From Bacteroidales bacterium (lineage in GTDB: Bacteria; Bacteroidota; Bacteroidia; Bacteroidales; P3): a stretch of 64,000 nt of DNA. Positions 1 to 64,000 of this stretch are shown piece by piece. The position numbers and the translations under genes are program-made. Numbering within the stretch: the first letter of the stretch is position 1; each line of letters begins with the position of its first letter. The stretch spans positions 89,750 through 153,749 of the forward strand of contig JAFSPS010000008.1 of assembly GCA_017451385.1 (NCBI GenBank). The letters run 5' to 3'. Below the pieces are notes generated by a model that was not told the origin of the DNA, did not search any database, and saw nothing but the letters and a program-made list of their open reading frames with translations.

Positions 1-328
1 TCCTGTGAGGGAGGTTGGATATTTGATGTATTAACCCTCCAACGGAAGCGCTAATATATACCTCTTTATGCGGTTGCGGCGCCGAATTATGTGGTTCGGA
101 TGGCGCTTTCCTGTGGTGGTTAGAAAACGCTGTTCTTCATGAATCGCCATTGTATGACGGTTCATTTCGTTAAGCGATGCGGATTGTCGCAAACAGGGTG
201 TGCGATTATGTGAGGGCTGAATCGTCGTCGGGACTAAAACAAGATGAGTGAGGGCGTGCGATGGCTTGTAATTGAATCTACGGGCGGTTATAGTTCACTA
301 AAAAATACACATTATCCAAAAAAAATGT

Positions 329-336
329 TATCTTTG
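329..336 (+). promoter_or_regulatory. candidate Bacteroidota -7 promoter box (TATCTTTG = TAnnTTTG) for 463..2955
   Basis: Exact TAnnTTTG match 127 nt upstream of the ATG, preceded by an A-run. The motif is the established Bacteroides promoter consensus. Confidence 0.4.
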
Positions 337-462
337 CACGTTGATTTGTTCTCAACAGGGAAGAAAACGGGTATTTAGTTGTCGGAAAGACAATGCGATA
401 TGCGGTATCTTGCTTGTTTTGGACGTTGATAGTGATAATAACTTTAACAACTATAAAACAAG

Positions 463-2955
463 ATGAAGAAAGCTTTATTCAGTTTGTTGATGGCTCTTAT
501 GCTGATACCCTGCGTCTCTATGGCGCAGAAGCCTGCAAAGGCCGGCACTGTCGTGTTTTTCGATACCACGGTATGCGACTCGTTGGTATGGGACCGTAAC
601 GGTTCTGTCTTCACATCCTCCGGTGTCAACCGTGTGGTGATTGGCGACACGACCTATGTAATCAATTTCACTGTCAATAATTCCTATGTGCTGGATGATA
701 CGGTGGAGGCTTCGTGCGACTACAGTTGGCAGGGAACGACCTATGTGAGCGACACCGTCGTCACCAAGACGCTGACCACTATGCATGGATGCGACAGTAC
801 GGTAACCCTCCGGCTGACGCTTACTAAGACCAATATTGATTATTTTGAGGTAACCACTTGTCATCCCTACGTTTTCCGTGGCGAGGAGTATTCGGTGGCC
901 GACATTTATGTCGATAGTGCTCGCAATGAGGAGCTTTTGTGCGACAGCGTCTTCTTGCTCAGCCTGACGATTGAGGACACCATGATGGTTTATCTGCCAT
1001 ACGTAGAGGTGTGCAGCCGCTACACATGGGATATCAACGACAGCGTCTATACCGCTTCCACCATCACTGCTGCCGTGCTGCCAAGAACAGATGAGTCGCA
1101 GTGCGACACGATGTATGCTTTGGCACTCGTCGTCGGAGAGCCTGCATCAGACACCACCACGGTGACGGCCTGCCGTTCATATCAGTGGTCTCTCACCGAC
1201 TCGCTCTATACGGAATCTACTGTTGATGTGTTTGCTTATAAGGCAGAGACTGACGCGCAGTGCGACACAAACTTTGTGCTGGCTCTCACCATTCTCGATA
1301 CGCTGCATGTGGCTACTGAGGACTCGGTGTGCGGTTACTACACATGGAGTGTCAACGACAGCCTCTATACAAGCAACGCTCTCGACACCTTGTTCTCTGC
1401 TGACACTACGCTGGCCAGCTGCGACACCCTTTACACTCTCGACCTCAAGATTGGCAAAAAGGTTGACACCGTCGTTGCCAATGTCTGCGGCAGCTATATC
1501 TACACTCGTCATTTTGCCAATGACAGTACCGCTAAGGACACCGTCTATGAGACGGGTCACTACTTCGACACCATCGTCGCCAGCAATGGCTGCGAGACAG
1601 ACTATGTCTATGACCTCACCATCACTCCAATACGCTACACCGTTGACACTATAGACACCGTGCGTTGCCGTCAGCTTTCGCTCTTCCTGCTCCGCACCAA
1701 CCGCGACAGCCTCATAGTTTTTGATGCTGCTCATCCCAATGGTCAGGTTAGGAGTGCTGTGGAGCGTGTCACTATCGAGCGCAATTCTGTTGTCCGTGCT
1801 CACTATTCTCTCAACAGAGCTCCTTCCTGCATGGACAGCTTGCTGATATTCAATATCACTATCAACAAGACTACCAGCGATGTGGAACAGGTGGGTTCAT
1901 GTGGTGAATATACGTGGGATGCCGCTCGTCGTAAGGTAGTAGATACTACCCATTGGGGCGGACTTGACTCGGTAAGCATCATCAACCGTCATGCCGTTGA
2001 CTTGTATGAGCTGACTGTTGGTGAGGAGACCTATAAGGTCATCGTGAGCGAAGACTCTGCTATGGCAGATGCCGATGTAGAGACCCTTGGTGGTGACAGA
2101 CTTGTGATACTGCCTTCTACCTACTCCGTGGTTGCCTCCACAACACCTGAAGTCTCTACCGACACCGTCAAGTCGGTACTCGGTAACGCTACTCTTACGT
2201 TTGACGAGGAAAACGAGTTCCTCTTCACCGTCAATGCTGATGACACCATTGACAACGACAAGGCTATCTATGTGCTCAACTATATGGATACCGTGCTCAA
2301 CCGCGTGGGTGGCATCGACACCACCGTTGTGGTCTTCGACTCCGTGCACCGTATCTTCAAAAAGAACGGTCGTGACAGCGTCGTCGTTGGTTTGAACGAT
2401 TACGGCTGCGACCTCTACAAGGTTGTCAATGTCACGATACACAACAAGCCTATCGTCTCCATCAGTGGCGACTTCAAGGTTAAGGATAATAATGACGTTG
2501 CTAAGATTTACGCTGTGTTTGACAGTGCCGATAGCAAGACTAAGTACGAATGGACGCTCAATGGCAGCGGCACCATTTCGGACAATAAGAAGGATACCGT
2601 GACCATAACGGGTCTGACTGCAAACAGTGACGTGATGCTGAAGGTTACCGACAAGAATAAGTGCACCGCCGAGAGTTGGATAACTATTCTCTTTGGCGTT
2701 GGCATCAACGAGGCCGACAACCTCAACCTCTCGCTCTATCCTAACCCCACGGCACAGGTCATCAACCTCACGGCTGAGTATGAAATGAACCAGATTGTTA
2801 TCTACAACATGGTTGGTGTTCAGGTGATGAATAAGCAGGTGACTGGCACTGCTCAGTCCCTCGACCTCTCCGCTCTGCCGCAGGGTGCCTACACGCTCCG
2901 CGTGAATATGGCTGACGGCAAGAGTGCTACACGCCGTTTCATTAAGTCGAAATAA
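463..2955 (+). CDS. secreted cysteine-rich repeat protein with C-terminal T9SS (Por) sorting domain
   Basis: 830-aa ORF with ATG start and signal peptide MKKALFSLLMALMLIPCVSMAQ. About 8 modules of 45-60 aa are each bracketed by Cys (C-x2-[YW]-x-W ... C-[DE]-[ST]-x4-L-x-L-[TK]-[IV]). The C-terminus LSLYPNP...IVIYNMVGVQV...LPQGAYTLRV is a typical T9SS CTD. Confidence 0.85.
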   Translation: MKKALFSLLMALMLIPCVSMAQKPAKAGTVVFFDTTVCDSLVWDRNGSVFTSSGVNRVVIGDTTYVINFTVNNSYVLDDTVEASCDYSWQGTTYVSDTVVTKTLTTMHGCDSTVTLRLTLTKTNIDYFEVTTCHPYVFRGEEYSVADIYVDSARNEELLCDSVFLLSLTIEDTMMVYLPYVEVCSRYTWDINDSVYTASTITAAVLPRTDESQCDTMYALALVVGEPASDTTTVTACRSYQWSLTDSLYTESTVDVFAYKAETDAQCDTNFVLALTILDTLHVATEDSVCGYYTWSVNDSLYTSNALDTLFSADTTLASCDTLYTLDLKIGKKVDTVVANVCGSYIYTRHFANDSTAKDTVYETGHYFDTIVASNGCETDYVYDLTITPIRYTVDTIDTVRCRQLSLFLLRTNRDSLIVFDAAHPNGQVRSAVERVTIERNSVVRAHYSLNRAPSCMDSLLIFNITINKTTSDVEQVGSCGEYTWDAARRKVVDTTHWGGLDSVSIINRHAVDLYELTVGEETYKVIVSEDSAMADADVETLGGDRLVILPSTYSVVASTTPEVSTDTVKSVLGNATLTFDEENEFLFTVNADDTIDNDKAIYVLNYMDTVLNRVGGIDTTVVVFDSVHRIFKKNGRDSVVVGLNDYGCDLYKVVNVTIHNKPIVSISGDFKVKDNNDVAKIYAVFDSADSKTKYEWTLNGSGTISDNKKDTVTITGLTANSDVMLKVTDKNKCTAESWITILFGVGINEADNLNLSLYPNPTAQVINLTAEYEMNQIVIYNMVGVQVMNKQVTGTAQSLDLSALPQGAYTLRVNMADGKSATRRFIKSK

Positions 2956-2973
2956 AAGCTATAAAGACAATAA

Positions 2974-3014
2974 AAGACGTTCGGTGCTCACGCAGTGCCG
3001 AGCGTCTTTTTTTT
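2974..3014 (+). terminator. rho-independent terminator after 463..2955
   Basis: Stem 2974-2987 / 2995-3008 (about 12-14 bp including G-U pairs), running into a T8 tract at 3007-3014. It lies 19 nt after the stop. Confidence 0.6.
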
Positions 3015-3015
3015 C

Positions 3016-3285
3016 AGTGTGATGGGTGAATTGTGATTAGTGAACTGTCAGTGGTGATGAGTGAGGGAGTTCTGTGTTGTTTAATGTGTGATGAGTGATA
3101 ATGGAAGAATGAGTTGTGAAGAATGATAGGAGATGAATGACTGGAGAAGTATGAATAGTGAGTGGTGTTTGGTGCAGTTTGATAGGAGATGAGTGTGTGG
3201 TGATATATAAAGATTGAGGAGTGGTGGTAGATGAGTGGTGGTGGTGTGTGTGAGGATGAGAGGGTGAGTTAGAGAAAGGATATAT
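3016..3285. repeat. cytosine-depleted G/T/A low-complexity tract (GATGAGTG / GGTGGTG / GATAGGAGATGA words)
   Basis: Only 5 C in 270 nt (positions 3045, 3049, 3072, 3141, 3175) and none in 3176-3285. The word GATAGGAGATGA occurs twice. It is non-coding; the antisense ORF 3081..3458 is a low-complexity artefact. Confidence 0.8.
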
Positions 3286-3329
3286 CGTCCGAATGATTCG
3301 AATCCAGTAACGAAAAATGATATCGTCTT

Positions 3330-4343
3330 ATGCGAAAAGTTTTTTTTATAGTGCTTCTTGTTTCGCTCTGTTGCGTGTCGTGCAAGCTGACGCCGACACG
3401 GCTTGTCGGCAAGGCACAGGGCACGTATTATAGTATCGTTTACTATGATGCCCGTCATCGCAATCTGCAGCCGCAGGTGGACTCGCTGCTCGCCGCTTTC
3501 GACCTTGTCGCATCGCTATGGGTAGATAGCTCCGAGTTGTGCCAGTTCAACCGCTGTGCCGACAGTATGGAGGTGTCGGAATGTATGGCAGACCTCTTTG
3601 AGAAGTCTATGTCCATATCTGCTCTTACTGGTGGTGCCTTCGACTGCCGTGTGGCACCACTTGTGTCGGCATATGGCTTTGCTCGCAGCAATCGCAGAGA
3701 CCTCACGCAGCAAGACATAGATAGTCTCATGGTCTTGTGCCAGGCGCCAGTGTGGCTCAGCAAGGGCAGTGATGGTCGCAAGGTGTTGCATAAGGCCAAT
3801 GCCGCGTCGCGACTCGACTTCAACGCTATAGCACAAGGCTATTCGGTCGATTTGTTGTGTGATATGCTGCAGACATACGGCATAGGCAGTTTTATCGTGG
3901 ATGTAGGAGGCGAGGTACGCAGTGCGGGGGCTAAGCCCGACGGCACGCCGTGGAGTGTGGGCGTGGAACGTCCGGCAGAGGACAGAGAGGACGCCCGTGA
4001 GGTGGATGTGGCTATACCGCTTGTCGATTGCTCTATCGTGACGTCAGGAAGCTACCGTAAGTATTACGAGAAGGATGGCATGCGTTTCTCTCATACCATA
4101 GACCCTGCCACGGGTCGTCCGGTGAGCCATACCACGCTCAGCGCATCGGTGATTGACGACAAGGCTTGGCGTGCCGATGCTCTGGCAACAGCCTTCATGG
4201 TAATGGGCTATGAACGTGCCACCGCATGGCTCGCAGCGCATTCTGATATCGACAAGGTCTATTTCATATACGATGACAACGGGGAAAATGCCCGTCGTGC
4301 AACGCCGGCTTTCCAGCGGCTCATAGATGACTTCGACGAATGA
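3330..4343 (+). CDS. apbE: FAD:protein FMN transferase (ApbE family) lipoprotein
   Basis: 337 aa with lipoprotein signal LLVSLCCVSC. ApbE hallmarks: AIAQGYSVD, TSGSYRKYYEKDGMRFSHTIDPATGRPV, ADALATAFMVMG. Confidence 0.85.
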   Translation: MRKVFFIVLLVSLCCVSCKLTPTRLVGKAQGTYYSIVYYDARHRNLQPQVDSLLAAFDLVASLWVDSSELCQFNRCADSMEVSECMADLFEKSMSISALTGGAFDCRVAPLVSAYGFARSNRRDLTQQDIDSLMVLCQAPVWLSKGSDGRKVLHKANAASRLDFNAIAQGYSVDLLCDMLQTYGIGSFIVDVGGEVRSAGAKPDGTPWSVGVERPAEDREDAREVDVAIPLVDCSIVTSGSYRKYYEKDGMRFSHTIDPATGRPVSHTTLSASVIDDKAWRADALATAFMVMGYERATAWLAAHSDIDKVYFIYDDNGENARRATPAFQRLIDDFDE

Positions 4344-4579
4344 GTTTTTTCCGGCTACGAATAAACACGTTTTTCGTGACTACACAAGGGCACTAACCTT
4401 CATGAAATGATTTACAACCACTCATAAATGCTATTTAATTACTGATTAAACGATGTTTGAACGATGCTTAAATGGTTTTTCTCATCTGGAAATAGTGGTT
4501 GGTCAACGGTTGATAGAGTAACATCAAATCAGAATATGCTTCAAATAAATAATCAATAACCATACAATCTTATAGTACT

Positions 4580-5449
4580 ATGAAATCAATGACAGGGTAT
4601 GCCAAACGGCGTTTTGCTGTTGGCGCACATAATGTAATCATCGAGATAAAGACCCTAAACAGCAAGCAACTCGACCTCAATGTCAAGCTGCCGGCACTGC
4701 TGCGGGAGAGCGACCTGCCCATTCGCGCCGCCTTGCAGCGTCTTGAGCGCGGCAAGGTTGATGTGATAGTAACGTTGGAGGAGAGTGCCTCCGAGGCCTC
4801 TACGCTCAATAGTGCCATTGCCTTGCAACGGTATAATGATGTGAGCCGTTTTGCTTCAGAGAACGGTATCGTTGTCAGCATGGAGTCGGTATTTAATACC
4901 ATCGTAGGGCAGTCGGCGGTGTGGGAGAATGCTGCCAGCCACGAGCTCAGCGACGAGGAGAGTGCCCAGCTGATGGAAGGTGTCAGTGCTGCCATCGACG
5001 ACGTAGAGCGTTTCCGTCAGGAAGAGGGCGACGTGCTGCGCGTGGATTTCGATAAGCATGTGGCAGCCATAGCGCAGCGGCTGGAGCAGATACCCGCCTA
5101 CGAGCAGGAGCGTATCACCACCGCCAAGGAACGTATATGCCGCTACTTCGATGAGTTCGCCATCAATGACATGAATAAGGAACGCTTTGAGCAGGAGATG
5201 ATTTACTATCTCGAAAAGCTTGATATCACGGAGGAGAAGGTGAGGCTGCGCAAGCATATAGATTTCTTCGTCGCCACGATGGACAACGAGCCAATCTGCG
5301 GCAAGAAATTGTCCTTCATAGCGCAGGAGATGGGACGCGAAATCAACACCACGGGGTCAAAGGCTAACCATGTTGACATACAGCGTCTCGTGGTGGAGAT
5401 GAAAGATGAGCTGGAGAAGATAAAAGAGCAACTTGGCAATATCTTGTAA
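4580..5449 (+). CDS. yicC: YicC/YloC family stress-induced protein
   Basis: 289 aa. N-terminal MKSMTGYA and C-terminal IAQEMGREINTTGSKA ... VEMKDELEKIKEQ are characteristic of the YicC family. Confidence 0.8.
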   Translation: MKSMTGYAKRRFAVGAHNVIIEIKTLNSKQLDLNVKLPALLRESDLPIRAALQRLERGKVDVIVTLEESASEASTLNSAIALQRYNDVSRFASENGIVVSMESVFNTIVGQSAVWENAASHELSDEESAQLMEGVSAAIDDVERFRQEEGDVLRVDFDKHVAAIAQRLEQIPAYEQERITTAKERICRYFDEFAINDMNKERFEQEMIYYLEKLDITEEKVRLRKHIDFFVATMDNEPICGKKLSFIAQEMGREINTTGSKANHVDIQRLVVEMKDELEKIKEQLGNIL

Positions 5450-5492
5450 GGAGCATTGCTTGTCAAGGCTCCAATTAATAATAATTGGATTC

Positions 5493-5523
5493 AAACGGGG
5501 CGTGCCTTGTGCACGTCCCGTTT
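5493..5523 (+). terminator. hairpin after the yicC-family gene, with two further palindromes just around it
   Basis: 13-bp stem AAACGGGGCGTGC / GCACGTCCCGTTT (one G-U pair) with a 5-nt loop. Neighbouring palindromes are CCAATTA..TAATTGG (5471-5488) and TTTTTTGGAAT-CAA-TTCCAAAAAA (~5540-5563). The U-tract is weak. Confidence 0.45.
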
Positions 5524-5677
5524 GCTATAGTCATAACTTTTTTGGAATCAATTCCAAAAAAGTCATATTTTTGTAGGTAGAAAGATAGAAAAAGACAAAA
5601 GAGATGTTCTCGATAAGGCGAGAGCAGACGAGCTTGTTCGTATGCCGAGGCGAGAAAACGACTAAATGAAATTGATG

Positions 5678-5932
5678 GCTTTTGCCCTTTCAGGGCGTAT
5701 GGTTTTTGATTGCGTTCTACCCAGAGCGATGCTCTGGGCTATTAGCTTTATGCCCTTGCAGGGCATTCTTTTCCTCACACAGATAAGAATCCATTAGTAA
5801 ATGAAAAACATCCAGCCATCACGCAATAAGCCTATTAAATAGAAACGGGCTGAAAGTCCGTCAAGCACATAGCCCAAGGCAGCACCTTAGGTTCTAACGA
5901 AGGAGCAAATTACGCCCTGAAAGGGCAAAAGC
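5678..5932. repeat. pair of inverted ~90-nt multi-hairpin elements (REP/BIME-like)
   Basis: A 22-nt perfect inverted repeat, GCTTTTGCCCTTTCAGGGCGTA (5678-5699) against TACGCCCTGAAAGGGCAAAAGC (5911-5932). Left arm hairpins: GCCCTTTCAGGGC, CCCAGAGC-GAT-GCTCTGGG, TGCCCTTGCAGGGCA. The right arm is a more degenerate inverted copy (CGGGCTGAAAGTCCG, CCCAAGGCAGCACCTTAGG, GCCCTGAAAGGGC). Confidence 0.75.
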
Positions 5933-6098
5933 AAAAAAAACAAAGTAATGTTATACCCCAATATACACTTTGGGGAATAGTGAAGAAAATGAAGAAAGAA
6001 AAAGGCAAGCCCTATGCACTATTTACCAATGTTAGTTACGGATAAATAATATTTTACAAAGAAATCTAAACCTTTTATCGGACATCAATAATTGGTGC

Positions 6099-6659
6099 TC
6101 AATTCAGCTTGTCCCACATGAATACTATGCCGAAGTTGTCCTTATAGACCAATGACTCGTCATCGACCATTGTGACCTTGTAGTCGCGTGGCACCACGCC
6201 GCCGAGTTCCATGCGATAGATTTGCGTCAGGTTGTTGCCCTTCATCTCCCAGCGGAACCGTTGTGCCTCCGCTTTGCTCACGTCGTCCTTGGTGTCCCAC
6301 TGCAGTCCTGTGCTGTCGCTGTAATACACCTCGTGTAGTGTGCCGTTCACCCATTCTCCCACCAGCTGTTCGGGGGTGAATATCCTTTCTTTCTTGCCGA
6401 AGATGAAGCTCTCCACGCGGTCGGCGGTGTCGCGCTGAGCCGTAGCCTGCCGTGTTGTTTCGCTCTCGTCGATGGAGGTTGCAGTGTCCTGTGTGTCGTG
6501 GTGTTTGGCATGGATGTCGCTGGGACTGATGTCGTGGATGGTGTCGATGACATCATCATGCGCAGACTTGTCGCCGTTGCTGCCGCAGCCCGATAGTAGC
6601 AGTGCTGCGGCAAGCAGCAAGCGGCAGCAACGCCCTGTCGTTATCTTTCTGTCATCCAT
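6099..6659 (-). CDS. lipoprotein with lipocalin-like C-terminal domain
   Basis: 186 aa with lipobox LLSGC. The C-terminal ~110 aa show a lipocalin-like pattern (LVGEWVNG ... YKVTMVDDESLVY). Its ATG directly abuts the TAG stop of 6660..8144. Confidence 0.7.
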   Translation of the reverse strand: MDDRKITTGRCCRLLLAAALLLSGCGSNGDKSAHDDVIDTIHDISPSDIHAKHHDTQDTATSIDESETTRQATAQRDTADRVESFIFGKKERIFTPEQLVGEWVNGTLHEVYYSDSTGLQWDTKDDVSKAEAQRFRWEMKGNNLTQIYRMELGGVVPRDYKVTMVDDESLVYKDNFGIVFMWDKLN

Positions 6660-8144
6660 CTATCGCCAGTTGTTTATTCTGACAATCCGTGTCTCTGCCG
6701 TTTCGAAACTACGCATTGGCTCGCCGATGCCGTTGCCTATCGCCGTGGGGTCGCAGACCATGAAGTGTCGTCCGTCGATGGTGTAGTAGCTGCCGGGGAG
6801 CTCGGCACCGAAGTCCACCGCCGTAGCCATGTGGCCCGGATAGAGCAGTAGCACTACGTCCAGCCCCACCAGCTCGCGCACCAGTATGCTGAAGAGGATG
6901 GCGCGGTCCTCGCAGTCGCTGTAGGGGTGGAAGAAACACTCGTCGCCATAGAACGAGCGCTCGTAGCCGAACTGCTCGTTGTCGGTCTTATACTCCAGTG
7001 CCGTCTGCACGAAGTCCAGCAGCATCTGCACCTGCTTCTTCTTGCTGCGTCCCTCCAGCTGCTGGCGCAGGGCGGAGTAGAGTTGCTGCTTCACTCCGTC
7101 GCTTAGCGAGGCTTCGACCAGGTAGTTGTAGGTCATCGTGTGGGGGTAGTTGTCGAAGAAGCGCATCAGGTTGCTGTTGGTCGCCACGGTGGCTCTCATG
7201 TTGGCGAAGCTCTTAGCCTCGAAGGTGTGTCGCTCGCCCTCGTTCATGGCGAGGCGTGGCATCTGCGCTATGAGCAACGAGGCAGGCTGTGTCTTGGGGA
7301 AAGCATTTTGGAACACCGAGATAGTCTCCCATTTGCTCTTCTCTATCACATAGAAACGGCGCTCGTTTTTTACTACATACGCGTATGAATACACGTTCAC
7401 GTCGAATGATGCCAGCAGCACGAGGTGCCCGTTGGTCTTGCCTATGCGGATATCTAAGCCAGACTGCGAGAGCAGCCATGCCTGTAGCAGCACCGCCTCG
7501 TTACATTCCTTCCCCATAGCGGCTACGGCGGCTTGATGAGTCAGCTCGATATATCCCCAGTCGCACAGCATCATATCGTTGCGCAGCGTCAGGCAGTCGC
7601 GTAGCAGTGGGTCGTAGCGTCCGTCCGACAGCTGTTGCCATGCCTGCGATGCCGCTTGCTCGTTCACGGCGTTCAGCGCAATCTTTTTCGCCATATCGGT
7701 ATGCAGACGGCATTGGCTGCCGTAGAACGTCATGCCCGTTGTGGGAGCGTCGGGAGTCGGCGGCTCTATCTCGTCTTTCACATCGTTGGGGTCTATCTCG
7801 GGTGGCGGCAGCGGCTGTGGCATTGGCACCACTTCGGGCGTAGGCAGCGGCACCGGCTGTGCCGGCGGCAGCTTGTCGGGCACCGCCACCGGCTGCCGCA
7901 CGGGCTTGGGCGGCTTAGGAGGTTCCTCGCCTTTAATGACGCGCATCTCCTCCCAAGCCTGCTCCATGAAGCGCGCATACTCCTCGTTGGCCTTGCGGCG
8001 GAACTCGCTGTACTCCTGCCGTGCCTTATTGACAAAGCCGTTATACTCTGCCCGAGCCCGCCGCTTAAAAGCCTCATAGTCCTCCTGCGCCGTGAGGGGA
8101 AGAGTGGATAATAGTACGAGGAGTAATGGAACGTAGTATTTCAT
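6660..8144 (-). CDS. secreted protein with Pro-rich linker and transglutaminase-like (Cys-His-Asp) C-terminal core
   Basis: 494 aa with a signal peptide, a charged helical segment and the linker PPKPPKPVRQPVAVPDKLPPAQPVPLPTPEVVPMPQPLPPPE. The arrangement SDCEDRAILF ... YPGHMATAV ... VCDPT resembles a transglutaminase-like peptidase core. The function call is low confidence. Confidence 0.7.
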   Translation of the reverse strand: MKYYVPLLLVLLSTLPLTAQEDYEAFKRRARAEYNGFVNKARQEYSEFRRKANEEYARFMEQAWEEMRVIKGEEPPKPPKPVRQPVAVPDKLPPAQPVPLPTPEVVPMPQPLPPPEIDPNDVKDEIEPPTPDAPTTGMTFYGSQCRLHTDMAKKIALNAVNEQAASQAWQQLSDGRYDPLLRDCLTLRNDMMLCDWGYIELTHQAAVAAMGKECNEAVLLQAWLLSQSGLDIRIGKTNGHLVLLASFDVNVYSYAYVVKNERRFYVIEKSKWETISVFQNAFPKTQPASLLIAQMPRLAMNEGERHTFEAKSFANMRATVATNSNLMRFFDNYPHTMTYNYLVEASLSDGVKQQLYSALRQQLEGRSKKKQVQMLLDFVQTALEYKTDNEQFGYERSFYGDECFFHPYSDCEDRAILFSILVRELVGLDVVLLLYPGHMATAVDFGAELPGSYYTIDGRHFMVCDPTAIGNGIGEPMRSFETAETRIVRINNWR

Positions 8145-8192
8145 TTGTAGTTTAATATGATCTATCTATGGTAGAGTGTCTGTTGTAGAGGT

Positions 8193-8948
8193 TTATTCTG
8201 GTCTGACAGGAAGAATATATGCTGTTCCTGTATTGATTTTTTCTTTACTTAAAGATATGGCACTAGTCCATGGAAACACGCATTTGAATGGATAAACCAT
8301 TCCCTCTTCCTCCAATTCTTCATATGCCCAAATAGGAATATCTTTTAACGATTTACGTGGTTCATAAGAATCACTTTGCATTTTATCGTTTAATTTATCT
8401 AACATTTCTGTAGTTGGCATTATCCAACCAGTATAACCTGCATATGTAAATGACGAAACATAATCCCATGTGTCATTAAAGGAATAAGCTTTGGAAGAAA
8501 GAGGCCCCACCCGATACAAACGACCACCAAAACTAAAAGTGTAAAGACTATTGTATTTGCTCTCATCGACTTTTTCAGAACCATAATCCACTTCAATTGT
8601 TCCATAGTCATAGCTTTTCTCTCCAGCACCTCTCAAATTTTTATAAAATAAATTCTCGCTATTATATTCTATCTTAATTAGTGCTATTTCATCTTTAGGA
8701 ATTTTCTCGTATTCAACAGTTATGGAGAAATCTCCGTTAAGATTTGTTTTTGTTTTATATAAGGAAGTATTATAATATCCGTATAGTATTTCTACTGTCG
8801 CGTTTGTCAGAGGTGTTTTTTTATTTTTATCTACTACATGACCTGTATATGTGGTAACAGTGGAGTATCCTAAATCATTGAAATCTTTCAGACAGCTTGT
8901 AAATAGGAAACTGACAGCTATTATAAAAAGAATAGATATATGTTTCAT
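8193..8948 (-). CDS. lipoprotein, CarboxypepD_reg-like N-domain plus DUF1566-like C-domain (tentative)
   Basis: 251 aa with lipobox FLFTSC, and markedly AT-rich relative to flanks. Patterns: YTGHVVDKNKKTPLTNATVEILY and GYTGWIMPTTEMLDKL ... ILPVRPE. Confidence 0.65.
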   Translation of the reverse strand: MKHISILFIIAVSFLFTSCLKDFNDLGYSTVTTYTGHVVDKNKKTPLTNATVEILYGYYNTSLYKTKTNLNGDFSITVEYEKIPKDEIALIKIEYNSENLFYKNLRGAGEKSYDYGTIEVDYGSEKVDESKYNSLYTFSFGGRLYRVGPLSSKAYSFNDTWDYVSSFTYAGYTGWIMPTTEMLDKLNDKMQSDSYEPRKSLKDIPIWAYEELEEEGMVYPFKCVFPWTSAISLSKEKINTGTAYILPVRPE

Positions 8949-8952
8949 TGTA

Positions 8953-9777
8953 TTAGAAATTAAATGTTAAACCAATGCCAGCTCCCATAGATTCATTTGT
9001 AGGAATAAGAGCTGTTTCTATCCGAATTTTATCTTGTTTGTATCGTGGTGTAATTGTTGCTGCTCGAATAATATTATATACATAGAATGTTGCTGCCGCT
9101 GCCGTTAGACCAATATTAAGTTTGCGATACATTTCGTAATCGGATTTTAGTACCATAAGGCCTCCTGGCATATCTTCGCTTTTCATTTCATCTAATAGTT
9201 CTTTGCCTTTTATGTAGGTTACAACGGCTCCACCAGCAAGTGTCGCTTCGCCCAATAGTGTGAAGATGCCTGTGCCGTAGCGGCGTTTGCCCATCTGGCC
9301 AAGTCCAGGGATAATGGCAGACTTAAGAGCGGCAAGACCATCACTGTAGGTTCTGGTATCGTGGCAGGCATTGAATTCGTCGAAGTTGGCAGGCATATTG
9401 CCACTTTTTGCCACTTGGCATAACACCCAAACTATATATCCTCCTCCACGAGAACTTTCCATATAGTCGCACACTTTGTTGATGGGTATGTTGTATTCCA
9501 CGGCAACACGCCCCCAGTCATCGCCATTCTGTAAAGCAGCATTCACTTCATCCCATCTTACCTGAGTCCCTATACGCATCATTGTGGTCTGAAAGACACG
9601 GGCTATAGCGCTGTTGAGTGCAGCTTGATATGTTAATCCTGTGGCTCGTTCAACAACATACATATAGGATGAATTGCCTGCTTTAGGCATTTTCGTCACC
9701 CAGCCGGGCCGTTCTTCAGCATGTATAGTAAGTGTTATGGTAAACACTAACAATGCTATACTTAGTATTTGTTTCAT
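8953..9777 (-). CDS. exported LPP20-like domain protein with membrane segment and aromatic C-terminus
   Basis: 274 aa with a signal peptide. LPP20-like pattern RPGWVTKMPK..YMYVVERATG..AALNSAIARV..GGGYIVWVLCQVAKS, then an IPGLGQ segment, ending ...GLTFNF. It starts 4 nt before the next gene. Confidence 0.65.
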   Translation of the reverse strand: MKQILSIALLVFTITLTIHAEERPGWVTKMPKAGNSSYMYVVERATGLTYQAALNSAIARVFQTTMMRIGTQVRWDEVNAALQNGDDWGRVAVEYNIPINKVCDYMESSRGGGYIVWVLCQVAKSGNMPANFDEFNACHDTRTYSDGLAALKSAIIPGLGQMGKRRYGTGIFTLLGEATLAGGAVVTYIKGKELLDEMKSEDMPGGLMVLKSDYEMYRKLNIGLTAAAATFYVYNIIRAATITPRYKQDKIRIETALIPTNESMGAGIGLTFNF

Positions 9778-9815
9778 AGTAATTATTTGTGTTTCTCAAA
9801 ATGTCTGAATTATTG

Positions 9816-10403
9816 TTATTTGTTATTTCCATATTCCTTCATATACTGTTCAGCCCATTTGCGGAATTGGTCACGATTGAAAAGTGTTTCAAGCTTTTGG
9901 TCGTCGCTGAGGGCTGATGCTGCCTTGGATGCTAATTCTTTCTTTGAAATGTGTATGGCAATGTAAGATTGATAGGTGCCAGCAGGTGTCTGGTAAAGCT
10001 CCTCACATACTTGTGTGGCATCATTAAGCATGCGTTCAATTACGTTCGTCACTTCGCGTTCAACAACACCCTGCACATCGTTTTGACGGGCATCGCCTGA
10101 CATGGTGCGACTATAGTCTGTGGATAATCCTTTTGCTAATCCACCTATTTTCCCGTTTATTATGCTCTTGGCTGCATTCAAAGCTGCCATACGAGCATTT
10201 TGAGCATTCATGTTTTCCCCAATACCCATGCCAGCAAAGTAATCGTCAGAATCCATGCCTTCTTGTGCGCAAGGCAAAACAACTTTGACATTGCCATGCT
10301 GAACTGGAGTTTGAGTTGGTTGAGTTACTACGTTTTTGTTGCTGGAGCATGCAACAAAACTTATGGCTGCTATGGCCATGACAATGATAATGTTTTTTTT
10401 CAT
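9816..10403 (-). CDS. LPP20-like lipoprotein
   Basis: 195 aa with lipobox FVACSS. Pattern: DDYFAGMGIGENMNAQNARMAALNAAKSIINGKI ... GTYQSYIAIHISKKEL. Confidence 0.65.
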   Translation of the reverse strand: MKKNIIIVMAIAAISFVACSSNKNVVTQPTQTPVQHGNVKVVLPCAQEGMDSDDYFAGMGIGENMNAQNARMAALNAAKSIINGKIGGLAKGLSTDYSRTMSGDARQNDVQGVVEREVTNVIERMLNDATQVCEELYQTPAGTYQSYIAIHISKKELASKAASALSDDQKLETLFNRDQFRKWAEQYMKEYGNNK

Positions 10404-10539
10404 AATGTTTTTTTATTAATTATTATTATGGATTTTGTTTTGTAAATTCATATCTCTGTTAGTGAATTGTAAATTATTTTCTTTATTGCAGAGTGTAAGA
10501 CTCTTTTTCTTTAATGACATTTACCATGATTACATAAAT

Positions 10540-10734
10540 CACCTCTCGAAATGCGTTTTTCGCAGTTCGGGAGGTGTTTATTGGAGGGGCAATAAAAATA
10601 TCCGTGAACTTTAATCCTTCTGTGTACGAGGCTCTGGACTGCCCATCATCGCAAAAAGAAAGCCCACGGATTTACCCATGAGCGTTTCTTTGCTTTCAAT
10701 GCGATGATGCCGAAATTGTCCAGATTTCGTACAC
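10540..10734. ncRNA. candidate structured RNA (class and strand unknown)
   Basis: Lies in a 570-nt spacer free of ORFs >=60 aa. Hairpin 10540-10576 has a 16-position stem (14 WC, 1 G-U, 1 mismatch) and loop TTTTT. A 113-nt extended hairpin at 10622-10734 has four stems: 10622-29/10727-34 (8 bp), 10634-39/10718-23 (6 bp), 10644-53/10700-09 (10 bp) and 10655-63/10682-91 (9 bp, one bulge). Confidence 0.3.
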
Positions 10735-10904
10735 TCGAATAGCAAAAAACGCTGTTTATTATGCTTTTATTTTATCTTTTCTTTTTTTTCTATTGTCTGT
10801 TTCTTAATGTTTTATTGTTTGGTTTCTCGAATTAGTATAATGCACAATAATACAATTTTTTTCGATGTCGGCAAAATTATTCGCATGTGGATGCCTTTTT
10901 CGAC

Positions 10905-10946
10905 AGCTTAAAAAGAACAAAGGGGACTGCTCGGTGCAGTCCCCTT
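10905..10946 (-). terminator. rho-independent terminator of ftsZ / dcw operon
   Basis: Perfect 11-bp stem AAGGGGACTGC / GCAGTCCCCTT (10920-30 / 10936-46) with a 5-nt loop, followed on the minus strand by TTGTTCTTTTT. It lies 28 nt after the ftsZ stop. Confidence 0.65.
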
Positions 10947-10973
10947 TGCGGCCATTATGTTATAACTGACTTA

Positions 10974-12737
10974 TCAGTCGGGGTTGTTGAAGAGGTAGGA
11001 GGGAGCTATGTCGCCTTGGGCGTCGATGTTCATGTTGCTGACTTCGGAGGTGCTGGAGAGCGATTGGTTTTCCGTCGTCACTTCGGTAGTGTTGCAAGCC
11101 TCTTCGATGCCGGCGGGTCCTTTTTTCAGCAGTTCTCTCATCTTGGCTATGCGTGCACGGAAATGGTGGTCTGTGTCAATCTTAGGGAGTGGCTCGTTGG
11201 TGGCAATAGTCCCTATGGAGGAGGGTTGTGCGGGCTTTTGTTCAACGATGTCTGTTTTGGTGGAAATCGTCATATCCTCGTCTTTGGCTTCTGCCTGCGG
11301 CTCTGTCGTGGTGGCATGCGTTATGGTGTCTGTGGTGGCAGGCTCTTGTCTGACGATAAAGATGTCGTTGTTTTCGATGTCAACATGGACTATGGGTTGC
11401 TCACTTTCTGTCGTGGCGGAGACCTCGTGTGATGGCGTTTCGGGAACCTCGGTGTTGGTCTTGCTGGTGTCAATCAGCATCATATCGTCCTCGGGTTCTT
11501 CGACTTTGTCGTTTGTTACTGTGACCGTTGCCGCTACGGCTATTGTGCTGTTCGTAGCCTCGGCGTTGGAGGGTAAGGGGCTGTCAAGGGGTATTACTTT
11601 TTTGCCCTCGTTCTTAGCGGATTCGGTCTCTTTCTTGCTGATGGTCTCGATGATTTCTTCGAGCGAGCTGTTTTCGTAGCCAGTAGCCACGAGGGTTACT
11701 TGCACGGACTCGCCGAGCGACTCGTCGGTGCCGGTGCCCCAGATGACGTTGGATTCGGCATCTTCGCCATCGACAATCTGTGTCTGGATGTATTCGGTGA
11801 AGCGTGTGAACTCGTCCATGGTGATGGGATGCTCGGACGAGTAGGTGATAGAGGCGAGGCATCCTTTGGCATTATGGATGTCTTGGTCGTCGAGCAGTAC
11901 GGAGCTTGAAGCGGCTTCGAGAGCTTGCTCGACGCGGTCTTCGCCCGTTCCGATGCCGCAGCCCATGAGTGCTGTCTTGCTGCCTGACATGATGGAATAG
12001 ACATCGTGGAAGTCGACGTTGATGTAGTCGTTGCGCGTGATGAGTTGGGCTATGCCGTTGACGGCGGTGTAGAGCACATCGTCGGCGAGTGCAAAGATTT
12101 TGGGCAGAGCCACGGTGTTGCCGAGGCTTGGCAGTTTGTCGTTGTTGATGACGATGACGGAGTCTGCATATTTGCGCAACTCACGGATGCCGGCGCGGGC
12201 GCTTGCGAGTTTTCTGGCGCCTTCGAATTTGAAGGGGGTGGTGACCACGGCGACTACGAGAATGTCGTTGATGTCGTCGTCATCGTCAATTCTTATTTGT
12301 TTTGCCAGCTCGGCGATGACGGGAGCGGCGCCGGTGCCTGTACCGCCACCCATGCAGGCAGCGATGAAAATCATGCGCGAGTTCTTGCAGATGTCTTTGA
12401 TTTTGTCTGCATGTTCGCGGGCGTGTTTTGCCCCTTTCTCGGGGTGTCCGCCGGCGCCATGCTGACCGATGCTGAGCTTGTTGGGAACAGGGCTGCAGCG
12501 CAGGGCCTGCCAGTCGGTGTTGCAGACCATGAAATCGACATCGTTGATGCCTTTCTTATACATATTGTTGACGGCGTTGCTGCCGCCACCGCCTACGCCG
12601 AGGACCATGATGCGAGGAGTGTCCTCGATTTCAGGCATCTCGTTGACGAAAGCTACTTGGTTGCTCTGTTCCTCCACAGAGGGGGAGCTTGCCGCCGTGT
12701 TGATGGCGTTGTTCTGGGTGTTGTTGTCTTCTAACAT
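10974..12737 (-). CDS. ftsZ: cell division protein FtsZ (long variant)
   Basis: 587 aa with VLGVGGGGSNAVNNM, NTDWQAL and the tubulin signature GGGTGTGAAP. It is the terminal gene of the dcw operon and ends in a C-terminal peptide GDIAPSYLF. Confidence 0.95.
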   Translation of the reverse strand: MLEDNNTQNNAINTAASSPSVEEQSNQVAFVNEMPEIEDTPRIMVLGVGGGGSNAVNNMYKKGINDVDFMVCNTDWQALRCSPVPNKLSIGQHGAGGHPEKGAKHAREHADKIKDICKNSRMIFIAACMGGGTGTGAAPVIAELAKQIRIDDDDDINDILVVAVVTTPFKFEGARKLASARAGIRELRKYADSVIVINNDKLPSLGNTVALPKIFALADDVLYTAVNGIAQLITRNDYINVDFHDVYSIMSGSKTALMGCGIGTGEDRVEQALEAASSSVLLDDQDIHNAKGCLASITYSSEHPITMDEFTRFTEYIQTQIVDGEDAESNVIWGTGTDESLGESVQVTLVATGYENSSLEEIIETISKKETESAKNEGKKVIPLDSPLPSNAEATNSTIAVAATVTVTNDKVEEPEDDMMLIDTSKTNTEVPETPSHEVSATTESEQPIVHVDIENNDIFIVRQEPATTDTITHATTTEPQAEAKDEDMTISTKTDIVEQKPAQPSSIGTIATNEPLPKIDTDHHFRARIAKMRELLKKGPAGIEEACNTTEVTTENQSLSSTSEVSNMNIDAQGDIAPSYLFNNPD

Positions 12738-12790
12738 AATGGCTTATTTATTAGATGTTATTGTTTCTTTTTTTTTGATGATGTGTCTGT

Positions 12791-14248
12791 TCAGTCGTCG
12801 TCGTTGCCCTCGAAAAGGGTCTTTGTCAGCCAGTCGTTCACTGGGTCGAGGAGGCCGCGGAAACGTTTTTTCTTGTTTTTCGGTTTTTCGGTAATGGCGG
12901 GTTCTACAGGTTTCTCCTCTTCAGGTATGTCGTTGATGATGGGGGAGACAGGCTCTACGGGCGTATCTTCTATGGGAGTGTCCTCTTTTGGAGTGTCCTC
13001 AACGATGTTTTCTTCCTCGGTGGTCTGAGCTTCCTCTTTAGCTGCTTCCTTCTCTTCCTCGCAGTTGAGGCCGTAAATCACGAGTCCAATGCCGGTGGCA
13101 TACATCGTGTCGTTGTAGGTGTTCATGTTCTGCACCTGCACGTCGGTGTTGTCGGCAGGTTCGAGGTGTACGCCGGGTGTGCCGATGTGGCAGTGTACGC
13201 CGGTGACGAGCATGGCGAGTTCTTGTATGTTCTTCATATTGGCGCCGCCGCCGGTGAGTGCAATGCCGTTGTTCCTGATGCGCGTCATCATCTGAGAGTT
13301 GTCCAGCTCCATAGAGACGAGGCCGAGGATGATTTCCACTCTGTTCTTTATGATTTCGGCGAGGGTGCGCTGGCTAATCTCGCGTGCCGGCTGGCCGTAG
13401 TTGTAGGGTATGGAGACCACGGTGTTGGGGTTGACCTCGGAGGGGAGGCACTCGCCAAAGCGTTTCTTGAGCACTTCGGCTTTCTGCCGCACGATGCCGC
13501 AGTTGGAGCTGATGTCCGTGGTGATGCTGTCGCCCGCCATAGAGATGACGAGGGTGTAGCGCACCATGTTGTCATAGAGCACGGCGATGTCGGTGGTGCC
13601 GCCACCGATATCGACAAGTGCGACGCCGTCGGCTATGTCGTTCTCGTTGAGTACGGCATAGGAGGAGGCTACGGGTTCGAGGACGATGCCCGCCACGGAG
13701 TAGCCCGCCATGCGTACGGTATCTACGAGTTTCTTTATCTCGTTGCGTTTGCCGATGATGACGTTGAAGGTTCCTTTCAGCACATGGCCTGAGACACCGA
13801 CGGGAGGTATGTCGTTAGCGAGTTTGCGTCCGTCAACGGAGTAGGTCTGCGGGAAGATATGAATGATGTCCTCGCCTTCTTCGGTGGTTGCCGTATCACG
13901 CAGAGTCTGCGTCAGCGTGTCGATGTCGCTCTGGCTGACAATCTGAAATTCGTTTTGAGGCACGGGGATGCTTGCCTCCATCGATTTAGTCTGAATATGG
14001 TAGCCTGCTACGCCAATGTACACTTCGCTCACAGCAATGCCTGCTTGGTCCTCGGCGGCCTGTACTGCTTTCTTGATGGATTCGGCAGTGTTCTGCAGGT
14101 TCTCCACAACGCCGCTGCGCACGCCATTGGAGTCAGAGCGTCCGAAGCCGAGTATTTTTATCTTGTCGCGCCGGCTGCCACGTTTGCCTATGAAACAGGC
14201 TATCTTGGTGGTACCAATGTCTAATCCTACTACAATTTTTTCTTCCAT
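12791..14248 (-). CDS. ftsA: cell division protein FtsA
   Basis: 485 aa with actin-fold motifs VGLDIGTTKIA and DIGGGTTDIAV. It has an acidic C-terminal extension followed by a basic/amphipathic tail (KKKRFRGLLDPVNDWL) and lies between ftsQ and ftsZ. Confidence 0.95.
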   Translation of the reverse strand: MEEKIVVGLDIGTTKIACFIGKRGSRRDKIKILGFGRSDSNGVRSGVVENLQNTAESIKKAVQAAEDQAGIAVSEVYIGVAGYHIQTKSMEASIPVPQNEFQIVSQSDIDTLTQTLRDTATTEEGEDIIHIFPQTYSVDGRKLANDIPPVGVSGHVLKGTFNVIIGKRNEIKKLVDTVRMAGYSVAGIVLEPVASSYAVLNENDIADGVALVDIGGGTTDIAVLYDNMVRYTLVISMAGDSITTDISSNCGIVRQKAEVLKKRFGECLPSEVNPNTVVSIPYNYGQPAREISQRTLAEIIKNRVEIILGLVSMELDNSQMMTRIRNNGIALTGGGANMKNIQELAMLVTGVHCHIGTPGVHLEPADNTDVQVQNMNTYNDTMYATGIGLVIYGLNCEEEKEAAKEEAQTTEEENIVEDTPKEDTPIEDTPVEPVSPIINDIPEEEKPVEPAITEKPKNKKKRFRGLLDPVNDWLTKTLFEGNDDD

Positions 14249-14359
14249 ATCGTGTGCTTTTATCTCGTTGATGTTTTTAATTATGCGCTGTTTTCAGTGA
14301 ATGGTGTGGTGCAAGGTATTAGTGTTGATGCTTTGATGTAATCTTGTTTGACAGTTTGG

Positions 14360-15118
14360 TTATCTTTTCTTGCAGACCACTTGGTCGTTGTATTTGAGGT
14401 TGACCACCTTGTAGCGGTCCCATCCTACGCGAGGGAGTGCTTGGTCGTAGAGTGCCATGAGCCGTTCTAATTTGTCGTCGAGGTCATCGGTATTGCCTAC
14501 ATTGACAACATGTGTTCCTGCCTTAGGAGTGAGGATGAAGTCGCCATTCTGGTCGCGGTATATTTGGTCGAAGAGGCTGCCGTAGCCGTTGTCGTCGATG
14601 TAGTGAGCGAGAATCCATAGGTGGCTCATGTCGTTGAGTTGCAGAAGTGTGTCGTTCTGCCAGAGGCTGAAGTCTGTGGAGATGTTTATGAGCGTGTCGT
14701 TGGTGTGCAGGTGTCCGCTGGCTATTGTTACATGTGCCATGCCTTCGTTGGATAGCGGCATGTAGCGGCCCTGACGGTCTATGTAGTACTGGCGTCCGTT
14801 CTGATAGACGTGGAGCAGCGGATGACGCTGGTCGGCCTTGACCACCACATTGCCCAAAATGCTGACGTAGGCTTGGCAGTTCTCGATGTAGGGGGAGCGC
14901 ATGACGCACTGCTTGATGTTGCGCGTGTCAATCTCTTTCACTTTGAGCGACATCATTGTCGGCATGGTGGTGTTGATGGCTCTCTCAATGGTGGCGGCGG
15001 AGACGAGGGTGTCGCACCCGTTGTAACGCACTCTCACCTGCAGCTCGCGCACCACGGCGTTGCTCCTCACGATGTTGGCTCCAACAACAAGGATGATAAT
15101 AGCCAAGGCTATCAGCAA
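14360..15118 (-). CDS. ftsQ: cell division protein FtsQ (TTG start as drawn; true start uncertain)
   Basis: 252 aa with an N-terminal TM segment (LIALAIIILVVGA) followed by a POTRA-like region, in the syntenic position before ftsA. There is no ATG/GTG between the upstream in-frame stop (15176-78) and the TTG at 15118. Confidence 0.8.
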   Translation of the reverse strand: MLIALAIIILVVGANIVRSNAVVRELQVRVRYNGCDTLVSAATIERAINTTMPTMMSLKVKEIDTRNIKQCVMRSPYIENCQAYVSILGNVVVKADQRHPLLHVYQNGRQYYIDRQGRYMPLSNEGMAHVTIASGHLHTNDTLINISTDFSLWQNDTLLQLNDMSHLWILAHYIDDNGYGSLFDQIYRDQNGDFILTPKAGTHVVNVGNTDDLDDKLERLMALYDQALPRVGWDRYKVVNLKYNDQVVCKKR

Positions 15119-15151
15119 ATTGCGTACTATGTTCTTCTTAAGTTTGATGTC

Positions 15152-15459
15152 TGAGTAGTTATTAGGATTGTTGGATTATGAGATTGTTAAGATTAGTAAG
15201 ATTGTTAAGATTAGTAAGATTTTGAGATTTTAAGATTAGTTAGATTTTAGGATTATGAGATTTTAAGATTTTTAGATTTTAGGATTAGTTAGATTTTAGG
15301 ATTATGAGATTTTAAGATTAGTAAGATTATGAGATTTTAAGATTAGTAAGATTTTAGGATTAGTAAGATTATGAGATTAGTAAGATTATGAGATTTTAAG
15401 ATTTTGAGATTATTGAGATTATGAGATTAGTATGAGTTTGAGATTATGAGATTTGATAT
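15152..15459. repeat. cytosine-free tandem array of GATT-phased 8/9-mers (~37 units)
   Basis: No C on the + strand for 308 nt. Units are GATTTTAA, GATTTTGA, GATTTTAG, GATTATGA (8-mers) and GATTAGTAA, GATTGTTAA, GATTAGTTA (9-mers), arranged head to tail. It lies between murC and ftsQ. Confidence 0.95.
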
Positions 15460-15610
15460 CTGTTTGTTTATTCTATTTTTTTTTGTGCTGCCCCTACGGG
15501 TTATTTGTTGAAGTCTTATTATTCTTCCTATCTGTTCTTAGCTCTTATTGTCTTGTCATCTTCTTATTCTAATCCATTCTAATCATCTGATTCTTCTTAT
15601 CTGTTATTAT

Positions 15611-16978
15611 CTATTTCGAGTTTAATAGTTTTTCTTCTATTGTTGGCACCAGTCGGTCGATGTCGCCAGCGCCGAGAGTCATCAGCACGTCGCAGTCTAT
15701 CTCTGTCACATGTTGTATGAGTTGCTCTTTGGAGTAGAGACGCCTGTGAGAGGAGGTGATGTTGTCTAATATCAGTAGCGAAGATACGCCGGCTATGGGT
15801 TCTTCGCGTGCGGGGTATATGTCGAGCAGCGTCACATCGTCGAGGGCAGACAAAGAGGTAGCAAACTCGCGGTAGAAATCGGCGGTGCGGCTGTATAGGT
15901 GTGGCTGAAAGATGCCGGCGATGCGCTTGTTGGGATAGAGCTGTCGCGCGGAGTCTATGGCGGCAGCCAGTTCGCGAGGGTGGTGAGCGTAGTCATCAAT
16001 ATAGATGATGTGGCTGTTGCACACGCGGTAGTCGAAGCGGCGGCGTATGCCACTAAAGTGTGCCATGCCGCGGCGGATGGCATCGGCATCGGCGCCGCAG
16101 GCTATCGCTACGGCTATGGCGGCGACGGCGTTCTCAATGTTGTAGGGTGCCGACTGAAGGTATATGTCGTTTATGGTAAGATGGTTGTCGGTATAGTCAA
16201 AGCGTATTCCATGTTGCTCGATGCGTATGTTGCTGGCATGATGTGTGGCGTTGCTTGCTTTGCCGCTATAGCAGGAGGCATGGCCGTTGGAGATGCGCTG
16301 TAGTACGAACGATTGGTGTGCTGCGAGGAGCGATGCGTTGCTCTGTATGAATATATGCCCGTCTTCGTCCGTCTGACTGGCAAACTGGTCGAAGGCCTCC
16401 AGCAGGTTGGCGTGGGTGCCATAGATGTCGAGATGGTCGGCATCGGTGGAGGTGATGACGGAGAGGTAGGGGTGCAGATGGAGGAAGGAGCGGTCATACT
16501 CGTCGGCTTCAACGACAACATATTTACTGCCGGTCTGACATAGCATATTGCTGTCAAGATTCTTGTGTATGCCGCCGAGGAAGGCATCCACCGCTATGCC
16601 AGCCTCCTGAAGCAGGGTGACAATCATGCCCGAGGTGGTGGTCTTGCCGTGGCTGCCGGCTACGGCTATGCAGCGTTTGCCGCGCGTCAGCTCGCCCAGC
16701 ATCTGTGAACGTTTCACAATCTTCACTCCGCGTGCCTCCATGTGTCTGTAAACCTCTGTGGTGCGTGGCACGGCAGGGGTGTAGATGCAGAGGTCTATGT
16801 CGGTGGGTATTTTGGCGGGGTTGTCGTCATAATGCACTACGATGCCCTCATGCTCCAGCTGGTGCGTGAGAGGGCTCTCGGCATGGTCGTAGCCATACAC
16901 GTTGTCGCCACGCTGTTTGAAGTAGCGTGCCAGCGCGCTCATGCCTATCCCTCCTATGCCGATAAAATAGTAGTTCAT
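15611..16978 (-). CDS. murC: UDP-N-acetylmuramate--L-alanine ligase
   Basis: 455 aa with IGIGGIGMSALA and AVAGSHGKTTT, in dcw synteny. Confidence 0.95.
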   Translation of the reverse strand: MNYYFIGIGGIGMSALARYFKQRGDNVYGYDHAESPLTHQLEHEGIVVHYDDNPAKIPTDIDLCIYTPAVPRTTEVYRHMEARGVKIVKRSQMLGELTRGKRCIAVAGSHGKTTTSGMIVTLLQEAGIAVDAFLGGIHKNLDSNMLCQTGSKYVVVEADEYDRSFLHLHPYLSVITSTDADHLDIYGTHANLLEAFDQFASQTDEDGHIFIQSNASLLAAHQSFVLQRISNGHASCYSGKASNATHHASNIRIEQHGIRFDYTDNHLTINDIYLQSAPYNIENAVAAIAVAIACGADADAIRRGMAHFSGIRRRFDYRVCNSHIIYIDDYAHHPRELAAAIDSARQLYPNKRIAGIFQPHLYSRTADFYREFATSLSALDDVTLLDIYPAREEPIAGVSSLLILDNITSSHRRLYSKEQLIQHVTEIDCDVLMTLGAGDIDRLVPTIEEKLLNSK

Positions 16979-17067
16979 CGTTCCTCTCGCTTTGCTCTTG
17001 TTTTTTTCAATCTGTGTTTTTTAGAAGCACAATTCACACAACAATAGTGCATTGTGTGCAAAGGTAG

Positions 17068-18177
17068 TTATTTTTTAGCAATTTTCTCTATCTCGTCAAC
17101 GATTTTGTCTGCTGAGCCGCGTAGTGCGAGAGAGGCACATGCCTTGCTCATAGAGATGCGTTTATCTGGCGATGCGATGATTTCCAATAGTTTATCTATC
17201 CCTTCATTGTTGCAATCTTTGTCTGCGACCAAAATTGCAGCTCCTTTATTAACAAGTGATTGTGCATTTTTTGTCTGATGGTCCTCTGCTACATTGGGCG
17301 ATGGTATCAGGATTATGGGTTTGCCGACGATGCACAATTCGGAGATTGCTATGGCACCGGCGCGAGACATGACAACATCGGCGGCAGTGTATGCCATATC
17401 CATTCTCGTAATGAACTGATGGACTTTGACCCACTTCTCCACACCGCGTCTTGCCACGGCATCGCGCACCTGCTCGTACATCCAGCGTCCTGTCTGCCAG
17501 ACAATCTGTATGCCGTGGTCGGCGAAGGTGTCAATATGGTTGAGCAACATGTTGTTGATGCTGCTTGCGCCGAGGCTGCCGCCCACCGACAACACAATGG
17601 GCATCGAGGTATCGAGGTCGAAATGGGCACAGCTTTCGTCCTTTCCGACTTTCATGTTCTCTATGTCGTCGCGTACGGGGTTGCCTGTCAATACGATTTT
17701 GTCGGCAGGGAAGAAACGGTCCATGCCTTCGTATGCTACGCAGATGCAGTCGGCTTTGTTGGCGAGCATCTTGTTGGTGAGTCCGGCGTATGAGTTTTGT
17801 TCCTGAATGAGTGTTGGGAAACCCATAGCGGCAGCCTGCTTGAGCGTTGGCTCGCTGGCGAAGCCGCCTACGCCTACCACTACATCAGGATTGAAGTCGC
17901 GAAGGAGTCGACGTACCATGCTGCGACTGCGTATTATTTTGTAGGGTAGCGTCAGGTTGCGCTTGATGTTGGTCCAGTTGAGCTGGCGGTGCAGGCCGTC
18001 GATAGGGAGACCTTTGATGGCGTAGCCTGCTGCCGGCACTTTCTCCATCTCCATCTTGTCCTCGGCGCCGACAAAGAGAATGTCGGCATCGGGGTGGCGT
18101 CTGCGCAGACTGTTGGCTATGGCTATGGCAGGGAAGATGTGTCCGCCGCTGCCGCCGCCGCTTATTATTGCTTTCAT
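17068..18177 (-). CDS. murG: undecaprenyldiphospho-muramoylpentapeptide beta-N-acetylglucosaminyltransferase
   Basis: Start set at the internal ATG 18177 (MKAIISGGGSGGHIFPAIAIA), giving 369 aa. The 176 upstream codons of the 545-aa track ORF are His/Arg-rich and overlap ftsW. There is an ATGA overlap with the ftsW stop. Confidence 0.93.
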   Translation of the reverse strand: MKAIISGGGSGGHIFPAIAIANSLRRRHPDADILFVGAEDKMEMEKVPAAGYAIKGLPIDGLHRQLNWTNIKRNLTLPYKIIRSRSMVRRLLRDFNPDVVVGVGGFASEPTLKQAAAMGFPTLIQEQNSYAGLTNKMLANKADCICVAYEGMDRFFPADKIVLTGNPVRDDIENMKVGKDESCAHFDLDTSMPIVLSVGGSLGASSINNMLLNHIDTFADHGIQIVWQTGRWMYEQVRDAVARRGVEKWVKVHQFITRMDMAYTAADVVMSRAGAIAISELCIVGKPIILIPSPNVAEDHQTKNAQSLVNKGAAILVADKDCNNEGIDKLLEIIASPDKRISMSKACASLALRGSADKIVDEIEKIAKK

Positions 18178-19382
18178 TTTGTTTCCTCCGTTGTTGTTTT
18201 GTCGTCGATGGCAGCTTCGTCGTTTTTCTGAAGCTTGCGCTGATTGTTCGAACTCTTCACTACGGCTTGAATCATTCCGATGCCGATGCAGGTGAAGACA
18301 TAGGATGTGCCGCCGGTGCTTATCAGAGGCAGAGTCTGTCCCGTCACCGGGATGACACCAACGCAGACGCAGATATGCACAATGGCTTGCAGGTATATGG
18401 ATGTGGCAATGCCCATGATGAGTAGTCCGCCGAAGCGTCGTCCGCTTTTGTAAGCCAAAATCATGCAGCGGTAGAAGAGGATAGTGTACAAGAGGAAGAT
18501 GATGACGCCCACGATGCTGCCCGTTTCTTCGACGATGATGGCATAGATGAAGTCGTTGTTGGCCTGCGTCATCAGACGGGCGTGGACGGTGCCGCCGATG
18601 TTGGCTTTGATAAGACCGCCTTCGGCAATAGCCATGCGCGCCATGTTCTCTTGCGACAGTTCCTCCTTGTCGGGGTTGAGCCAGTGGTCGATGCGATTGG
18701 ACCACGTCTCGGCGCGCGCGATGAGAGGAGCCTCTCTGGCGTAGGATGCCAGAGGACTGTGGAACACCTTGTAGCTGACGAAGAGCATGCTGCCGCCAGC
18801 TATGCCGAGAAGTGCTATGGTGATAAAGATATATTTGCGCTTCACGCCGCCCAGATACATTATCGCCAGTCCTGTGGCAAAGACGAGCAGTGCGGTGGAA
18901 AGGTTCTCGGGCATGATAAGGCCAGCAACGAGTGCTAAGGGTATGAGCGTGAGCCAGAAGAGTTTTTTGTCGTTCAGCTGGTCATGGTAGATGGCTAAGA
19001 GGTGAGCTATGAAGATGATTACTATCGGTTTTGCAATCTCTGATGGTTGGAACTGTCCGATATATCTCAGTCTCAGCCAACGCCCTCCTAAGACGAGGAC
19101 GACAAACAGGAGAGCTACGGCACCTAAATACAATACATTAGCTATGCGAGAAAAAAACTGATAGTTGATGTTGGAGACCACCATAGCGCCAAGGTAGGCA
19201 ATCAGCACATAGAGGAGGTGCTTTTTGAGGAATGCCATTACCGGAGTGGTGTGATAGTCGATGATGGCGGTGTAGCCTATGGAGCTATACACCGCAATGA
19301 GCGATATGGTGCTAAGGATGAAACAAAGCAACCATACGACCCTATCGCCGCTAAACTTCAGTATTTTTATCTTGCTCTTCAA
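18174..19382 (-). CDS. ftsW: SEDS-family peptidoglycan glycosyltransferase FtsW
   Basis: 402 aa polytopic membrane protein in the syntenic position. It has a TTG start 9 nt after the preceding stop and no upstream ATG. Confidence 0.9.
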   Translation of the reverse strand: MKSKIKILKFSGDRVVWLLCFILSTISLIAVYSSIGYTAIIDYHTTPVMAFLKKHLLYVLIAYLGAMVVSNINYQFFSRIANVLYLGAVALLFVVLVLGGRWLRLRYIGQFQPSEIAKPIVIIFIAHLLAIYHDQLNDKKLFWLTLIPLALVAGLIMPENLSTALLVFATGLAIMYLGGVKRKYIFITIALLGIAGGSMLFVSYKVFHSPLASYAREAPLIARAETWSNRIDHWLNPDKEELSQENMARMAIAEGGLIKANIGGTVHARLMTQANNDFIYAIIVEETGSIVGVIIFLLYTILFYRCMILAYKSGRRFGGLLIMGIATSIYLQAIVHICVCVGVIPVTGQTLPLISTGGTSYVFTCIGIGMIQAVVKSSNNQRKLQKNDEAAIDDKTTTEETK

Positions 19383-19391
19383 AACGAAGGA

Positions 19392-19931
19392 TTATAATTC
19401 GTTGACTTCGAGGCGGAAATGGTTGCCGTTCTCCTGTATGGAGCGGCCGTTGTCGCTGGCTGGGGAATAGATAATGGTGGCAGTCTCCAGCGAGTTGTAG
19501 AAAGCCTTGCTGACGGCTTCGCCGAGGCTGTTGACATCAACTATGGTAGGGATGATGCCGTCGAAGCTACGATGCAGATTCTCGTTGTTGCTGCCTACGC
19601 AGTAGAGCACGCGAACTTTGCGTAGCGCGGTGGCTTTCAGTCGGCTGTAGTCAGTGGTATTGTCGTTGCCGTTGGCAATCCAGATAAGGCTGCCCGTCAT
19701 GCTCTCAAGAGTGTACCATGTGGCATTGACGTTGTTGGACGAAGCGTCGTTGATGAATGTTTTGCCGTGTATGCGTGCCACGTATTCCTTGCGATAGCGC
19801 ATCTCCTCGAAGCGTGCGAAGCAGGAACGCAGTCCGGCGTTGCGCATGTGTTTCAGGCGTTTGGTGTTGATTTCAGCCAGGGTGTTGGGGACAGTGGTGC
19901 GACCTTGCTGTGCTAATGTTTCGATAGTCAT
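19392..19931 (-). CDS. MurD C-terminal-domain-only protein with degenerate ligand-binding motifs (truncated murD homologue)
   Basis: 179 aa with ATG start, occupying the murD slot between mraY and ftsW. By eye it aligns to the last ~175 aa of MurD: YRKEYVARIHGKTFINDASSNNVNATWYTLESM, WIANGNDNTTDY, IYSPASDNGRSIQENGNHF. There is no room for the N-terminal and ATP-binding domains because only 74 nt separate it from the mraY stop. Confidence 0.75.
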   Translation of the reverse strand: MTIETLAQQGRTTVPNTLAEINTKRLKHMRNAGLRSCFARFEEMRYRKEYVARIHGKTFINDASSNNVNATWYTLESMTGSLIWIANGNDNTTDYSRLKATALRKVRVLYCVGSNNENLHRSFDGIIPTIVDVNSLGEAVSKAFYNSLETATIIYSPASDNGRSIQENGNHFRLEVNEL

Positions 19932-20005
19932 AGATGTATTGTATTTAGATGTTATATTTTGATTTTTCAGTACGATGTTTTTTTCGTTGGACGAGGCGGT
20001 TATGC

Positions 20006-21184
20006 TTACCTTAGTTTGAAGGAAACTATGGTAGCGATGGCGAGCAGTATGCCGATGATGGTGAAGCGTTGCACTATCTTCTCGTCGTTGAGGCTTTTGC
20101 CGTCATTGCGGTGTTTGTGTTGATAGTTGTGGTGGAGTGGAGTGTAGCGGAAGATGCGTTTCTCTATAGGCACCTCTTCGTTGGCTGGCAGTTTGTGGCG
20201 GAAGCGGTAGATTTTGCACCCCCAGCGTTGGAGAATCACAGAGGCGTCCTCTGCCACGTATATGCCGCAGAGCAGAGGCAGGAGGAGCTCCTTGCGTATC
20301 AGGAGTGCGAAGACGGCGATGATGCCGCCGATGGTCAGCGAGCCGGTGTCGCCCATGAAGATGGTGGCAGGGTGCGTGTTGTACCACAGAAAACCGAGGA
20401 GTGCGCCGATGAAGGAGGACATGAACATCGTCAGTTCGCTGGCTTGGCTGAGATAGACAATGTTGAGATATCTGGCCATGATGATGTTGCTGGAGAGCCA
20501 TCCGATGATTGCCAGTGTGCCGCCCATGATGGCGCCGCTTGCCGTGGCGAGGCCGTCAATGCCGTCGGTGAGGTTGGAGGCGTTGGAAATGGCAGTGATG
20601 ATGAAGATGCAGATGGGTACATAAATCAGCACCGTGTATTTCTCGGCGCCATCGCCAATCCAGCTGACGAGCCACGAATAGTCGAACTCAGTGTTTTTGA
20701 TGAAGGGTATCGTCGTCTTGGTAGAGGCAATGTCAGGATGATAGATGAGCATGAGACCCACGACGAGGCCGAGAGCCACCTGCCCTATTACCTTGAATTT
20801 GCCAGGGAGGCCTTTTTTGTCATGTTTGAACACCTTGATGTAGTCGTCGATGAAGCCAATGAGTCCCAGCCATAGCGTTGTGCCAATCATAATGAGGATA
20901 TAGATGTTGTCGGGACGAGCGAAGAGCAACGTAGGGATAAGTATGGCGATGATAATCAGTAGGCCGCCCATAGTGGGAGTGCCCTGTTTCTCGCGTTCGT
21001 CATCGCGCGTTTCCTCGCCGATGCCGTAGCGGTGCATGGCGCGGATGAACGACTTGCCGAAGATGATGACTATCAGCATAGAACAGATGAAGCAACAAGC
21101 AGCGCGGAACGAGATGTACTGGAACAATCCTGTGCCGGGGATGTTGAATTCAGCATCGAGCCATTGAAACAGATAGTAGAACAT
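20006..21184 (-). CDS. mraY: phospho-N-acetylmuramoyl-pentapeptide transferase
   Basis: 392 aa starting MFYYLFQWL, with NLTDGIDGLA and FMGDTGSLTIGG; polytopic. Confidence 0.95.
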   Translation of the reverse strand: MFYYLFQWLDAEFNIPGTGLFQYISFRAACCFICSMLIVIIFGKSFIRAMHRYGIGEETRDDEREKQGTPTMGGLLIIIAILIPTLLFARPDNIYILIMIGTTLWLGLIGFIDDYIKVFKHDKKGLPGKFKVIGQVALGLVVGLMLIYHPDIASTKTTIPFIKNTEFDYSWLVSWIGDGAEKYTVLIYVPICIFIITAISNASNLTDGIDGLATASGAIMGGTLAIIGWLSSNIIMARYLNIVYLSQASELTMFMSSFIGALLGFLWYNTHPATIFMGDTGSLTIGGIIAVFALLIRKELLLPLLCGIYVAEDASVILQRWGCKIYRFRHKLPANEEVPIEKRIFRYTPLHHNYQHKHRNDGKSLNDEKIVQRFTIIGILLAIATIVSFKLR

Positions 21185-21202
21185 TGATGTCCTTTCTTTT
21201 GC

Positions 21203-22648
21203 TTAGTTTAACAATATGTGCTGCAACTCCTCTTTGTCGTCAAAGTGGGAGCGCACGCCGTTGATTTCTTGGTATTTCTCGTGTCCTTTGCCAGCCACGA
21301 GGATGATGTCGCCCTCTTGAGCCATCATGCAGGCGGTGCGTATGGCCTGACGGCGGTCGGTGATGCGTACTACGGTCCATCGCTTGTCGTTGGGTATGCC
21401 GCTCTCCATGTCGTCGAGTATCTTGTTGGGGTCCTCGGTGCGCGGATTGTCGGAGGTAATCACCACCTTGTCGGACATGTTGGCAGCTATGAGAGCCATC
21501 TCGGGGCGCTTGGTGCTGTCGCGGTCGCCGCCGCAGCCTACCACGGTAATCAGATGCTGCCGCTCGTTGCGTATGTCGTTGATGGTCTGCAGTACGTTCT
21601 GCAGTGCATCGGGGGTGTGGGCATAGTCCACGATGGCGGTGATGCCATGTCCCGTGACATATTCGAAGCGTCCTTCGGCGGCGTGCAGGTCGCTCAGCAA
21701 TCGTAGAGCTTCGAGGCTCTCTATGCCGCAGAGAACCGCTGTGGCATAGATGGCGGTAAGGTTGTAGGCGTTGAAGCGGCCAACGAGGCGGGTCCACACT
21801 TCCTGTCCGTTGAGTTCTATCAGCATGCCTTGGAATGTGTCCTCCAGCACCTTGCAATGGAAGTCGGCGGGATGCTGCAGACCATAGGTCTTTATGGTGG
21901 CGCGGCAGTTCTGCATCATCACCATGCCGTTGCGGTCGTCGATGTTGGTCAGAGCGAAAGCCTCCTGCGGCAGGCTGTCGAAGAACCCTTTTTTCGCGGC
22001 GATGTAGGCTGCCATCGTCTTGTGGTAGTCGAGGTGGTCGTGGGTGATGTTGCTGAAGATGCCACCGGCAAAGGTCAGTCCGGCGATGCGCTGTTGCACT
22101 ACGGCGTGGCTGCTGACCTCCATGAAGCAGTATTCGCATCCAGCTTCCACCATCTGATGGAGCAGTTGGTTAAGGGTCAGTGCATCGGGTGTAGTGTTGA
22201 TGGTGGGGTACTCTTGCTCGTCAATCTTGTTGACGATGGTGGAGATAAGCCCTGCGTGGTGGCCTGCGGCACGCATCATGCGCTGTAGCAGCGTCACGGT
22301 GGTTGTCTTTCCGTTGGTGCCGGTGATGCCAACAAGGCGAAGATGACGGGAGGGGTGGTTGTAGAAGTTGTCGGCAATGATGCCAAGAGCACGGTTGCTG
22401 TCTTCAACCTGCAAGTAGCAGACATTGCTGTTGATGGAGGAAGGCATCTGCTGGCATACCACGGCTGTGGCGCCGCTTGCGATGGCGCTGTCTATGTATT
22501 TGTGTCCATCGACATGCACGCCGGCTTGAGCCACGAAGAGTGAGCTTTGCTGCACCTTGCGCGAGTCAGACTGAATGTCGTTTATCTCGCGTTCGGCGTT
22601 GCCGACGATGGGTGCGTCAATTCCATTTATGATATCGATGAGTCTCAT
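21203..22648 (-). CDS. murE: UDP-N-acetylmuramoyl-L-alanyl-D-glutamate--2,6-diaminopimelate ligase
   Basis: 481 aa with GITGTNGKTT, DYAHTPDAL and GCGGDRD. Confidence 0.95.
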   Translation of the reverse strand: MRLIDIINGIDAPIVGNAEREINDIQSDSRKVQQSSLFVAQAGVHVDGHKYIDSAIASGATAVVCQQMPSSINSNVCYLQVEDSNRALGIIADNFYNHPSRHLRLVGITGTNGKTTTVTLLQRMMRAAGHHAGLISTIVNKIDEQEYPTINTTPDALTLNQLLHQMVEAGCEYCFMEVSSHAVVQQRIAGLTFAGGIFSNITHDHLDYHKTMAAYIAAKKGFFDSLPQEAFALTNIDDRNGMVMMQNCRATIKTYGLQHPADFHCKVLEDTFQGMLIELNGQEVWTRLVGRFNAYNLTAIYATAVLCGIESLEALRLLSDLHAAEGRFEYVTGHGITAIVDYAHTPDALQNVLQTINDIRNERQHLITVVGCGGDRDSTKRPEMALIAANMSDKVVITSDNPRTEDPNKILDDMESGIPNDKRWTVVRITDRRQAIRTACMMAQEGDIILVAGKGHEKYQEINGVRSHFDDKEELQHILLN

Positions 22649-22698
22649 TTTTCTTTTGTTGTGCTTAGAGGGGACAGGATAAGTGTTTGTGAGTTTTT

Positions 22699-24858
22699 TT
22701 AGTTAGAGAGTGTTAGTATGGCGGTGGTGTTTCTTTTAATGGGCGTGTGGGGCTTGGGCTGTTGTGCTGAGACGCGGCCATAGCCTGAGAATTTCACCTT
22801 CATGCCCAGTTCGTTAAGGAGGCGAATGGCATCCTTTGCCGTCATGCCTTTGCAGTTGGGCATGATGTCGGTGCGTGGGCTGTAGTTGTGGTAGCCTTCA
22901 TTGTAGGTCACCCAGCGGTAGTTGGAGTCGGCGAGAGCGAAGGGGATGTCCAATCGGTTGTAGTAGTCGGCGATGTCGGAGCGGAAGCCTTTGGAGGTAA
23001 AGGGTGTGCGACTCTCCTCGGGAGTCTCCCATGAAAGCGTCTCCATCATGATGTTGCCCAACTCTTTGTCGAGAGCCATCACGCCGTCAGCCACGCGCTT
23101 CATCACGGGGGCTGCAGCAGCGCCGCCGGATGACATGGTGTTGTTAATCATCACGAGGCAGGTGTATTTGGGGCGGTCGATGGGGAAGAAACCGACAAAA
23201 TAGGCATCGTTGGCGCTATAGCCTGTGGCGTTGATTTTTGCTGTGCCCGTCTTGCCGGCAATACCATAGGAGGTGTTTTTTATGCTTGTTGCGGTGCCTT
23301 CTGTCACCACACGACGCAGTGTGCGTTGCAGATATTGCGCTGTCTCGCGGCTCATGCCTTGTTCGAGCACAACGGGTACGTTTATCTCGGTTGTTTTGCC
23401 GTCAACCTCGTAGCTCTGGCAGAAGAGTGGTTTCACCATGCGTCCGTTGTTGGCAATGGCGTTGTAGAAGGTCAGCAGTTGCATGGGCGAGACGGCGGTG
23501 CCGTAGCCGAAGCAGAAGTTGAGGAAGTCGCGCGTGTAGCGCAGATTGTTGATGCGCTGTTTTGATTCTGGAGTGCGGAGGTCTATGTTGAGGATTTGTC
23601 CCGGGAATACCTTTCTCACCTCATGGCTCAGGGCGTTGCGCTCTTTGCGGTAGTACTTCCACCCGAGGTCTGCCATAGCGACATTGGAGGAGTGTATGAT
23701 GGCGTCAGCAACGGTTATTGTATCGCCGATGGCATGCTCGTCGGTGAGTTCGCCCTGCGGGGTATTGTCAAAGCGTTTCACGCGTGCGCGCAGCAGAATG
23801 GAGGTGTCCATCTTGATGGAATCGCTGTTCATGATGGCAGCGAGCACGACGGTCTTGAATGTAGAACCGGGTTGGCGGCGGTCGGAGCAGGCGATGTTTT
23901 TGTCGGCCAGTTCGCGGAAGTGTCCCGTGCTGTCTAAGGCGAGGTTGCTGCAGGCCTTGACATATCCCGTTGCTGTCTCCATGAGCACTACGCATCCTTG
24001 AGAGGCGTTGCGCTGGGTCAAAGCATCGCGGAGAGCCTGTTCGGCGATGTCTTGATAGCGTGTGTCGATGGTTGAGGTGATGTTGCCACCGTCAATCTTT
24101 TGTGTTACTACGCGTTCGGGTAGCCATGTGCCACGCGTGAGGCGGCGGCACTCGAAGACGCCGTCCTGACCGCGCAGGATGCTGTCGTAGTAGCCCTCCA
24201 GCCCTGTGTAGCGTTCTTCCAGTCCGTAGCTCATTCCCACCACGTTGCCGCCGAGGTTGTCATAGATGCGTATGCGCATGTGGTGACGAACATCTTTGTC
24301 GTCCACTTGTTCGACGATGCCGCGTCGCCATCCTGTCACCTGACGCAGTTCCAGCCATTTGGTGTAAGGGAAGTTGCGGGCTATGAGCATGCACTGTTTC
24401 GGTTTCTCAACGGCACGTTCTGCCAGCAGCTTTTCTTTAATTGCTTTGACGGACTTGGAGGGTGCGCCCTCATGTATAATCATGCAGATGCTGTCAAGTC
24501 CGGCGACGAAGTATTTTTCGCTGATAGAGGTGTCAATGCGCGGTTCGCCCTTGGTGTTATAGAGCGGTTTGCCGTCGCGGTCGCGCACCTGACGGTGTCC
24601 GAGGTCCAGATAGAGGTCGCATACAACGATGGTGGTGGCGAGTGTCTTGCCGTCGGCGGAGTAGATGTCGCCGCGTTGTGCTGGGTCGCGCATCTCGCTG
24701 ACGATACGTTCTTTGGACCGTTGCCGCCAATAGTCGCCCTCGACGCCTTGGGTGCGGATGAAGCCGAACAGCATCAGACCGCCACCTCCCAAGGTCAGCA
24801 GTAGGAAGATGCTCAGCATCTTGCGGCGGTTGTTGCTATTTTTCTGTTCGTTGGTCAT
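22699..24858 (-). CDS. ftsI: class B penicillin-binding protein (FtsI/PBP3-like transpeptidase)
   Basis: 719 aa with an N-terminal TM. Motifs STFK (SxxK), SSN (SxN) and KTGT, plus a PASTA-like C-terminal segment. It lies between ftsL and murE. Confidence 0.9.
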   Translation of the reverse strand: MTNEQKNSNNRRKMLSIFLLLTLGGGGLMLFGFIRTQGVEGDYWRQRSKERIVSEMRDPAQRGDIYSADGKTLATTIVVCDLYLDLGHRQVRDRDGKPLYNTKGEPRIDTSISEKYFVAGLDSICMIIHEGAPSKSVKAIKEKLLAERAVEKPKQCMLIARNFPYTKWLELRQVTGWRRGIVEQVDDKDVRHHMRIRIYDNLGGNVVGMSYGLEERYTGLEGYYDSILRGQDGVFECRRLTRGTWLPERVVTQKIDGGNITSTIDTRYQDIAEQALRDALTQRNASQGCVVLMETATGYVKACSNLALDSTGHFRELADKNIACSDRRQPGSTFKTVVLAAIMNSDSIKMDTSILLRARVKRFDNTPQGELTDEHAIGDTITVADAIIHSSNVAMADLGWKYYRKERNALSHEVRKVFPGQILNIDLRTPESKQRINNLRYTRDFLNFCFGYGTAVSPMQLLTFYNAIANNGRMVKPLFCQSYEVDGKTTEINVPVVLEQGMSRETAQYLQRTLRRVVTEGTATSIKNTSYGIAGKTGTAKINATGYSANDAYFVGFFPIDRPKYTCLVMINNTMSSGGAAAAPVMKRVADGVMALDKELGNIMMETLSWETPEESRTPFTSKGFRSDIADYYNRLDIPFALADSNYRWVTYNEGYHNYSPRTDIMPNCKGMTAKDAIRLLNELGMKVKFSGYGRVSAQQPKPHTPIKRNTTAILTLSN

Positions 24859-24928
24859 GACGGCAGGACTGTGGTTTTGATAATTGAACTCAGACTGTTG
24901 TTGTTAAGGCTTTGTCGTTGCTTGGATG

Positions 24929-25396
24929 TTATTTTCTTTTCAGTGTCAGTGGCGGTTCTGTTACGAGTTTTACGCCTGCGGAGTCGAGGCTGTTGGCTAT
25001 GGTAGAAATCTTTATGGACTGCTGGTATTGGCTTTTCAGCTGTATCTGCTGCATGCTTAGTTCGTCAATCTCTTTGCGGGTCTGTATAATCTCCTTTCGC
25101 AGGTTCTCCATCGTGTAGCGGTTGCTGACTATTGCGATGCAGAATAATAAAATCAGCATGGCCAGCGGTATTTGCCGTAGTGCGTTATGTGTCAGTAACA
25201 TTTCGCCTCCGAAGACCATACGCATCCAAGAGGTCTTTTTCTTCTTGCCTTCGGTTGGTGTGGCCTCCGGCGTGCTGTCGCCCGTTGATGCCTCTGGTGC
25301 ATCGGACGGCGACGCTGTCTCGCTCTTCTTGGGCGACAGCAGCTCGGTTTCTTCTTGGAAAACAGGCTCTTCGATATGTGCGAATCTGTTGGCCAC
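24929..25396 (-). CDS. ftsL: FtsL-like cell division protein (Bacteroidota type)
   Basis: 155 aa with a GTG start, a single TM followed by a coiled coil (ENLRKEIIQTRKEIDELSMQQIQLK), and a position between rsmH and ftsI. Confidence 0.75.
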   Translation of the reverse strand: MANRFAHIEEPVFQEETELLSPKKSETASPSDAPEASTGDSTPEATPTEGKKKKTSWMRMVFGGEMLLTHNALRQIPLAMLILLFCIAIVSNRYTMENLRKEIIQTRKEIDELSMQQIQLKSQYQQSIKISTIANSLDSAGVKLVTEPPLTLKRK

Positions 25397-25441
25397 GGTG
25401 TGCTTGCTTACTTTATTCTTCTTATAAATAAATATATACGT

Positions 25442-26350
25442 TTATGATATCTTCTCGGCTATTCTTAGTTTTGCGCTGCGCGAACGTGGGTTACGTTGCA
25501 GTTCGTCATCGGTGGGGACTAAGGCTTTGCGGCTCACCATCTTGAGAGGTGTTAAGGGGTTGCCGAAGAAGTCTTTTTCCACCACTCCTTCGAAGTTGCC
25601 GGCGCGCATGAAATTCTTCACCAGTCGGTCTTCGAGCGAATGGTAAGAGAGTACTACGAGACGTCCGCCCTTGTTGAGTAGCTCGGTGGCTTGCATGAGC
25701 ATCTCTTTCAGAGCGTCCAGTTCGCCATTGACCTCGATACGGAGGGCTTGGAAAATCATAGCCAGATACTTGTTCTCATAGCCGCGAGGGAGGTGCCGTT
25801 CCACAGCTTTGCAAAGTTGGAGTGTTGTCTCGATGGCGTTTTGGCGGCGAGCGTCGCAGATGGCGTGAGCTATCTGGCGTGCGTTGGGCAGCTCGCCGTA
25901 GAGACGCATGATAGAAGTCAGCGTCTCTTCGTCGCTGTCGTTGACCAATTCGCGTGCCGAGAGAGCCTGCCGTTGGTCCATGCGGAGGTCGAGTGCGCCG
26001 TCGTGGCGTGTGGAGAAGCCACGCGAGGCTTCGTCAAACTGATGGGATGAGACGCCGAGGTCGGCTAAGACACCATCAACGTTGCGTATGCCGTGGAGGC
26101 GGAGGAAGTTTTTCAGATAACGGAAATTCTCGTTGATGAGCGTGAAACGTTTGTCGTCGATGCTGTTGGCCACTGCGTCCATGTCTTGGTCGAATGCCAC
26201 GAGGCGTCCTTCGTCGTCGAGAGCATCTATGATGGCACGCGAATGACCGCCGCCGCCAAAGGTAGTATCAACGTAGGTACCTTTGGCACGGATGTTCAAT
26301 CCATTGATTGTTTCGGTGAGCATCACCGGCAGGTGGTAATCGTTTGCCAT
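25442..26350 (-). CDS. rsmH: 16S rRNA (cytosine1402-N4)-methyltransferase
   Basis: 302 aa with HLPVML, TFGGGGHS and DLGVSSHQFD. Confidence 0.95.
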   Translation of the reverse strand: MANDYHLPVMLTETINGLNIRAKGTYVDTTFGGGGHSRAIIDALDDEGRLVAFDQDMDAVANSIDDKRFTLINENFRYLKNFLRLHGIRNVDGVLADLGVSSHQFDEASRGFSTRHDGALDLRMDQRQALSARELVNDSDEETLTSIMRLYGELPNARQIAHAICDARRQNAIETTLQLCKAVERHLPRGYENKYLAMIFQALRIEVNGELDALKEMLMQATELLNKGGRLVVLSYHSLEDRLVKNFMRAGNFEGVVEKDFFGNPLTPLKMVSRKALVPTDDELQRNPRSRSAKLRIAEKIS

Positions 26351-26354
26351 TGTT

Positions 26355-26822
26355 TTAGTTTTCGTCCGAAGAGCTGTCTTTCAGGTTGCCCAGACGCTGG
26401 TCCACCAGCGAGGCGAAGTCTGTAGTGTCAGCTTCCAATGCGGCATAGCTATCGTAGTCCCAAATCTCGATATATCTGCCAACGGACTGTAAAACAATGT
26501 CTTTTGCAGCTTTGATGCGTTCTTTTTGCTCGGGAGGTATCAACAGGCGGTCGTTGGTGTCGAGTTCCACGACGTTGCAACGAACGAGTTCTCGCAGAAG
26601 CTTGACATCTTCTTTGTTGTAACGGCTGAGAGTCTTGTTCAGCAGTGCTACCTCTTCTTCAAAACTGGCATAAGTCCATAGCTCCAGACAGTTGGCGTAA
26701 ACGCTGCGGCGGATGACGAAACGGTTGTCGTCCGAAGCCACCTGACGCTTCAACGCTACGGGCAGCTTGAAACGGCCGTTCGAATCGACCTTACAACGCT
26801 CTATACCAAGGAGTAACGACAT
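26355..26822 (-). CDS. mraZ: division/cell wall cluster transcriptional regulator MraZ
   Basis: 155 aa with two DxxxR repeats (DSNGRFKLP, DTNDRLLIP); first gene of the operon. Confidence 0.93.
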   Translation of the reverse strand: MSLLLGIERCKVDSNGRFKLPVALKRQVASDDNRFVIRRSVYANCLELWTYASFEEEVALLNKTLSRYNKEDVKLLRELVRCNVVELDTNDRLLIPPEQKERIKAAKDIVLQSVGRYIEIWDYDSYAALEADTTDFASLVDQRLGNLKDSSSDEN

Positions 26823-27055
26823 ATTTTGCCTTATCTATTTTTTTGTAAAAGTAGCACTTTTTCCAATATCTCCCAATTTTTTCCTTTAATTGTTGAAAAC
26901 TTCCTAAAAAATACTTTTTTCTATTAAACGAACAAATGAAAAAAAATGTTTCAAAGCCTTTCGTTTTATGGTGCTACCTCCTATTTCAACGTAGAATATT
27001 GGTTGAAAAAAATTGTTTTATAAGTAATTGAAAAAAAGAAACCGTGTCTTCACAA

Positions 27056-27391
27056 TCAGAGTGTCACATACTTACTGTAGTGATGTTTGCAGGCACGGTA
27101 AAGGAGTGTAATCCAGTCGGAGGGAGGATCAAGACTCTCGTTGAGATGTATGGCTTCAGCCGCGCAGCAGAGAGAAAGACATTGGACGTTGCGCTGAGCC
27201 GCCCATGCGTTCCAAAAATATTCAAGGGCTTCTACAAACGAACTGCGAGGAGTGTCAATCCATGGCATCTCATCGAAAAAGATGACTTTCCGTTCCTCGG
27301 AGGGACGGTGTTCTATCAGTGTTTTATGGATGGTCGGCGTAACTCTTGCCTCGGTGATGGATATATTAGGTTTATAAAAAATGGTGGTCAA
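27056..27391 (-). pseudogene. remnant of an AAA ATPase (archaeal-type ATPase/DUF234-associated family)
   Basis: 111-aa fragment containing KVIFFDEMPWIDTPRSSFVEALEYFWNAWAAQR, which matches the DE(L/M)PW(L/I)DTPRS...ALEHFWN.WA core of a common Bacteroidales ATPase family. The Walker A region is absent and the downstream sequence is degenerate. Confidence 0.55.
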
Positions 27392-27633
27392 TCACCTTTG
27401 AATGATAATCAACCACCATTCAAAAAGGTTGTAGGCGACGGATTGAATATACCTTATTTGCGGATAATCATTTTACTATCACGGTGCAAATGTATTGCAC
27501 TTGGTAGTTGACTCTACGTCACGTTGTGCCTATTATATTTGAATACTTCGTCTCGGAATTGAAATAATTGACATCCTTTCCGTCTGCGCTAAGCGAGCAT
27601 TCTTCAACATTAGCAGGCTATAGACAGCTTTTG

Positions 27634-28773
27634 CTATTCGCCCGTCAGCGTGGCGAGGGCTTTTTCTATGAAGCCGTTGCCTAATTCGTAGAGTTGCCCC
27701 GTGCAATAGGAAAGCATGATATAGTCTGTCGTCGCCAGTTCCTCTGATAGATTGACCTCTGATACATTGTGATGATTCTCGTCGAAATAGACGCTGTTGT
27801 TGTAGAACCAATAGTGAGCGCTGCTAAAAATGTCTTTCAGTGGGAAGTTGTATCTGACATTCCAAAAGAAACTATCACCAATGACCAGCAGTTTCGGTTT
27901 CTTTTTACATTCGGCAACGCTTACATCCATATATTTGTATTTCTCGCCTCTTGAAGGGAAAATGAGGTTGAGGAGTTGGTATAGGTCGTCGTCGGGATGA
28001 CGTTTTTTGTCTATATAGGGTTTGCTGATACTGAGTTTGACGAACGGTGTAGCGTCGGAGGACTGCATATAGCGAACGATCGAGTCGAAGGAATAGACAC
28101 ATGCGGCATTAGACCAGTGTGTGCCGTATTTTGTCATAACATCGAATGGGAGAGTGTCACGTTGCTCTTTTAGCCATTGACACATATCAACATAATTGAT
28201 TCCATAACGGTCAAACAATTGCAGATAGGTGTCATAGGCACTAATTCCGAATGGGCGTGTATTCCAGTCGGGAGCGGGGATGTGGTCGGGATATAAGATG
28301 TTTTTGGATGGAAGAATAGCGACAAATATTTTCTTGCCGTGGGATGCGAGGGAGTCTTGCAGCAAGGACAGCTGTTGAGCCGTATGCTCGAATCGTTCCC
28401 GTAGAGAGGAACTGTCGTCGGCAAATTCGTACATACGACTCTCGTAGTAGTCCTCGACAAAGTAGCGTTCGTACAAATAGCCATCGTCGCCCTTCATCAC
28501 ACAGTAATTGGTGCTTTTGCCATAGAGCGACCATATGTGCTGGTTGTATAATCGTATAAGAATCTCCCTAAAGCCAATATTGTTTTTCGCATATTTGTCA
28601 GCTTGTTGTTGGAAAGTGCCATCCATGAATCCATGGAAAGACAAATACGGCTTGTCGCAGCTGTTGCTTACACCGCTGAGTTCTCTGACATGAATGACAT
28701 GGGTGAACCCTTGTAGAAGAGTCAGTCCGAGCAGCATGATAGTGATTATTGCAAGTACCTTGTTTGTCCTCAT
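27634..28773 (-). CDS. AlgX/AlgJ-like (SGNH-like) O-acylation accessory protein
   Basis: 379 aa with an N-terminal anchor. It has a GTHWS motif (compare D-x-HW of AlgJ/DHHW proteins) and a late GDSF motif, and lies immediately downstream of the MBOAT gene. Confidence 0.65.
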   Translation of the reverse strand: MRTNKVLAIITIMLLGLTLLQGFTHVIHVRELSGVSNSCDKPYLSFHGFMDGTFQQQADKYAKNNIGFREILIRLYNQHIWSLYGKSTNYCVMKGDDGYLYERYFVEDYYESRMYEFADDSSSLRERFEHTAQQLSLLQDSLASHGKKIFVAILPSKNILYPDHIPAPDWNTRPFGISAYDTYLQLFDRYGINYVDMCQWLKEQRDTLPFDVMTKYGTHWSNAACVYSFDSIVRYMQSSDATPFVKLSISKPYIDKKRHPDDDLYQLLNLIFPSRGEKYKYMDVSVAECKKKPKLLVIGDSFFWNVRYNFPLKDIFSSAHYWFYNNSVYFDENHHNVSEVNLSEELATTDYIMLSYCTGQLYELGNGFIEKALATLTGE

Positions 28774-28785
28774 GGCTTTGCGAGA

Positions 28786-29127
28786 TTAGAACCTAAAATA
28801 GATGAACGGGCTGAAATCGACAGCGGTGAGAGTGGCGAGACTCATGACGAACAATGCCATAGATATAACCCAGACGAAAATAGTTTGAGACGACGATTGC
28901 TGCGTGTGGAAAAACAGCCTGCCGAACCGTTTGCCTATAGGGAGCAGGGTTATGAAGGAGAAAAAGAGCGCAACGGTGAGGATTGTGATGAACTCCGCCG
29001 ATAAATCAATCGAGGCAGAGCCCATGTTGAAGGAGAACAAGTGTGAGACAAATAGCACACATAGCGAGAGGTCGTCAATGCGGAACAATGCCCATCCAAG
29101 GGTGACAATGATGAAAGTAAGTGCCAT
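28786..29127 (-). CDS. C-terminal ~113 aa of MBOAT (AlgI/DltB-like) O-acyltransferase, separated from the N-part by one in-frame TAG
   Basis: Same reading frame as 29140..30213. Hydrophobic TM segments continue the MBOAT topology. Confidence 0.6.
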   Translation of the reverse strand: MALTFIIVTLGWALFRIDDLSLCVLFVSHLFSFNMGSASIDLSAEFITILTVALFFSFITLLPIGKRFGRLFFHTQQSSSQTIFVWVISMALFVMSLATLTAVDFSPFIYFRF

Positions 29128-29139
29128 ACGCGGTATTCG

Positions 29140-30213
29140 CTAAATTACAGTGTTTTCATCCTTGCGCTTACCGATGCCCAAGAGTTTCTCTGTGGCAATG
29201 AAGAAACCGTGATAGGCACCCCACAGCACGAAATTCCATCCTGCACCATGCCATATACCGCTCAAAAGGAAAACTATCCACAGGTTGACAAATGTGCGAC
29301 CTTTGCCACGACGGTTGCCGCCAAGAGGTACATATAGGTAGTTCATCATGAAAGTGCCGAGGGAGATATGCCATCGTCGCCAGAACTCGCTGATGCTGGC
29401 AGAGATGTATGGGTTGTTGAAATTCTCGGAGAATGAGAAACCGAAAATCCTGCCCAGTCCGATAGCCATATCGCTGTAGCCTGAGAAGTCGAAATACAGC
29501 TGCATGGTGTAAGCTACAAGGACTACCCACGCCTGCCACATCCCCAGACCGCCGATGTCGCCGCCTAATGCGACATCTACGACACGACCAAGCACATCGG
29601 CTATGAGTACTTTTTTTGACAATCCTATGGCAAACCTACAGAACCCCTGTATGCATGAGTCCCAACTGGTGTGGCGCGCCGTGCATATCTGTTCGGCGAT
29701 ATCGCCATACCTCACAATGGGTCCTGCTATAAGCTGAGGAAACATCATTATGTAAAGCATATAGTCCGTCAGCCTATTCATAGGTTTGTCGCCTCTATAG
29801 ACATCCACGATGTAGGTGATGGACTGGAAAGTATAGAAACTGATACCGATAGGCAGAGCGACATAGACCCAAGCCATTGGCATTACGCCAATGAGGCCGA
29901 ACAGGTGGTTAAGGTTGTCAATGAAGAAATTGGAGTATTTGAAGAAGGCAAGAAATGCAAGACTGAAGAAGCAGGACATTATGCATACGGCTTTTCTGCC
30001 AGCACCCTGCATGTGGGACATCTTCCTGACGAGGTAGAATATTGCAATAGTTGTAGCAATCAGAATCAAGACATAGTCTGGAGCTCCCCAAGCGTAGAAA
30101 AGGATGGATGCCGTCAGCAGTATACCGTTGCGCCACTTGTCCTTTGCCAGAAAATATAGCAACAATAGCAACGGCATGAAATATAGAAGGAACGGAATGC
30201 TACTGAAAACCAT
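29140..30213 (-). CDS. MBOAT family O-acyltransferase (AlgI/DltB-like), N-terminal 357 aa ending at an in-frame TAG
   Basis: Motifs FSSIPFLLYF...ILFYAWG, FWRRWHISLGTFMMNYLYVPLGGNRRG and SGIWHGAGWNFVLWGAYHG (MBOAT His). The combined length 357+113 aa equals the normal ~470 aa. Confidence 0.8.
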   Translation of the reverse strand: MVFSSIPFLLYFMPLLLLLYFLAKDKWRNGILLTASILFYAWGAPDYVLILIATTIAIFYLVRKMSHMQGAGRKAVCIMSCFFSLAFLAFFKYSNFFIDNLNHLFGLIGVMPMAWVYVALPIGISFYTFQSITYIVDVYRGDKPMNRLTDYMLYIMMFPQLIAGPIVRYGDIAEQICTARHTSWDSCIQGFCRFAIGLSKKVLIADVLGRVVDVALGGDIGGLGMWQAWVVLVAYTMQLYFDFSGYSDMAIGLGRIFGFSFSENFNNPYISASISEFWRRWHISLGTFMMNYLYVPLGGNRRGKGRTFVNLWIVFLLSGIWHGAGWNFVLWGAYHGFFIATEKLLGIGKRKDENTVI

Positions 30214-30352
30214 ATTGTAGGTGAACTTGGAATGAGAATGGCGAATACCGAGTAATGACTATAAGTCTGTGGACAGACTCATGCTACATTGTATTTGGTT
30301 ACATTGGAATGGCAGATTCTTATGGATGAAGAAAGTATTCATAATCGCATTG

Positions 30353-30360
30353 CAAAAATA
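30353..30360 (-). promoter_or_regulatory. candidate -7 box TATTTTTG for the MBOAT operon
   Basis: The minus-strand sequence TATTTTTG matches TAnnTTTG, 140 nt upstream of the ATG at 30213. Confidence 0.35.
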
Positions 30361-30506
30361 CACATTTCATTTTTATGTGACGGGGATAGTAACTAACAAA
30401 CATTAAAAATGTTCTTCATTGCGATTATTTTGTTATTTTTGATTTTCTGAACATTGTATATACTATACTTATATATATTTGTATCACAGATAATTACTAC
30501 AACGGT

Positions 30507-31469
30507 ATGAACAAGTTTGCAGACGCTCTTTCAGTGCTAAAGACGGGCAAGTTCTATAAAGAGCTCGTTGTTATGACTCTCGGTATGCTGGTTACCGCTG
30601 CTGCGGTGTATTATTTCCTTGTGCCGAGCAAACTGATTATAGGTACTATTTCGGGTTTTTCGATAGTGCTGTGTAATATCTTTGAGCAGATTGGCGTGCA
30701 CATCAGCCTGTCGGTAACCATTATGGTCATCAATGCTGTGCTCCTTGTGTTAGCATATCTGCTGATAGACCATGAGTTTGGACTCAAGACGGTATATACG
30801 GCGCTCATCCTTGGACCGTTGACAGATGTGTGGGATGCTATACTGCCGTGGCAGAAGATAGCTGTGGATAACCTCACCACAGGGGCGCAGTCGGTGATGG
30901 GCGACCCGTGGCTCGACCTTTGCTGCTTCGTACTGCTATTGAGTGCCTCACAGGCAATACTGTTCAGCATCAATGCTTCTACGGGAGGGTTGGATATTCT
31001 TGCAAAGATAGTCAACAAGTTTCTGCATTTTGATATCGGAGCCTCGGTGAGTATAGCTGGTGCGGTGATATGCTGCACGGCGTTTTTCATCAACGATTTC
31101 CGAATGGTTGTCATAGGCCTTATAGGCACATGGATTAACGGACTTGTGGTGGACTATTTTACTGCCACGCTCAATAATCGAAAGCGCGTGTGTATCATCT
31201 CGAAAGACTATGAGCGCATACGTAAGTTTATAATAGAGAACCTACATCGTGGCTGTACCCTGTACGAGATTACGGGAGGCTACAGCAACGAGAAGTCAAT
31301 AGAGTTGCAAGTGCTGCTCTCCAAGGATGAGTTCTCGGCATTGATGGCGTTCATCCGTGACAATGAGATTAATGCTTTCACAACCGCTGGCAACGTTAGC
31401 GAGGTTTATGGCGAGTGGTTCAACAACCGTCGGCGTAAGGCTATCAAGAAGCAGGCAGACAATCTGTAG
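30507..31469 (+). CDS. YitT family membrane protein (DUF2179 C-terminal domain)
   Basis: 320 aa with 5-6 TM segments followed by a soluble domain CTLYEITGGYSNEKSIELQVLLSKDEFSALMAFIRD, typical of YitT/DUF2179. Confidence 0.8.
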   Translation: MNKFADALSVLKTGKFYKELVVMTLGMLVTAAAVYYFLVPSKLIIGTISGFSIVLCNIFEQIGVHISLSVTIMVINAVLLVLAYLLIDHEFGLKTVYTALILGPLTDVWDAILPWQKIAVDNLTTGAQSVMGDPWLDLCCFVLLLSASQAILFSINASTGGLDILAKIVNKFLHFDIGASVSIAGAVICCTAFFINDFRMVVIGLIGTWINGLVVDYFTATLNNRKRVCIISKDYERIRKFIIENLHRGCTLYEITGGYSNEKSIELQVLLSKDEFSALMAFIRDNEINAFTTAGNVSEVYGEWFNNRRRKAIKKQADNL

Positions 31470-31545
31470 GATATGGCGATGAGGTAGCGGTGAGTGGCGT
31501 ATTGAGCAAGTTTTTTTTATAGAATAAATGAATACCTAATATATT

Positions 31546-34500
31546 ATGAAACGAATATTATTATTTCTCGTCATACTGTTTGCCGGCGTAGTTGCTAAGG
31601 CGCAGATGGATGTGTATGACGATTTTGAGCAGGCGACGTTGCAATGGGAAGTTGGTGATGATGATGAGAATGGTGGCAATTGGTCTGTTTTCCAGTTTGA
31701 TGAAGCTGGTATAGCGATGAGTGGTACGGGTGTTGCCGTATCTATCTTAATGCGTTCAGAGACTGGTTATGAGCATACAATGTGGTATGGTACGCATACT
31801 ATGGAAGATGCCAATGCGACGGCGCGACTGTCGTTCAGTATGGCGGCCGTGTCGATGGAGGACGATGAGACGATAGTGTGCGAGGCCAACGCATCGGTGC
31901 AGTTGTATATGGACGATGAGTATGTGGGCGACATAATGTCAATGTCTATTGACCCGATGGACGGATGGTGGTATTTCAGTTACACCTTTGCCGAGATAGC
32001 GCAGGACTTGGGCATAGACATGTCTGGGCAGCACGACTACCGCATAGTGTTCAAAAATGCCACGCCCAACGGTGGCGACTGTGCATTGCTGGTAGATGAC
32101 TATTTCTTCTCGGAGGGTGGCGAATACTCTATTATCCTCAATTCCAACAACGAGGAAAATATGGAGAGCTACCAGATGACGACCAACGAAGGCATCATCA
32201 TGGTGCCTACGGGCGATGAGGTGCCTTTCACCGCGCCGGAAGGCTATTCGTTAGCTTACTGGCTCTATTCGGACGGTGTGAACACCTATAGCGTCATACC
32301 GGGTGACGAGGAAACGATAGGCGAGGATATGACATGGTATGCCATGTGGGGACGGAACTACATGGTGGAATACTATGCCAACGATGATTACAACTATTTT
32401 GAAGAGAGTGCGGTGCAATATGCAGGGCACATTGTGCAGGAGAACATTTTCGAGAGGGAGCACTATACTTTTGTAGGCTGGAACACCGAACTTGACGGTA
32501 GCGGCACCATGTATCAGGTAGGTGACACGATAGATTTGCCCAGCGATGCTGCGACAGACACTATCAACCTCTATGCTCAATGGGAGATGGAACAATATGA
32601 CATCACTATTTCTTTTGACGGTGGTGGTGCTGACGGCGAGATGAGCGATGTGCAGCAAAGTGCTGGTGAGCCGTACAGTGTGCCGGAGTGCGGATATACC
32701 TATGACGGTTATTTGTTTTTGGGCTGGAATACCGAGTATAGCGGTGATGGCGATAGTTACCAGCCTGGGGATATGGCAACATTTGACGAGGATGTGACGC
32801 TCTATGCCCAATGGGCAGAGATTGTCACGATAACCATATCGTTTGACGGCAACGGAGCCGACGAGATAAATATGGATGATGTCTCATTTGAGGTGGGCAA
32901 TAACTACACCGTGCCACAGTTTTCAGGCACGTATGAGGGACATACCTTCATGGGCTGGAATACAGACCCTGATGGCGACGGCACGAGCTATCAGCCAGGT
33001 GAGACTGTAATGTTTACAGAGGATGTGGTGCTCTATGCCCAGTGGCCTGCCATTGTTACCATCATGTTTGACGGCAATGGTGCCGACGAGTTCGAGATGG
33101 AAGATGTGCAGATAGAGTCGATAGCGACATACACGATACCGCAGTTCGGCGGCATATACGATGGACACACATTCATGGGGTGGTGTGAGGATATGTTTGG
33201 CGAGGGCGAGATGTATCAGCCTGGCCAGCAAGTTACGTTCAGCGAGGATGTTACGCTCTATGCTATATGGCCTGCTATGGTTACCATCACGTTTGATGGC
33301 AATGGAGCTGACGAGATAGAGATGGATGACGTAGAAATAGAGACGATAGCGACATTCACGATACCCCCGTTCAGCGGTGCATACGAGGGACACACATTCA
33401 TGGGATGGTGTGAGGATGTGTATGGCGAGGGTGAGATATACCAGCCGGGCCAGCGTGTTACGTTCAGTGAGGATGTTACGCTCTATGCAGTATGGCCTCC
33501 GTATGTTACCATCACGTTCTACGGCAATGGTGCCGACGTGATTTCTATGGACGATGTAACGTATGAAGCCATTGAGCCATATACCATTCCGGCGTTTGTG
33601 GGTTCGTATGAGGGTCATGACTTCCTCGGATGGAATACAGAAAGCACCGGCGACGGTACTACCTATCAGCCTGGGGAGAGCGTTATGTTTAGTGAGAATA
33701 TGGAGCTGTATGCTATCTGGTCAACGACCATCACTATCACGTTTGATGGCAATGGTGCAAGTGGTTTTGAGATGGCAGATGTAGAGCATAATACTGCCGA
33801 GCCATATACGCTTCCGGCGCTGCAAGGTACGTATCAAGGACGAGTATTTATCGGATGGAGCACCGACCCCGATGGTCTTGGCGACAGATATGAGGCTGGC
33901 GAGACGGTTGCACTCACACATGATGTGACATTCTATGCTATATGGTACGAGGAGGCGGTGGCCATAATCCATTTTGACCTCGGCGGTGCACCATACACTA
34001 TGGCCGATACGGTGCATGATGTCAGCAATCCCTACCGGATACCGGCAATGGAATATGAGTACCCGTTCCACATCTTTGCTGGTTGGTTCTGCGAGAACGA
34101 CGAAATGACTTATCAGACGGGCAATTTCGCAACGTTTGGAGTGGGCGATGTGTACCTGAGAGCACTGTGGACAGAGGTCCCGACGGTGCGTATCACCTAC
34201 CATGCTAATCATAGCGATGTGCAAGGCACGATGGAAAACGCTGTTGCGGAGCAATATCATGACTTTGTGTTGCCTCGTGGCGGCTACTATGTTGATGGTT
34301 ATCGCTTTGTGGGATGGTGTACGACTGCAGACGGCAGTGGCGACCTCTTATCGGCAGGAACCACGATACAAGTGCAGGCAGATGACCTTGAATTCTACGC
34401 CATTTGGGAGACTGTGGCTGACCCGTTCACCATCATCTTTGATGCTAATGGTGCGGAGGGTTTCATGCCGCATGTGACAATAGAGAGTGGCGAGGAATAC

Positions 34501-35835
34501 GTCTTGCCGGGAGGAGAAGGCTACACTTATGCTGGTCATCGTTTCATAGGGTGGAATATGGAGCCTGACGGGTCCGGACGCGGCTATGCTGCAGGACACC
34601 GTGTCAGCTTCTCCAACAGCCAGACGCTTGATATAACCCTCTATGCACAATGGGAGGAGTCCGACGAAGTGGACGGATACTACATCACCTTTGACGGCAA
34701 TGGTGCCGTTGGCTATATGGCCTTGGGAGTCTATGTACCTGGCACGCCCTATATAGTACCTACATGCACAATGGAGTATGCCCTACATGTGTTTAAGGGT
34801 TGGAACACCCGCGAGGATGGTAGTGGAGAGTCCTACCCTGTGGGAGCCCGCTATGTGCGCTCGGAGAACATCACGCTCTATGCGCAGTGGGAGATGCCGG
34901 TGCGCGTGATATATTATGCCAATAACAGCACGGTATTCAGCAGTAGCATCGTCGTTGATGGCGAAGACGAGAATGGCTATGTGGTGGCACCTTGTGAGTT
35001 CACTTCACGCAATCAGGCCTTCGTGAGATGGGACAATCAGCCCGAGGGCAATGGCACCTCCTTCATGCCAGGCGATAGGATATATAATTTTACTGATTCG
35101 GTCTATGTGCTCTATGCACAATGGGAAGATGCCGAGACTATTACTATCCATTTTGATGCTAATGGTGGCAGCGGTTCGATGCCTAACTACTATCTTGTGC
35201 GGGGTCGTAGCTACGTCATTCCACCATGCGCCTTTGTCAATGGTTACCGTGAGTTCATGGGGTGGAACACCTCGTCGGACGGTCTGGGTACGGATTATAG
35301 AGTGGGCGACACGGTGATGCTTCCCGAATACAACGCCATCAACCTCTATGCTATGTGGGGCGAGGAGCCAGAGCCCACACGCTATGTGGTGACGCTTAAT
35401 GCCAATGGTGGTAGAGGCACTATGGCCCCTGTCACGCTTGACTCCGGTAGCTATTTCATACTGCCACGTTGCGAATATACCCGTCAGGGCTACACCTTCA
35501 AAGGCTGGAGCTTGAGTCCCATTGGCAACGTGCTGCAAGAGGAAGAAATCTTTGTTGACCATAACATCGTTCTCTACGCCATCTGGAGCAATATGGAGGG
35601 CATAGATGAGGTAGTGATGGCAGACTTGTCGGTATATCCCAATCCTGTTGTCAACTATGTTCAGGTGAAGGGCGTGGAGGTGAAGCACCTTGAGGTGCTT
35701 GACCTTGCCGGCCGTAGGCTGTTGAGTGTTGCTGATGCCGATAGGATAGATGTGTCGTCGTTGAGTAACGGCGTTTATATGTTGCGCATAGACGCTGCTG
35801 AAGGTATGGCTTTGCGTAAGATTGTCAAGAAATAG
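31546..35835 (+). CDS. large T9SS-sorted surface protein with ~15 Listeria-Bacteroides (InlB B-type) repeats
   Basis: 1429 aa with a signal peptide and an N-terminal module with D-x-F-E..W...DDD.NGGNW (choice-of-anchor-J-like, tentative). There are ~15 repeats of the form G[HY]xFxGWNT..DG.G..Y.PG......D..LYA.W. The CTD is LSVYPNP...SNGVYMLRI...RKIVKK. Confidence 0.9.
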   Translation: MKRILLFLVILFAGVVAKAQMDVYDDFEQATLQWEVGDDDENGGNWSVFQFDEAGIAMSGTGVAVSILMRSETGYEHTMWYGTHTMEDANATARLSFSMAAVSMEDDETIVCEANASVQLYMDDEYVGDIMSMSIDPMDGWWYFSYTFAEIAQDLGIDMSGQHDYRIVFKNATPNGGDCALLVDDYFFSEGGEYSIILNSNNEENMESYQMTTNEGIIMVPTGDEVPFTAPEGYSLAYWLYSDGVNTYSVIPGDEETIGEDMTWYAMWGRNYMVEYYANDDYNYFEESAVQYAGHIVQENIFEREHYTFVGWNTELDGSGTMYQVGDTIDLPSDAATDTINLYAQWEMEQYDITISFDGGGADGEMSDVQQSAGEPYSVPECGYTYDGYLFLGWNTEYSGDGDSYQPGDMATFDEDVTLYAQWAEIVTITISFDGNGADEINMDDVSFEVGNNYTVPQFSGTYEGHTFMGWNTDPDGDGTSYQPGETVMFTEDVVLYAQWPAIVTIMFDGNGADEFEMEDVQIESIATYTIPQFGGIYDGHTFMGWCEDMFGEGEMYQPGQQVTFSEDVTLYAIWPAMVTITFDGNGADEIEMDDVEIETIATFTIPPFSGAYEGHTFMGWCEDVYGEGEIYQPGQRVTFSEDVTLYAVWPPYVTITFYGNGADVISMDDVTYEAIEPYTIPAFVGSYEGHDFLGWNTESTGDGTTYQPGESVMFSENMELYAIWSTTITITFDGNGASGFEMADVEHNTAEPYTLPALQGTYQGRVFIGWSTDPDGLGDRYEAGETVALTHDVTFYAIWYEEAVAIIHFDLGGAPYTMADTVHDVSNPYRIPAMEYEYPFHIFAGWFCENDEMTYQTGNFATFGVGDVYLRALWTEVPTVRITYHANHSDVQGTMENAVAEQYHDFVLPRGGYYVDGYRFVGWCTTADGSGDLLSAGTTIQVQADDLEFYAIWETVADPFTIIFDANGAEGFMPHVTIESGEEYVLPGGEGYTYAGHRFIGWNMEPDGSGRGYAAGHRVSFSNSQTLDITLYAQWEESDEVDGYYITFDGNGAVGYMALGVYVPGTPYIVPTCTMEYALHVFKGWNTREDGSGESYPVGARYVRSENITLYAQWEMPVRVIYYANNSTVFSSSIVVDGEDENGYVVAPCEFTSRNQAFVRWDNQPEGNGTSFMPGDRIYNFTDSVYVLYAQWEDAETITIHFDANGGSGSMPNYYLVRGRSYVIPPCAFVNGYREFMGWNTSSDGLGTDYRVGDTVMLPEYNAINLYAMWGEEPEPTRYVVTLNANGGRGTMAPVTLDSGSYFILPRCEYTRQGYTFKGWSLSPIGNVLQEEEIFVDHNIVLYAIWSNMEGIDEVVMADLSVYPNPVVNYVQVKGVEVKHLEVLDLAGRRLLSVADADRIDVSSLSNGVYMLRIDAAEGMALRKIVKK
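32815..33720. repeat. intragenic tandem repeats, period 225-231 bp (75-77 aa repeat modules)
   Basis: Unit starts at 32815, 33046, 33271 and 33496 (CCT GCC/GCT/CCG ATT/ATG/TAT GTT ACC ATC ...). Adjacent modules are clearly similar at DNA level but not identical. Confidence 0.75.
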
Positions 35836-35865
35836 CACACACGATTATCGCATTACAAAACAGAT

Positions 35866-35904
35866 AAAGCCGCGGCTCTACGGAAAAGTAGTACTGCGGC
35901 TTTT
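35866..35904 (+). terminator. terminator hairpin after 31546..35835
   Basis: AAAGCCGC (35866-73) pairs with GCGGCTTT (35896-903) and is followed by T; the loop is 22 nt. Confidence 0.45.
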
Positions 35905-36063
35905 GAAAAAAATAGTAGGGTGGTTGGATTCTGCGTGATTGGTGTAGGTGGAGAGGTGAGCAGAGGTCTAAAAAAAACAATTACTAAAAATGGTCTTGCT
36001 GGAACCTCAAACGAGCAAAAGGTGTGCAGAGTACTGAATTATACTAATTGCTAAAACTAACAC

Positions 36064-38007
36064 ATGAAAAAAAACGAAAACTCAAAACCGGGTAGCCGTA
36101 TAGCTTACCTTTTTGCGGCATATATTGTTGCCATTATTTTTTTCACTCTTTTCCGTCTCGTTACCACGATGGTTTATTGTTCGGCGCACCCGACTGATTT
36201 TGAGGGTCTTTATGGTCAGGCGTTGTTCATGGGGTGGCGGTTTGACACGGTGGTGTCGTGCTATGTGCTGCTGATGCCGTTGCTGTTGGTGCTTGTAGGC
36301 GAATTTGCGCACATCAACAAGCGGTGGTATTACCTCGTGGTGCATCTCTTTGTCTCTATTCTTTTCACTGTGAGTTTTTTTGCCTGTGCTGCGGACATAC
36401 CGTATTTCAGCTATTTCTTCACGCGTCTCAATGTCTATGCGGTGCAGTGGGGCGATGAGGCTTCTATGGTGCTTGACATGATAGTCAGCGAGCCGTCATA
36501 TATAGGCTATTTCTTCCTCTTTCTTGTTGTGGCGGCGCTATACTGGTGGCTGATGTGGGTGGTCTATAGGCGTTTGCTGCGCCCTGTGCCGCAGCGTTTT
36601 GTGCCGGTGGGCTACATGATAGTCATCACTCTTGTGCTTGGTTTTGCAACCTTTGCCGGTATGCGAGGACGGCTGAACAGGAAAAGCCCTATGCGCGTAG
36701 GGACGGCATATTTCTGCAACAATGCTTTTCTAAACAAGATAGGCCTCAACCCGATGTTCACGTTCTATAAGAGTGTGGAGGAGCAGTGGAAGAACGCCAA
36801 CAGCGAGGTGCGTCTGATGGATGAAGGTGAGGCGCGCAAGGCTGCGATGGAGCTGCTGAATGGTGATGATGTCGCGCTGGCGGAGGCAGACACCGTGGCT
36901 CTGCCCGACGGCATGAATGTCGTAGTGGTGCTCATGGAGTCGATGAGTGCCAACAAGACGGGCTTCCTGACGCCATCGAGTGACCTTACTCCCAATCTTG
37001 ACTCCTTGATGCGGCAGTCGCTGACGTTCAGTCAGGCCTATTCGGCAGGCATACATACGCACAACGGCATCTTCAGCTCTCTCTATGCCATGCCGGCGTT
37101 GCTGCGGCAGCACATGCTCAAGCGTGCTGTAATGCTGCAGATGTGCGGATTGCCTCATGCCCTGCGTGGTGCTGGTTACAGCACGTCATTCTTCATCACG
37201 CATGATTCGGAGTTTGATAATATGAATGGTTTTCTGCGTGGCAACGACTACGAGCGTGTCTATGCGCAGAAAGACTATGACGCATCGCAGATTTTGGGCA
37301 CATGGGGAGTGCCAGACCATGTGATGCTTGACAAAGCCATAGAGGTCATAGATACGATGGATAAGCAGCGGCCGTTCTTCGTCACCTGCCTGACGTGCAG
37401 CGACCACGGTCCTTACGAGATGCCTACCGACATAGACTTCGTGCCGCGGCACAGCGTCATCACAGAAAAGATAGTAGAGTATGCGGACTGGTCGATAGGT
37501 CGCTTCATGCGTAAGGCATCTGAACGGCCGTGGTTTGACAACACAGTGTTTGTCTTTGTTGCCGACCATGGGGCCAGCATGAGCGGTCAGTATGATATGG
37601 CACTCTCCTACAACCATGTGCCGCTGTTCTATCACTGTCCGTCGCATATACGGCCTGCCGTGATAGACTGCATGGCCATGCAGATAGACCTCACACCAAC
37701 GCTGCTTGGCATGCTGCCTGTGGCATGGGACAACCATACGCTCGGCATCGACTTGTTGAGGCGTCAGCGTCCCTGCTCCTATTTCAGTGCCGACGACAAG
37801 ATTGGAGTGGTAGATGGCGAGTGGTTCTATGTCTATGGTGTGGCGGAACGCGATGAGCACCTCTACCGCTATATGGATAACGACCCGATGGACTATTTCG
37901 CCACCAAGAGCGCCCATGCTGCGCCGTTGCGTAAATATGCCTTTGTGATGTTGCAAACGGCCCAGTCAATGATAATGAGAGGCGAGACGCGCTGCGGCGA
38001 GGAATAG
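36064..38007 (+). CDS. LTA synthase family (sulfatase-like) phosphoglycerol/phosphoethanolamine-type transferase
   Basis: 647 aa with ~5 N-terminal TM helices followed by an alkaline-phosphatase/sulfatase-like domain (VVVVLMESMSANKTG ... FVADHGAS). Confidence 0.8.
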   Translation: MKKNENSKPGSRIAYLFAAYIVAIIFFTLFRLVTTMVYCSAHPTDFEGLYGQALFMGWRFDTVVSCYVLLMPLLLVLVGEFAHINKRWYYLVVHLFVSILFTVSFFACAADIPYFSYFFTRLNVYAVQWGDEASMVLDMIVSEPSYIGYFFLFLVVAALYWWLMWVVYRRLLRPVPQRFVPVGYMIVITLVLGFATFAGMRGRLNRKSPMRVGTAYFCNNAFLNKIGLNPMFTFYKSVEEQWKNANSEVRLMDEGEARKAAMELLNGDDVALAEADTVALPDGMNVVVVLMESMSANKTGFLTPSSDLTPNLDSLMRQSLTFSQAYSAGIHTHNGIFSSLYAMPALLRQHMLKRAVMLQMCGLPHALRGAGYSTSFFITHDSEFDNMNGFLRGNDYERVYAQKDYDASQILGTWGVPDHVMLDKAIEVIDTMDKQRPFFVTCLTCSDHGPYEMPTDIDFVPRHSVITEKIVEYADWSIGRFMRKASERPWFDNTVFVFVADHGASMSGQYDMALSYNHVPLFYHCPSHIRPAVIDCMAMQIDLTPTLLGMLPVAWDNHTLGIDLLRRQRPCSYFSADDKIGVVDGEWFYVYGVAERDEHLYRYMDNDPMDYFATKSAHAAPLRKYAFVMLQTAQSMIMRGETRCGEE

Positions 38008-38181
38008 GGGAATATGTAGGACAGGATGCCTGTAGCCAGTAGTCAGACCATAGAGAAGGGGTGAATGGCTATAATTGTGAACTCTCCCCGATATGGTTTG
38101 CGGTAAAGGAAAGAACGGAATGTTAAAGGAATAAATCAATAGCAGGAAAATATAATAGTAGTCAGAAAAAATGATAGGCTG

Positions 38182-38895
38182 ATGGCTTTTTTCTATTCAC
38201 CAGATATATCGTCGCCATATATAACGCTCGATGCAGAGGAGTCGCGACACTGTGTCAAGGTGATGCGTCTTCGTGAAGGCGACACACTGGAGGTGGTTGA
38301 TGGATGCGGCCGGTTGTGCCATTGCAGTGTGGTGCGGCCCGATGCGTCGGGGTGTGTGGTTGCTGTGGAGCGATGCGAGGAGAACTATCGTGTACGCCCC
38401 TTTCGCCTGCATCTTGCTGTGGCACCGACGAAGAATACGGCACGCATAGAATGGCTTGTGGAGAAGGCTGTAGAGATAGGTGTTGATGAGATTACGCCGA
38501 TAGTCTGTGACCATTCGGAGCGCAACATTCAGAAGGTGGAGCGGCTGCATAAGATAGCCGTTAGTGCGATGAAGCAGTCGCAGCGTGCCATGTTGCCGGC
38601 ATTGCATGACGCTGTCGATTTGCGGAGCTTTGTTGGACGCTATGCTGCTGACAGGGCTACGGTGCGAATGGTGTGCTACTGCGAGGGCGACCAGCGTGTG
38701 CCTCTCTCATCGGTATATAGCGCTGGCAGCGACGCAGTGGTGCTGATAGGGCCTGAAGGCGATTTCTCAAAAGAGGAGATAGACATGACGATTGCCGCAG
38801 GCTTCGCCCCAATAACGTTAGGCGACACACGCTTGCGTACCGAGACGGCAGCATTGTACGCCATTAGTGCACTGAATTTTATGAATGAACGATAA
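38182..38895 (+). CDS. rsmE: 16S rRNA (uracil1498-N3)-methyltransferase
   Basis: 237 aa with LDAEESRHCVKVMRLREGD and IGPEGDFSKEEI...LGDTRLRTETAAL, typical of RsmE. Confidence 0.88.
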   Translation: MAFFYSPDISSPYITLDAEESRHCVKVMRLREGDTLEVVDGCGRLCHCSVVRPDASGCVVAVERCEENYRVRPFRLHLAVAPTKNTARIEWLVEKAVEIGVDEITPIVCDHSERNIQKVERLHKIAVSAMKQSQRAMLPALHDAVDLRSFVGRYAADRATVRMVCYCEGDQRVPLSSVYSAGSDAVVLIGPEGDFSKEEIDMTIAAGFAPITLGDTRLRTETAALYAISALNFMNER

Positions 38896-39038
38896 GCGAT
38901 AGGTGAAGCAAATAGTGATTTGACAAGTGTAGTCACTACCACAAATATGTATGAAGCAAAATGTAGTTTGGGGTTGAATATTTTGTTTTATATGATTACA
39001 ATACCACACATGACTCATAACAAAAACACGGAGGTGAG

Positions 39039-39698
39039 ATGAAAAAATATTTATGCTTGCTGTGTATGCTTGGCGTTTTCTCGCTTTCGGACATCACGGC
39101 ACAAGGGCAGACACAGATAGCACTATTGAAATATGGCGGTGGCGGCGATTGGTATGCTAATCCCACGTCGCTCACCAATCTCATAGCATTCTGTAATCAA
39201 GATAAGCAGATGGGGATAGAGCCACAGTATGCTACGGTGGAGGTGGGCAGCAGCGAGCTGTTTAACTACCCTTTTGTTCACATGACGGGGCATGGCAATG
39301 TGGTATTCTCCACGCAGGAGGCACAGAACCTGCGGCGATACCTCATAGGAGGAGGTTTCCTCCACATAGACGACAACTATGGGTTGAAAGCTTTTGTGGT
39401 GCCGCAGATGAAGAAGGTGTTTCCAGAATTGGATTTTGTAGAGCTGCCGTTCTCGCATGGCATTTATCATGAGCAATATGATTTCCCTAACGGGTTACCA
39501 AAGATTCATGAGCATGACAATTTGCCACCTAAGGGCTACGGCTTGATATGGGAGGGACGGCTGGTTTGTTTCTTCTCGTGGGAGTGTGACCTCGGCGACG
39601 GATGGGAGGACCCTGATGTGCATGGAGACAGTCAGGCTACGCGCGTGCGGGCATTAAAAATGGGAGAAAACATAATCTCTTACGCTTTCTCCCATTGA
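39039..39698 (+). CDS. DUF4159 domain-containing exported protein
   Basis: 219 aa with a signal peptide. Motifs LLKYGGGGDWYANPTSLTNL, PFVHMTGHGNVVFS and LRRYLIGGGFLHIDDNYG match my memory of the DUF4159 pattern. Confidence 0.7.
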   Translation: MKKYLCLLCMLGVFSLSDITAQGQTQIALLKYGGGGDWYANPTSLTNLIAFCNQDKQMGIEPQYATVEVGSSELFNYPFVHMTGHGNVVFSTQEAQNLRRYLIGGGFLHIDDNYGLKAFVVPQMKKVFPELDFVELPFSHGIYHEQYDFPNGLPKIHEHDNLPPKGYGLIWEGRLVCFFSWECDLGDGWEDPDVHGDSQATRVRALKMGENIISYAFSH

Positions 39699-39704
39699 TG
39701 AGTC

Positions 39705-39954
39705 GAAGATGGGGATGTTAAGATGTTAGGATGTTAAGATGTTAAGATTTTGAGATTTTAAGATGTTAGGATGTTAAGATTTTAAGATGTTAGGATGTTA
39801 GGATGTTAGGATGTTAAGATGTTAGGATGTTAAGATGTTAGGATGTTAAGATGTTAGGATTTTAAGATTTTGAGATTTTAAGATTTTAAGATGTTGTGAT
39901 TTTAAGATTTTGAGATGTTGTGATTTTAAGATTTTGAGATATTAAGATTTATTT
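39705..39954. repeat. cytosine-free tandem array: 30 in-phase 8-mers, consensus GATKTTAR
   Basis: No C on the + strand for 250 nt. Positions 39714-39953 parse into exactly 30 contiguous 8-nt units (GATGTTAA, GATGTTAG, GATTTTAA, GATTTTGA, GATGTTGT, GATATTAA). GATTTTAA and GATTTTGA are shared with the array at 15152-15459. Confidence 0.95.
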
Positions 39955-40006
39955 CTCCCAATCTGAAAATCCATGCTATTTCCCTAAAAATCTGAATATC
40001 TTATCT

Positions 40007-42193
40007 TTACTTCACTATTGTCATTTCTTCAATGAGGTTGGTGGCGCCAGCATATTTGTCGATGACCCAGAGCATGTAGCGAGCGTCGAGACAGATGCAG
40101 CGTTGCAGGTTCTCCTCGAAGTCGATGTCGCCGCTCATGGCTTCGCCGTTGCCGTCAAAAGCCAGACCTATGAGCTCACCGTTGCCGTTGATGACGGGAG
40201 AGCCACTGTTGCCTCCGGTGATGTCGTTGGTAGTGACGAAGCAGGTGGGCAGTTCGCCTCGTTTGTTGGCATAGCGTCCGAAGTCGCCTTCGTTGTAGAG
40301 TTTTTTAAGGCGTTCGGGTACGATGAACTCGTGGTCGTTGGGGTCTTCTTTCTGCATGACGCCCAGCAGGGTGGTGTAGTAGCGATAGTCAACGCCATCG
40401 GCGGGGCTGTAGGCTTTGACGTTGCCGTAGGTGCAGCGAATGGTGGAGTTGGCATCGGGAGCCATAAGGCGTTTGCCGGAAGCCATCTGCAGCAGACCGT
40501 TGGTGAAGTCGCGCATTCCGCGAGCCATGTCATCGCGCGAGGATTCAGGGATGAGGTTGTTGATTTCTATGTATTTCTCGTAGCTCTGCTCGCCAGCGAT
40601 GTAAATCATGTCTTTGTGCATCTTGTCGATGTCGGGTTTCTTCATGAACTCGTCAAATGCCTCTTTGGTGGCGAAGACCGATTTGTCGAACATTTTGTCC
40701 ACATAATCGTTGAAGTCGCTGAATTTTTTGCCACCTTTCTTGGCTGCGGTGTTCATGAAGTCGGGGCGGTAGCGGCTTTCGAGGTTGGCAAAGACATAGT
40801 TGTAGTAGGATTTCATAATGCGCCGTTCTACGGAGGGCTCATAGTCCTTGTAGAAGTCGGCAGCACGTTGTTTCACCATCTCCAGTTGTGCCATGCGGGT
40901 GTCGTAGTCTTCCTCGCCGAGAGCGCGCTCTATGGCGAGTCCGAGGCGGTAGGCGTTGAATGGCAGCTCGGTGCCGGTGAGCAGGCCTTCAGCCACATAG
41001 AGCATGGCTTTCTGGTAAGGACGGCGTAGGGCATAGGCATCTTCGATGAGTCCGAGGGCTTGTCCGTATTTGGGTTGCTGGGTGCGAGCCCACGCACGGT
41101 AATCGCTCTCAAGGTCTTGTTTCAGCTGCATGGTGTTCAGAGCTTTGAGGGCCTTGTTCTGCTCTGCGGTGTATTTCCAGTAGTTGGAGCAGTTGGCATA
41201 TTTGGAGGCATACTTGATGCGTGTGCTCTGGCTGGCTTGCATTTCTTCGCGCAGTATCTCAATTTTGATGTCGCGCAGTTCGTGAGTCAGTTTGTTGGTG
41301 ATGTCGGTGGTCTCTTTGAGGCCGTAGGAGGTGAGGAAACGGTCGGTGGTGCCGGGGAAACCGAGGACCATGGCAAAATCGCCGTCGTTCAGTTCGCGGA
41401 TGCTGACAGGCAGGTGGTGCTTGGGGTGCAGCGGCACGTTGCTGGCATTGTACTCGGCAGGGCTGCCGTCGGGGTTGGCATAGATGCGGAACATGGAGAA
41501 GTCGCAGGTGTGGCGCGGCCATGACCAGTTGTCAGCATCGCCGCCGAAGTTGCCCATGCTTGAAGGCGGAGCACCCACGAGGCGCACATCCTTGTAGATG
41601 ACATGCACGAAGAGGAAGAACTGGTTGCCTTGGAACATGGGTTTGACCATAGCGTCGTAGTAGGTGCCGCGTTTTGCCTCGTCGGCTATTTTGGTGCAAA
41701 TCTCTTTGATGGCAGCATTGCGGTCGGCCTCGCTCATCTCGTCGCTGAGTTCGCGGTTGACGCGGTCGCTAACGTCCTCCATGCGGATGAGGATGGAGGC
41801 AGTGAGGCCTGGGTTGGGGAGTTCCTCATTCTTGCTGTATGCCCAGAAGCCGTCGCGCAGATAGTCGTGCTCGACAGTGGAGTGCTCCTGCAGCTTGCCG
41901 TAGCCGCAATGGTGGTTGGTGGTGATGAGGCCTTGGTCGGAGATAATCTCGCCAGTGCAGAAATGGGCAAAGGGGCGCCCATTGTTGCCCAGACCGACAA
42001 TGGCATCTTTGATACAGCTGCTGTTGACGCTGTAGATGTCTTCGGGGCTAAGTTTGAAGCCTTGTTTTTTCATGTCGTTGTAGTTCTTGCCTATCAGCGA
42101 CAGCAGCCACATACCCTCGTCGGCGCGCAAGGCCGTGGGCAACAGCATGGCGATGCTCATAAAGAGCGCGAAAAAGAATGTTTTTCTTGTCAT
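40007..42193 (-). CDS. S46 family dipeptidyl-peptidase (DPP7/DPP11-like)
   Basis: 728 aa with a signal peptide followed by ADEGMWLL. It has a TTNHHC His region and a TGGNSGSPV Ser motif. Confidence 0.9.
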   Translation of the reverse strand: MTRKTFFFALFMSIAMLLPTALRADEGMWLLSLIGKNYNDMKKQGFKLSPEDIYSVNSSCIKDAIVGLGNNGRPFAHFCTGEIISDQGLITTNHHCGYGKLQEHSTVEHDYLRDGFWAYSKNEELPNPGLTASILIRMEDVSDRVNRELSDEMSEADRNAAIKEICTKIADEAKRGTYYDAMVKPMFQGNQFFLFVHVIYKDVRLVGAPPSSMGNFGGDADNWSWPRHTCDFSMFRIYANPDGSPAEYNASNVPLHPKHHLPVSIRELNDGDFAMVLGFPGTTDRFLTSYGLKETTDITNKLTHELRDIKIEILREEMQASQSTRIKYASKYANCSNYWKYTAEQNKALKALNTMQLKQDLESDYRAWARTQQPKYGQALGLIEDAYALRRPYQKAMLYVAEGLLTGTELPFNAYRLGLAIERALGEEDYDTRMAQLEMVKQRAADFYKDYEPSVERRIMKSYYNYVFANLESRYRPDFMNTAAKKGGKKFSDFNDYVDKMFDKSVFATKEAFDEFMKKPDIDKMHKDMIYIAGEQSYEKYIEINNLIPESSRDDMARGMRDFTNGLLQMASGKRLMAPDANSTIRCTYGNVKAYSPADGVDYRYYTTLLGVMQKEDPNDHEFIVPERLKKLYNEGDFGRYANKRGELPTCFVTTNDITGGNSGSPVINGNGELIGLAFDGNGEAMSGDIDFEENLQRCICLDARYMLWVIDKYAGATNLIEEMTIVK

Positions 42194-42304
42194 ATAAGTT
42201 TGTTTGTTTTATAAGTCAGGATGAGAAGCGGTTTTAATATGTGATATGTTGTTGATATTTCTATGTGATAGTCAGTGCAGGAGAAGTAGGATATTATCAA
42301 TTTG

Positions 42305-42312
42305 CAAAGATA
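42305..42312 (-). promoter_or_regulatory. candidate -7 box TATCTTTG for the S46 peptidase gene
   Basis: The minus-strand TATCTTTG sits within TTTTTTCTATCTTTGCAAAT, 112 nt upstream of the ATG at 42193. Confidence 0.4.
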
Positions 42313-42340
42313 GAAAAAATATGGCAAATCGTTGTATAAA

Positions 42341-42375
42341 ATAAGAGAGGGCATCGATTGATGGCCCTCTCTTAT
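42341..42375 (-). terminator. terminator hairpin after 42399..44666
   Basis: Perfect 12-bp stem ATAAGAGAGGGC / GCCCTCTCTTAT with an 11-nt loop, 24 nt after the stop. Confidence 0.6.
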
Positions 42376-42398
42376 TGAGATTGGTTAGAAAAGAAGGA

Positions 42399-44666
42399 TT
42401 AACGCTTCACAATCTTGCGTACGGCAGTGCCTTCGGCGGCGTTGATGCGGAGCATATATACGCCGTTGTTGATACCGTTGAGGTTGATGGTGTTGTCCTC
42501 GGAAGTCATGATGATGCGGCCGGTGAGGTCGAGGAGTTCGAGGCTGCTGATGGTGACACCATTGACGCGGACGAAGCTCTGAGCGGGGTTGGGGTAGATG
42601 CTGATGTTGGCGTTGTTGATGTCGTTGATAGCTGTCGGGCCGGGTTCGGTAATTTTCTCCCAGATGGCGTAGAATGTCATGTCGCGAGTGATGTTGACCT
42701 GAGAGGTTATAACATTACCGTCGGGGGTTTGAGACCAACCGATGAAGCGATAGCCGTCGCGGGTGAAGAGGCAGTTTTGTGAGGTGGGAGAGAACCAGTT
42801 GTCGCCGTTGGCGATGTAGAAATATATGGGGCCCATAGTGCCTTGACCGCCGTTGGCATCAAATCTTACTGTCCAAACGTTGGGCGTTTCGGGCTCGTTG
42901 GATTCCTCCCAGATGGCGTAGAGTGTCATGTTGCCTTGTACGGTGATTTCGCCGGAGAGGGGATAGCTGTTGGGGGATACTGCCCATCCAACGAAGCGAT
43001 AGCCTGTTCTGGTGAAAGTGCAGGAGATGTTGTGTACGTTGAGGTAGGGGTCGTCTTGGCTGACGGTGATGGGGGCCATAGAGCCTTGACCGCCATTAGC
43101 GTTGAATGAGATGGTGAACACCTCGGCTTGAGGATTTTGGTCTTCCACCCAGATGGCGTAGAGCGTCATGTCGCCCTGTACGGTGATTTCGCCGGAGAGT
43201 GGGTAGCTGTTGGGAGTGGTAGCCCAGCCGGCGAACTGATAGCCCGCTCTGGTGAAAGTGCAGGAGATGTTGTGTACGTTGAGGTAGGGGTCGTCTTGGC
43301 TGACGGTGATGGGGGCCATAGAGCCTTGACCGCCATTAGCGTTGAATGAGATGGTGAACACCTCGGCTTGAGGATTCTGGTCTTCCACCCAGATGGCGTA
43401 GAGCGTCATGTCGCCCTGTACAGTGATTTCGCCGGAGAGTGGGTAGCTGTTGGGAGTGGTAGCCCAGCCGGCGAACTGATAGCCCGCTCTGGTGAAGGTG
43501 CAGGAGATGTTGTGTACGTTGAGGTAGGGGTCGTCTTGGCTGATGGTGATGGGGGCCATAGTGCCCTGGCCACCATTGGCGTTGAAGGAGATGGTGAACA
43601 CTTCTTCTTCTGCTGTGGCATCTTCCCAGATAGCGTAGAGTGTGATGCCTTCGCTTAATTCATTTTCCTGGTCAATAGAAATAACTTCTCCAGGATTTAC
43701 AGTAATACCTATGCCATTGACATCGGTATTCCATGATTTGAACTGTTTGCCAGCGGGAGGGTTGTAGGTGCAAGCGAGAGTGACGTGGGGCTGGAAGTTG
43801 TAATAGGCTATGGAAGGAGCGATGGTGCCAGAGCCACCATTGGCGACATAAGTGATGGTGTAAGGTCTGAGCTCTGAGGTGGTATGACAATATTGTGCGA
43901 AGAAGGCGTCGTGGTCTAATTGGTAATAGCCTCTCTCGGAGATGCTGATATTATTGTATTCGAGGTTCCCGTTGGATGAGACATATTCATCCCAGCTCAC
44001 AAAGGTTTTGCCGGAGGGTACAGAAAATCTGGTTGCAGTGGGGAAGGTGAGATATCCGCCTGGCTCGGTAACCAGGTCGAAAGAGTCTTCATTTTCATCT
44101 TCTGGTATGAAAGTGACGAAATAGGCGTCGGAACGTTTGCGAATAGTTACATCATCAAGAATGAGGTAGCCGCCGGAGGAAAGCTCTTTGCTCACCCAGC
44201 CGAAACAAACTGTTGCGCTGGAGGTTAAAGCAGAGAGTTCTTGCAGTTGATTGAAATTGACAGTCATAGCTCTCCAACCATCGGAAGAAGAGATAGCGTT
44301 TAGGGTGTGTAACGTCGGATTACCATTGACAACGACCATCAGTTGCATGGTGGCAGATACTGAGGCTCCCTGCGTTTCGGGTACTACGATTTGGTAAAAT
44401 CTTAAGGAGCCAGAGGTGATGTCCTCTGGAGCGATTTGGATTGTGGGAGAGTAGATGGCGACGTTAGCGACTGTGGTGTAGGCGCAGAAGTCGTCTTCGT
44501 ACAAAACTTCGTCAATGTCCCAGTTGACATTGTTCTGTGGTGCATCTGTGGTCCATCCTGTAACGTCACTGAAATCACATCTGTACGCATCCTCAGTGAT
44601 GTCGACTTGTGCAAACATTGACCAGCTGAAAAGCAGAGCCAATGCAAATGATAATAATTTTTTCAT
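42399..44666 (-). CDS. T9SS-sorted surface protein with Listeria-Bacteroides repeats (paralogue A)
   Basis: 755 aa with signal MKKLLSFALALLFSWSMFAQ, an N-terminal beta-rich module and 5-6 LBR repeats including three near-identical 80-aa copies. The CTD is ISIYPNPAQSFVRV...NNGVYMLRINAAEGTAVRKIVKR. Confidence 0.9.
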   Translation of the reverse strand: MKKLLSFALALLFSWSMFAQVDITEDAYRCDFSDVTGWTTDAPQNNVNWDIDEVLYEDDFCAYTTVANVAIYSPTIQIAPEDITSGSLRFYQIVVPETQGASVSATMQLMVVVNGNPTLHTLNAISSSDGWRAMTVNFNQLQELSALTSSATVCFGWVSKELSSGGYLILDDVTIRKRSDAYFVTFIPEDENEDSFDLVTEPGGYLTFPTATRFSVPSGKTFVSWDEYVSSNGNLEYNNISISERGYYQLDHDAFFAQYCHTTSELRPYTITYVANGGSGTIAPSIAYYNFQPHVTLACTYNPPAGKQFKSWNTDVNGIGITVNPGEVISIDQENELSEGITLYAIWEDATAEEEVFTISFNANGGQGTMAPITISQDDPYLNVHNISCTFTRAGYQFAGWATTPNSYPLSGEITVQGDMTLYAIWVEDQNPQAEVFTISFNANGGQGSMAPITVSQDDPYLNVHNISCTFTRAGYQFAGWATTPNSYPLSGEITVQGDMTLYAIWVEDQNPQAEVFTISFNANGGQGSMAPITVSQDDPYLNVHNISCTFTRTGYRFVGWAVSPNSYPLSGEITVQGNMTLYAIWEESNEPETPNVWTVRFDANGGQGTMGPIYFYIANGDNWFSPTSQNCLFTRDGYRFIGWSQTPDGNVITSQVNITRDMTFYAIWEKITEPGPTAINDINNANISIYPNPAQSFVRVNGVTISSLELLDLTGRIIMTSEDNTINLNGINNGVYMLRINAAEGTAVRKIVKR
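42890..43610. repeat. three tandem 240-bp intragenic repeats (near-identical)
   Basis: Lines 43081-43140 and 43321-43380 differ by 1 nt, giving a period of exactly 240 bp. Copies ~43130-43370 and ~43370-43610 differ at roughly 10 positions. Copy ~42890-43130 shares an identical ~120-nt half. Confidence 0.9.
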
Positions 44667-44804
44667 AGTATTATGTTTATTGGTTAGATTTTTATCTTGA
44701 ATGGAGTTTGCGTTGGTTAATTGCTGATTATTATGTAATTATGTTCTATTCGTTTAGGTGAATGCTCTATTATTTTTAGAAAGTGAGCATTATAGTTTCT
44801 ATTG

Positions 44805-44812
44805 CAAAGATA
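44805..44812 (-). promoter_or_regulatory. candidate -7 box TATCTTTG for 42399..44666
   Basis: The minus-strand sequence TTTTTTTTCTATCTTTGCAATAG lies 139 nt upstream of the ATG at 44666. Confidence 0.4.
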
Positions 44813-44840
44813 GAAAAAAAAGTAAACTGCAACAAAAAAA

Positions 44841-44873
44841 AGCGAGAGGGCATAAAAATAATACCCTCTCGCT
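44841..44873 (-). terminator. terminator hairpin after 44898..46223
   Basis: 10-bp stem AGCGAGAGGG / CCCTCTCGCT, followed on the minus strand by TTTTTTTGTT. Confidence 0.55.
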
Positions 44874-44897
44874 TTAAAAATGGTTTAAATTATAAGC

Positions 44898-46223
44898 TTA
44901 ACGCTTTACAATCTTGCGTACAGCGGTGCCTTCTGCGGCGTTGATGCGGAGCATATATACGCCGTTGTTGATACCGTTGATGTTGATGGTGTTGTCCTCA
45001 GAAGTGATGATGATGCGGCCAGTGAGGTCGAGAAGTTCGAGGCTGCTGATGGTGACACCATTGACGCGGACGAAGCTCTGAGCGGGGTTGGGATAGATGC
45101 TGATGTTGGCGTTGTTGATGTCGTTGATGGCTGATGGGCCGGGCTGCGGTTCAGGGTCTGGACCTGGCTGCGGTTCGGAGTCTTCTTCCCAGATGGCGTA
45201 TAATGTGATATTGCTGGTGATGTTTATTTCGGTATTTTCAATAGCGCCGTTGGGGGACAGCGACCAACCAACGAAGTGGTAGCCCTGACGAGTGAAGGTG
45301 CAGCTTTGCTGGCTGGGATTGAACCAGTTGTCGTCCTCTGTGTCGAAATAAAGAGGATTCATAGTGCCCTGGCCGCCATTAGCATTGAAAGTGACAGTCC
45401 ACACATCGGGATTTTCAGGACCTGGTTGAGGTTCGTCGCCTTCGCCATCTTCAAAGATAGCATAAAAAATCATATCCATGACGATTCCTTCCAGTTCTGC
45501 ACCAGCACCGAAGTAAAGTGCATCGCCATTCTCATCAATGGTTCCCCACTGCACAAAGTGTTTACCACTGACGGAAAAACCACATTCGGGGGCTATGAGG
45601 GTGCCATTCTCACCAGTCACCATATAGTTCATAGAGCCTGTATAGTTTTCCTCGTCGTAGGGAATGAAGGTGATGACATAGGCATCAGCACGGTTTCTGA
45701 TGACGACATCGTCGATTTCGAGTATTCCACCAGCATTGGCTTGGCCGTAGTGCTGGATGACGATTTGAATCTGGTGTGTGCCAGTAGTAAGGTTGAGGCT
45801 CGAGAGTGGGAAGGATACCTGCTTCATGTATTGGCGCGTGGAATGGACGGAGTCGTTACCCAAGGCAACGACGTTTTCGCCATCAACGATAGCATAAACC
45901 ATAAAGAAAGCAACGCTGTTCTCATTGGGGTTCTGTTCGTCATAGTTGGCGGAAGCAGCAAGGAATTTGACTTCGCCGCCGTTAGCAGCCTCGGTGACTT
46001 GCATGGCAGGGGAGTAGAGGTAGGGGTAGGCATTATCAGTGGAGAGTGTGCCAGCAGGTGCTACAGAAACATAGGACCCCCAATTGGGCATATACTGCCA
46101 TGAGGATTCGTCTGCTATGCTCCATTCGGAGGTGGCGGCATCAAAAGACTGATAATATGCGTCTTGAGCGAATACTGACCAGCTGAAAAGCAAGGCCAAT
46201 GCAAATGATAAGATTTTTTTCAT
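44898..46223 (-). CDS. T9SS-sorted surface protein with Listeria-Bacteroides repeat (paralogue B)
   Basis: Start set at the internal ATG 46223 (MKKILSFALALLFSWSVFAQ signal peptide), giving 441 aa. The 48 upstream codons of the track ORF are AT-rich leader. The last ~85 aa are nearly identical to paralogue A. Confidence 0.85.
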   Translation of the reverse strand: MKKILSFALALLFSWSVFAQDAYYQSFDAATSEWSIADESSWQYMPNWGSYVSVAPAGTLSTDNAYPYLYSPAMQVTEAANGGEVKFLAASANYDEQNPNENSVAFFMVYAIVDGENVVALGNDSVHSTRQYMKQVSFPLSSLNLTTGTHQIQIVIQHYGQANAGGILEIDDVVIRNRADAYVITFIPYDEENYTGSMNYMVTGENGTLIAPECGFSVSGKHFVQWGTIDENGDALYFGAGAELEGIVMDMIFYAIFEDGEGDEPQPGPENPDVWTVTFNANGGQGTMNPLYFDTEDDNWFNPSQQSCTFTRQGYHFVGWSLSPNGAIENTEINITSNITLYAIWEEDSEPQPGPDPEPQPGPSAINDINNANISIYPNPAQSFVRVNGVTISSLELLDLTGRIIITSEDNTININGINNGVYMLRINAAEGTAVRKIVKR

Positions 46224-46356
46224 GATGTTTTGATTATTGATTAGTATTATTATATCTGTTTTTGTGTTTTTGTGGTGCGTTAGCGAATACGAGTAATTGT
46301 TTATAGGTACGTTTTGGTGTTTTTTTATTGTAAAAAGAGTATTCTCCATCATTTTG

Positions 46357-46364
46357 CAAAGGTA
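46357..46364 (-). promoter_or_regulatory. candidate -7 box TACCTTTG for 44898..46223
   Basis: The minus-strand sequence CTTTTTTGTACCTTTGCAAAAT lies 134 nt upstream of the ATG at 46223. Confidence 0.4.
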
Positions 46365-46399
46365 CAAAAAAGTTGTTATAATACAATTTTTTTTGTGTT

Positions 46400-46855
46400 C
46401 TATTCTCTGTTTTTGCTATCAATGCAGATGGTTACAGGTCCGTCGTTGACGAGGCTGACTTGCATGTCGGCGCCGAAACGGCCTGTCTGTATGGGATGTC
46501 CGAGCGAAGAGGAGAGGTGTGTTATGAGACGTTCGTAGATGGGTATGGCTGTTTCGGGTCGTGCGGCGCGGATGTAGGAGGGGCGGTTGCCATTCTTGGT
46601 TGATGCCATGAGTGTGAACTGGCTTATGAGGAGCACGTCGCTTCCCGCCACGTCGGTGATGGGCAGGTTCATTACGCCTTGGCCGTCGTTGAATATGCGC
46701 AGTTGCACTATCTTGCGGCAGAGCCATTCGATGTCTTCGTCGCCATCGGTCTCTTCGATGCCGACGAGAATCATCATGCCGCAGCCGATGCTCCCGACTG
46801 TTTTACCGTCGATGGCGACGCTTGCCTCATTGACGCGTTGTATGACTATTCTCAT
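46400..46855 (-). CDS. dtd: D-aminoacyl-tRNA deacylase
   Basis: 151 aa with MRIVIQRV, SQFTL and GRFGADMQVSLVNDGPVT. Confidence 0.93.
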   Translation of the reverse strand: MRIVIQRVNEASVAIDGKTVGSIGCGMMILVGIEETDGDEDIEWLCRKIVQLRIFNDGQGVMNLPITDVAGSDVLLISQFTLMASTKNGNRPSYIRAARPETAIPIYERLITHLSSSLGHPIQTGRFGADMQVSLVNDGPVTICIDSKNRE

Positions 46856-46875
46856 ATAGCTTATTGTTGTATGTC

Positions 46876-49206
46876 CTACTCGTCGTCGTCCTCAACGATT
46901 TTAAGTTTTACGTATTTAAGGAGTAGGATTCGTTCGCCAGAGGTTTCAAAGAATATTTTGGCACGTCTCTCGCCGCCCAAGATGTCGATATCGGTAACTT
47001 TGCCGATGCCGAAAATATCGTGCTTTACGGTAACGCCAACTTGTATTTTGTCCTGTTCTTGTTTTGGCCGTGGAGGTGTTGGGGCATTGCGCAGGGTGGG
47101 TTTGGTGGGGACGGTGCGTGCTGCGGGCTTGTAGGTGGGTTTGCTGGCGGAAGTGCGTGGTAGGCTGGCAAAGGCTCGCGGCAGGGTGCCTGCTTTGGGG
47201 AATGCACTTCTCTTGTTGGGCAGTTCGATATAGCGAGGGTCAATTTCTTCGACGAAGCGGCTGAGTTCCTGTGTGGATGATTTGCCGTATTGGTAGCGCG
47301 TCATGGCGAAGGAGAGCGTCAGCTTCTTCATGGCGCGTGTCATAGCGACATAGAAGAGTCGTCGTTCCTCTTCGAGGCTGCGCCTATCGCCAATGGACAT
47401 GAAGGAGGGGAAGAGGTTCTCCTCCATTCCGACGACAAATACTTGGGGAAATTCAAGTCCTTTGGCGGCATGAATTGTCATCAGAGCTACTTTGTTGGGG
47501 TCGTCTTTCTCTTTGTCCTCGCTGGTGAGGAGAAGGACCTGTTGCAGGAACCTGTCGAGCGTTTTTTGTTCTCCGTTTTCTACCGCAGCATCTTCGGGGC
47601 TGTCGGGGGTTATCTCGTCCGTGGTCTCGCAGAACTCCTGAATGCCGTTGAGGAGTTCTTGAATGTTCTCCAGTCGGCCTTCATTTTCAGGGTCTGTGTC
47701 CTCTTTGAGAAGTCGGATGATGCCCGAGTTGTAAGCTATCTGACGGCCGAGGGTGTAGGCGTCAGTTGTGTACATCATGGCGGTGAAACGTTTTATCATG
47801 GCCATGAATTCGTTTATTCGGGTGGCTGCGGCGGTGGAGATGCCGGTGTCGAGAGCTGCGAGATTCTCTATAGCCGTCCAGATGCTGATACCGTTGTCGG
47901 CAGCTGCGGCGCGCAGTCTGTCGAGGGTGGTCTGTCCGATGCCGCGTGCGGGATAGTTGATGATGCGCAGGAGCGACTCGTCGTCGTGGTTGTTCACCAC
48001 TACGCGCATGTAAGCCAGTACGTCTTTGATTTCTTTGCGTCCGTAGAAGGAGATGCCCTGATAGATGCGATAGGGGATATTGTTCTTGCGCAGTGCCTCC
48101 TCCATGGAGCGTGACTGGCTGTTGGTACGATAGAGTATGGCGAAGTCTTTGTAATCGAGGTCGTCATCGATGATGGCGTCGCGTATGGCATCTGCCACGA
48201 GGTAGCCTTCGTGGCGTTCATCATCGGCACGTAGCAGGCGAATGCGTCTGCCCTCGCCGTTGTCGGTCCATATTTCTTTTTTTATCTGCTCCTTGTTTTG
48301 GGCTATGACCGAGTTTGCCGCCCCCACAATGTTCTGCGTGGAGCGGTAGTTTTGTTCGAGTTTGAAGAGATGCACGCCCGGGTAGTCGCGACGGAAGTTG
48401 AGTATGTTTTCGATGTTGGCGCCACGGAAGGCGTAGATGCTCTGAGCGTCGTCGCCTACGACGCAGATGTTCTGATGGCGGGCGGCGAGTTTCTTGACGA
48501 TGAGGTATTGCGCATAGTTAGTGTCCTGATACTCATCGACGAGAATGTGTTGGAAACGAGTCTGATACTTCATCAGCACATCTGGGAAGTCGCGCAGCAG
48601 GATATTGGTGTTCACCAGCAGGTCGTCGAAGTCCATGGCATTGGCGCGGTGCATGCGCTCGTTGTAGCGTTTGTAGATTTCGGCAATCATGGGGCGTTTG
48701 CCCTCCTTGTCGGTCTGCATTGCCTCAGCGTTGTTGGCATAGTCCAGCGGGAGCATCAGTGCGCTTTTCGCCATAGAGATGCGGCTGAGCACGATGCTGG
48801 GGGAATACAGTTTGCTGTCGAGGTTCAGCTCTTTGACGAGCTGGCGTATGAGGGCTTTGCTGTCGTCGGTGTCGTAGATGGTGAAGCTGGGGGTGTAGCC
48901 CAGCTTGGCGCCTTCTGCCCGTAGTATTTTGTTGAAGATGGAGTGGAAAGTGCCCATCCAAATATTTTTGGCTTCAGGACCTACGAGAGCCTTGATGCGT
49001 TCGCGCATCTCGAGTGCTGCCTTGTTGGTGAAGGTCAGTGCGAGGATGCGGAAGGAATCGACGCCTTCGTTGATGAGGTGTGCTATGCGGTAGGTCAGTG
49101 TGCGCGTCTTGCCAGAGCCAGCACCGGCAATAATCATCACAGGGCCGTCAATGCAGGCAGCAGCCTCGCGTTGTGCTTCGTTCAGTTCAAGAAGTATTTC
49201 GTCCAT
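46876..49206 (-). CDS. uvrD: UvrD/PcrA/Rep family ATP-dependent DNA helicase
   Basis: Motifs LNEAQREA, AGAGSGKTRTL, VDEYQDTN and the C-terminal Tudor-like GVTVKHDIFGIGKV. I chose the ATG at 49206 (MDEILLELNEAQ). The track ORF start 49260 would overlap yigZ by 14 nt and remains possible. Confidence 0.9.
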   Translation of the reverse strand: MDEILLELNEAQREAAACIDGPVMIIAGAGSGKTRTLTYRIAHLINEGVDSFRILALTFTNKAALEMRERIKALVGPEAKNIWMGTFHSIFNKILRAEGAKLGYTPSFTIYDTDDSKALIRQLVKELNLDSKLYSPSIVLSRISMAKSALMLPLDYANNAEAMQTDKEGKRPMIAEIYKRYNERMHRANAMDFDDLLVNTNILLRDFPDVLMKYQTRFQHILVDEYQDTNYAQYLIVKKLAARHQNICVVGDDAQSIYAFRGANIENILNFRRDYPGVHLFKLEQNYRSTQNIVGAANSVIAQNKEQIKKEIWTDNGEGRRIRLLRADDERHEGYLVADAIRDAIIDDDLDYKDFAILYRTNSQSRSMEEALRKNNIPYRIYQGISFYGRKEIKDVLAYMRVVVNNHDDESLLRIINYPARGIGQTTLDRLRAAAADNGISIWTAIENLAALDTGISTAAATRINEFMAMIKRFTAMMYTTDAYTLGRQIAYNSGIIRLLKEDTDPENEGRLENIQELLNGIQEFCETTDEITPDSPEDAAVENGEQKTLDRFLQQVLLLTSEDKEKDDPNKVALMTIHAAKGLEFPQVFVVGMEENLFPSFMSIGDRRSLEEERRLFYVAMTRAMKKLTLSFAMTRYQYGKSSTQELSRFVEEIDPRYIELPNKRSAFPKAGTLPRAFASLPRTSASKPTYKPAARTVPTKPTLRNAPTPPRPKQEQDKIQVGVTVKHDIFGIGKVTDIDILGGERRAKIFFETSGERILLLKYVKLKIVEDDDE

Positions 49207-49246
49207 AAATGTATAGTGTGCGGAATATATGGTTGTTTCAGTCGGT

Positions 49247-49849
49247 TTATAATTGTTCAATCGATACTCCGTGGAGGAGTGCGAAGGCGTCGTAGGCTCG
49301 CTGTGCTTGCGACTTGCGCACGGCGAAGTCGAGGTGGCAGTCGAGGTCGAACTGTTGGTTGCAAGGTGCCAGTCCTTGCTCTTTGAGCAGTCGCATTACG
49401 TCGTTCATTAGTGGGTATTCGAAGTGCAGTCGGTAGGTGTTGTTGATTGTTTTCTCAATGATGGTGGCGTTGGATAGTGCGTCGCGTGCGGCGGCTTTGT
49501 AGGCGTTAGCGAGACCCGATGCTCCCAAAAGTATGCCACCGAAATAGCGCACCACGACTATTAGGGTGTCGGTGAGTTCGAATGACAGCAGTTGTCCGTG
49601 GATAGGGCGTCCACCTGTACCTGATGGTTCGCCATCGTCGTTGGCGCGATAGGAGGAGCCGTCGGCTCCGAGGATGTAGGCATAGCAGTGGTGGCGTGCG
49701 TCGAAATATTTTTTTCGCAGATTGTCAAGATGAGCTTTCACATCATCTACCGATGCCACAGGGTATGCGAAAGCCATGAACTTGCTGCCTTTCTCCTTGT
49801 AGAGCCCTGTGGCGGGTGCCGATATTGTCTTGTAGGTGTCGTCAGCCAT
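49247..49849 (-). CDS. yigZ: YigZ / IMPACT family protein
   Basis: 200 aa with KGSKFMAFAYPV, ARHHCYAYILG and DDGEPSGTGGRPI, typical of UPF0029/IMPACT-N. Confidence 0.85.
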   Translation of the reverse strand: MADDTYKTISAPATGLYKEKGSKFMAFAYPVASVDDVKAHLDNLRKKYFDARHHCYAYILGADGSSYRANDDGEPSGTGGRPIHGQLLSFELTDTLIVVVRYFGGILLGASGLANAYKAAARDALSNATIIEKTINNTYRLHFEYPLMNDVMRLLKEQGLAPCNQQFDLDCHLDFAVRKSQAQRAYDAFALLHGVSIEQL

Positions 49850-49855
49850 TGGGTG

Positions 49856-50791
49856 TTATGACTCGTAGATGGTTATGTCGCGGGATGGTTTGTCGGGTGC
49901 TTTCATACCGTTGCGCAACATGGTGCTGGAGCGCAGGATGCGTACCTCGTCGTAGAGGTTGCTGGCGATGAAGCTGTCGAGCACATGGCGTCCGCCTTCA
50001 ATGATAACAGACTGTATGCCGCGTTCGTAGAGGAAGGAGATAACCTTGTCGGGAGTAGGGCTGTCGAGGTGCCACCAGTGTTCGGGTACGTTGGCAAGGC
50101 GATGGCTGCGGTCGAGCACTATGGGTTGTGGGGAGGTGCCATAGAAGTGGCGTGGTGTGAGTTGCGGATGGTCGTCGATGAAGGTCTGGGAACCTATGAG
50201 TATGGCTGCTTCTTCGGTGCGCCAGCGGTGGGAGAGGAGGGTCTGCTGCGGAGAGGAAATCCAGTAGGGATGCCCTTCGGATGTCCACGTTGCTCGGTCG
50301 GGGGCCATGAAGCCATCAGCGCTTTCTGCCCATTTCAGTATTATGTATGGGCGGTGTTGCTCGAAGAAGGTGAAGAAGCGACGGTTGAGCCATCGGCCCT
50401 CCTTTTCAAGCACATGTTGCACAATGTCGATGCCTGCTGCGCGCAGCTTGGCGAAGCCACGACCGGCAACGAGAGGGTTGGGGTCGTCGTTGCAACATAC
50501 CACACGGCTGATGCCGCGAGAAATGACAAGGTCGGCGCAGGGAGGAGTCTTGCCGTGGTGAGAGCAGGGCTCGAGGTTGACGTATAGTGTTGCGCCATGT
50601 AGGTCGGCAGAGGTGGAGAGGATGGCGTTGCGCTCGGCGTGGTTGCCGCCATAGTGCTGGTGGAATCCTTCGGCAAGGGTGATGCCGTCGCGTACTATGA
50701 CGCATCCCACCAACGGGTTGGGACGCGTGCGTCCCAACCCGTTGGCTGCCAGATGCAGGCAGCGTCGCATGTATTGCTCGTCGGTCGGCAA
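49856..50791 (-). CDS. ribD: bifunctional riboflavin biosynthesis deaminase/reductase RibD (short reductase domain)
   Basis: 311 aa with a TTG start (MPTDEQYMRRCLHLA). CMP/dCMP deaminase zinc motifs HAERNAI and PCSHHGKTPPC, plus a RibD_C-like C-terminus. Confidence 0.85.
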   Translation of the reverse strand: MPTDEQYMRRCLHLAANGLGRTRPNPLVGCVIVRDGITLAEGFHQHYGGNHAERNAILSTSADLHGATLYVNLEPCSHHGKTPPCADLVISRGISRVVCCNDDPNPLVAGRGFAKLRAAGIDIVQHVLEKEGRWLNRRFFTFFEQHRPYIILKWAESADGFMAPDRATWTSEGHPYWISSPQQTLLSHRWRTEEAAILIGSQTFIDDHPQLTPRHFYGTSPQPIVLDRSHRLANVPEHWWHLDSPTPDKVISFLYERGIQSVIIEGGRHVLDSFIASNLYDEVRILRSSTMLRNGMKAPDKPSRDITIYES

Positions 50792-50817
50792 GTTGTTATT
50801 ATCTGGTTTATCGTAGT

Positions 50818-52224
50818 TTAAAACTCGGCTGTTTTAGGAGTGCGTGGGAATGGGATGACGTCGCGAATGTTGGCCATTCCGGTGATGAAAAGCATCAGAC
50901 GCTCGAAGCCGAGGCCGAAGCCGGCGTGGGGGCATGAGCCATAGCGGCGGGTGTCGATGTACCACTCCATGCCTTTGCGGTCCATCTGTAGTTCGTCCAT
51001 GCGTGCGGTGAGTTTCTGCAAGCTCTCTTCGCGTACGGAGCCACCTATGATTTCGCCGATTTGAGGGAAAAGCACGTCGGTGCCTTGCACCGTTTTGCCG
51101 TCGTCGTTCTGCTTCATGTAGAAGGCTTTGATGTCTTTCGGGTAGTCGGTCATGATGACGGGGCGGCGGAAATGCTCTTCCACGAGGTAGCGTTCATGCT
51201 CTGAGGCGAGGTCAACGCCCCAATAGACGGGGAATTCGAATTTCTTGCCGTTCTTGATGGCCTCTTCGAGAATGGCGATGCCCTCGGTGTATGGCAGACG
51301 CACGAAGTCGGTGTTTATCACGCTTTTGAGGCGTTCGATGAGGCCGTTGTCCACCATTTTGTTAAGAAATTCGAGGTCGTCCATGCAGTGGTCGAGAGCC
51401 CAACGGATGCAGTATTTGATAAATTCCTCTTCGAGTTCGGTGAGGCTGTCGAGGTCGTAGAATGCCATTTCGGGTTCTATCATCCAAAATTCGGCGAGGT
51501 GGCGTGGTGTGTTGCTGTTCTCGGCGCGGAAGGTAGGGCCGAAGGTGTAGATTTTGCCCAATGCCGTAGCTCCCAGTTCGCCCTCCAGCTGACCGCTGAC
51601 GGTGAGGGAGGTTTGTTTGCCGAAGAAGTCCTGCTCGTAGTCGATAGAAGCATCATCGCGACGTGGCAGGTTGTTGAGGTCCATCGTTGTGACTTGGAAC
51701 ATTTCGCCTGCCCCCTCGCAGTCGGAAGCGGTGATGAGTGGAGTATGGAAATAGAAAAATCCGTGTTCGTGGAAGAAGGTGTGGATGGCATAGGCCATGT
51801 TGTGGCGCAGACGCAGGATGGCGCCGAAGGTGTTGGTGCGCGGACGGAGATGTCCTATCTCGCGCAGGAACTCCATGGAGTGTCCTTTTTTCTGCAAAGG
51901 ATAGCTGTCGGGGTCGGCGGCACCGTAGAGCACAATGTTCTCAGCCTGCACTTCTACGGCTTGCCCTTGCCCTTGCGACTTGACCAGACGGCCATCGACG
52001 CTGACGCAGGCCCCCGTGGTGATGCTTTTCATCAGGTCCTCGTCGAAGTTGGCAAGGTCCACTACTACCTGCATATTGTGTATGATGCTGCCATCGTTGA
52101 TGGCGAGGAAAGCCACGTTCTTGTTGCCGCGTTTGGTGCGAACCCATCCTTTGATGTTGATAGAGGTGTCGAGCAGGGTGCTGACATCGTCTTTGAGCAA
52201 ATGCTTGATTTCGTAACGTTTCAT
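50818..52224 (-). CDS. asnS: asparagine--tRNA ligase
   Basis: 468 aa with an N-terminal OB fold ([23 protein letters not shown]) and class II motifs [21 protein letters not shown] and GFGLGFERL. Confidence 0.95.
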
Positions 52225-52291
52225 ATTATGGTTGTGTTTTTTTGTTTCTTATGGTTAGGTTGGTGCTGGTGTGCGTGGAGGTGATGTATGT

Positions 52292-53374
52292 TTATTTGTT
52301 CATGCGTTCCAGCTCCACGTCGGACATGAATTTCACATGGCGTTCCTCTTGGTCGCGGCGGCAAATCATGATGGTGTTGTCGCGCTCGGTGATGACAAAG
52401 CCGTCAAGGCCTTGCAGCACAATAGTTTTGCCTTGCGGCACATGCACCACGCAGTCTTTCACATCGTAGGCAAAGACGTTGCCAGAGATGAAGGCGTTGC
52501 CGTTGCGGTCGTGGTCGCAGGTATTGTAGAGGGCATCCCACGTTTCTACGTCCGACCATCCGAAGTTGGCTTTGAGGCCATATACGTTGTCGGCTTTTTC
52601 AATGATGCCGTGGTCCACTGAAATGTTTTCACAGATGGAGTAGATGCGTTCTATCTCTTCGCGGGGAGTGCGTTCGGAGAGTCCTGTGAAGGCCTCAGCA
52701 ATGGCTGGCAGGAAGCGCCTGTAGGCGGCTTCAAGCACATCGAGTCGCCATGCAAAGACTCCTACATTCCAGTAGAATTCGCCCGATTCGATGAAGTGGC
52801 GAGCTACTTCGTAGGGTGGTTTTTCGGTAAAAGTCAGCACCTTGTGTAGGTTGTTTGCTTTTGCTGTGGTGAGGGCTTCGTCAAATTGGATGTAGCCATA
52901 CTTGGTGTTAGGGTTGGAGGGTTGTGCGCCGATGGTGACAATCCATCCCTGCTGGCGGGCTACCTCTACGGCTTGACGCACATCGTCAACATAGGCGTCC
53001 CATCCGGAGATGAAATGGTCCGAAGGGGTTACGAAGATTGTCGCTTCGGGGCAGCGTCGTTTGATGACGGCGGCGGCATAGGCAATGCAGGGTGCGGTGT
53101 TGCGGCGTGATGGTTCGCACAGCACCTGATAGTCGGCCAGGCCGGGTATCTGTTGGTGCATCAGGTCGCCATAGCGTTCGGAAGAGACGATGACGATGTT
53201 TTCGCGCGGGCATATCTGCTCGCATCGGCGAAAGGTGCGCTGTATCATCGATTCGCCCACACCGACGAGGTCGATAAACTGTTTGGGGTACTCTTCGGTA
53301 CTCAGGGGCCAGAAACGGCTGCCGGGGCCGCCGGCCATTATGATACAGTAGTTTGTGGATTTGCTTTCTGACAT
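52292..53374 (-). CDS. mannose-1-phosphate guanylyltransferase
   Basis: 360 aa with the nucleotidyltransferase motif IIMAGGPGSRFWPLS and the overall ManC N-domain plus left-handed helix pattern. Confidence 0.82.
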   Translation of the reverse strand: MSESKSTNYCIIMAGGPGSRFWPLSTEEYPKQFIDLVGVGESMIQRTFRRCEQICPRENIVIVSSERYGDLMHQQIPGLADYQVLCEPSRRNTAPCIAYAAAVIKRRCPEATIFVTPSDHFISGWDAYVDDVRQAVEVARQQGWIVTIGAQPSNPNTKYGYIQFDEALTTAKANNLHKVLTFTEKPPYEVARHFIESGEFYWNVGVFAWRLDVLEAAYRRFLPAIAEAFTGLSERTPREEIERIYSICENISVDHGIIEKADNVYGLKANFGWSDVETWDALYNTCDHDRNGNAFISGNVFAYDVKDCVVHVPQGKTIVLQGLDGFVITERDNTIMICRRDQEERHVKFMSDVELERMNK

Positions 53375-53455
53375 TGTGGTTCTTTTGTGTTATTGGCCTA
53401 ACAGTTTTGTCCGTTAGGGGCATTCTGTCTCGCTCGATGAATTCACACTACTGAT

Positions 53456-54250
53456 TCACACGCTCACCTCGCCTTTGATATGAGGGTGCGGGTCGTAGCC
53501 TTCAAGTTGGAAGTCGTCGTAGTCGAAGCTGAAGATATCGTGTTTGCTGGCGTTGATGTGCATGGTGGGGAGAGGACGCGGTGAGCGGCTCAGCTGCAGA
53601 TGGCATTGGTCGATGTGGTTCTTATAGATATGTGCGTCGCCGAGTGTATGGATGAAGTCGCCATATCCGAGGCCTGTGGCCTGCGCTATCATCATGGTGA
53701 AAAGGGCATAGGATGCTATGTTGAACGGCACGCCGAGGAAGATGTCTGCCGACCGTTGGTAGAGTTGGCAGCTGAGGCGTCCGTTGGCCACATAGAATTG
53801 AAACAGGATGTGGCAAGGAGGCAGAGCCATCTGGTCCACTTCGCCCACATTCCATGCCGATACGAGGAGGCGACGAGAGTCGGGGTTATGCTTTATCTGT
53901 TCTATCAGCTGAGAGATTTGGTCGATGTGAGAGCCATCGGCACATCCCCAGCTGCGCCACTGTCGTCCGTAGATGGGGCCGAGGTCGCCAGAGGCATCAG
54001 CCCATTCGTCCCATATAGTGACTTTGTGGTCGTGCAGATACTGAATGTTGGTGTCGCCACGAAGAAACCAAAGCAGTTCGTAGATGATGGAGCGCAAGTG
54101 CAACTTTTTGGTAGTCAGCAGTGGAAAACCGTCGTCAAGGTGGAAGCGCATCTGGTAGCCGAAGGTGCTGATAGTGCCGGTGCCAGTGCGGTCGTGTTTT
54201 TCCACGCCGTTGTTGAGCACGTGTTGCAGCAAATCTAAATATTGTTTCAT
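53456..54250 (-). CDS. thyA: thymidylate synthase
   Basis: 264 aa with [24 protein letters not shown] and DAHIYKNH. Confidence 0.97.
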
Positions 54251-54509
54251 AGCACTATGTGGCGTACGTTATTATTTATATATGTGTGTGTTACAAAAGG
54301 GGACACCCATTGGCGTTTATAGGTGTCCTTGTTGTAAAAACGACATTGCAAATTTACAAATAATTAGTGAATTGTGACGAGCGAATTATAAAAAGGCAAA
54401 TCTTGTCCTATTATCCGGATGCGCAATCGGTTTTGTTCCTTGTGTGGAGATGCAAAGAATGGGATATGGCATAAACCTTTGAATGAGAAAAGGAGTGTAT
54501 GCGGGCTAA

Positions 54510-56324
54510 TCATTTCTTTTTAGAGGATGAATTATGTATTGCTGCCACATAGCAGTTCTTCTTTACCTCGTTTATGCTGCGATAGTCTGATACTGCCTCG
54601 CTGGGCACATATAGCACGGGGCGTTGATTGGATAGGAGAGAAATCTGCTCCAGTGCGCCATTGCCTATGGTCGGCGGCTGCGGTGTTGCGATGGTTATTC
54701 TTTTGAGTGAGTAGCACATATTAAACGCCTTGTCGCCAATGTGCCGGATGTTTTTTCCAATGTATATTTTTTGTAGTGCTGGACAGGTGCAGAAAGCCTC
54801 GTCGCCAATGGTGGTAATCGAGTCGGGTAGGGTTATGTTCTTCAGTGCGGTGCAGTGGAAGACTTGTTTGCCGATGGAGTGCAGGGTGGATGGCAGATGA
54901 ACTTCGGAGAGCAGCATTGATTTGGAGAAAGCGTAGTTGGGTAGTATTGTCAGCCCTTCGGCAATCGTGGCAGTCTGTAGCGAGTCGATAAATCCGAAGA
55001 TTGCGACGGGCATCACCTCTACACCGCTCTCTATGTTCACGCTGTGCAGGCGATGACACTTGTCGAAAAAGAATTCGAACTCCCCTCCATCACTTTCGCA
55101 GCGTATGGCTTTCCATGTTATGTGAGCTATCTTTTTGCATCCGCTGAAGGCATGGAGGCCAATCCAGCGCAATGTGGTGGGGATAGCCACTGTGTCGGAA
55201 ATACCCACACATCCGTCAAAGGCTTGTGTCTCTATTCGTTCCAATCCTTCGGCGAGGTGTAGTGCCGTTATATCGGGGCAGTCGGCAAAAGCTCGTTGCC
55301 CTATGGTTGTGATGTGGTAGTCGATGAGTCCGTGACGAATGGTTGCGGGTATGGTGAGCTGCCCTGTGGGTAGTGCGAGAGTGTCTGGCCGAGAGCTTTC
55401 CCACTCGGCGGGACGCACTATAGTGGCACGGCGTTGGAGGCGAGAGTCGATGCGGTAGTGCAGCGTCTGCCCGTCGTCGAGTGTGGTGGCATATACCTTG
55501 TCGCTGGGTTGCAGGTAAAGCATAGCGGAGACATAGAGCGCCACCAATATTACGGCCGTAACGGCAGTATGCAGCGGCCAGCGGTTCTCGGTCATTTTTG
55601 CCAGAGCCTCTGCTGTCTGCGGGCGGCGTTTGGGGTTGACGCGAGTGGCGTGGCGTGCTGCACGGCGGAACTGATGCGGCATAAGGCGTCGCATCATAAG
55701 TCCTATGGCGTAGATGTCGGCCTCGGCGTGGGCTGTGTCGCCTGAGGTCTGTTCGGGGGCTGCCCATCCTGCTGTTCCCGCAGCCTGCTTGAAGGCGGCA
55801 TACTGCGGACCGTCGGCCAGTCCGAAGTCTATCACCTTCACCACGTCGCCCTCGTCGGCAATAATGATGTTGGCCGGCTTTAGGTCGCGATGGCACACCT
55901 GACGGCTGTGGCAGTGGGCTATGGCGGAGAGCAGTTGTCGCAGCACATAGCGTCGCTCGCTGGTGCCTTGATGGGTTGTGAGCCACTGGTCCAGCGGTTT
56001 TCCCTCCACATATTCCATCACGATGCAGCGCCCCACCAGCGGGTCGTCCTCGATGCTTTGCACACGCACTATGTTTGGGTGGTTGAGGCTCACCCCGATG
56101 CAGTATTCTTTGTAGAGCCATTCCATCTGCACGGGGTTGCCGCGGTAGCGCGGGGCGAGTCCCTTCAGCACATAGTAGCGTCCGAAGCGGCGCGCCTTGT
56201 ATAAGATATGCGTGTCGCTCTCGCTAATCATCGTATAGTCGGCAAAATAGGGGGTGGTAACGTTGAACGCGCCTTCTACCTCGCCCGATGGTCTATCGTC
56301 AAAAGGAATATCGTTGTCAGCCAT
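54510..56324 (-). CDS. Ser/Thr protein kinase - TM - BspA-type leucine-rich-repeat (LRR_5) fusion
   Basis: Start set at the ATG 56324 (MADNDIPF), giving 604 aa. Hanks kinase motifs YVLKG (Lys), HRDLKPANII, DFGLA and WAAPE. A TM helix AVTAVILVALYVSAMLYL is followed by ~300 aa of I..IG..AF..C..L..I.(I/L)P repeats. Confidence 0.85.
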   Translation of the reverse strand: MADNDIPFDDRPSGEVEGAFNVTTPYFADYTMISESDTHILYKARRFGRYYVLKGLAPRYRGNPVQMEWLYKEYCIGVSLNHPNIVRVQSIEDDPLVGRCIVMEYVEGKPLDQWLTTHQGTSERRYVLRQLLSAIAHCHSRQVCHRDLKPANIIIADEGDVVKVIDFGLADGPQYAAFKQAAGTAGWAAPEQTSGDTAHAEADIYAIGLMMRRLMPHQFRRAARHATRVNPKRRPQTAEALAKMTENRWPLHTAVTAVILVALYVSAMLYLQPSDKVYATTLDDGQTLHYRIDSRLQRRATIVRPAEWESSRPDTLALPTGQLTIPATIRHGLIDYHITTIGQRAFADCPDITALHLAEGLERIETQAFDGCVGISDTVAIPTTLRWIGLHAFSGCKKIAHITWKAIRCESDGGEFEFFFDKCHRLHSVNIESGVEVMPVAIFGFIDSLQTATIAEGLTILPNYAFSKSMLLSEVHLPSTLHSIGKQVFHCTALKNITLPDSITTIGDEAFCTCPALQKIYIGKNIRHIGDKAFNMCYSLKRITIATPQPPTIGNGALEQISLLSNQRPVLYVPSEAVSDYRSINEVKKNCYVAAIHNSSSKKK

Positions 56325-56441
56325 AGATATTATTGGAATATAGGTATATGAATGAATGTGCAAATATATTATTATTTGCCGAATTGGTGTGCGGAAAAAG
56401 TTTTTTGCATTTGGTTTGGGTCAAAATGAATGATTGTCCTA

Positions 56442-56453
56442 TTTTTTTTTTTT
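56442..56453. repeat. T12 homopolymer in divergent promoter region
   Basis: 12 consecutive T immediately 5' of the TACTTTTG box. It lies between the kinase gene (start 56324, minus) and 56468..57061 (plus). Confidence 0.9.
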
Positions 56454-56454
56454 G

Positions 56455-56462
56455 TACTTTTG
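56455..56462 (+). promoter_or_regulatory. candidate -7 box TACTTTTG only 6 nt before the ATG at 56468 (near-leaderless)
   Basis: Exact TAnnTTTG match; the spacing implies a transcription start within a few nt of the ATG. Confidence 0.35.
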
Positions 56463-56467
56463 CCGTC

Positions 56468-57061
56468 ATGAACGAGAGCGAAATACAACATATAGAGACC
56501 CTTAAACGGTTGTTGTGCGAGGCGGCAGGCTGTGAGGCACAGCGCGCCACCGATTTCATAGTCCTTGCAGTATATGTGCGTAGCCAGACGCGCGTAAACA
56601 TAGGTGTCAATACCTTGAAACGCCTTTTCCACTATGGCAGCGAGCATGCCATGCCGCGCCTTGAGACCCTCAATGTGCTGGCACGCAGTCTTGGCTATCG
56701 CAGTTATTCCGATTTCTGCACCCATTATGGCACCTCTGCCACTGCGCAGTCGAGCGATGTGGTGTTGGGACCTCATGTCTCGACGTCTTCGTTGTTGGAG
56801 GGGCAGCGCATACGGCTGCGGTGGAATCCGGGTCGCGAGTGCGTGGCAGAGTATCTGGGCAACGACACTTTCCGCGTCATTAGGAGCGAGCAGACCAAGT
56901 TGCAGCCAAACGACACCTTTCAGGCCACATTCTTCGCAGTGGGTCACGTGGCAATGCTTGCCAACCTCATACATGGCGACACCTCGTTCCCTCTCTACGA
57001 GATAGGGAGGCAGGGCGGTCTCACGCTCGCCGAGGTGGTTGCAATTCGCAACGAGGAATGA
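56468..57061 (+). CDS. hypothetical protein, possible N-terminal HTH-like segment
   Basis: Start set at the ATG 56468 (MNESEIQHIETLKRLL), giving 197 aa. The segment NIGVNTLKRLFHYG....RLETLNVLARSLGYRSYSDF resembles an XRE-like HTH, and the C-terminal half is beta-rich. It is divergent from the kinase gene. Confidence 0.55.
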   Translation: MNESEIQHIETLKRLLCEAAGCEAQRATDFIVLAVYVRSQTRVNIGVNTLKRLFHYGSEHAMPRLETLNVLARSLGYRSYSDFCTHYGTSATAQSSDVVLGPHVSTSSLLEGQRIRLRWNPGRECVAEYLGNDTFRVIRSEQTKLQPNDTFQATFFAVGHVAMLANLIHGDTSFPLYEIGRQGGLTLAEVVAIRNEE

Positions 57062-57084
57062 ACAAATAATTTAGTAGTAAAAGT

Positions 57085-57117
57085 GCATCAGTCCCAGGGG
57101 GTTGATGCGTTTTTTTT
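57085..57117 (+). terminator. rho-independent terminator
   Basis: GCATCA (57085-90) pairs with TGATGC (57103-08), followed by a T8 tract. Confidence 0.55.
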
Positions 57118-57278
57118 ATGTGGATATTTGAGTAGGGGTAGGTTGCGGAGTAGGCAGTGACTGTGTGCTATCGAAATGGGTTAGAGTGGATTTGTCCGTA
57201 TGTTGCAAATAGCGTTCTTTTGTACTGTTTGAACATCGTTCGAACAGTGTTTAATAATTTAATTAATAATTTACAACA

Positions 57279-57572
57279 ATGAAAAGAACAACCGATTCTA
57301 TCGCCCTCGCCGTTGCTATGGGGGTGTTGATGCTGGCTGGTTGCGAAGGCGGCAGCGAGGCCTACAAGGACGCCAAGAGTGCTCTTAAAGAGCAGAAGAA
57401 TGCCATCAAAAAGGCGGAAAGCTGTACGGAGTTAGAGATGGCAATAAAATATGCCGATGCGTACTCGAATTCATCCGAATGTTCGATGGAAGAGAACCTA
57501 AAGCTCCTTGAGCAGATGGAGGAGCTTGAGAATTTGTACAATGAGAAAAAGAAGAAACTCTGCAACGATTAA
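57279..57572 (+). CDS. small lipoprotein, helical/charged
   Basis: 97 aa with lipobox MLAGCEGG and a Lys/Glu-rich helical body. Confidence 0.6.
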   Translation: MKRTTDSIALAVAMGVLMLAGCEGGSEAYKDAKSALKEQKNAIKKAESCTELEMAIKYADAYSNSSECSMEENLKLLEQMEELENLYNEKKKKLCND

Positions 57573-57592
57573 TCGAAAAAAAAGACAAATCG

Positions 57593-57618
57593 AAAAGGCT
57601 GACGTAAGTCAGCCTTTT
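57593..57618. terminator. bidirectional terminator between convergent genes
   Basis: Perfect 11-bp stem AAAAGGCTGAC / GTCAGCCTTTT with loop GTAA and A/T runs on both sides. Confidence 0.7.
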
Positions 57619-57651
57619 CTGTTCTGATGTTATGTAAGATGAAAAAGATTT

Positions 57652-58392
57652 TTATTTAAGCATGCTCCCGTAGGCATCAAGTACGTCGCCGTATGCGTCA
57701 AGAGCATCTTTCATGTCTTTGCTATTGGCAGCTTTTGCGGCTTTGCCAGCGGCTTTTAGGGCTTTTTGGCTGGCATCTACAGCTTTTTCGAGGTCGTCGA
57801 AGTCGATATCATCGTCGTCGATGTCGGTACTGCTGTAGGAGGACGATGAGGAAGAAGAAGATGATGAGTTATAGGTTTTATCGAGGTCGGCACGAGTGAT
57901 TTTTGCACCGGCAACTTTGTCAAAGATAACCTTAGCATCCTTGTATTTCTTGCCACCCCATAATGGTTTGACTGTAACCTTCTTTTCGATAACCTTTTCT
58001 GATGCTAAAAGGGCTTTCACGACATCCCAATCGGGCCTTATATCATAATCAATTTCTGCTTCATTGGCATCTGTGAAATCAACGCTCAAATTTCCCATCT
58101 TTGGAGTGTAGTATGTATCGGCCTTGGGGTCTGTGCCGTCCACTTCGCTCCATGGGATGGTACTCGTCATTGGAATAATCATTTGTACCTCCCAGTCGTT
58201 ATCCTTCCCCGAAGGATTGGTAAGAATTACTTTGACGGAGTCAGAGACATCGAGAAGTTGGTCGTGTGTGCCATCGATAGTTACAGATTCGTTCGACAGC
58301 ATCTTAGTCATCTCGACTTCATTTTCGCCGCAGGCGGTCATCATCAGGCCGATTGTTGCGGCAAGCGCAATGGTAAAAAGTGTTTTTTTCAT
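57652..58392 (-). CDS. lipoprotein with poly-Ser/acidic linker and Lys/Ala-rich C-terminus
   Basis: 246 aa with lipobox MMTACGE, a beta-rich N-domain, the run SSSSSSSSSSYSSTDIDDDDIDFDD, and then KALKAAGKAAKAANSKDMKD. Confidence 0.7.
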   Translation of the reverse strand: MKKTLFTIALAATIGLMMTACGENEVEMTKMLSNESVTIDGTHDQLLDVSDSVKVILTNPSGKDNDWEVQMIIPMTSTIPWSEVDGTDPKADTYYTPKMGNLSVDFTDANEAEIDYDIRPDWDVVKALLASEKVIEKKVTVKPLWGGKKYKDAKVIFDKVAGAKITRADLDKTYNSSSSSSSSSSYSSTDIDDDDIDFDDLEKAVDASQKALKAAGKAAKAANSKDMKDALDAYGDVLDAYGSMLK

Positions 58393-58481
58393 TTTGATAT
58401 TGTTTTGGTTAATTAAATAGTTTATTTATTTTGATTTTTTTGTCTGTTAGAAGAAATGCATTTGCGGTTCAAAAACAAATG

Positions 58482-58489
58482 CAAAAGTA
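58482..58489 (-). promoter_or_regulatory. candidate -7 box TACTTTTG for 57652..58392
   Basis: The minus-strand TACTTTTG lies 90 nt upstream of the ATG at 58392. Confidence 0.35.
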
Positions 58490-58664
58490 ATGCAACGCGA
58501 CAACCCTGCCAAATCCGTTCTGACCCATTTGTCAATTAGTTGTAAACCAATGAGATTATTTGTTCAAAAAATATGCTTGCATCTTACTGGCGTGGTGTTC
58601 ACGATACCCGTTGTGTAAGATTTTTGAAAGTTCAAAAAAAGTACTCAAAAGTTCAGAAAAAATG

Positions 58665-58692
58665 TACTTTTGAAATAATATTTGTACTTTTG
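58665..58692 (+). promoter_or_regulatory. two tandem TACTTTTG boxes (58665-72, 58685-92) upstream of 58718..60142
   Basis: Both are exact TAnnTTTG matches embedded in a duplicated TGTACTTTTG word 20 nt apart. Confidence 0.4.
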
Positions 58693-58717
58693 TAAAAGAA
58701 ATAAAAAATGATTAGTT

Positions 58718-60142
58718 ATGATAAGTGTACAGAAAATCAAAGAATTAATTGCAGGAGGCGAAGACTTTAATGTGGATTTCAAAAGAGACGTACCATCAAA
58801 AATACGTGAACTTACGGAAGAAGTATGTGCTTTCGCAAATGCGGCAGGCGGTTTTGTCCTGATAGGCGTAACCGACCACAACGAGATAATAGGCTGCAAG
58901 ATAGAAAACAAAAAGCGTTCTGCCATACAGTTGAGTATTGGCGAAATATCACCGAGCCTATCGTGCAAACTATACAGCGTAGAAGTTGACGGCAAAGAAG
59001 TGTGGGTGATAGAAGTTCCTGCGGGACGCGACAAACCATACTTTCTGGCAGGAACAATATACATAAGAGAAGGCGCCAACAGCCAGAAAGTAACGAGTGT
59101 TGATGTAATACGAAACCTCTTTGTAAGCAACAACAAACTATTCTTTGATGCGGCACCAATGCCTCGTGTCGATTTGAAAACAAATCTTGATGAGGATAAC
59201 TTTAATGAGTTCCGTCGAGAGGCAGGAATGTCGGCAGACATCCCCGTGGGCCAGATACTTGAAAATATGCAGGTGTTTGACGAAGATGGTCATGCAAAAC
59301 GAGGCGGAGTGCTGTTTTTCGCAAAAAGCCCGGAGACATACTTCTTCCATGCCGTCATACGCTGTGTGCGCTTCAAAGGAATAGACAAAGTGTACATCAT
59401 AGATGACAAAACATTTGGAGGTCCCCTTGTGCAGCAGTACCATAAAGCTATGGCGTGGCTTCAGAGCACGCTGACCGTGGCTTACGAGATAACAGGCATA
59501 GGACCGCGCCGCGAGGTGTGGGAAATACCACTCAACGTGTTCAAAGAGTCAATAATCAACGCATTGTCGCATCGTGACTACTTTGAGATGGGAGCAAGCA
59601 TCACGATAGAAGTCTTTGATGACCGAGTAGAAGTCACCAACCCCGGAGGTGCCCTACCTCTGGTGGCGCAAGATTTCGGACGGCGCAGTATGTCGCGTAA
59701 CCCGCTCATCTTTGGTCTCTTCAATAAGATGAGGCTTGTAGAGCATATAGGTTCTGGAATACCGCGTATGCGTAGAGACATGGCGGAAGCCGGCCTTCCG
59801 GAGCCAGTATTTGAGACCGACGGATTCTTTGTTGTAACATTCTTCCGTCGCGGACATCACGCCATCACGCCATACAGTCAAATCCCGCATGCGTCGGAAG
59901 CTGACGACTGGATGCGATTTGCATACACAGAACCACAAAAGACCAAAACAACCCCGACAGGCATCCAACACGACATCATGCATATAATGAAGCAGACACC
60001 GCATGCTACTCTTCCAGAAATTGCGGCGCAAGTGGGGCTGGGACGCACGTCGGTGTACAAGATTATCAAAAAGATGCAAGAGCAGGGGCTTGTAGGTCGT
60101 AAAGGTCGCAAGTCAGACGGCATCTGGGTAGTGCTGTGCTGA
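58718..60142 (+). CDS. AlbA_2 (Schlafen-like) + HATPase_c_4 + C-terminal wHTH protein (RecG-like putative DNA-binding regulator)
   Basis: 474 aa. GEDFNVDFKRDV...VCAFANAAGGFVLIGV is the AlbA_2 pattern. RNPLIFGLFNKMRLVEHIGSGIPRMRRDMAEAGLPEPVFE is the HATPase_c_4 pattern. ATLPEIAAQVGLGRTSVYKIIKKMQEQGLV is the wHTH. Confidence 0.82.
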   Translation: MISVQKIKELIAGGEDFNVDFKRDVPSKIRELTEEVCAFANAAGGFVLIGVTDHNEIIGCKIENKKRSAIQLSIGEISPSLSCKLYSVEVDGKEVWVIEVPAGRDKPYFLAGTIYIREGANSQKVTSVDVIRNLFVSNNKLFFDAAPMPRVDLKTNLDEDNFNEFRREAGMSADIPVGQILENMQVFDEDGHAKRGGVLFFAKSPETYFFHAVIRCVRFKGIDKVYIIDDKTFGGPLVQQYHKAMAWLQSTLTVAYEITGIGPRREVWEIPLNVFKESIINALSHRDYFEMGASITIEVFDDRVEVTNPGGALPLVAQDFGRRSMSRNPLIFGLFNKMRLVEHIGSGIPRMRRDMAEAGLPEPVFETDGFFVVTFFRRGHHAITPYSQIPHASEADDWMRFAYTEPQKTKTTPTGIQHDIMHIMKQTPHATLPEIAAQVGLGRTSVYKIIKKMQEQGLVGRKGRKSDGIWVVLC

Positions 60143-60452
60143 GAGTAGGCAGTAAAGGCGACAGATGGATTGACTAAGAATAATAGATTGACACAGGACT
60201 TTGTTGCAGCACAATCCGCTGATTGCTTACAACACGTAGAATAGATGCCTCAAAGCAACTACGGCGTGCGTTGCCACCGTTGATGGTGATGCGCGCCGTG
60301 TGTATTGTGACAGCATCTAAAATATTCACATCTGATTGTTTGTATGTTATGACCAATGGGAAGTATGTGGTATCACATTATTTAATACTTTTGCTAATTG
60401 CACAGATAGTGTGTTGTAATGAAATAAATAAGTAAGCAAAAAAAATATAACT

Positions 60453-63400
60453 ATGAGAATTAGACAGATATGGCTGCTTGTGGTGGCTATGATGGTAAGT
60501 GGTGTGCTAATGGCACAGAAGAATAAAGGCATAGAACTGACAGCCGAGGGGCTTCCCGAACAACTGTTGCAACAGCTCAATGGCAGTGGCAAAGACAGCG
60601 ACAGGGCAAAAGCCAACGCTGCTATCATAGAGGAATTTAAGTCGTTCTATGCTTCGCGCAGTAACGATGAGCAGCAGCGCCTGACGGCGATGTTTGCTCC
60701 GCTGGTGAAAAACAAAATCAAGAGCAACGACCTTGCTGGACTTATAAGTGGTATCAATACATTCTATGCCACGCCCGTAGGCAAAAGTAACGTATCGGGA
60801 TGGCTGGACTGTGCCGAGATGCTACAAAAGAAAGGCAAGAACAGCAAGCGACTGCTTGACTTTGCCGACTTTGCTGCCCAGCTGGCTAAAGACCGCACAC
60901 TGTGCAAATTCCAGAGCAACCTGTGGCAGGCGCAGGCAGGCTCAACGTTCACGATGAGTACTGATGGTGTAGATGTGTTGGTGCGCTTTGACACCCCGAT
61001 AGAGCTATACTATGGCAGTAAGAGTGACAACGGCACCATCTATGGCACTACGGGCACCTACTACTACCTCGACAACCGTTGGGAAGGACAAGGCGGCCGT
61101 CTGAACTGGGACCGAACGGGGCTGCCCACCACCGTCTGTTGGGCTGTGCTCAACCGCTACACGTCAGACACTAAATTCCCCAAATTCAGTGCCGACTCCG
61201 TACTTTTCACTAACACCAACTATTTCAAAAGTCCCATTCTCGGACGCGTGGAGGACATGCTTTCCAACAAGAAAGAGCCGGATAAATATAATTACCCGCA
61301 ATTCAAGTCGTATCAGAAAGACTTTAAGATAAAAGACATTCTTGAAGGTGTGGACTATGAGGGTACCTTCATGATGAACGGAGGCAAGATGGTGCCTAAT
61401 GATGAAAAAAATCCTGCCTCGCTGGTATTCTATCGTGACGGGCAACGTTTTATCAGCGTCAAAGCTGCCAAGTTTAATATCACACACACTCGATTGCTCG
61501 TGGAGCGTGCCAGCGTGGTGATAAACCTTGGTGGCGACTCCATCTCCAACGATGGAGTGAGCGTGCGCTATCAGACTACGGACAAGACCGTCAACATCAT
61601 CAATGACCCTCAGCGCAACTACTATGGCCCATATACCGATAGCTACCATAATCTGGACATCTTCTGCGAGAACATATCGTGGCGTGTGGGTAGCGATGAA
61701 GTAGTTTTTGCCAACCTTGGCTCGGAGGGCGACGTGTCGTTCTGCTCCTTTGAGAGTGCCAACTACTTCTCTATGCGCAAGGCGCGCGAGCTGCAGGGTA
61801 TTGACGAAGTCAACCCCACGACACTCATCTACAACTATTCTAAGAAGAAAGGAGTGGATGGAGAATTCTACGTTGACGAGTTTGCCAAAGCGATACACCT
61901 CGACGTGGTTCAGGCGCGCTCCATGGTTCATAAGTTGGCTGGGTCGGGACTTGTCTCGTTCAACGAGAGTACGCAGCGCGTGGTCTGCAAGCCCAAGCTG
62001 ACGGCCTACGTCAAGGCCTTCAACCAAGTGAAGAACTACGACTATGACGCCATCGTGCTTGAGTCGTCGTCGAAAAATGGCAATGCGCGTCTCGACCTTT
62101 CGAACAACGACCTCCGCGTACAGGGCATTAAGAAGTTTGTGGTTAGCGACAGCCAGAAGGTGGCAATCTATCCGCGCAAGGGGCAGCTCGTGGTGCATAA
62201 GAACCGCGACATCAGTTTCTCCGGCCGTATAGATGCCGGACGCTTCGTGATGTTTGTTACCGATGGCGCTTTCTCATACGAGAAGTTCCACCTTGACTTG
62301 CCGCAGGTTGACTCGCTCTATTTCTATGTGAAGATGTTTGACAAGCCTGACGAGGAGCGCCTTGTGCGTACGCCTCTGCGAGGACTCGTAGCCACAATTC
62401 AGATTGACGAGTCCAATAACCATAACGGGCTCAAGGCTACTACGGGCTATCCAGTGCTGACCAGCAAGGAGCCAAGCTATGTTTATTATGATGTGCAGGA
62501 TATGCAGCACGGAGCCTACAAGAAAGACAACTTCTATTTTACTCTCGACCCTTTCGTAGTCAACAATCTTGACGATTTTGAGACAGATAGTCTCTGGTTT
62601 GACGGTGTGCTGACCTCGGCAGGCATCTTCCCTGAGTTTCGTGAGCCGCTACGTGTGCAGCCGGACTATTCGCTCGGTTTCGTGCGTCAGACGCCGCCCG
62701 AGGGCTTCCCTACCTATGGCGGCAAGGGCCGTTTCACCAATACTATAGACCTGAGCTATCATGGTCTTCATGGTCGCGGACGTCTTGATTATCTGACCTC
62801 CACCACGCTGTCCAATGCCATCCTCTTTTTGCCAGACTCTATGTATGCTGTGACTGACACGTTCTATGTGCGCGAGGAGCAGGGTTTTCCTGAAATCCAC
62901 AATGGACGAGCCATCGAACGCTGGCATCCCTACGAGGACTCTATGCAGGTGGCGCAGATGCGTGGTGGTACGCCATTCTCTATGTTCCATGGCGAGTCGG
63001 TGTTGAATGGCTATGTGGCGTTGATGCCGCAAGGTGCGATGGCATCGGGCTCTGCTACGGTGCATGTGGATGGCACGTTGCAGTCAGACCATTTTGCCCT
63101 TGGTACGCACGAGATGGATGCCAAGGTGAGCGATTTTGTGTTGCACAGCAGTCTATATGACCGCGAGGCCTTCCGTGCCAGCAATATGAAGGCGCACGTG
63201 GATTATAAGGAGCACTATGCTGACTTTACCGCCAACGATGCCATAGGACGCACGGAGTTGCCCGTCTTGCAGTACTTGGCCTATGTGGACAAGTTCTCAT
63301 GGCAGATGGAGAAGAAGAGTCTTGACCTGATGAACAGTCGCAGCGAGAACACAATGGGAATGGAGGATACGCCGCTGCGCGACCGCGTGGGCAAGAAGAT

Positions 63401-64000
63401 GCCCGGTGCACGCTTTGTCTCTACGCATCCCAAACAGGACAGTCTGCAATTCTTCGCCATACGAGGAGGCTATCTCTACGACAAGGCACAGCTCACCGCC
63501 AAGCAGGTCTTTCTGCTTGAGGTGGCCGATGCTGCTATTGCACCGTCTGGCGACACGTTGCATGTGGATGCTGATGCCGAGATGCGCGTAATCAACAAGG
63601 CCTCCATCCTTGCCGCTCGTGACAATAAATACCATGAGTTCTATGATGCCGATGTACTTGTGTCGGGCAACCAGTTCTATAGTGGTAAGGGATATATAGA
63701 TTACGTTGATGAGGAGAATCGCCATCAGCGCATCTTCATGGATGCCATAGCTCCAGACAATCGCGGTGTGACTGTTGCTACAGGCTTCATAGCCGATGAT
63801 GCTGGATTCACGCTTAATAACGCACTGGGATTTGCTGGCAATGTGCGTGTCAGTGCTGACACGTCGGCCTACTATCTGGAGGGCGGCGTTCGCCTCATAC
63901 ATAGTTGTCTGCCAGCAGACCAGATGGGCCTGTTGGCTTTCAAAGGTTTCATAGACCCGAAGAATGTGCAAGTGGAGGTGCCCGAACTGCCGGTGGACTG
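60453..64000 (+). CDS. giant secreted hypothetical protein (5' partial; continues beyond window)
   Basis: The frame is open from the ATG at 60453 to the window edge (>1182 codons) and is absent from the ORF track because it has no stop in the window. The signal peptide is MRIRQIWLLVVAMMVSGVLMAQ. Normal amino-acid composition contrasts with the His/Arg/Val-rich antisense ORFs 61164..62198, 62649..63065 and 63297..63971. Confidence 0.85.
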   Translation, partial: MRIRQIWLLVVAMMVSGVLMAQKNKGIELTAEGLPEQLLQQLNGSGKDSDRAKANAAIIEEFKSFYASRSNDEQQRLTAMFAPLVKNKIKSNDLAGLISGINTFYATPVGKSNVSGWLDCAEMLQKKGKNSKRLLDFADFAAQLAKDRTLCKFQSNLWQAQAGSTFTMSTDGVDVLVRFDTPIELYYGSKSDNGTIYGTTGTYYYLDNRWEGQGGRLNWDRTGLPTTVCWAVLNRYTSDTKFPKFSADSVLFTNTNYFKSPILGRVEDMLSNKKEPDKYNYPQFKSYQKDFKIKDILEGVDYEGTFMMNGGKMVPNDEKNPASLVFYRDGQRFISVKAAKFNITHTRLLVERASVVINLGGDSISNDGVSVRYQTTDKTVNIINDPQRNYYGPYTDSYHNLDIFCENISWRVGSDEVVFANLGSEGDVSFCSFESANYFSMRKARELQGIDEVNPTTLIYNYSKKKGVDGEFYVDEFAKAIHLDVVQARSMVHKLAGSGLVSFNESTQRVVCKPKLTAYVKAFNQVKNYDYDAIVLESSSKNGNARLDLSNNDLRVQGIKKFVVSDSQKVAIYPRKGQLVVHKNRDISFSGRIDAGRFVMFVTDGAFSYEKFHLDLPQVDSLYFYVKMFDKPDEERLVRTPLRGLVATIQIDESNNHNGLKATTGYPVLTSKEPSYVYYDVQDMQHGAYKKDNFYFTLDPFVVNNLDDFETDSLWFDGVLTSAGIFPEFREPLRVQPDYSLGFVRQTPPEGFPTYGGKGRFTNTIDLSYHGLHGRGRLDYLTSTTLSNAILFLPDSMYAVTDTFYVREEQGFPEIHNGRAIERWHPYEDSMQVAQMRGGTPFSMFHGESVLNGYVALMPQGAMASGSATVHVDGTLQSDHFALGTHEMDAKVSDFVLHSSLYDREAFRASNMKAHVDYKEHYADFTANDAIGRTELPVLQYLAYVDKFSWQMEKKSLDLMNSRSENTMGMEDTPLRDRVGKKMPGARFVSTHPKQDSLQFFAIRGGYLYDKAQLTAKQVFLLEVADAAIAPSGDTLHVDADAEMRVINKASILAARDNKYHEFYDADVLVSGNQFYSGKGYIDYVDEENRHQRIFMDAIAPDNRGVTVATGFIADDAGFTLNNALGFAGNVRVSADTSAYYLEGGVRLIHSCLPADQMGLLAFKGFIDPKNVQVEVPELPVD

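Follow-up and report, generated by a model that had tools for sequence, protein, structure and literature searches.

A cytosine-free, GATT-phased tandem array of variable length between murC and ftsQ in a Bacteroidales species

The dcw operon is essential and normally tight. In an uncultured rumen Bacteroidales species, murC and ftsQ are set apart by a spacer that holds a tandem array of 8/9-nt units without a single C on one strand. What kind of element is this, and how is it accommodated in front of ftsQ? We addressed these questions in the 64,000-nt stretch of DNA that carries the array (the window), and in the corresponding loci of other strains and relatives.

RESULTS

Anatomy of the array

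The main array (Table 1) was composed of 133 T, 105 A and 70 G on the plus strand. The absence of C from all 308 positions, noted in the original prediction, was confirmed by the base count, and no C-free run in the window was longer. If C were as frequent as it is in other intergenic DNA (0.17), 308 independent positions would all lack it with a probability of ~5e-26, but the positions of a repeat are not independent.

GATT starts were found 34 times, spaced by 8 nt (21 times), 9 nt (11 times) or 17 nt (once). This gave about 34–35 units, fewer than the ~37 claimed before, although the 8-mer and 9-mer types listed then were correct. The units abutted head-to-tail without spacers, and the tandem repetition was recovered by TRF at periods of 17 (15.4 copies, score 228) and 33. 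The core GAT(T) was invariant and the tail variable in 34 of the 35 units, as in every unit of the sister array described below.

Stops were present in all six frames as predicted (10–17 in each), and the longest open stretch was 27 codons, indicating that the array is non-coding. A CRISPR array was also rejected, since its repeats are ~24–48 nt long with unique spacers of similar length, whereas the units here are 8–9 nt and abutting.

Between the array and murC were two non-repeat segments. The central segment was identical in all spanning strains, and no copy of it was found elsewhere in the DNA examined. The second segment contained 53 T, 21 C, 17 A and 6 G on the plus strand, and the polarity switch proposed for this flank was therefore real.

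Table 1. Positions of the genes, signals and repeat tracts in the window
Feature	Position	Strand	Description
C-poor G/T/A tract	3018..3289	.	7 C in 272 nt; degenerate 14/28-nt repeats
ftsQ	14360..15148	-	262 aa from ATC; gene callers: 252 aa from TTG at 15118
ATC, inferred non-canonical ftsQ start	15146..15148	-	Followed by conserved peptide IKLKKNIVRN and a transmembrane helix
Main array	15152..15459	.	34 GATT-phased 8/9-nt units; C-free on plus, G-free in murC/ftsQ (minus) sense
Central non-repeat segment of insertion	15460..15513	-	Gene sense ...CAACAAATAACCCGTAGGGGCAGCACAAAAAAAAATAGAATAAACAAACAG
Opposite-polarity arm directly after murC stop	15514..15610	-	Gene sense purine-rich, C-poor (GATTAGAATGGATTAGAATAAGAAGATGA...); plus strand T/C-rich, G-poor
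murC	15611..16978	-	455 aa; Mur_ligase domains; identical to MBQ7279485.1 (Bacteroidales MAG protein)
-7 promoter motif, Bacteroidetes-type	17059..17066	-	TACCTTTG; 81 nt 5' of murC; no further copy on the gene strand up to the ftsZ end
Sister array	39705..39954	.	250 nt; 29 octamers (GATGTTAA, GATGTTAG, GATTTTAA, GATTTTGA...); C-free on plus
Opposite-polarity arm of sister array	39955..40006	.	G-poor on plus (AATCTGAAAATCC...CTAAAAATCTGAATATC); C14 T18 A17 G3

Strain polymorphism and species specificity

Alleles of the main array with a different order or number of units, but with identical flanks, were found in other strains (L255, L257/L260, L259, L261 and L263). The sister array contained 29, 27 or 20 units depending on the strain, and the length differences of its shorter alleles (L272 and L274) from the window were exact multiples of 8 nt. 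The arrays thus behave as VNTRs, or minisatellites, and the hypervariable satellite offered as one reading in the original prediction was borne out at both loci. All the assemblies were short-read, several contigs broke inside the array, and the true lengths of the alleles are uncertain.

The ~460-nt insertion that contains the array was present only in this species among the loci compared. Comparison of the murC–ftsQ junction in relatives, as had been proposed, showed the array to be absent from the closest relative species. In L252, whose FtsQ is 74% identical, the murC stop is followed directly by the ftsQ start (TAA-GCC-ATC), without an array. The array was also absent from a ~54% relative (L254). 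A 55%-identity relative (L253) has a short, repeat-containing spacer before ftsQ that is C-free but not G-free. In 80 Bacteroidota dcw loci (1.55 Mb), the murC–ftsQ gaps were ~20–190 nt, and no run longer than 110 nt lacked a base.

Three scans of viral collections gave single, chance-like matches, apart from contig L119, which carries a 94-nt G-free AATCTTNN array. A phage or mobile origin was rejected on these scans, L119 excepted. A metagenome scan for a period-8 GATK pattern was swamped by GATT/GATG tetranucleotide microsatellites, but a small number of true octamer arrays without C were recovered from other bacteria.

Sister tracts in the window

The main array is not unique, but one of several C-free or C-poor tracts in the window, a point overlooked in the original prediction. 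The sister array fills the spacer between convergent DUF4159 and peptidase S46 genes and has the 19-mer GATTTTGAGATTTTAAGAT in common with the main array. On the plus strand, the two arrays share the same layout, in which a C-free part is followed by a G-poor part. The closest DUF4159 homologue found has a different synteny around this position. A third tract, at 3018–3289, is located 3' of the intrinsic terminator of a T9SS-tail gene (463..2955) and upstream of apbE. No further array was found in the 9.5 kb upstream of the window.

In all three tracts, it is the same strand that is C-free or C-poor, namely the positive-GC-skew strand of the whole window, regardless of the orientation of the genes. 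Because the sister array lies between convergent genes, where it can play no role as a 5' leader, the properties of these arrays would not have evolved specifically for ftsQ.

Avoidance of C

Among the 20 unit types, 19 minimal substitution steps were inferred. Only one of them involves C, while 13 involve G (binomial P ~0.005 for C avoidance; 0.001–0.008 for C versus G). The replication-type skew at third codon positions was ~0.20 and the intergenic skew ~0.15. These are too weak for mutation bias alone to account for 0 C in 308 positions, or for one C-step against 13 G-steps. The keeping of a three-base alphabet across alleles and loci points to selection or to a strongly strand-biased mutation process, and the latter, rather than selection, could underlie the avoidance of C.

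Position in the dcw operon

The dcw genes are on the minus strand, with the genes for FtsA and FtsZ downstream of ftsQ. The assignment of ftsQ was based on homology, a transmembrane helix, and the size and position of the gene; its product matched neither a Pfam nor an NCBIfam model. The gap between murC and ftsQ was 492 nt to the mechanically called TTG and 462 nt to a conserved ATC, whereas the remaining dcw junctions ranged from a 4-nt overlap (ftsW–murG) to 111 nt. This is in agreement with the ~490 nt and ~4–110 nt first estimated.

The Bacteroidetes-type promoter motif TAnnTTTG was enriched in intergenic DNA (20 of 51 matches), and at least 10 of these 20 were located 26–140 nt upstream of a gene start. 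The motif before murC is among them, and from there to the ftsZ end no other TAnnTTTG was found on the gene strand. The gene-sense spacer is without any TTTG, which excludes a canonical Bacteroidetes promoter for ftsQ inside the array, and a scan of the spacer for sigma-70-type promoters gave matches at chance level. No terminator-like hairpin was found on either strand of the spacer (15119–15610).

As no promoter motif of this type lies between murC and ftsZ, the array would be transcribed within the murC–ftsQAZ mRNA. The lack of a hairpin terminator in the spacer and of a -7 motif between murC and the ftsZ end thus supports, indirectly, a location inside the operon. Co-transcription is read here from a motif scan, which a non-consensus promoter could escape.

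The start codon of ftsQ

The TTG at 15118 is not conserved (it is CTG in L252), and initiation there would lose the positively charged cytoplasmic tail. On the other hand, an ATC is present at the start position of ftsQ in three species, followed by mostly synonymous differences; more distant relatives have TTG or ATG. The ATC is preceded by G at position -3, where A is favoured, and the repeats end 15 nt before it. To judge from this conservation, the ATC is most likely the start of ftsQ. If so, gene callers shorten FtsQ and drop its membrane anchor.

In relatives, the conserved ATC is only 3–7 nt from the murC stop, in contrast to 462 nt in this species. This suggested an ancestral translational coupling of the two genes. 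The lack of a canonical start codon in ftsQ had been missed in the original prediction.

Properties of the spacer RNA

In the gene sense, the array RNA contains 70 C, no G and 55 YC dimers, with an AAUC core every 8–9 nt. Its predicted minimum free energy was 0.0 kcal/mol, whereas 308-nt windows drawn at random from that strand gave -80.8 ± 16.9 kcal/mol. The earlier description of this G-free RNA as unstructured is thus supported by the folding model. The RNA of the whole spacer folded worse than 99 of 100 shuffles. With neither inverted repeats nor significant pairing between the array and its opposite-polarity arm, a long hairpin formed by the two was rejected.

The gene-sense array contains no ATG, GTG or TTG, and no canonical start codon occurs over 345 nt before the ATC. 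It does contain 35 AUC triplets, and so is not free of decoy near-cognate starts. ATG and TTG triplets do occur in the opposite sense (for example in units GATTATGA and GATTGTTAA), for which the predicted fold was -55.9 kcal/mol.

Rfam gave no match at gathering thresholds in the whole window and none at E<=1 in 15050–15700, which excluded a known structured RNA family.

DISCUSSION

A variable spacer ahead of ftsQ

The whole reading that we prefer, and to which we give about an even chance, is that of a lineage-specific VNTR that is transcribed as an inert, possibly initiation-friendly, intercistronic spacer. The fast-evolving intergenic array of 8/9-nt units would grow, shrink and reshuffle by replication slippage or unequal recombination. 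In this species, insertion or expansion may have placed it, along with ~150 nt of non-repeat flank, between the murC stop and the ftsQ ATC. It would most likely now form an untranslated intercistronic spacer of a murC–ftsQ–ftsA–ftsZ mRNA.

The array may be tolerated there because its gene sense consists of A, C and U only, and thus offers no base-pairing, no AUG, GUG or UUG, no TTTG promoter motif and no hairpin terminator. The start triplets and the stable predicted fold of the opposite sense mean that the orientation of the array at ftsQ fits such tolerance. Tolerance does not account for the C-free or C-poor tracts at 39705–39954 and 3018–3289 being on the same strand.

Initiation in Bacteroidetes does not use SD sequences. 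It is tuned by low structure, with upstream adenines favourable and AUG depleted near starts (PMC6847099). A structure-free leader would suit such SD-independent, structure-sensitive initiation, and may aid a de novo start at the weak ATC. By analogy with E. coli Rho, which prefers untranslated, G-free, C-containing RNA, the spacer may not be inert if the host Rho acts in the same way.

Alternative explanations

This last point leads to the main rival, a rut-like array for loading Rho, which we regard as possible but unlikely. Here AAUC (YC) every 8–9 nt on a G-free, untranslated RNA would serve termination or attenuation, and the C-free part and its opposite-polarity arm would make a bidirectional Rho-dependent insulator at each locus. 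Transcription of ftsQAZ would be lowered relative to murC, and 39705–39954 would terminate two hairpin-less convergent genes. The minus sense has the composition, spacing and predicted lack of structure of rut descriptors, and the conserved positions of the units are exactly the AUC/UC core, while the others vary. In E. coli, each Rho subunit engages 5 nt, with linkers of 4–5 nt between, and binds YC with a preference for A and C (PMC12360218). At both arrays, a transcript entering from either side would run through G-poor, C-containing sequence in the half that it reaches last, and no intrinsic terminator or terminator-like hairpin was found in 39699–40006, between the convergent genes. However, rut descriptors abound in random sequence and predict poorly (PMC13613805), and Rho of Bacteroidota has a large N-terminal insertion (PMC12360218). 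Moreover, ftsQ, ftsA and ftsZ have no TAnnTTTG of their own, the nearest being upstream of murC, and an efficient terminator would starve the cell of essential, abundant division proteins. Neither free changes in length nor absence from the sister species would be expected of a tuned attenuator. The array might instead be a platform for translation initiation, in which the G-free repeat is a standby site or bS1 landing pad that, with the coupling to murC gone, raises the level of de novo initiation at the weak ATC. We find this doubtful. The distance between the murC stop and the ATC here, compared with the few nucleotides in relatives, speaks for it, as does the predicted single-stranded, A/U-rich leader, without G or canonical start, directly upstream of the ATC. 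So does the preference of SD-independent Bacteroidetes initiation for low structure and upstream adenines (PMC6847099). E. coli S1 recognises the TMV omega leader and U-rich leaders, whose translation needs no SD (PMC13577412). But the same repeat family is present at 39705–39954 with no gene start after it, the length and unit order differ between strains, the sister species do without an array, and the spacer of L253 is not G-free. The upstream AUC triplets are possible decoys, and the base at -3 of the ATC is not the favoured A.

A role at the level of DNA is very unlikely in our estimate. The phased GATT cores would be a multi-site platform for a nucleoid-associated or regulatory protein, or a strand signal for the direction of replication. 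The invariance of the core beside variable tails is in line with a binding site, and the common polarity of the three tracts on the positive-GC-skew strand with a strand signal, although one polarity for three tracts has a chance probability of 1/4, and the polarity reverses in the arm after each array. No candidate binding protein emerged from the analysis. Free copy-number change and absence from the sister species speak against a fixed architecture, and a period of 8.35 bp does not match the helical repeat, such that the sites would presumably spiral round the helix. Least probable of all, and barely credible to us, is that the array is an assembly artefact or a MITE-like mobile element with an internal minisatellite. 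Many short-read contigs end inside the array, as an artefact would predict. Yet the identical 492-nt spacer was present in six assemblies, all short-read, from different assemblers (metaSPAdes-type scaffolds, MEGAHIT). The alleles differ by whole units, and two independent runs (L257 and L260) yielded novel junction k-mers of the main-array alleles. The 7 nt TAATAAC, which recur in direct orientation close to either end of the insertion, would fit a MITE, as would the precedent of BrickBuilt in P. gingivalis, with its internal minisatellite (PMC4596501); this direct repeat is AT-rich and might have arisen by chance, and the empty site of L252 has diverged too far for a target-site duplication to be either recognised or dismissed. 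On the other side, no inverted repeats of at least 10 nt, and hence no terminal ones, were found in 15100–15650. Neither the window nor any locus compared contained the flanks a second time, and the flanks of the three arrays are mutually unrelated. The artefact and the mobile element, both named in the original prediction as outcomes that would refute it, were thus disfavoured.

A bolder proposal would take these arrays as selected three-letter RNA elements. Each unit would supply one AAUC to one protomer in a modular loading array, either for Rho (as a bidirectional insulator) or for bS1/30S (as a standby site that rescues the decoupled ftsQ), and copy number would act as a rheostat of the division genes. 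We offer it as speculation that is probably wrong.

Comparison with known systems

At face value, the array is another bacterial VNTR family, more a curiosity than a new kind of system, and its novelty is modest. It resembles the intergenic VNTRs or minisatellites of other bacteria, such as the MLVA loci of pathogens, in its short head-to-tail units, intergenic location, strain variability, conserved flanks and absence from relatives. It differs from them in the mixed 8/9-nt units with a GAT(T) core, the strict three-base alphabet, and the location inside the essential dcw operon before ftsQ.

BrickBuilt is likewise made of spacerless tandem repeats in a Bacteroidales host, always intergenic, in several copies per genome and species-restricted (PMC4596501). 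Its units are 23 nt long, with conserved leader and tail subunits, small inverted-repeat ends and a measured promoter activity (PMC4596501). The present arrays, in contrast, have 8/9-nt units and flanks that differ from one array to the next, terminal inverted repeats were not found, and TTTG promoter motifs are impossible on the gene-sense strand.

Natural rut sites are similar in being untranslated, unstructured RNA with more C than G and regular YC, and the spacing of 8–9 nt is near the 9–10 nt register per Rho subunit (PMC12360218). They are, however, ~60–90 nt long, loosely defined and not tandem repeats, whereas the array is 308 nt, a candidate rut-like element, and in an operon context that argues against efficient termination. 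Repetition in itself brings to mind the artificial polypyrimidine-repeat terminators for Rho.

The TMV omega leader is essentially G-free, contains ACAAUUAC octamer repeats, and is 68 nt long beside its AUG. With this and other S1-bound, SD-independent leaders (A/U-rich enhancers, standby sites; PMC13577412), the array shares short direct repeats in G-free or G-poor single-stranded RNA upstream of a start. Unlike omega, which adjoins its AUG, the 308-nt array is polymorphic and stands before a non-canonical ATC, and its sister arrays precede no gene.

The array may be used as a strain marker for this species, and its loci are a warning that short-read assemblies break there. It also suggests that the dcw operon tolerates ~460 nt of untranslated, predicted structure-free RNA just before ftsQ. 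Should the array modulate SD-independent initiation or the loading of Rho, it would represent a natural cis element, tunable through copy number, in a phylum with poorly defined initiation and termination signals.

Short tandemly repeated heptamers (STRR) are scattered intergenically in one lineage of cyanobacteria. Like the present repeats they are short-unit intergenic arrays confined to a lineage, but the phylum, unit length and sequence differ, and the likeness is one of appearance. Several matches in the metagenome scan also look cyanobacterial, among them L143, whose flank contains GCGATCGC.

Anatomy and setting of the array

The original prediction had placed a cytosine-free, GATT-phased array of ~37 units between murC and ftsQ. 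Recomputation confirmed the C-free tract, the ~490-nt gap, the stops in all frames and the polarity switch of the flank, but the units numbered only ~34. The + strand of the main array (T133 A105 G70) was the longest C-free run of the window, and each reading frame across it contained 10-17 stops. The 34 GATT starts were spaced by 8 nt (21 times), 9 nt (11 times) and 17 nt (once). The chief units were GATTATGA, GATTAGTAA, GATTTTAA and GATTTTAG; the GAT(T) core was intact in 34 of ~35 units, and the tail was variable. Tandem Repeats Finder, the check proposed at the time, recovered a period of 17 with 15.4 copies and a score of 228, and a second period of 33.

The murC-ftsQ gap was 492 nt; at the remaining dcw junctions the genes overlapped by 4 nt at one extreme and lay 111 nt apart at the other. 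The genes of FtsA and FtsZ followed ftsQ on the minus strand. The called ftsQ ORF matched no Pfam or NCBIfam model.

Features of the window discussed in the text
Feature	Position	Strand	Description
murC	15611..16978	minus	Mur-ligase domains
ftsQ ORF as called	14360..15118	minus	assigned by position, size, transmembrane helix and homology
main array	15152-15459	+	C absent in 308 nt
flank right of main array	15514-15610	+	T/C-rich, G-poor (T53 C21 A17 G6)
array 3	39705-39954	+	C-free; 29 octamers, the whole spacer between convergent DUF4159 and peptidase S46 genes
opposite-polarity arm of array 3	39955-40006	+	G-poor
C-poor G/T/A tract	3018-3289	+	C at 7 of 272 positions; degenerate repeats of 14/28 nt, GTGATGAGTGAA-like

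The MurC protein was identical to MBQ7279485.1 of a Bacteroidales MAG, and contigs carrying the locus originated from ruminant gut metagenomes. The closest species-representative genomes reached only 55% MurC identity.

Comparison with relatives and strains

Across 1.55 Mb covering 80 Bacteroidota dcw loci, the murC-ftsQ distance was ~20-190 nt, typically 30-45, and no base-free run exceeded 110 nt. The murC-ftsQ junction of the nearest relative found (L252, FtsQ 74% identical) read ...TTA TAA GCC ATC AAA CTG AAA AAG AAC... and had no array. The array was also absent from relatives at about 54-55% identity, and ~40 kb from two other relatives contained no such tracts. This comparison of junctions, which the original prediction had called for, therefore indicated that the main array, with ~150 nt of non-repeat flank, is a recent, species-specific insertion. 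One of the 54-55% relatives (L253, FtsQ 55% identical) had a 69-nt spacer (836-904), C-free in gene sense, with TTGAA-type heptamers and AATTAAAAA repeats.

Among strains, the units of the main array varied in number and order at the end nearest ftsQ, next to an unchanged flank (alleles L255, L257/L260, L259, L261 and L263). The L257 and L260 alleles came from separate runs and agreed. The 29 units of array 3 in the window compared with 27 in the L272 allele and with 20, in reshuffled order, in that of L274; the assemblies compared were short-read, and true array lengths would need long reads. The arrays thus behave as VNTRs (minisatellites), in line with the hypervariable satellite originally offered as an alternative.

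The start of ftsQ

The ftsQ frame was open upstream of the called TTG as far as 15175, and the extension encoded ...D-I-K-L-K-K-N-I-V-R-N ahead of the transmembrane helix. The same peptide followed an ATC in two relatives (IKLKKNIIRN, L252 2065-2100; IKLKRNIVRN, L254 9898-9940), and the three species differed here mainly by synonymous or conservative changes. None of the three had a canonical start codon ahead of the helix. At the start position, L253 had TTG and more distant relatives had ATG (MKRPV..., MRPTLRN...). We infer that the ATC at 15148-15146 (minus) is the conserved initiation codon of ftsQ. Gene callers would then begin FtsQ too late and drop its membrane anchor.

In L252 and L254, 3 and 7 nt, respectively, separate the ATC from the preceding murC stop, which suggests termination-reinitiation coupling in these relatives. 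In the window species the distance is 462 nt, through the insertion.

Elsewhere in the dcw cluster, the place of murD (19392-19931, minus) held only a 179-aa ORF, 74 nt from mraY, that aligned to positions 270-435 of 441 of the NCBIfam murD model (E 4e-21, below cutoff). The nearest relatives (L009-L017) and a few further loci shared this short form; in the majority of Bacteroidota loci the stretch was ~790 nt longer, corresponding to full-length MurD. Downstream of ftsZ, five consecutive minus-strand genes (6099-10403; 195, 274, 251, 494 and 186 aa) had no Pfam match above threshold. They were kept in strains of the species and replaced in L257.

RNA and transcription

As originally claimed, the G-free gene-sense RNA of the array was predicted to be unstructured (MFE 0.0 kcal/mol; random 308-nt windows of the same strand gave -80.8 +/- 16.9), and the whole spacer folded worse than 99 of 100 shuffles. 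ATG, GTG and TTG were all missing from the gene-sense array, which contained 35 ATC and 12 ATA triplets, and the 345 nt upstream of ftsQ were free of canonical start codons. The opposite sense gave -55.9 kcal/mol, and its units showed ATG and TTG triplets.

The Bacteroidetes -7 motif TAnnTTTG had 51 matches in the window, 20 of them intergenic, and at least 10 of these 20 preceded a gene start by 26-140 nt; it behaves as a good promoter marker here. One match lay 81 nt upstream of murC, and between this match and the end of ftsZ the gene strand had no other. TTTG was wholly absent from the gene-sense spacer, which also contained no terminator-like hairpin. The simplest reading of these motifs is that murC-ftsQ-ftsA-ftsZ would be co-transcribed through the array.

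Other tracts and the avoidance of C

Array 3 was built of GATGTTAA, GATGTTAG, GATTTTAA and GATTTTGA, and shared the 19-mer GATTTTGAGATTTTAAGAT with the main array. Its spacer had no hairpin terminator on either strand, leaving both convergent genes without one. The C-poor tract, identical between the two assemblies compared, preceded apbE and followed a T9SS-cargo gene (463..2955) with its hairpin terminator. All three tracts were C-depleted on the strand with positive GC skew throughout the window, and the main array and array 3 were each followed on that strand by a short G-poor arm with AATC-type motifs.

The skew of the window (1-64000) was strong and uniformly positive (0.127 overall), and its third-position value decomposed into a replication-type and a codon-usage component of ~0.20 each. 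Most genes, the dcw operon included, lay on the C-rich strand.

Nine alleles contained 20 unit types, whose minimum spanning network comprised 19 substitution steps: 6 A/G, 6 G/T, 6 A/T, 1 C/G, and no C/T or A/C. A single step involving C had P ~0.005 under equal targets, and 1 C-involving against 13 G-involving steps gave P 0.001-0.008. The background skew came to only ~0.20 (replication-type, third codon positions) and ~0.15 (intergenic). C is kept off the + strand of the arrays either by selection or by a much stronger local strand bias.

Interpretation

We give an even chance to the main array being a slippage-driven minisatellite that is tolerated in the operon mRNA through its composition. 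Its transcript would be tolerated because the gene-sense composition precludes structure, canonical starts, promoters and hairpin terminators. Such a composition fits initiation of the Bacteroidetes type, which is SD-independent and structure-sensitive (PMC6847099), and the array may aid ftsQ in initiating de novo from its decoupled ATC.

Selection of the arrays as RNA-level elements, for loading Rho or ribosomes, appears doubtful. The gene-sense RNA, untranslated and lacking both G and predicted structure, fits rut descriptors with its invariant AAUC at intervals of 8-9 nt, and this spacing is near the register of E. coli Rho, whose subunits each engage 5 nt with 4-5-nt linkers between (PMC12360218). 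The C-free/G-poor layout would serve transcripts from either direction, and array 3 is the sole feature between two convergent genes without hairpin terminators. However, rut descriptors predict weakly (PMC13613805), and efficient termination ahead of ftsQAZ with no promoter further downstream would sit badly with division proteins that are essential and abundant; a Rho-loading array is rather unlikely. A standby site or bS1 platform for ribosomes before ftsQ would have parallels in SD-independent leaders such as TMV omega (PMC13577412), but array 3 precedes no gene and array length varies freely, and we consider such a role improbable. A DNA-binding or replication-strand signal seems very improbable. 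Least credible is an artefact or a MITE. Many further short-read contigs ended within the array. The 492-nt spacer was identical across six assemblies from two kinds of assembler, and an assembly artefact is an unlikely source. A BrickBuilt-like MITE (PMC4596501) was unsupported, because the flanks had no second copy in the window or the comparison loci examined and no terminal inverted repeats were found at the array.

Place among known repeats

The arrays are a new family of a kind already known, the bacterial intergenic VNTR or minisatellite. They differ from the usual examples in their strict three-letter alphabet, their fixed-core units of mixed 8/9-nt length, their polarity-switch arms, and the position of the main array inside the dcw operon, directly before a non-canonically initiated ftsQ. 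In the literature searched, no Bacteroidales arrays of this type were described, and BrickBuilt came closest.

Three unrelated metagenome contigs (L152 8358-8720, L215 3424-3640 and L176 84-215) carried C-free GATTGAGA-type octamer arrays just past a gene stop, followed by a reverse-complement-type array (AATCACTC, TCTCCAAT), the polarity-switch layout of the window; in L152 both arms were truly complementary. An IMG/VR contig classed as viral (3300026519_000173, GC 0.48; L119 516-609) had AATCTTNN octamers in a G-free array of 94 nt, resembling the window arrays read in gene sense. Coding tandem repeats at 32926-33542 (225 nt x 2.7) and 42903-43601 (240 nt x 2.9) sat in large Flg_new/Por_Secre_tail (T9SS cargo) proteins, the latter of which differed in length between strains (755 vs 675 aa).

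Follow-up and report, generated by a model that had tools for sequence, protein, structure and literature searches.

A conserved stand-alone descendant of the MurD C-terminal domain in the murD position of the dcw cluster of uncultured Bacteroidales

Introduction

The D-glutamate ligase MurD is generally considered to be essential, universal and active as a single chain. It is an antibiotic target and one of the 120 marker genes of bacterial taxonomy. In the 64,000-nt stretch of Bacteroidales DNA analyzed here (the window), the dcw slot between mraY and ftsW holds only a short gene, encoding 179 amino acids. What is this protein, and which enzyme carries out the D-glutamate ligase reaction? 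Searches of the literature brought up no description of this protein.

Results

Layout of the locus

The dcw genes around the short ORF are arranged as follows.

15611..16978, minus strand: murC, ordinary (TIGR01082, 387 bits; cut-off 335)
18174..19382, minus strand: ftsW, downstream neighbor, TTG start, beginning 9 nt past the stop codon of the short ORF
19392..19931, minus strand: stand-alone MurD C-terminal protein, 179 aa, ATG start (MurD profile, BLASTP and fold match)
19392-19394, minus strand: stop codon of the 179-aa ORF
19932..20005, minus strand: spacer between mraY and the 179-aa ORF, 74 nt, 68% A+T
20006..21184, minus strand: mraY, upstream neighbor, 392 aa (TIGR00445, 266 bits; cut-off 192)
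21203..22648, minus strand: murE, ordinary meso-DAP-adding ligase (NF001126, 625 bits; cut-off 373)

This is the layout described in an earlier note on this DNA: a minus-strand mraY, a 74-nt AT-rich spacer, a 179-aa ORF with an ATG start, 9 nt and ftsW. The ORF comprises the last strand and helix of MurD domain 2, followed by the whole of domain 3. MurD domains 1 and 2 need ~800 nt, for which the spacer is too small, and no trace of either domain was detected in it (a profile of the N-terminal and central domains gave 4.6 bits on the upstream-extended frame). A scan of the minus strand of the spacer, in which Bacteroidetes promoters are not represented, found neither a terminator-like site nor a sigma-70-like promoter. 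A MraY fusion and read-through were both rejected, because the frames of mraY and the short ORF differ and the corresponding gaps in relatives occur in all three frames. The window ORF is identical to a database protein from a Bacteroidales bacterium MAG (P0001, IJR13_02020), which NCBI names a hypothetical protein.

The 179-aa protein is homologous to the MurD C-terminus

The TIGR01087 murD profile matched the 179-aa protein at E=4e-21 over profile positions 270-435 of 441, with a score of 75.6 bits that lies below the curated cut-off of 211.95 bits. In BLASTP, residues 297-437 of E. coli MurD aligned with it at 25% identity (E=6e-8). Pfam Mur_ligase_C (PF02875) scored only 17.1 bits (E=0.01), under its gathering threshold of 28.4, and a few family members pass this model in precomputed Pfam hits. 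The similarity to the MurD C-terminus that the earlier note had drawn by eye is nevertheless a homology far beyond chance. Of the three-domain MurD architecture, the matched part covers the C-terminal third only. The position of the profile match, together with the end of mraY 74 nt upstream, also bears out the claim that the N-terminal and central domains are missing.

We compared a structural model with the MurD C-domain. The AlphaFold2 model had a pLDDT of 84, and the top 33 PDB matches in Foldseek were all MurD crystal structures, the best being 7U35 (E=1.7e-11, TM 0.69, rmsd 2.0 Å over 141 residues). The protein is thus predicted to fold like MurD domain 3.

Substrate-contact residues are replaced, and other positions are fixed

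Residues are numbered as in the E. coli MurD literature; family counts are over 72 species with the short form, and the comparison set comprised 31 full-length MurD sequences. The relevant segments of the window gene are listed below.

19902..19931, minus strand: decapeptide MTIETLAQQG, left over from the final beta-strand of the central domain of MurD
19785..19796, minus strand: YRKE, the MurD H301-R302-x-E304 motif with His replaced by Tyr
19731..19751, minus strand: NDASSNN, the MurD N-D-S-K-A-T-N motif; D317 kept, K319 and T321 replaced
19653..19676, minus strand: ANGNDNTT, the former GG-x-D-K-G loop with K348
19446..19466, minus strand: SPASDNG, the MurD S-P-A-C-A-S-F/L motif; S415-L416 replaced by N-G
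19395..19409, minus strand: EVNEL, C-terminal, conserved at the protein level

All substrate-contact positions that had been reported as substituted (the His of HR.E, the Lys and Thr of SKAT, K348 and S415) were indeed replaced: H301 by Y46, K319 by S64, T321 by N66, K348 by N91 and S415 by N161. The equivalent of F422 is Ile. The window protein retains R302, E304 and D317, which the earlier account did not mention, as well as N316 and the TWY-x-LE and SPA motifs.

The same pattern was observed across the family. Among the D-Glu contacts, T321 was present in 1/72 species, K348 in 0/72, S415 in 3/72 and F/Y422 in 0/72; K319 was found in 0/72 and R425 in 3/72, and the adenine-site Asn residues N268 and N271 in 0/72 and 5/72, respectively. 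Each of these eight residues is present in 24-31 of the 31 full-length MurD sequences. The residues with which MurD binds D-Glu and the adenine of ATP are lost across the short-form family. R302 and D317, by contrast, were each kept in 72/72 species and E304 in 70/72, so that of the Mur-superfamily invariants within the fragment, R302 and D317 are universal while N268 and N271 are almost absent. We take R302 and D317 to be the invariants associated with ATP binding; their complete conservation might mean that an active site is still completed by the protein in trans.

The replacements themselves are conserved. H301 is kept in 6/72 short forms and is Tyr in 56/72; position 321 is Arg in 66/72, with Asn in the window protein; position 416 is Gly in 63/72, preceded by Asn, Asp or Gln in 54/72. 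R321 and the Asn/Asp/Gln-Gly pair at 415-416 suggest a pocket that was remodeled rather than abandoned. The label 'degenerate', previously given to the protein, is too simple for a family with conserved replacements of its own. A second sublineage carries other replacements (K319 to F/M, T321 to I, R302 to Q).

Four slow-evolving short forms (L084, L146, P0067 and P0102) keep K319, T321, S415, F416, Y/F422 and R425, and have no N-terminal or central MurD part in cis. Even where the pocket of a slow-evolving short form is otherwise canonical, N271 is missing. The near-complete D-Glu pocket of these relatives is no less compatible with a two-piece enzyme than with a regulator.

Conservation was highest at the N-terminus, where the decapeptide surpasses every other segment (mean top-residue frequency 0.86; I3 in 72/72, L6 in 69/72 with six codons in use, and Q9 in 71/72). 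At the same point, M-[TS]-I-[QE]-E-L-A-L-Q-G-K-H-N occurs as an internal sequence of full-length Bacteroidota MurD. The C-terminal EVNEL is likewise kept in 68-71 of 72 species per position, with all synonymous codons used. At the other extreme, residues 88-93 (the former K348 loop) are the most variable segment, with a mean top-residue frequency of 0.36 and differing lengths among relatives; together with the F422 region (0.42), they are the least conserved parts. In the model, residues 1-18 had pLDDT values below 50, and the decapeptide is predicted to be disordered on its own. A segment that appears constrained at the protein level only and disordered when alone is a hint of docking.

The short gene is widespread, intact and under purifying selection

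We compared the mraY-ftsW interval in relatives, and the short gene was intact in all 81 copies, one from the window and 80 from GTDB species representatives, each with an ATG start and a length of 176-186 aa. No frame disruption or length decay was detected among them. Related database clusters (n=53) all encode 166-182 aa. All carriers are uncultured MAGs that come from the rumen or the gut of other herbivores; one of them is 'bacterium P3' (LPNH01), of the BS11 family. Further high-quality MAGs with a short gene are RUG13549 (CADAQX01), RGIG4772 (JAFURZ01), RUG134 (ONBB01), a genome in which P0490 lies on a 3.75-Mb contig, and, for the slow-evolving form, ELA062 (JBAWXL01). The gene order was murE-mraY-X-ftsW-murG-murC, with X the short gene, in nearly all loci. 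Across all in-slot relatives the gap between mraY and the short gene was 1-308 nt, and in 14 of the 79 relatives with a located ftsW, the stop of the short gene overlaps the ftsW start by 4 nt. In two loci (L016 and L018), the short gene lies between ftsL and ftsI, with mraY abutting ftsW, and is still strongly constrained. Protein identity of distant members was 49-53%, within the range of FtsW, FtsI and FtsA. Membership in a defense system was rejected, as the window ORF matched 0 families in the PADLOC defense models.

The dN/dS of the short gene was 0.22-0.28, compared with 0.20-0.21 for ftsW, 0.13-0.15 for murG and 0.10-0.13 for mraY, and it fell to 0.014-0.06 in three of the closest pairs. 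Close pairs had, for example, dS 0.14 with dN 0.002 and dS 0.39 with dN 0.007. Synonymous sites are saturated across the species that carry the intact gene, and at both protein termini the amino acids are conserved while synonymous codons vary freely. By these estimates, purifying selection on the short gene is as strong as on ftsW, and on comparative grounds both an assembly artefact and a pseudogene in decay are rejected.

The short forms have essentially one origin

In a neighbor-joining tree of the C-domain, 126 short sequences formed one clade, and in a MraY tree 81 of 82 short-form lineages did so; such trees carry no support values, and fast-evolving sequences may group artificially in them. 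The closest lineages by MraY that have a canonical full-length MurD are L100 and L127. As judged from these trees, the short forms go back to what is essentially a single truncation event, confined to one subclade of the Bacteroidales; the cut lies within a beta-strand. A one-time loss of the 5' part of murD in the distant ancestor of this subclade, with a conserved internal Met codon taking over as the start, would account for this.

No N-terminal or central MurD part was found nearby

We searched all six-frame ORFs with phmmer (E. coli MurD as query) and with an HMM of Bacteroidota MurD domains 1-2. The flanks covered were ~1.6 Mb from 90 related loci, up to 10 kb on each side. Neither the 64-kb window nor these flanks yielded an N-terminal or central MurD part. 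In the window and the 90 loci, and then in 170 loci, only murC and murE matched, besides ordinary full-length murD in unrelated lineages. The best 120 matches listed in a database search with the domain-1+2 profile were all full-length Chitinophagales or Capnocytophaga MurD or fragments thereof. A scan of JGI metagenomes with the slow-evolving short forms returned 73 ordinary full-length genes, 6 truncations at contig edges and 1 true short form, and no neighboring domain-1+2 gene was found in it. The full-length MurD nearest to the short forms in the C-domain tree (P0121) was considered as a relocated murD and rejected, being an ordinary dcw gene. Annotation of the rest of the 64-kb window revealed no other type of ligase.

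Discussion

The reading we favor, with about evenly balanced confidence, is that the product of the ORF descends from MurD domain 3, stands alone and has no catalytic activity, and that it has been retained as a genuine accessory gene of the dcw cluster. Because selection keeps the gene intact although the substrate-binding residues are gone, it would be a repurposed protein and not a dead relic. It may serve the cytoplasmic synthesis of peptidoglycan precursors, or division, as an accessory subunit (an adaptor, a regulator or a ligand sensor). Its orphan N-terminal strand and C-terminal helix could dock on a putative partner, for which a Mur ligase, MraY, FtsW and MurG are the most plausible candidates. 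The D-glutamate ligase reaction would then be performed by an enzyme encoded outside the dcw cluster, and the true ligase is presumably encoded elsewhere in the genome.

Somewhat less probable, and put forward tentatively, is that a whole uncultured Bacteroidales clade of guts and anaerobic sediments, to which the rumen BS11/P3 family belongs, has no conventional single-chain MurD for its peptidoglycan synthesis. D-Glu would be added either by a two-piece enzyme with the short protein as its C-terminal subunit, or by an unrecognized ligase or salvage route, in which case the short protein would be a new non-catalytic component of the precursor pathway.

Taken singly, the two-piece enzyme is unlikely, although it is the strongest rival. 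The ORF would be the C-terminal subunit and domains 1 and 2 would be encoded elsewhere as a ~265-aa protein; the N-terminal strand would complete the small beta-sheet of the partner's central domain in trans, and the remodeled pocket (R321, Asn-Gly at 415-416 and main-chain contacts) would still bind D-Glu. This would suit a truncation inside a beta-strand that is itself the most conserved part of the protein, the invariant R302 and D317, and the canonical pocket residues of the slow-evolving relatives, which occupy the same slot. A frameshifted murD (L010), whose two ORFs break at the same Met, also fits. However, no domain-1+2 gene lies in the window or within the flanks of up to 10 kb in the 90 loci, and hardly any short form keeps N268 or N271, two Mur-superfamily invariants that the fragment itself would carry. 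Moreover, the K348 loop is hypervariable in both sequence and length, and different sublineages replaced the D-Glu residues differently, as expected if catalytic constraint has been released. The conserved catalytic and substrate residues that would mark a split MurD were found in a few slow-evolving relatives only.

It is more doubtful still that these bacteria have no canonical MurD and add D-Glu through an unrecognized enzyme or a salvage route, with or without the short protein. None of the sequences examined contained a MurD-type N-terminal or central domain, and all carriers are uncultured MAGs. The substrate of MurE is the MurD product, and since murC and murE are ordinary and conserved, that product must be needed. 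On the other hand, inspection covered ~20 kb per genome, the window holds no candidate replacement ligase, and peptidoglycan genes outside dcw, such as murF and ddl, are common in Bacteroidota. We also know of no exception to the presence of MurD among peptidoglycan-making bacteria.

A neutral relic, that is, the leftover of a 5' deletion kept open only by its position in an essential operon (through spacing or translational coupling to ftsW), is very improbable and is already contradicted by the comparative data. The loss of catalytic residues would suit it, as would the ORF overlapping or abutting ftsW in many species, as murD does in E. coli. Against it are dN/dS values of 0.02-0.28, 81/81 intact copies despite saturated synonymous sites, amino acids conserved under free synonymous change, and survival of the gene after its move away from ftsW in two loci. 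Of the two options offered earlier for this ORF, a retained pseudo-domain with another role thus gained support and a decaying deletion relic was refuted. Finally, a collapsed or mis-called full-length murD has practically no likelihood: many 182-aa 'MurD' entries are truncated calls from the same internal Met (in mixed clusters and at contig edges) and L010 is a frameshift, but in the window DNA mraY stops 74 nt ahead of the ATG, and the structure recurs in 80 species whose assemblies were made independently, in many studies and with many assemblers.

If these comparisons hold, the dcw murD of a large, ecologically important and wholly uncultured lineage has been replaced by a conserved, catalytically stripped domain-3 protein, carried by at least 80 GTDB species representatives. 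Should a full murD exist elsewhere, the short protein would be a clean natural example of a pseudoenzyme that arose from an essential ligase and stayed in the division operon, and would offer a handle on the protein-protein contacts of the proposed Mur-ligase complex. If there is no full murD, the textbook pathway has an unrecognized variant. Public annotation is misleading: in JGI these proteins bear the name of the complete enzyme, in NCBI some of the more canonical ones are called 'cyanophycin synthetase', and the label 'hypothetical' is attached to others. The real family also has to be kept apart from the many database 'short MurDs' that are truncated gene calls.

Comparison with known systems

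The short protein resembles canonical MurD in sequence and fold over the last ~170 residues, in the mraY/ftsW slot, and in R302, E304, N316, TWY-x-LE, D317 and SPA. It differs in having no domain 1 and almost none of domain 2 (the P-loop ATPase), and in the family-wide replacement of T321, K348, S415, F422, K319, Asn268 and Asn271.

MurT of the MurT/GatD lipid II amidotransferase (6H5E, 6GS2) is likewise a Mur-ligase derivative in which the canonical three-domain architecture is incomplete, and it was among the weaker fold matches of the 179-aa protein (E about 4e-5). In the MurT/GatD structure papers, the MurT C-terminal domain is reportedly the docking surface for the partner protein. However, MurT keeps the central ATP-binding domain, is catalytic and has a known partner in GatD, whereas the short protein has no ATPase domain and is far closer to MurD than to MurT.

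The frameshifted murD of L010 yields a 182-aa C-terminal ORF with the same conserved Met start and the same length, but there a 273-aa domain-1+2 ORF immediately precedes it, overlapping it by 19 nt, and the residues are canonical. The short protein has no such upstream part and has diverged in sequence under constraints of its own.

Free MurD C-domain modules, found on phage-like contigs (P0076 in L011 and P0187 in L093), in a TIR fusion (P0089) and as an isolated gene (P0133), share the boundaries of the short protein, from the helix before H-R-x-E through the C-terminus, and have no domains 1 and 2. Unlike the short protein, they keep the canonical D-Glu and ATP contacts, lie outside the dcw operon and fall outside the short-form clade in the C-domain tree. 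Their existence indicates that the domain is viable alone.

The murD slot holds only a MurD C-terminal domain

A Bacteroidota dcw cluster of typical make-up lies on the minus strand of the window, with a 179-aa ORF between mraY and ftsW. Its genes are as follows:

26355-26822, minus strand: mraZ
25442-26350, minus strand: rsmH
24929-25396, minus strand: ftsL-like gene
22699-24858, minus strand: ftsI
21203-22648, minus strand: murE, ordinary, passing its equivalog cut-off
20006-21184, minus strand: mraY
19392-19931, minus strand: 179-aa ORF
18174-19382, minus strand: ftsW
~17068-18200, minus strand: murG
15611-16978, minus strand: murC, ordinary, passing its equivalog cut-off
14360-15118, minus strand: ftsQ
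12791-14248, minus strand: ftsA
10974-12737, minus strand: ftsZ

The mraY stop and the ATG of the ORF are separated by 74 nt (68% A+T), and the ORF stop and the ftsW start by 9 nt. The ORF is a MurD homologue corresponding to the end of the protein only. The NCBIfam murD equivalog profile (TIGR01087) matched it over positions 270-435 of 441 (E=4e-21) at 75.6 bits, far short of the cut-off of 211.95 for a real MurD, and BLASTP aligned ORF residues 41-179 with E. coli MurD 297-437. An AlphaFold2 model based on a 38-sequence family alignment (pLDDT 84) showed the predicted fold of MurD domain 3; its best 33 PDB matches were MurD structures without exception (top match E=1.7e-11, TM 0.69, rmsd 2.0 Å over 141 residues). 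Residues 1-18 were predicted to be disordered. The start codon coincides with a conserved internal Met of full-length Bacteroidota MurD (..M-T-I-Q-E-L-A-L-Q-G-K-H-N..), which in the E. coli structure falls within the final beta-strand of the central domain. An earlier note had placed a C-terminal MurD remnant in this slot; the window DNA confirmed its coordinates and description, and the profile, BLASTP and fold matches bore out the assignment.

Immediately downstream of ftsZ (6099-10403, minus strand), five successive ORFs of 186, 494, 251, 274 and 195 aa gave no Pfam match at E<=1e-4. Genes for an ALGX-domain protein and an MBOAT acyltransferase adjoin mraZ (27634-30213), and one for a sulfatase-family (LTA-synthase-like) protein lies farther away (36064-38007); all three are possibly cell-envelope modification genes. 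A 617-aa protein encoded at 54510-56363 (minus strand) has a Ser/Thr protein kinase domain together with leucine-rich repeats of the BspA type.

The short gene is conserved under purifying selection

A database search with the 179-aa ORF returned 53 clusters (42-100% identity), each of 166-182 aa, and scanning a single genome for each GTDB species yielded 82 relatives; 80 loci were retained, every one from a MAG. Most carriers belonged to the rumen, the horse gut or the guts of other herbivores (RUG, RGIG and UBA series), including 'bacterium P3' of the BS11 family and Candidatus Colimorpha; a few more distant ones were from soil or other sources. With the window included, the ORF was intact, ATG-started and 176-186 aa long in 81/81. 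The order murE-mraY-X-ftsW-murG-murC, where X is the short gene, was kept in nearly all loci, and in-slot gaps between mraY and the ORF measured 1-308 nt, never the ~800 nt needed for domains 1 and 2.

Nei-Gojobori dN/dS was 0.22-0.28 for the short ORF, 0.20-0.21 for ftsW, 0.13-0.15 for murG and 0.10-0.13 for mraY; the closest pairs of the short ORF gave dS 0.14 with dN 0.002 and dS 0.52 with dN 0.032. In two species, Candidatus Colimorpha pelethequi (L018, 2253-2792) and a related MAG (L016, 1769-2305), mraY directly adjoins ftsW and the short gene has been transposed within the operon to lie between ftsL and ftsI, where strong constraint persists (dS 0.39, dN 0.007 for the pair). Since the relocation survived under such constraint, the gene is not retained merely as operon spacing. 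These results show long-term purifying selection and dcw membership that persists even after relocation: the short gene is a conserved gene, neither relic nor artefact. The earlier note had wavered between a retained domain and a decaying 5' deletion relic, and had called for comparison of the mraY-ftsW interval in relatives; that comparison, with the ORF present and free of frame disruption, upheld the former and removed the latter.

Substrate contacts are lost and the termini kept

Positions were mapped by alignment to E. coli MurD (literature numbering) in 72 species whose short gene is close to the window ORF (the tight family) and in 31 full-length MurD representatives.

Residues of MurD in the tight family and in full-length MurD
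Position; tight family; full-length MurD
K319; 0/72 (Ala 63); 30/31
T321; 1/72 (Arg 66); 31/31
K348; 0/72 (many different residues); 25/31
S415; 3/72 (Asn/Asp/Gln); 31/31
F/Y422; 0/72; 31/31
R425; 3/72; 31/31
H301; 6/72 (Tyr 56); 31/31
N268; 0/72; 24/31
N271; 5/72; 25/31
R302; 72/72; 30/31
D317; 72/72; 31/31
E304; 70/72; 30/31
N316; 67/72; 31/31

The alignment shows the D-Glu and adenine contacts to be lost family-wide; the substitutions first noted in the window include those at K319, T321, K348 and S415. The former substrate loops are hypervariable: mean top-residue frequency was lowest at residues 88-93 (former GG-x-D-K-G loop, 0.36), followed by residues 163-169 (former F422 region, 0.42). 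It was highest in the N-terminal decapeptide (0.86), then in residues 46-76 (0.79) and over the last ten residues of the protein (0.78). At both termini the amino acids are conserved and synonymous codons free to vary; L6 is found in 69/72 species through six different codons, and each position of the C-terminal EVNEL in 68-71/72. A second sublineage (UBA4893, UBA5371, UBA5515 and others) changed the same catalytic positions in another way (K319->F/M, T321->I, R302->Q). The 179-aa ORF is a real and unusual feature, a truncated derivative of MurD, probably stripped of catalysis and kept as a gene.

Short forms probably share one origin

An exhaustive profile search found many further proteins of ~176-186 aa with the same start Met. 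Those with inspectable DNA lie between mraY and ftsW without the upstream part, namely:

P0067, in locus L006: short form in the mraY-ftsW slot
P0071, in loci L007-L009: short form in the mraY-ftsW slot
L084, 7150-7698: short form in the slot, no N-terminal or central part in cis
L146, 9877-10422: short form in the slot, no N-terminal or central part in cis

When C-terminal regions were compared in a neighbour-joining tree, 126 short sequences grouped as one clade without any full-length MurD. In an MraY tree, 81/82 short-form lineages formed one pure clade, and the ancestor common to all 82 took in 2/61 full-length lineages (L100, L127). Both trees suggest a single truncation within one Bacteroidales subclade, provisionally, because neither carries support values.

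Slow-evolving short forms retain almost the whole D-Glu pocket (12/13 canonical positions in L084; L146, P0067 and P0102 similar); N271 is gone from them, as in most cases is the lysine of K348. The first ten residues of the L084 form are those of the window protein. A conserved D-Glu pocket without an ATPase domain (L084, L146) is poorly explained by every reading so far.

MraY measures 383-392 aa in three tight-family members (window, L002, L004) and 413-424 aa in five lineages farther off, some short-form and some canonical (L006, L007, L084, L010, L096); by eye, the tight-family protein lacks a ~25-residue loop ahead of the 'TTIPF' motif.

Many canonical-looking 182-aa 'MurD' database entries are truncated calls of full-length murD at the conserved internal Met, betrayed by clusters mixing 182-aa and 444-449-aa members, contigs <2 kb and contig-edge ORFs. 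On a Flavobacteriales/Chitinophagales-like contig (L010, 1425-2776), a frameshift divides murD at the same Met, giving a domain-1+2 ORF of 273 aa and a C-terminal ORF of 182 aa that share 19 nt. A sequencing error may lie behind the break, or the gene may be a pseudogene or work in split form. Locus L013 (1-7175), a contig assigned to the bin 'Christensenella sp. UBA1214', carries a Bacteroidales-type mraY, the short gene and ftsW, followed directly by POTRA-containing ftsQ, ftsA and ftsZ, with murG and murC not in their usual place; the contig may be mis-binned or chimeric, or its operon rearranged.

Possible role of the short protein

As murC and murE are ordinary and above their equivalog cut-offs, these bacteria need the product of MurD. 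With E. coli MurD and a Bacteroidota MurD domains 1-2 profile as queries, only murC and murE came up, both in the 64-kb window and in ~1.6 Mb flanking 90 loci of short-form or related type; no other ligase was encoded in the remainder of the window. When the database was searched for domain-1+2-only proteins, ordinary MurD swamped the matches listed.

We infer, with confidence and doubt in about equal measure, that the 179-aa protein would no longer take part in catalysis and would serve precursor synthesis or division as an accessory subunit, whether adaptor, regulator or ligand sensor, that docks via its orphan N-terminal strand and C-terminal helix, with a complete D-Glu ligase encoded outside dcw. 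The main rival is a MurD in two pieces, whose domains 1 and 2 would be encoded at another site. It would fit the conserved orphan strand, the invariance of R302 and D317 and the canonical pockets seen among slow-evolving members, but three features make it unlikely: N268 and N271 are lost, the K348 loop is hypervariable and the pocket has decayed differently by lineage. A pathway without any canonical MurD is more doubtful still. With 81 intact frames, a functionless relic is scarcely credible, and an assembly or calling artefact even less so. The gene would become sharply more interesting if carrier genomes prove to lack conventional MurD.

Comparison with known systems

MurD C-domains with canonical residues also exist apart from MurD, on phage-like contigs, in a TIR fusion and as an isolated gene, so the domain can stand alone. 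Two have fully canonical D-Glu/ATP contacts:

L011, 1750-2466: P0076, 238 aa, on a phage-like contig
L093, 2995-3537: P0187, 180 aa, on a phage-like contig

These contigs carry a terminase, DUF5131, Phage_phiTE_072 and many small ORFs, and the BFVD viral structure library gave one match (A0A8S0I5L0, E=3e-7). Such a domain may be a phage tool that acts on host cell-wall precursor synthesis. P0089 joins TIR and TRADD-like N domains to a MurD C-domain and weakly matches PADLOC models of TIR-containing defence systems; in P0193 and P0116 an unrelated ~250-aa N-terminal region precedes a near-canonical MurD C-domain. In these three proteins the domain seems to have been reused as a sensor module.

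We found no description of the short MurD-derived family in the searchable literature. Public annotations call its members hypothetical, 'UDP-N-acetylmuramoylalanine--D-glutamate ligase' or 'cyanophycin synthetase', the last being the NCBI pipeline name for several short forms and the full ligase the JGI name. The closest known entity is MurD itself, from which the 179-aa protein departs in architecture, score and substrate residues. Like MurT, it derives from a Mur ligase and has a reduced architecture; in MurT/GatD structures, the partner reportedly docks on the MurT C-domain. Unlike MurT, the 179-aa protein has dispensed with the ATPase domain.

Follow-up and report, generated by a model that had tools for sequence, protein, structure and literature searches.

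A hypervariable C-free octanucleotide array between convergent DUF4159 and S46 peptidase genes of a Bacteroidales bacterium, and the gene-relative orientation of similar arrays

Structure and setting of the array

The window analysed here, the whole stretch of 64,000 nucleotides from a Bacteroidales genome, carries an octanucleotide array in the spacer between the stop codons of two convergent genes. On the plus strand, the DUF4159 gene (39039–39698; PF13709, E 7e-67) ends with a TGA stop codon (39696–39698) that is followed by a second TGA. On the minus strand, the S46 peptidase gene (40007–42193; PF10459, E 1e-221) has its stop codon 53 nt from the array end. Positions 39714–39953 between them are exactly 30 contiguous in-phase 8-mers of the GATKTTRR type, arranged head-to-tail without spacers. 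The units are GATGTTAG (8 copies), GATGTTAA (7), GATTTTAA (7), GATTTTGA (4), GATGTTGT (2), GATATTAA (1) and a degenerate last unit, GATTTATT. The first-pass annotation of this DNA had described 30 in-phase 8-mers and a plus strand devoid of C over 250 nt, and both hold. The unit split is matched by Tandem Repeats Finder (39714–39948, period 8, 29.4 copies, 84% matches, 0% indels, score 274), and a base-composition scan places the C-free run of the plus strand, which is the G-free run of the minus strand, at 39705–39954, beginning 7 nt past the DUF4159 stop. Directly 3′ of this long C-free arm, a short degenerate inverted copy of the repeat (TCTCCCAATCTGAAAATCC ... CTAAAAATCTGAATATCTTA; 39954–40003, plus strand) forms a G-poor arm, in which segments of 14–20 nt are 80–93% complementary to array units. 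The local hairpin predicted at the boundary between the array and the inverted arm is weak (−10.6 kcal/mol, z −0.85).

The Pfam assignments bear out the convergent 3′ setting given in the first-pass annotation, and the array, lying between two gene 3′ ends, cannot be a leader, as had also been argued there. The spacer holds no ORF of at least 40 aa and every frame of the array contains stops, which excludes a coding sequence. A phase-variable contingency repeat was rejected as well, since the array lies past both stop codons and no ORF of at least 40 aa overlaps it, and so was a CRISPR array, which has repeats of at least 20 nt with unique spacers instead of 8-nt units without spacers. No GC-rich stem-loop followed by a U-tract, the form of an intrinsic terminator, was found in 39698–40007 on either strand, and neither a promoter nor a terminator was detected framing the array. 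The 64-kb window contains no tRNAs and no matches to Rfam families.

Single-base-free runs of at least 70 nt occur three times in the 64-kb window (3176–3285, 15152–15459 and 39705–39954), each time as the absence of C from the plus strand, and no run of this length lacks A, G or T. The first belongs to a C-poor plus-strand stretch (3018–3285) of degenerate GTGATGAGTGA-like repeats with a period of 14/28, a motif family unlike the 8-mers, which lies past the terminator of a gene for a T9SS-secreted protein and before an ApbE gene. The plus strand has a strongly positive GC skew across the window (0.05–0.20 per 8 kb) independent of gene direction, and the minus strand holds most of the window's genes, including the whole dcw cluster.

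The second run lies within this cluster. The dcw array (15152–15459) is G-free over 308 nt on the transcribed minus strand and has a mixed 8/9-nt unit, reported by Tandem Repeats Finder as period 17. It was correctly recognized in the first-pass annotation as sharing units and strand polarity with the array at 39714–39953: GATTTTAA occurs in it five times and GATTTTGA twice. The remainder of the block (15460–15610, minus strand) comprises about 100 nt of a degenerate repeat, poor in C and rich in purines, and then a central A-tract segment, so that the order on the minus strand is the murC stop, the purine-rich repeat, the A-tract centre, the 308-nt G-free array and ftsQ. The G-free run stops 3 nt before a conserved ATC codon (15148–15146) that opens the FtsQ N-terminus. 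The distance from the murC stop to this conserved N-terminus is 462 nt in the window and only 3 and 7 nt in relatives with 77% and 62% identical MurC, and the whole block is therefore a lineage-specific insertion. The unit order of the dcw array is polymorphic, as it differs in a strain with a 99% identical MurC, while the alleles at loci with an identical MurC are all identical.

The start of ftsQ in this lineage is itself unusual. There is no ATG, GTG or TTG at the conserved N-terminus (IKLKKNIVRN), and gene callers place the start at a TTG 30 nt downstream of the conserved ATC. Third-codon-position differences, however, mark the ATC-opened stretch as coding (window 15146–15612, minus strand, compared with loci L232 and L233). 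The position of the ATC 3 and 7 nt past the murC stop in two relatives suggests, as far as the sequences go, that ftsQ may be translated by coupling from an AUC start.

Two unit-sharing arrays 24 kb apart could be explained by a mobile element or its remnant, such as a MITE-like element carrying a minisatellite, comparable to BrickBuilt of Porphyromonas gingivalis. Both blocks are insertions relative to other species, and array words recur on contigs that represent other loci of the same metagenomes. Outside the repeats, however, the flanks of the two arrays show no significant similarity, as 8.8% of shuffles score equally well, which disfavours a mobile element with conserved ends. Moreover, no terminal inverted repeats or target-site duplications were seen beyond the repeat units, and no transposase gene adjoins the array among the window's annotated genes. 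We therefore regard this explanation as barely tenable.

The two strands of the arrays differ greatly in their predicted folding. The RNA of the array alone is predicted to fold with −77.5 kcal/mol on the plus strand and 0.0 kcal/mol on the minus strand, and the corresponding values for the two strands of the dcw array are −55.9 and 0.0 kcal/mol. With its flanks, the plus-strand array is predicted to reach −95.3 kcal/mol (z −8.65), and the array remains unpaired on the minus strand. This asymmetry arises because RNA made of G, U and A is able to form G·U and A-U pairs within itself, whereas RNA made of C, U and A is not. The motif is not unusually good at folding, since 16.5% of column-permuted control arrays fold as well, and selection for self-complementarity of the motif was rejected on this ground.

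Turnover among strains and restriction to one lineage

The array was compared over 10 loci from independent assemblies that encode an identical DUF4159 protein, and one further locus found by a metagenome scan. The 30-unit allele of the window recurs identically in five assemblies, and its presence in six independent assemblies rules out an assembly artefact. One locus has a 28-unit allele that lacks a single GATGTTAA-GATGTTAG pair relative to the window, and a second 28-unit allele, also at one locus, has lost the same pair and carries two units changed to GATGGTAG. The unit order differs from that of the window in a 23-unit allele (two loci), a 21-unit allele (one locus) and a 20-unit allele (one locus). 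Thus, the population length polymorphism that the first-pass annotation had proposed to assess exists, with 20, 21, 23, 28 and 30 units accompanying an identical DUF4159 protein. All alleles share a common start anchor, hold the 8-nt phase and are C-free, while unit types and counts vary freely with no conserved order; the number of GATGTTAG units, for instance, ranges from 8 down to 3. The sequence past the 23-unit array (ATTACTAAATGTTATACC...; L133 and L222) is unlike the window from 39954 onwards, and both contigs end about 45 nt later. The right end of this allele marks either the breakpoint of a rearrangement between strains or a false join made in assembly where repeat words are shared.

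The flanks of these alleles hardly differ. The two 28-unit alleles show no flank mismatches over 915 nt upstream and 400 nt downstream, and the flanks of the reshuffled alleles diverge by only about 1%. As the alleles differ despite identical or nearly identical flanks, turnover of the array is much faster than point substitution, and its pattern is characteristic of slipped-strand mispairing or unequal exchange. On the other hand, the variation is constrained in composition. At least 12 substitutions join the 11 unit types across alleles and none of them is to C (P ~0.008, assuming that all substitutions are equally likely), and GAT and TT are invariant in most units.

The array is also restricted to a narrow lineage. 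Behind DUF4159 orthologues with 64–84% protein identity, it is absent at 23 of 23 metagenomic loci, where the downstream gene differs. The lineage itself is poorly sampled: the relatives found through MurC have 99, 77, 65, 63 and 60% identity and are all Bacteroidales. In short-read gut metagenomes of cattle, goats and other animals, contigs break within the array, and some pass from array words into unrelated sequence, which indicates that other loci in these communities also carry similar arrays. Metatranscriptome contigs (Logan) gave thin coverage of the genes, and one unstranded 105-nt contig from a variant strain spans the 3′ boundary of the array.

These observations separate two parts of the dispersed repeat family that the first-pass annotation had proposed. 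Similar arrays do occur at other loci and in many genomes; a single element copied around the genome, on the contrary, is not supported, given the dissimilar flanks, the absence from the nearest other species and the reshuffling among strains. The same annotation had held that arrays absent from relatives and varying at random would be local slippage products. Absence at the relatives' locus and reshuffling of units make the array such a product by that standard, but the variation is not random, since the array stays C-free through the substitutions described above and, as the first-pass annotation did not foresee, array orientation follows the adjacent gene across genomes. What can be regarded as secure is that the array arose locally and recently as a hypervariable octanucleotide VNTR. 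As a product of slippage it is ordinary.

The 30 evenly spaced, near-identical motifs might also be taken for a multi-site binding array or sponge, in which GAUGUUAG / AGGAUG motifs, in RNA or DNA, would titrate a protein in a CsrB-type or iteron-like manner, and UUAGGAUG indeed resembles GGA-type motifs. Such a role is hard to reconcile with the free variation of unit types and counts among alleles, with relatives' loci that lack the array, and with arrays of quite different motifs that hold equivalent positions in other genomes. A sponge RNA of the CsrB/RsmZ family was rejected, given that there is no Rfam match in the window and that neither a promoter nor a terminator belonging to the array was detected. 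We consider a titrating array very improbable. The array is not a mobile element, not a conserved sequence-specific site and not coding.

Orientation of similar arrays relative to genes

An exact-pattern scan for three consecutive GATKTTRR units, with one genome per species, yielded at least 119 stretches; because the pattern fixes the motif family, these counts carry no information on why GAT..TT units recur. Of the 119 stretches listed, 64 are from Bacteroidota, which among the matches listed include Chitinophaga, Longitalea, Saprospiraceae, Flavobacteriales, Crocinitomicaceae, Leyella and Prevotella. Some of the arrays listed lie at contig ends (L117, 1–114; L097; L050), one of them being (ATTTTGGG)n in a MAG labelled 'Streptococcaceae' that came from an algal culture; such arrays are telomere-like and may reflect eukaryotic contamination of the bins. 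Genes around the arrays were called with a simple greedy ORF caller, and the arrays were oriented with the C-free strand on top. Among the matches listed, 124 of 135 arrays are intergenic, and with the C-free strand up the left-hand gene lies within 30 nt of the array in 40 of 81 cases, against 7 of 81 for the right-hand gene.

The polarities at the two ends of genes are opposite. Among the matches listed, the sense strand of arrays within 20 nt of a gene's 3′ end is C-free in 21 cases and G-free in 3, and within 60 nt behind the stop the numbers are 32 and 15, respectively. Up to 20 nt from a start codon the polarity is reversed, with a G-free sense strand in 11 listed matches and a C-free one in 1. 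When only the Bacteroidota in the list are counted, at distances up to 30 nt, a C-free sense strand prevails at 3′ ends (15 versus 2) and a G-free one at start codons (11 versus 1). The loci behind these counts come from many different genomes; in Leyella stercorea DSM 18206, for instance, arrays touch ispG and one other gene (L027, L059). Of 17 abutting ORFs compared with Pfam, 3 are without a match and 14 are genuine genes that match known families over their full length, including UvrA, CobS, PanB, RecF, RpiB, SerA-like proteins, RRF, Pth, IspG, asparaginase and a class I tRNA synthetase. In the start-codon cases the profile alignments begin at residues 2–23, and in five single-domain stop-codon cases they end 3–24 residues short of the C-terminus, so that the called starts and stops are credible.

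The same rule holds at all four junctions in the window. The DUF4159 stop is followed by a C-free sense strand and the S46 stop by a C-poor one, owing to the short inverted arm at 39954–40003; the murC stop is likewise followed by a C-poor sense strand, and a G-free sense strand leads up to the ftsQ start. Non-seeded arrays with strong G/C asymmetry are also predominantly C-poor on the sense strand at gene 3′ ends (25 versus 8) and show no polarity bias at 5′ ends (8 versus 8), with the limitation that some of them are partner arms of seeded arrays and the set is not fully independent.

The first-pass annotation had asked for the orientation of such arrays relative to replication. Array polarity agreed and disagreed with the flanking GC skew almost equally often (52 versus 55 among the matches listed), and replication direction is therefore no explanation.

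Many of the arrays are paired. Among the matches listed, 29 of 96 arrays have a reverse-complement copy scoring at least 12 in their flanks, compared with 4 of 96 in a complement-only control. In 26 of the cases listed this copy is located 3′ of the C-free arm and in 3 it is 5′, and the arm at 39954–40003 has the same handedness. The typical layout consists of a stop codon, a GAT-type array, a GC-rich hairpin, an ATC-type array and the next gene, as in Chitinophaga (L024 and L018), in a Porphyromonadaceae MAG (L047) and at L127. Since an inverted repeat reads alike on both strands, the handedness is a property of the element, and it is equivalent to the rule of gene polarity. At many loci a GC-rich terminator hairpin distinct from the array follows it, so that the array lies between this hairpin and the stop codon. 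Paired arrays are also present at L023, L080 and L087, and the 36-nt arms at L024 are perfect mirror copies, unit variants included.

These counts bear on the view that the arrays are neutral slippage junk without any effect on RNA, whose strand composition and gene polarity would have a mutational origin, for instance damage or repair that differs between the strands. Much of what we observed would suit this view: the array is hypervariable and missing from relatives, its unit order is not conserved, its motif is not optimised for folding, and arrays with 7–8-nt periods are common in such genomes, where short arrays amount to roughly 100 per Mb. Deamination of the non-template strand, however, would predict loss of C from the sense strand at both gene ends, whereas arrays at start codons have a G-free sense strand in 11 of the listed cases against 1. 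The independence of polarity from local GC skew (52 versus 55, matches listed) also argues against it, and a strand-symmetric neutral process does not predict the 26-to-3 excess of inverted partners 3′ of the C-free arm among the matches listed. We therefore consider neutrality rather unlikely, while giving it real weight.

The strand composition raises another possibility, namely that the minus-strand RNA is a loading platform for Rho, which would end the S46 transcript before it becomes antisense to DUF4159; the dcw array would then attenuate read-through from murC into ftsQ. A rut site is a C-rich, G-poor, unstructured stretch of RNA of about 80 nt or more, downstream of a gene on its sense strand. 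The minus strand has this composition downstream of S46: the G-free run covers 250 nt, 240 nt of them in the array, with about 25% C; the array RNA is predicted to fold at 0.0 kcal/mol and begins 53 nt past the S46 stop, so that on the S46 mRNA strand the array would read as G-free and structure-free. Moreover, no intrinsic terminator lies between the DUF4159 and S46 genes, and each array in the window is G-free on the strand of an upstream gene. The composition thus fits Rho loading very well, but the census disfavours it. Among the matches listed, arrays with a G-free sense strand are rare directly behind stop codons (3 versus 21 within 20 nt, 15 versus 32 within 60 nt) and common just before start codons, a position in which the loading of Rho would do harm; a strong site ahead of the essential ftsQ gene would be risky. 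We consider a Rho platform improbable on balance.

Arrays with a period of 7–8 nt are in general common in Bacteroidota. A set of 414 kb of unbiased Bacteroidota metagenomic DNA from DUF4159 neighbourhoods contains 42 short tandem arrays of at least 4 copies, about 100 per Mb for all arrays together, and the period is 7 or 8 in 31 of the 42. Periods of 5, 6 and 9–12 are rare in Bacteroidota intergenic arrays (L134–L212, L014–L132), and a Longitalea locus (L102) has 11 arrays outside the search pattern in 8 kb.

Possible role and comparison with known repeats

The explanation that we favour, and consider somewhat probable as a combined statement, is that the array is a slippage-generated VNTR in the DUF4159 3′ UTR that has been kept only in the orientation tolerated at the RNA level. 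It would have grown in place within the 3′ UTR by slipped-strand mispairing or unequal recombination, with whole 8-nt (and 16-nt) units gained, lost and reshuffled far faster than the flanks mutate. Selection on RNA would then tolerate it in one orientation, C-free on the mRNA of the gene that it touches. Such a C-free RNA would be rich in stop codons, and its A-U and G·U pairing would produce a long imperfect hairpin. The result would be a structured trailer, which should do no harm to the DUF4159 message and may shield the 3′ end of that message. In the opposite orientation the repeat would be a G-free, unstructured stretch, the form seen directly upstream of start codons, as with the dcw array and ftsQ. 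Bacteroidetes initiate translation without Shine-Dalgarno pairing, have fewer AUG triplets than expected near true starts and favour initiation regions free of structure (PMC6847099). A G-free repeat contains no AUG, GUG or UUG and no structure, and is therefore the only kind of expansion that a leader tolerates, whereas its structured and stop-rich complement would be harmless or mildly protective behind a stop codon. We infer from the polarity that selection acts at the RNA level and that the role of the trailer is passive, stabilising or buffering. The separate terminator hairpin beyond many census arrays counts against a trailer function, and a protective role may be redundant; the absence of the array from relatives would fit no function at all.

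A more far-reaching proposal, which we put forward only tentatively, is that the arrays belong to a widespread, Bacteroidota-enriched class of orientation-dependent UTR modules, in which one double-stranded 8-mer repeat would yield either of two RNAs according to the strand that is transcribed: a C-free, stop-rich, wobble-paired and structured trailer form, located directly behind stop codons, and a G-free leader form without start codons or structure, located directly before start codons. The two forms would often be joined as a handed pair, with a 5′ GAT-type arm, a central hairpin and a 3′ ATC-type arm. The leaders could set the choice of start site where ribosomes ignore Shine-Dalgarno sequences, and the paired form could keep a stop codon close to the start codon that follows it. 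Bridging of this kind might explain why the 462-nt insertion between murC and ftsQ is tolerated together with a non-AUG start.

Several known repeats resemble the array in part, cyanobacterial STRRs and the clbR repeat of E. coli most closely. The STRRs of filamentous cyanobacteria are 7-bp intergenic arrays capable of forming hairpins, for which a role in transcript stability or translational coupling has been proposed (PMC2670836). As with STRRs, the array is intergenic, has a short period and shows hairpin potential (plus-strand z −8.65; inverted copy at 39954–40003), and short arrays also occur between co-transcribed genes, periods of 7 and 8 dominating in Bacteroidota (31 of 42). It differs from these heptanucleotide repeats of heterocystous cyanobacteria in its 8-nt unit, in the strict absence of one base from one strand over 250–308 nt, and in its host, which the T9SS, S46 and DUF4159 genes and the MurC relatives mark as Bacteroidales. 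To our knowledge, neither the gene-relative strand polarity nor the handed layout of inverted arms has been described for STRRs. REP/BIME elements of enterobacteria are likewise extragenic, lie after stop codons and between convergent genes, and form 3′ structures at the RNA level. Census arrays resemble them in that many form pairs of inverted arms on either side of a central hairpin. REPs, however, are single imperfect palindromes of 20–40 nt spread by a transposase, whereas the arrays are direct tandem 8-mers that expand in place.

In the colibactin island of E. coli, an octanucleotide VNTR (ACAGATAC, 2–20 copies) upstream of clbR modulates expression about 2-fold through its length (PMC7364221). 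The two repeats have in common the 8-bp unit, the intergenic position, the variation of copy number between isolates and the location in an untranslated part of a transcript. The clbR repeat, however, lies in a 5′ UTR and has a single unit type with all four bases, whereas the array lies in a convergent 3′ region and is C-free with about 7 unit types. BrickBuilt of Porphyromonas gingivalis is reported to be a minisatellite within a MITE, in a Bacteroidales genome with dispersed intergenic tandem repeats that vary between strains (PMC4596501). The arrays share these features of genome and repeats, but the flanks of the two arrays are unrelated here and there is no sign of a MITE. In literature searches on the units and on Bacteroidota 7–8-bp arrays we found no described family.

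Taken alone, the array is a VNTR of strain-typing grade in an uncultured Bacteroidales of the ruminant gut. It can serve as a marker and warns of assembly breaks, but is unsurprising. The pattern behind it matters more: GAT-type arrays have a C-free sense strand behind stops and a G-free sense strand up to starts. If this rule reflects selection, it would offer a sequence-level view of the features barred from UTRs in a phylum whose translation initiation does not use Shine-Dalgarno pairing, and the arrays would be natural, length-variable test objects.

Tandem repetition in the window also extends to coding sequence. Two long in-frame repeats lie in genes for large surface proteins, at 32926–33542 (225 nt, 2.7 copies) and 42903–43601 (240 nt, 2.9 copies). 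The latter is inside a Listeria-Bacteroides repeat / T9SS protein gene at 42399–44666, whose product has called lengths of 755, 675 and 390 aa across strains, with calls that run off the end of the locus or contig.
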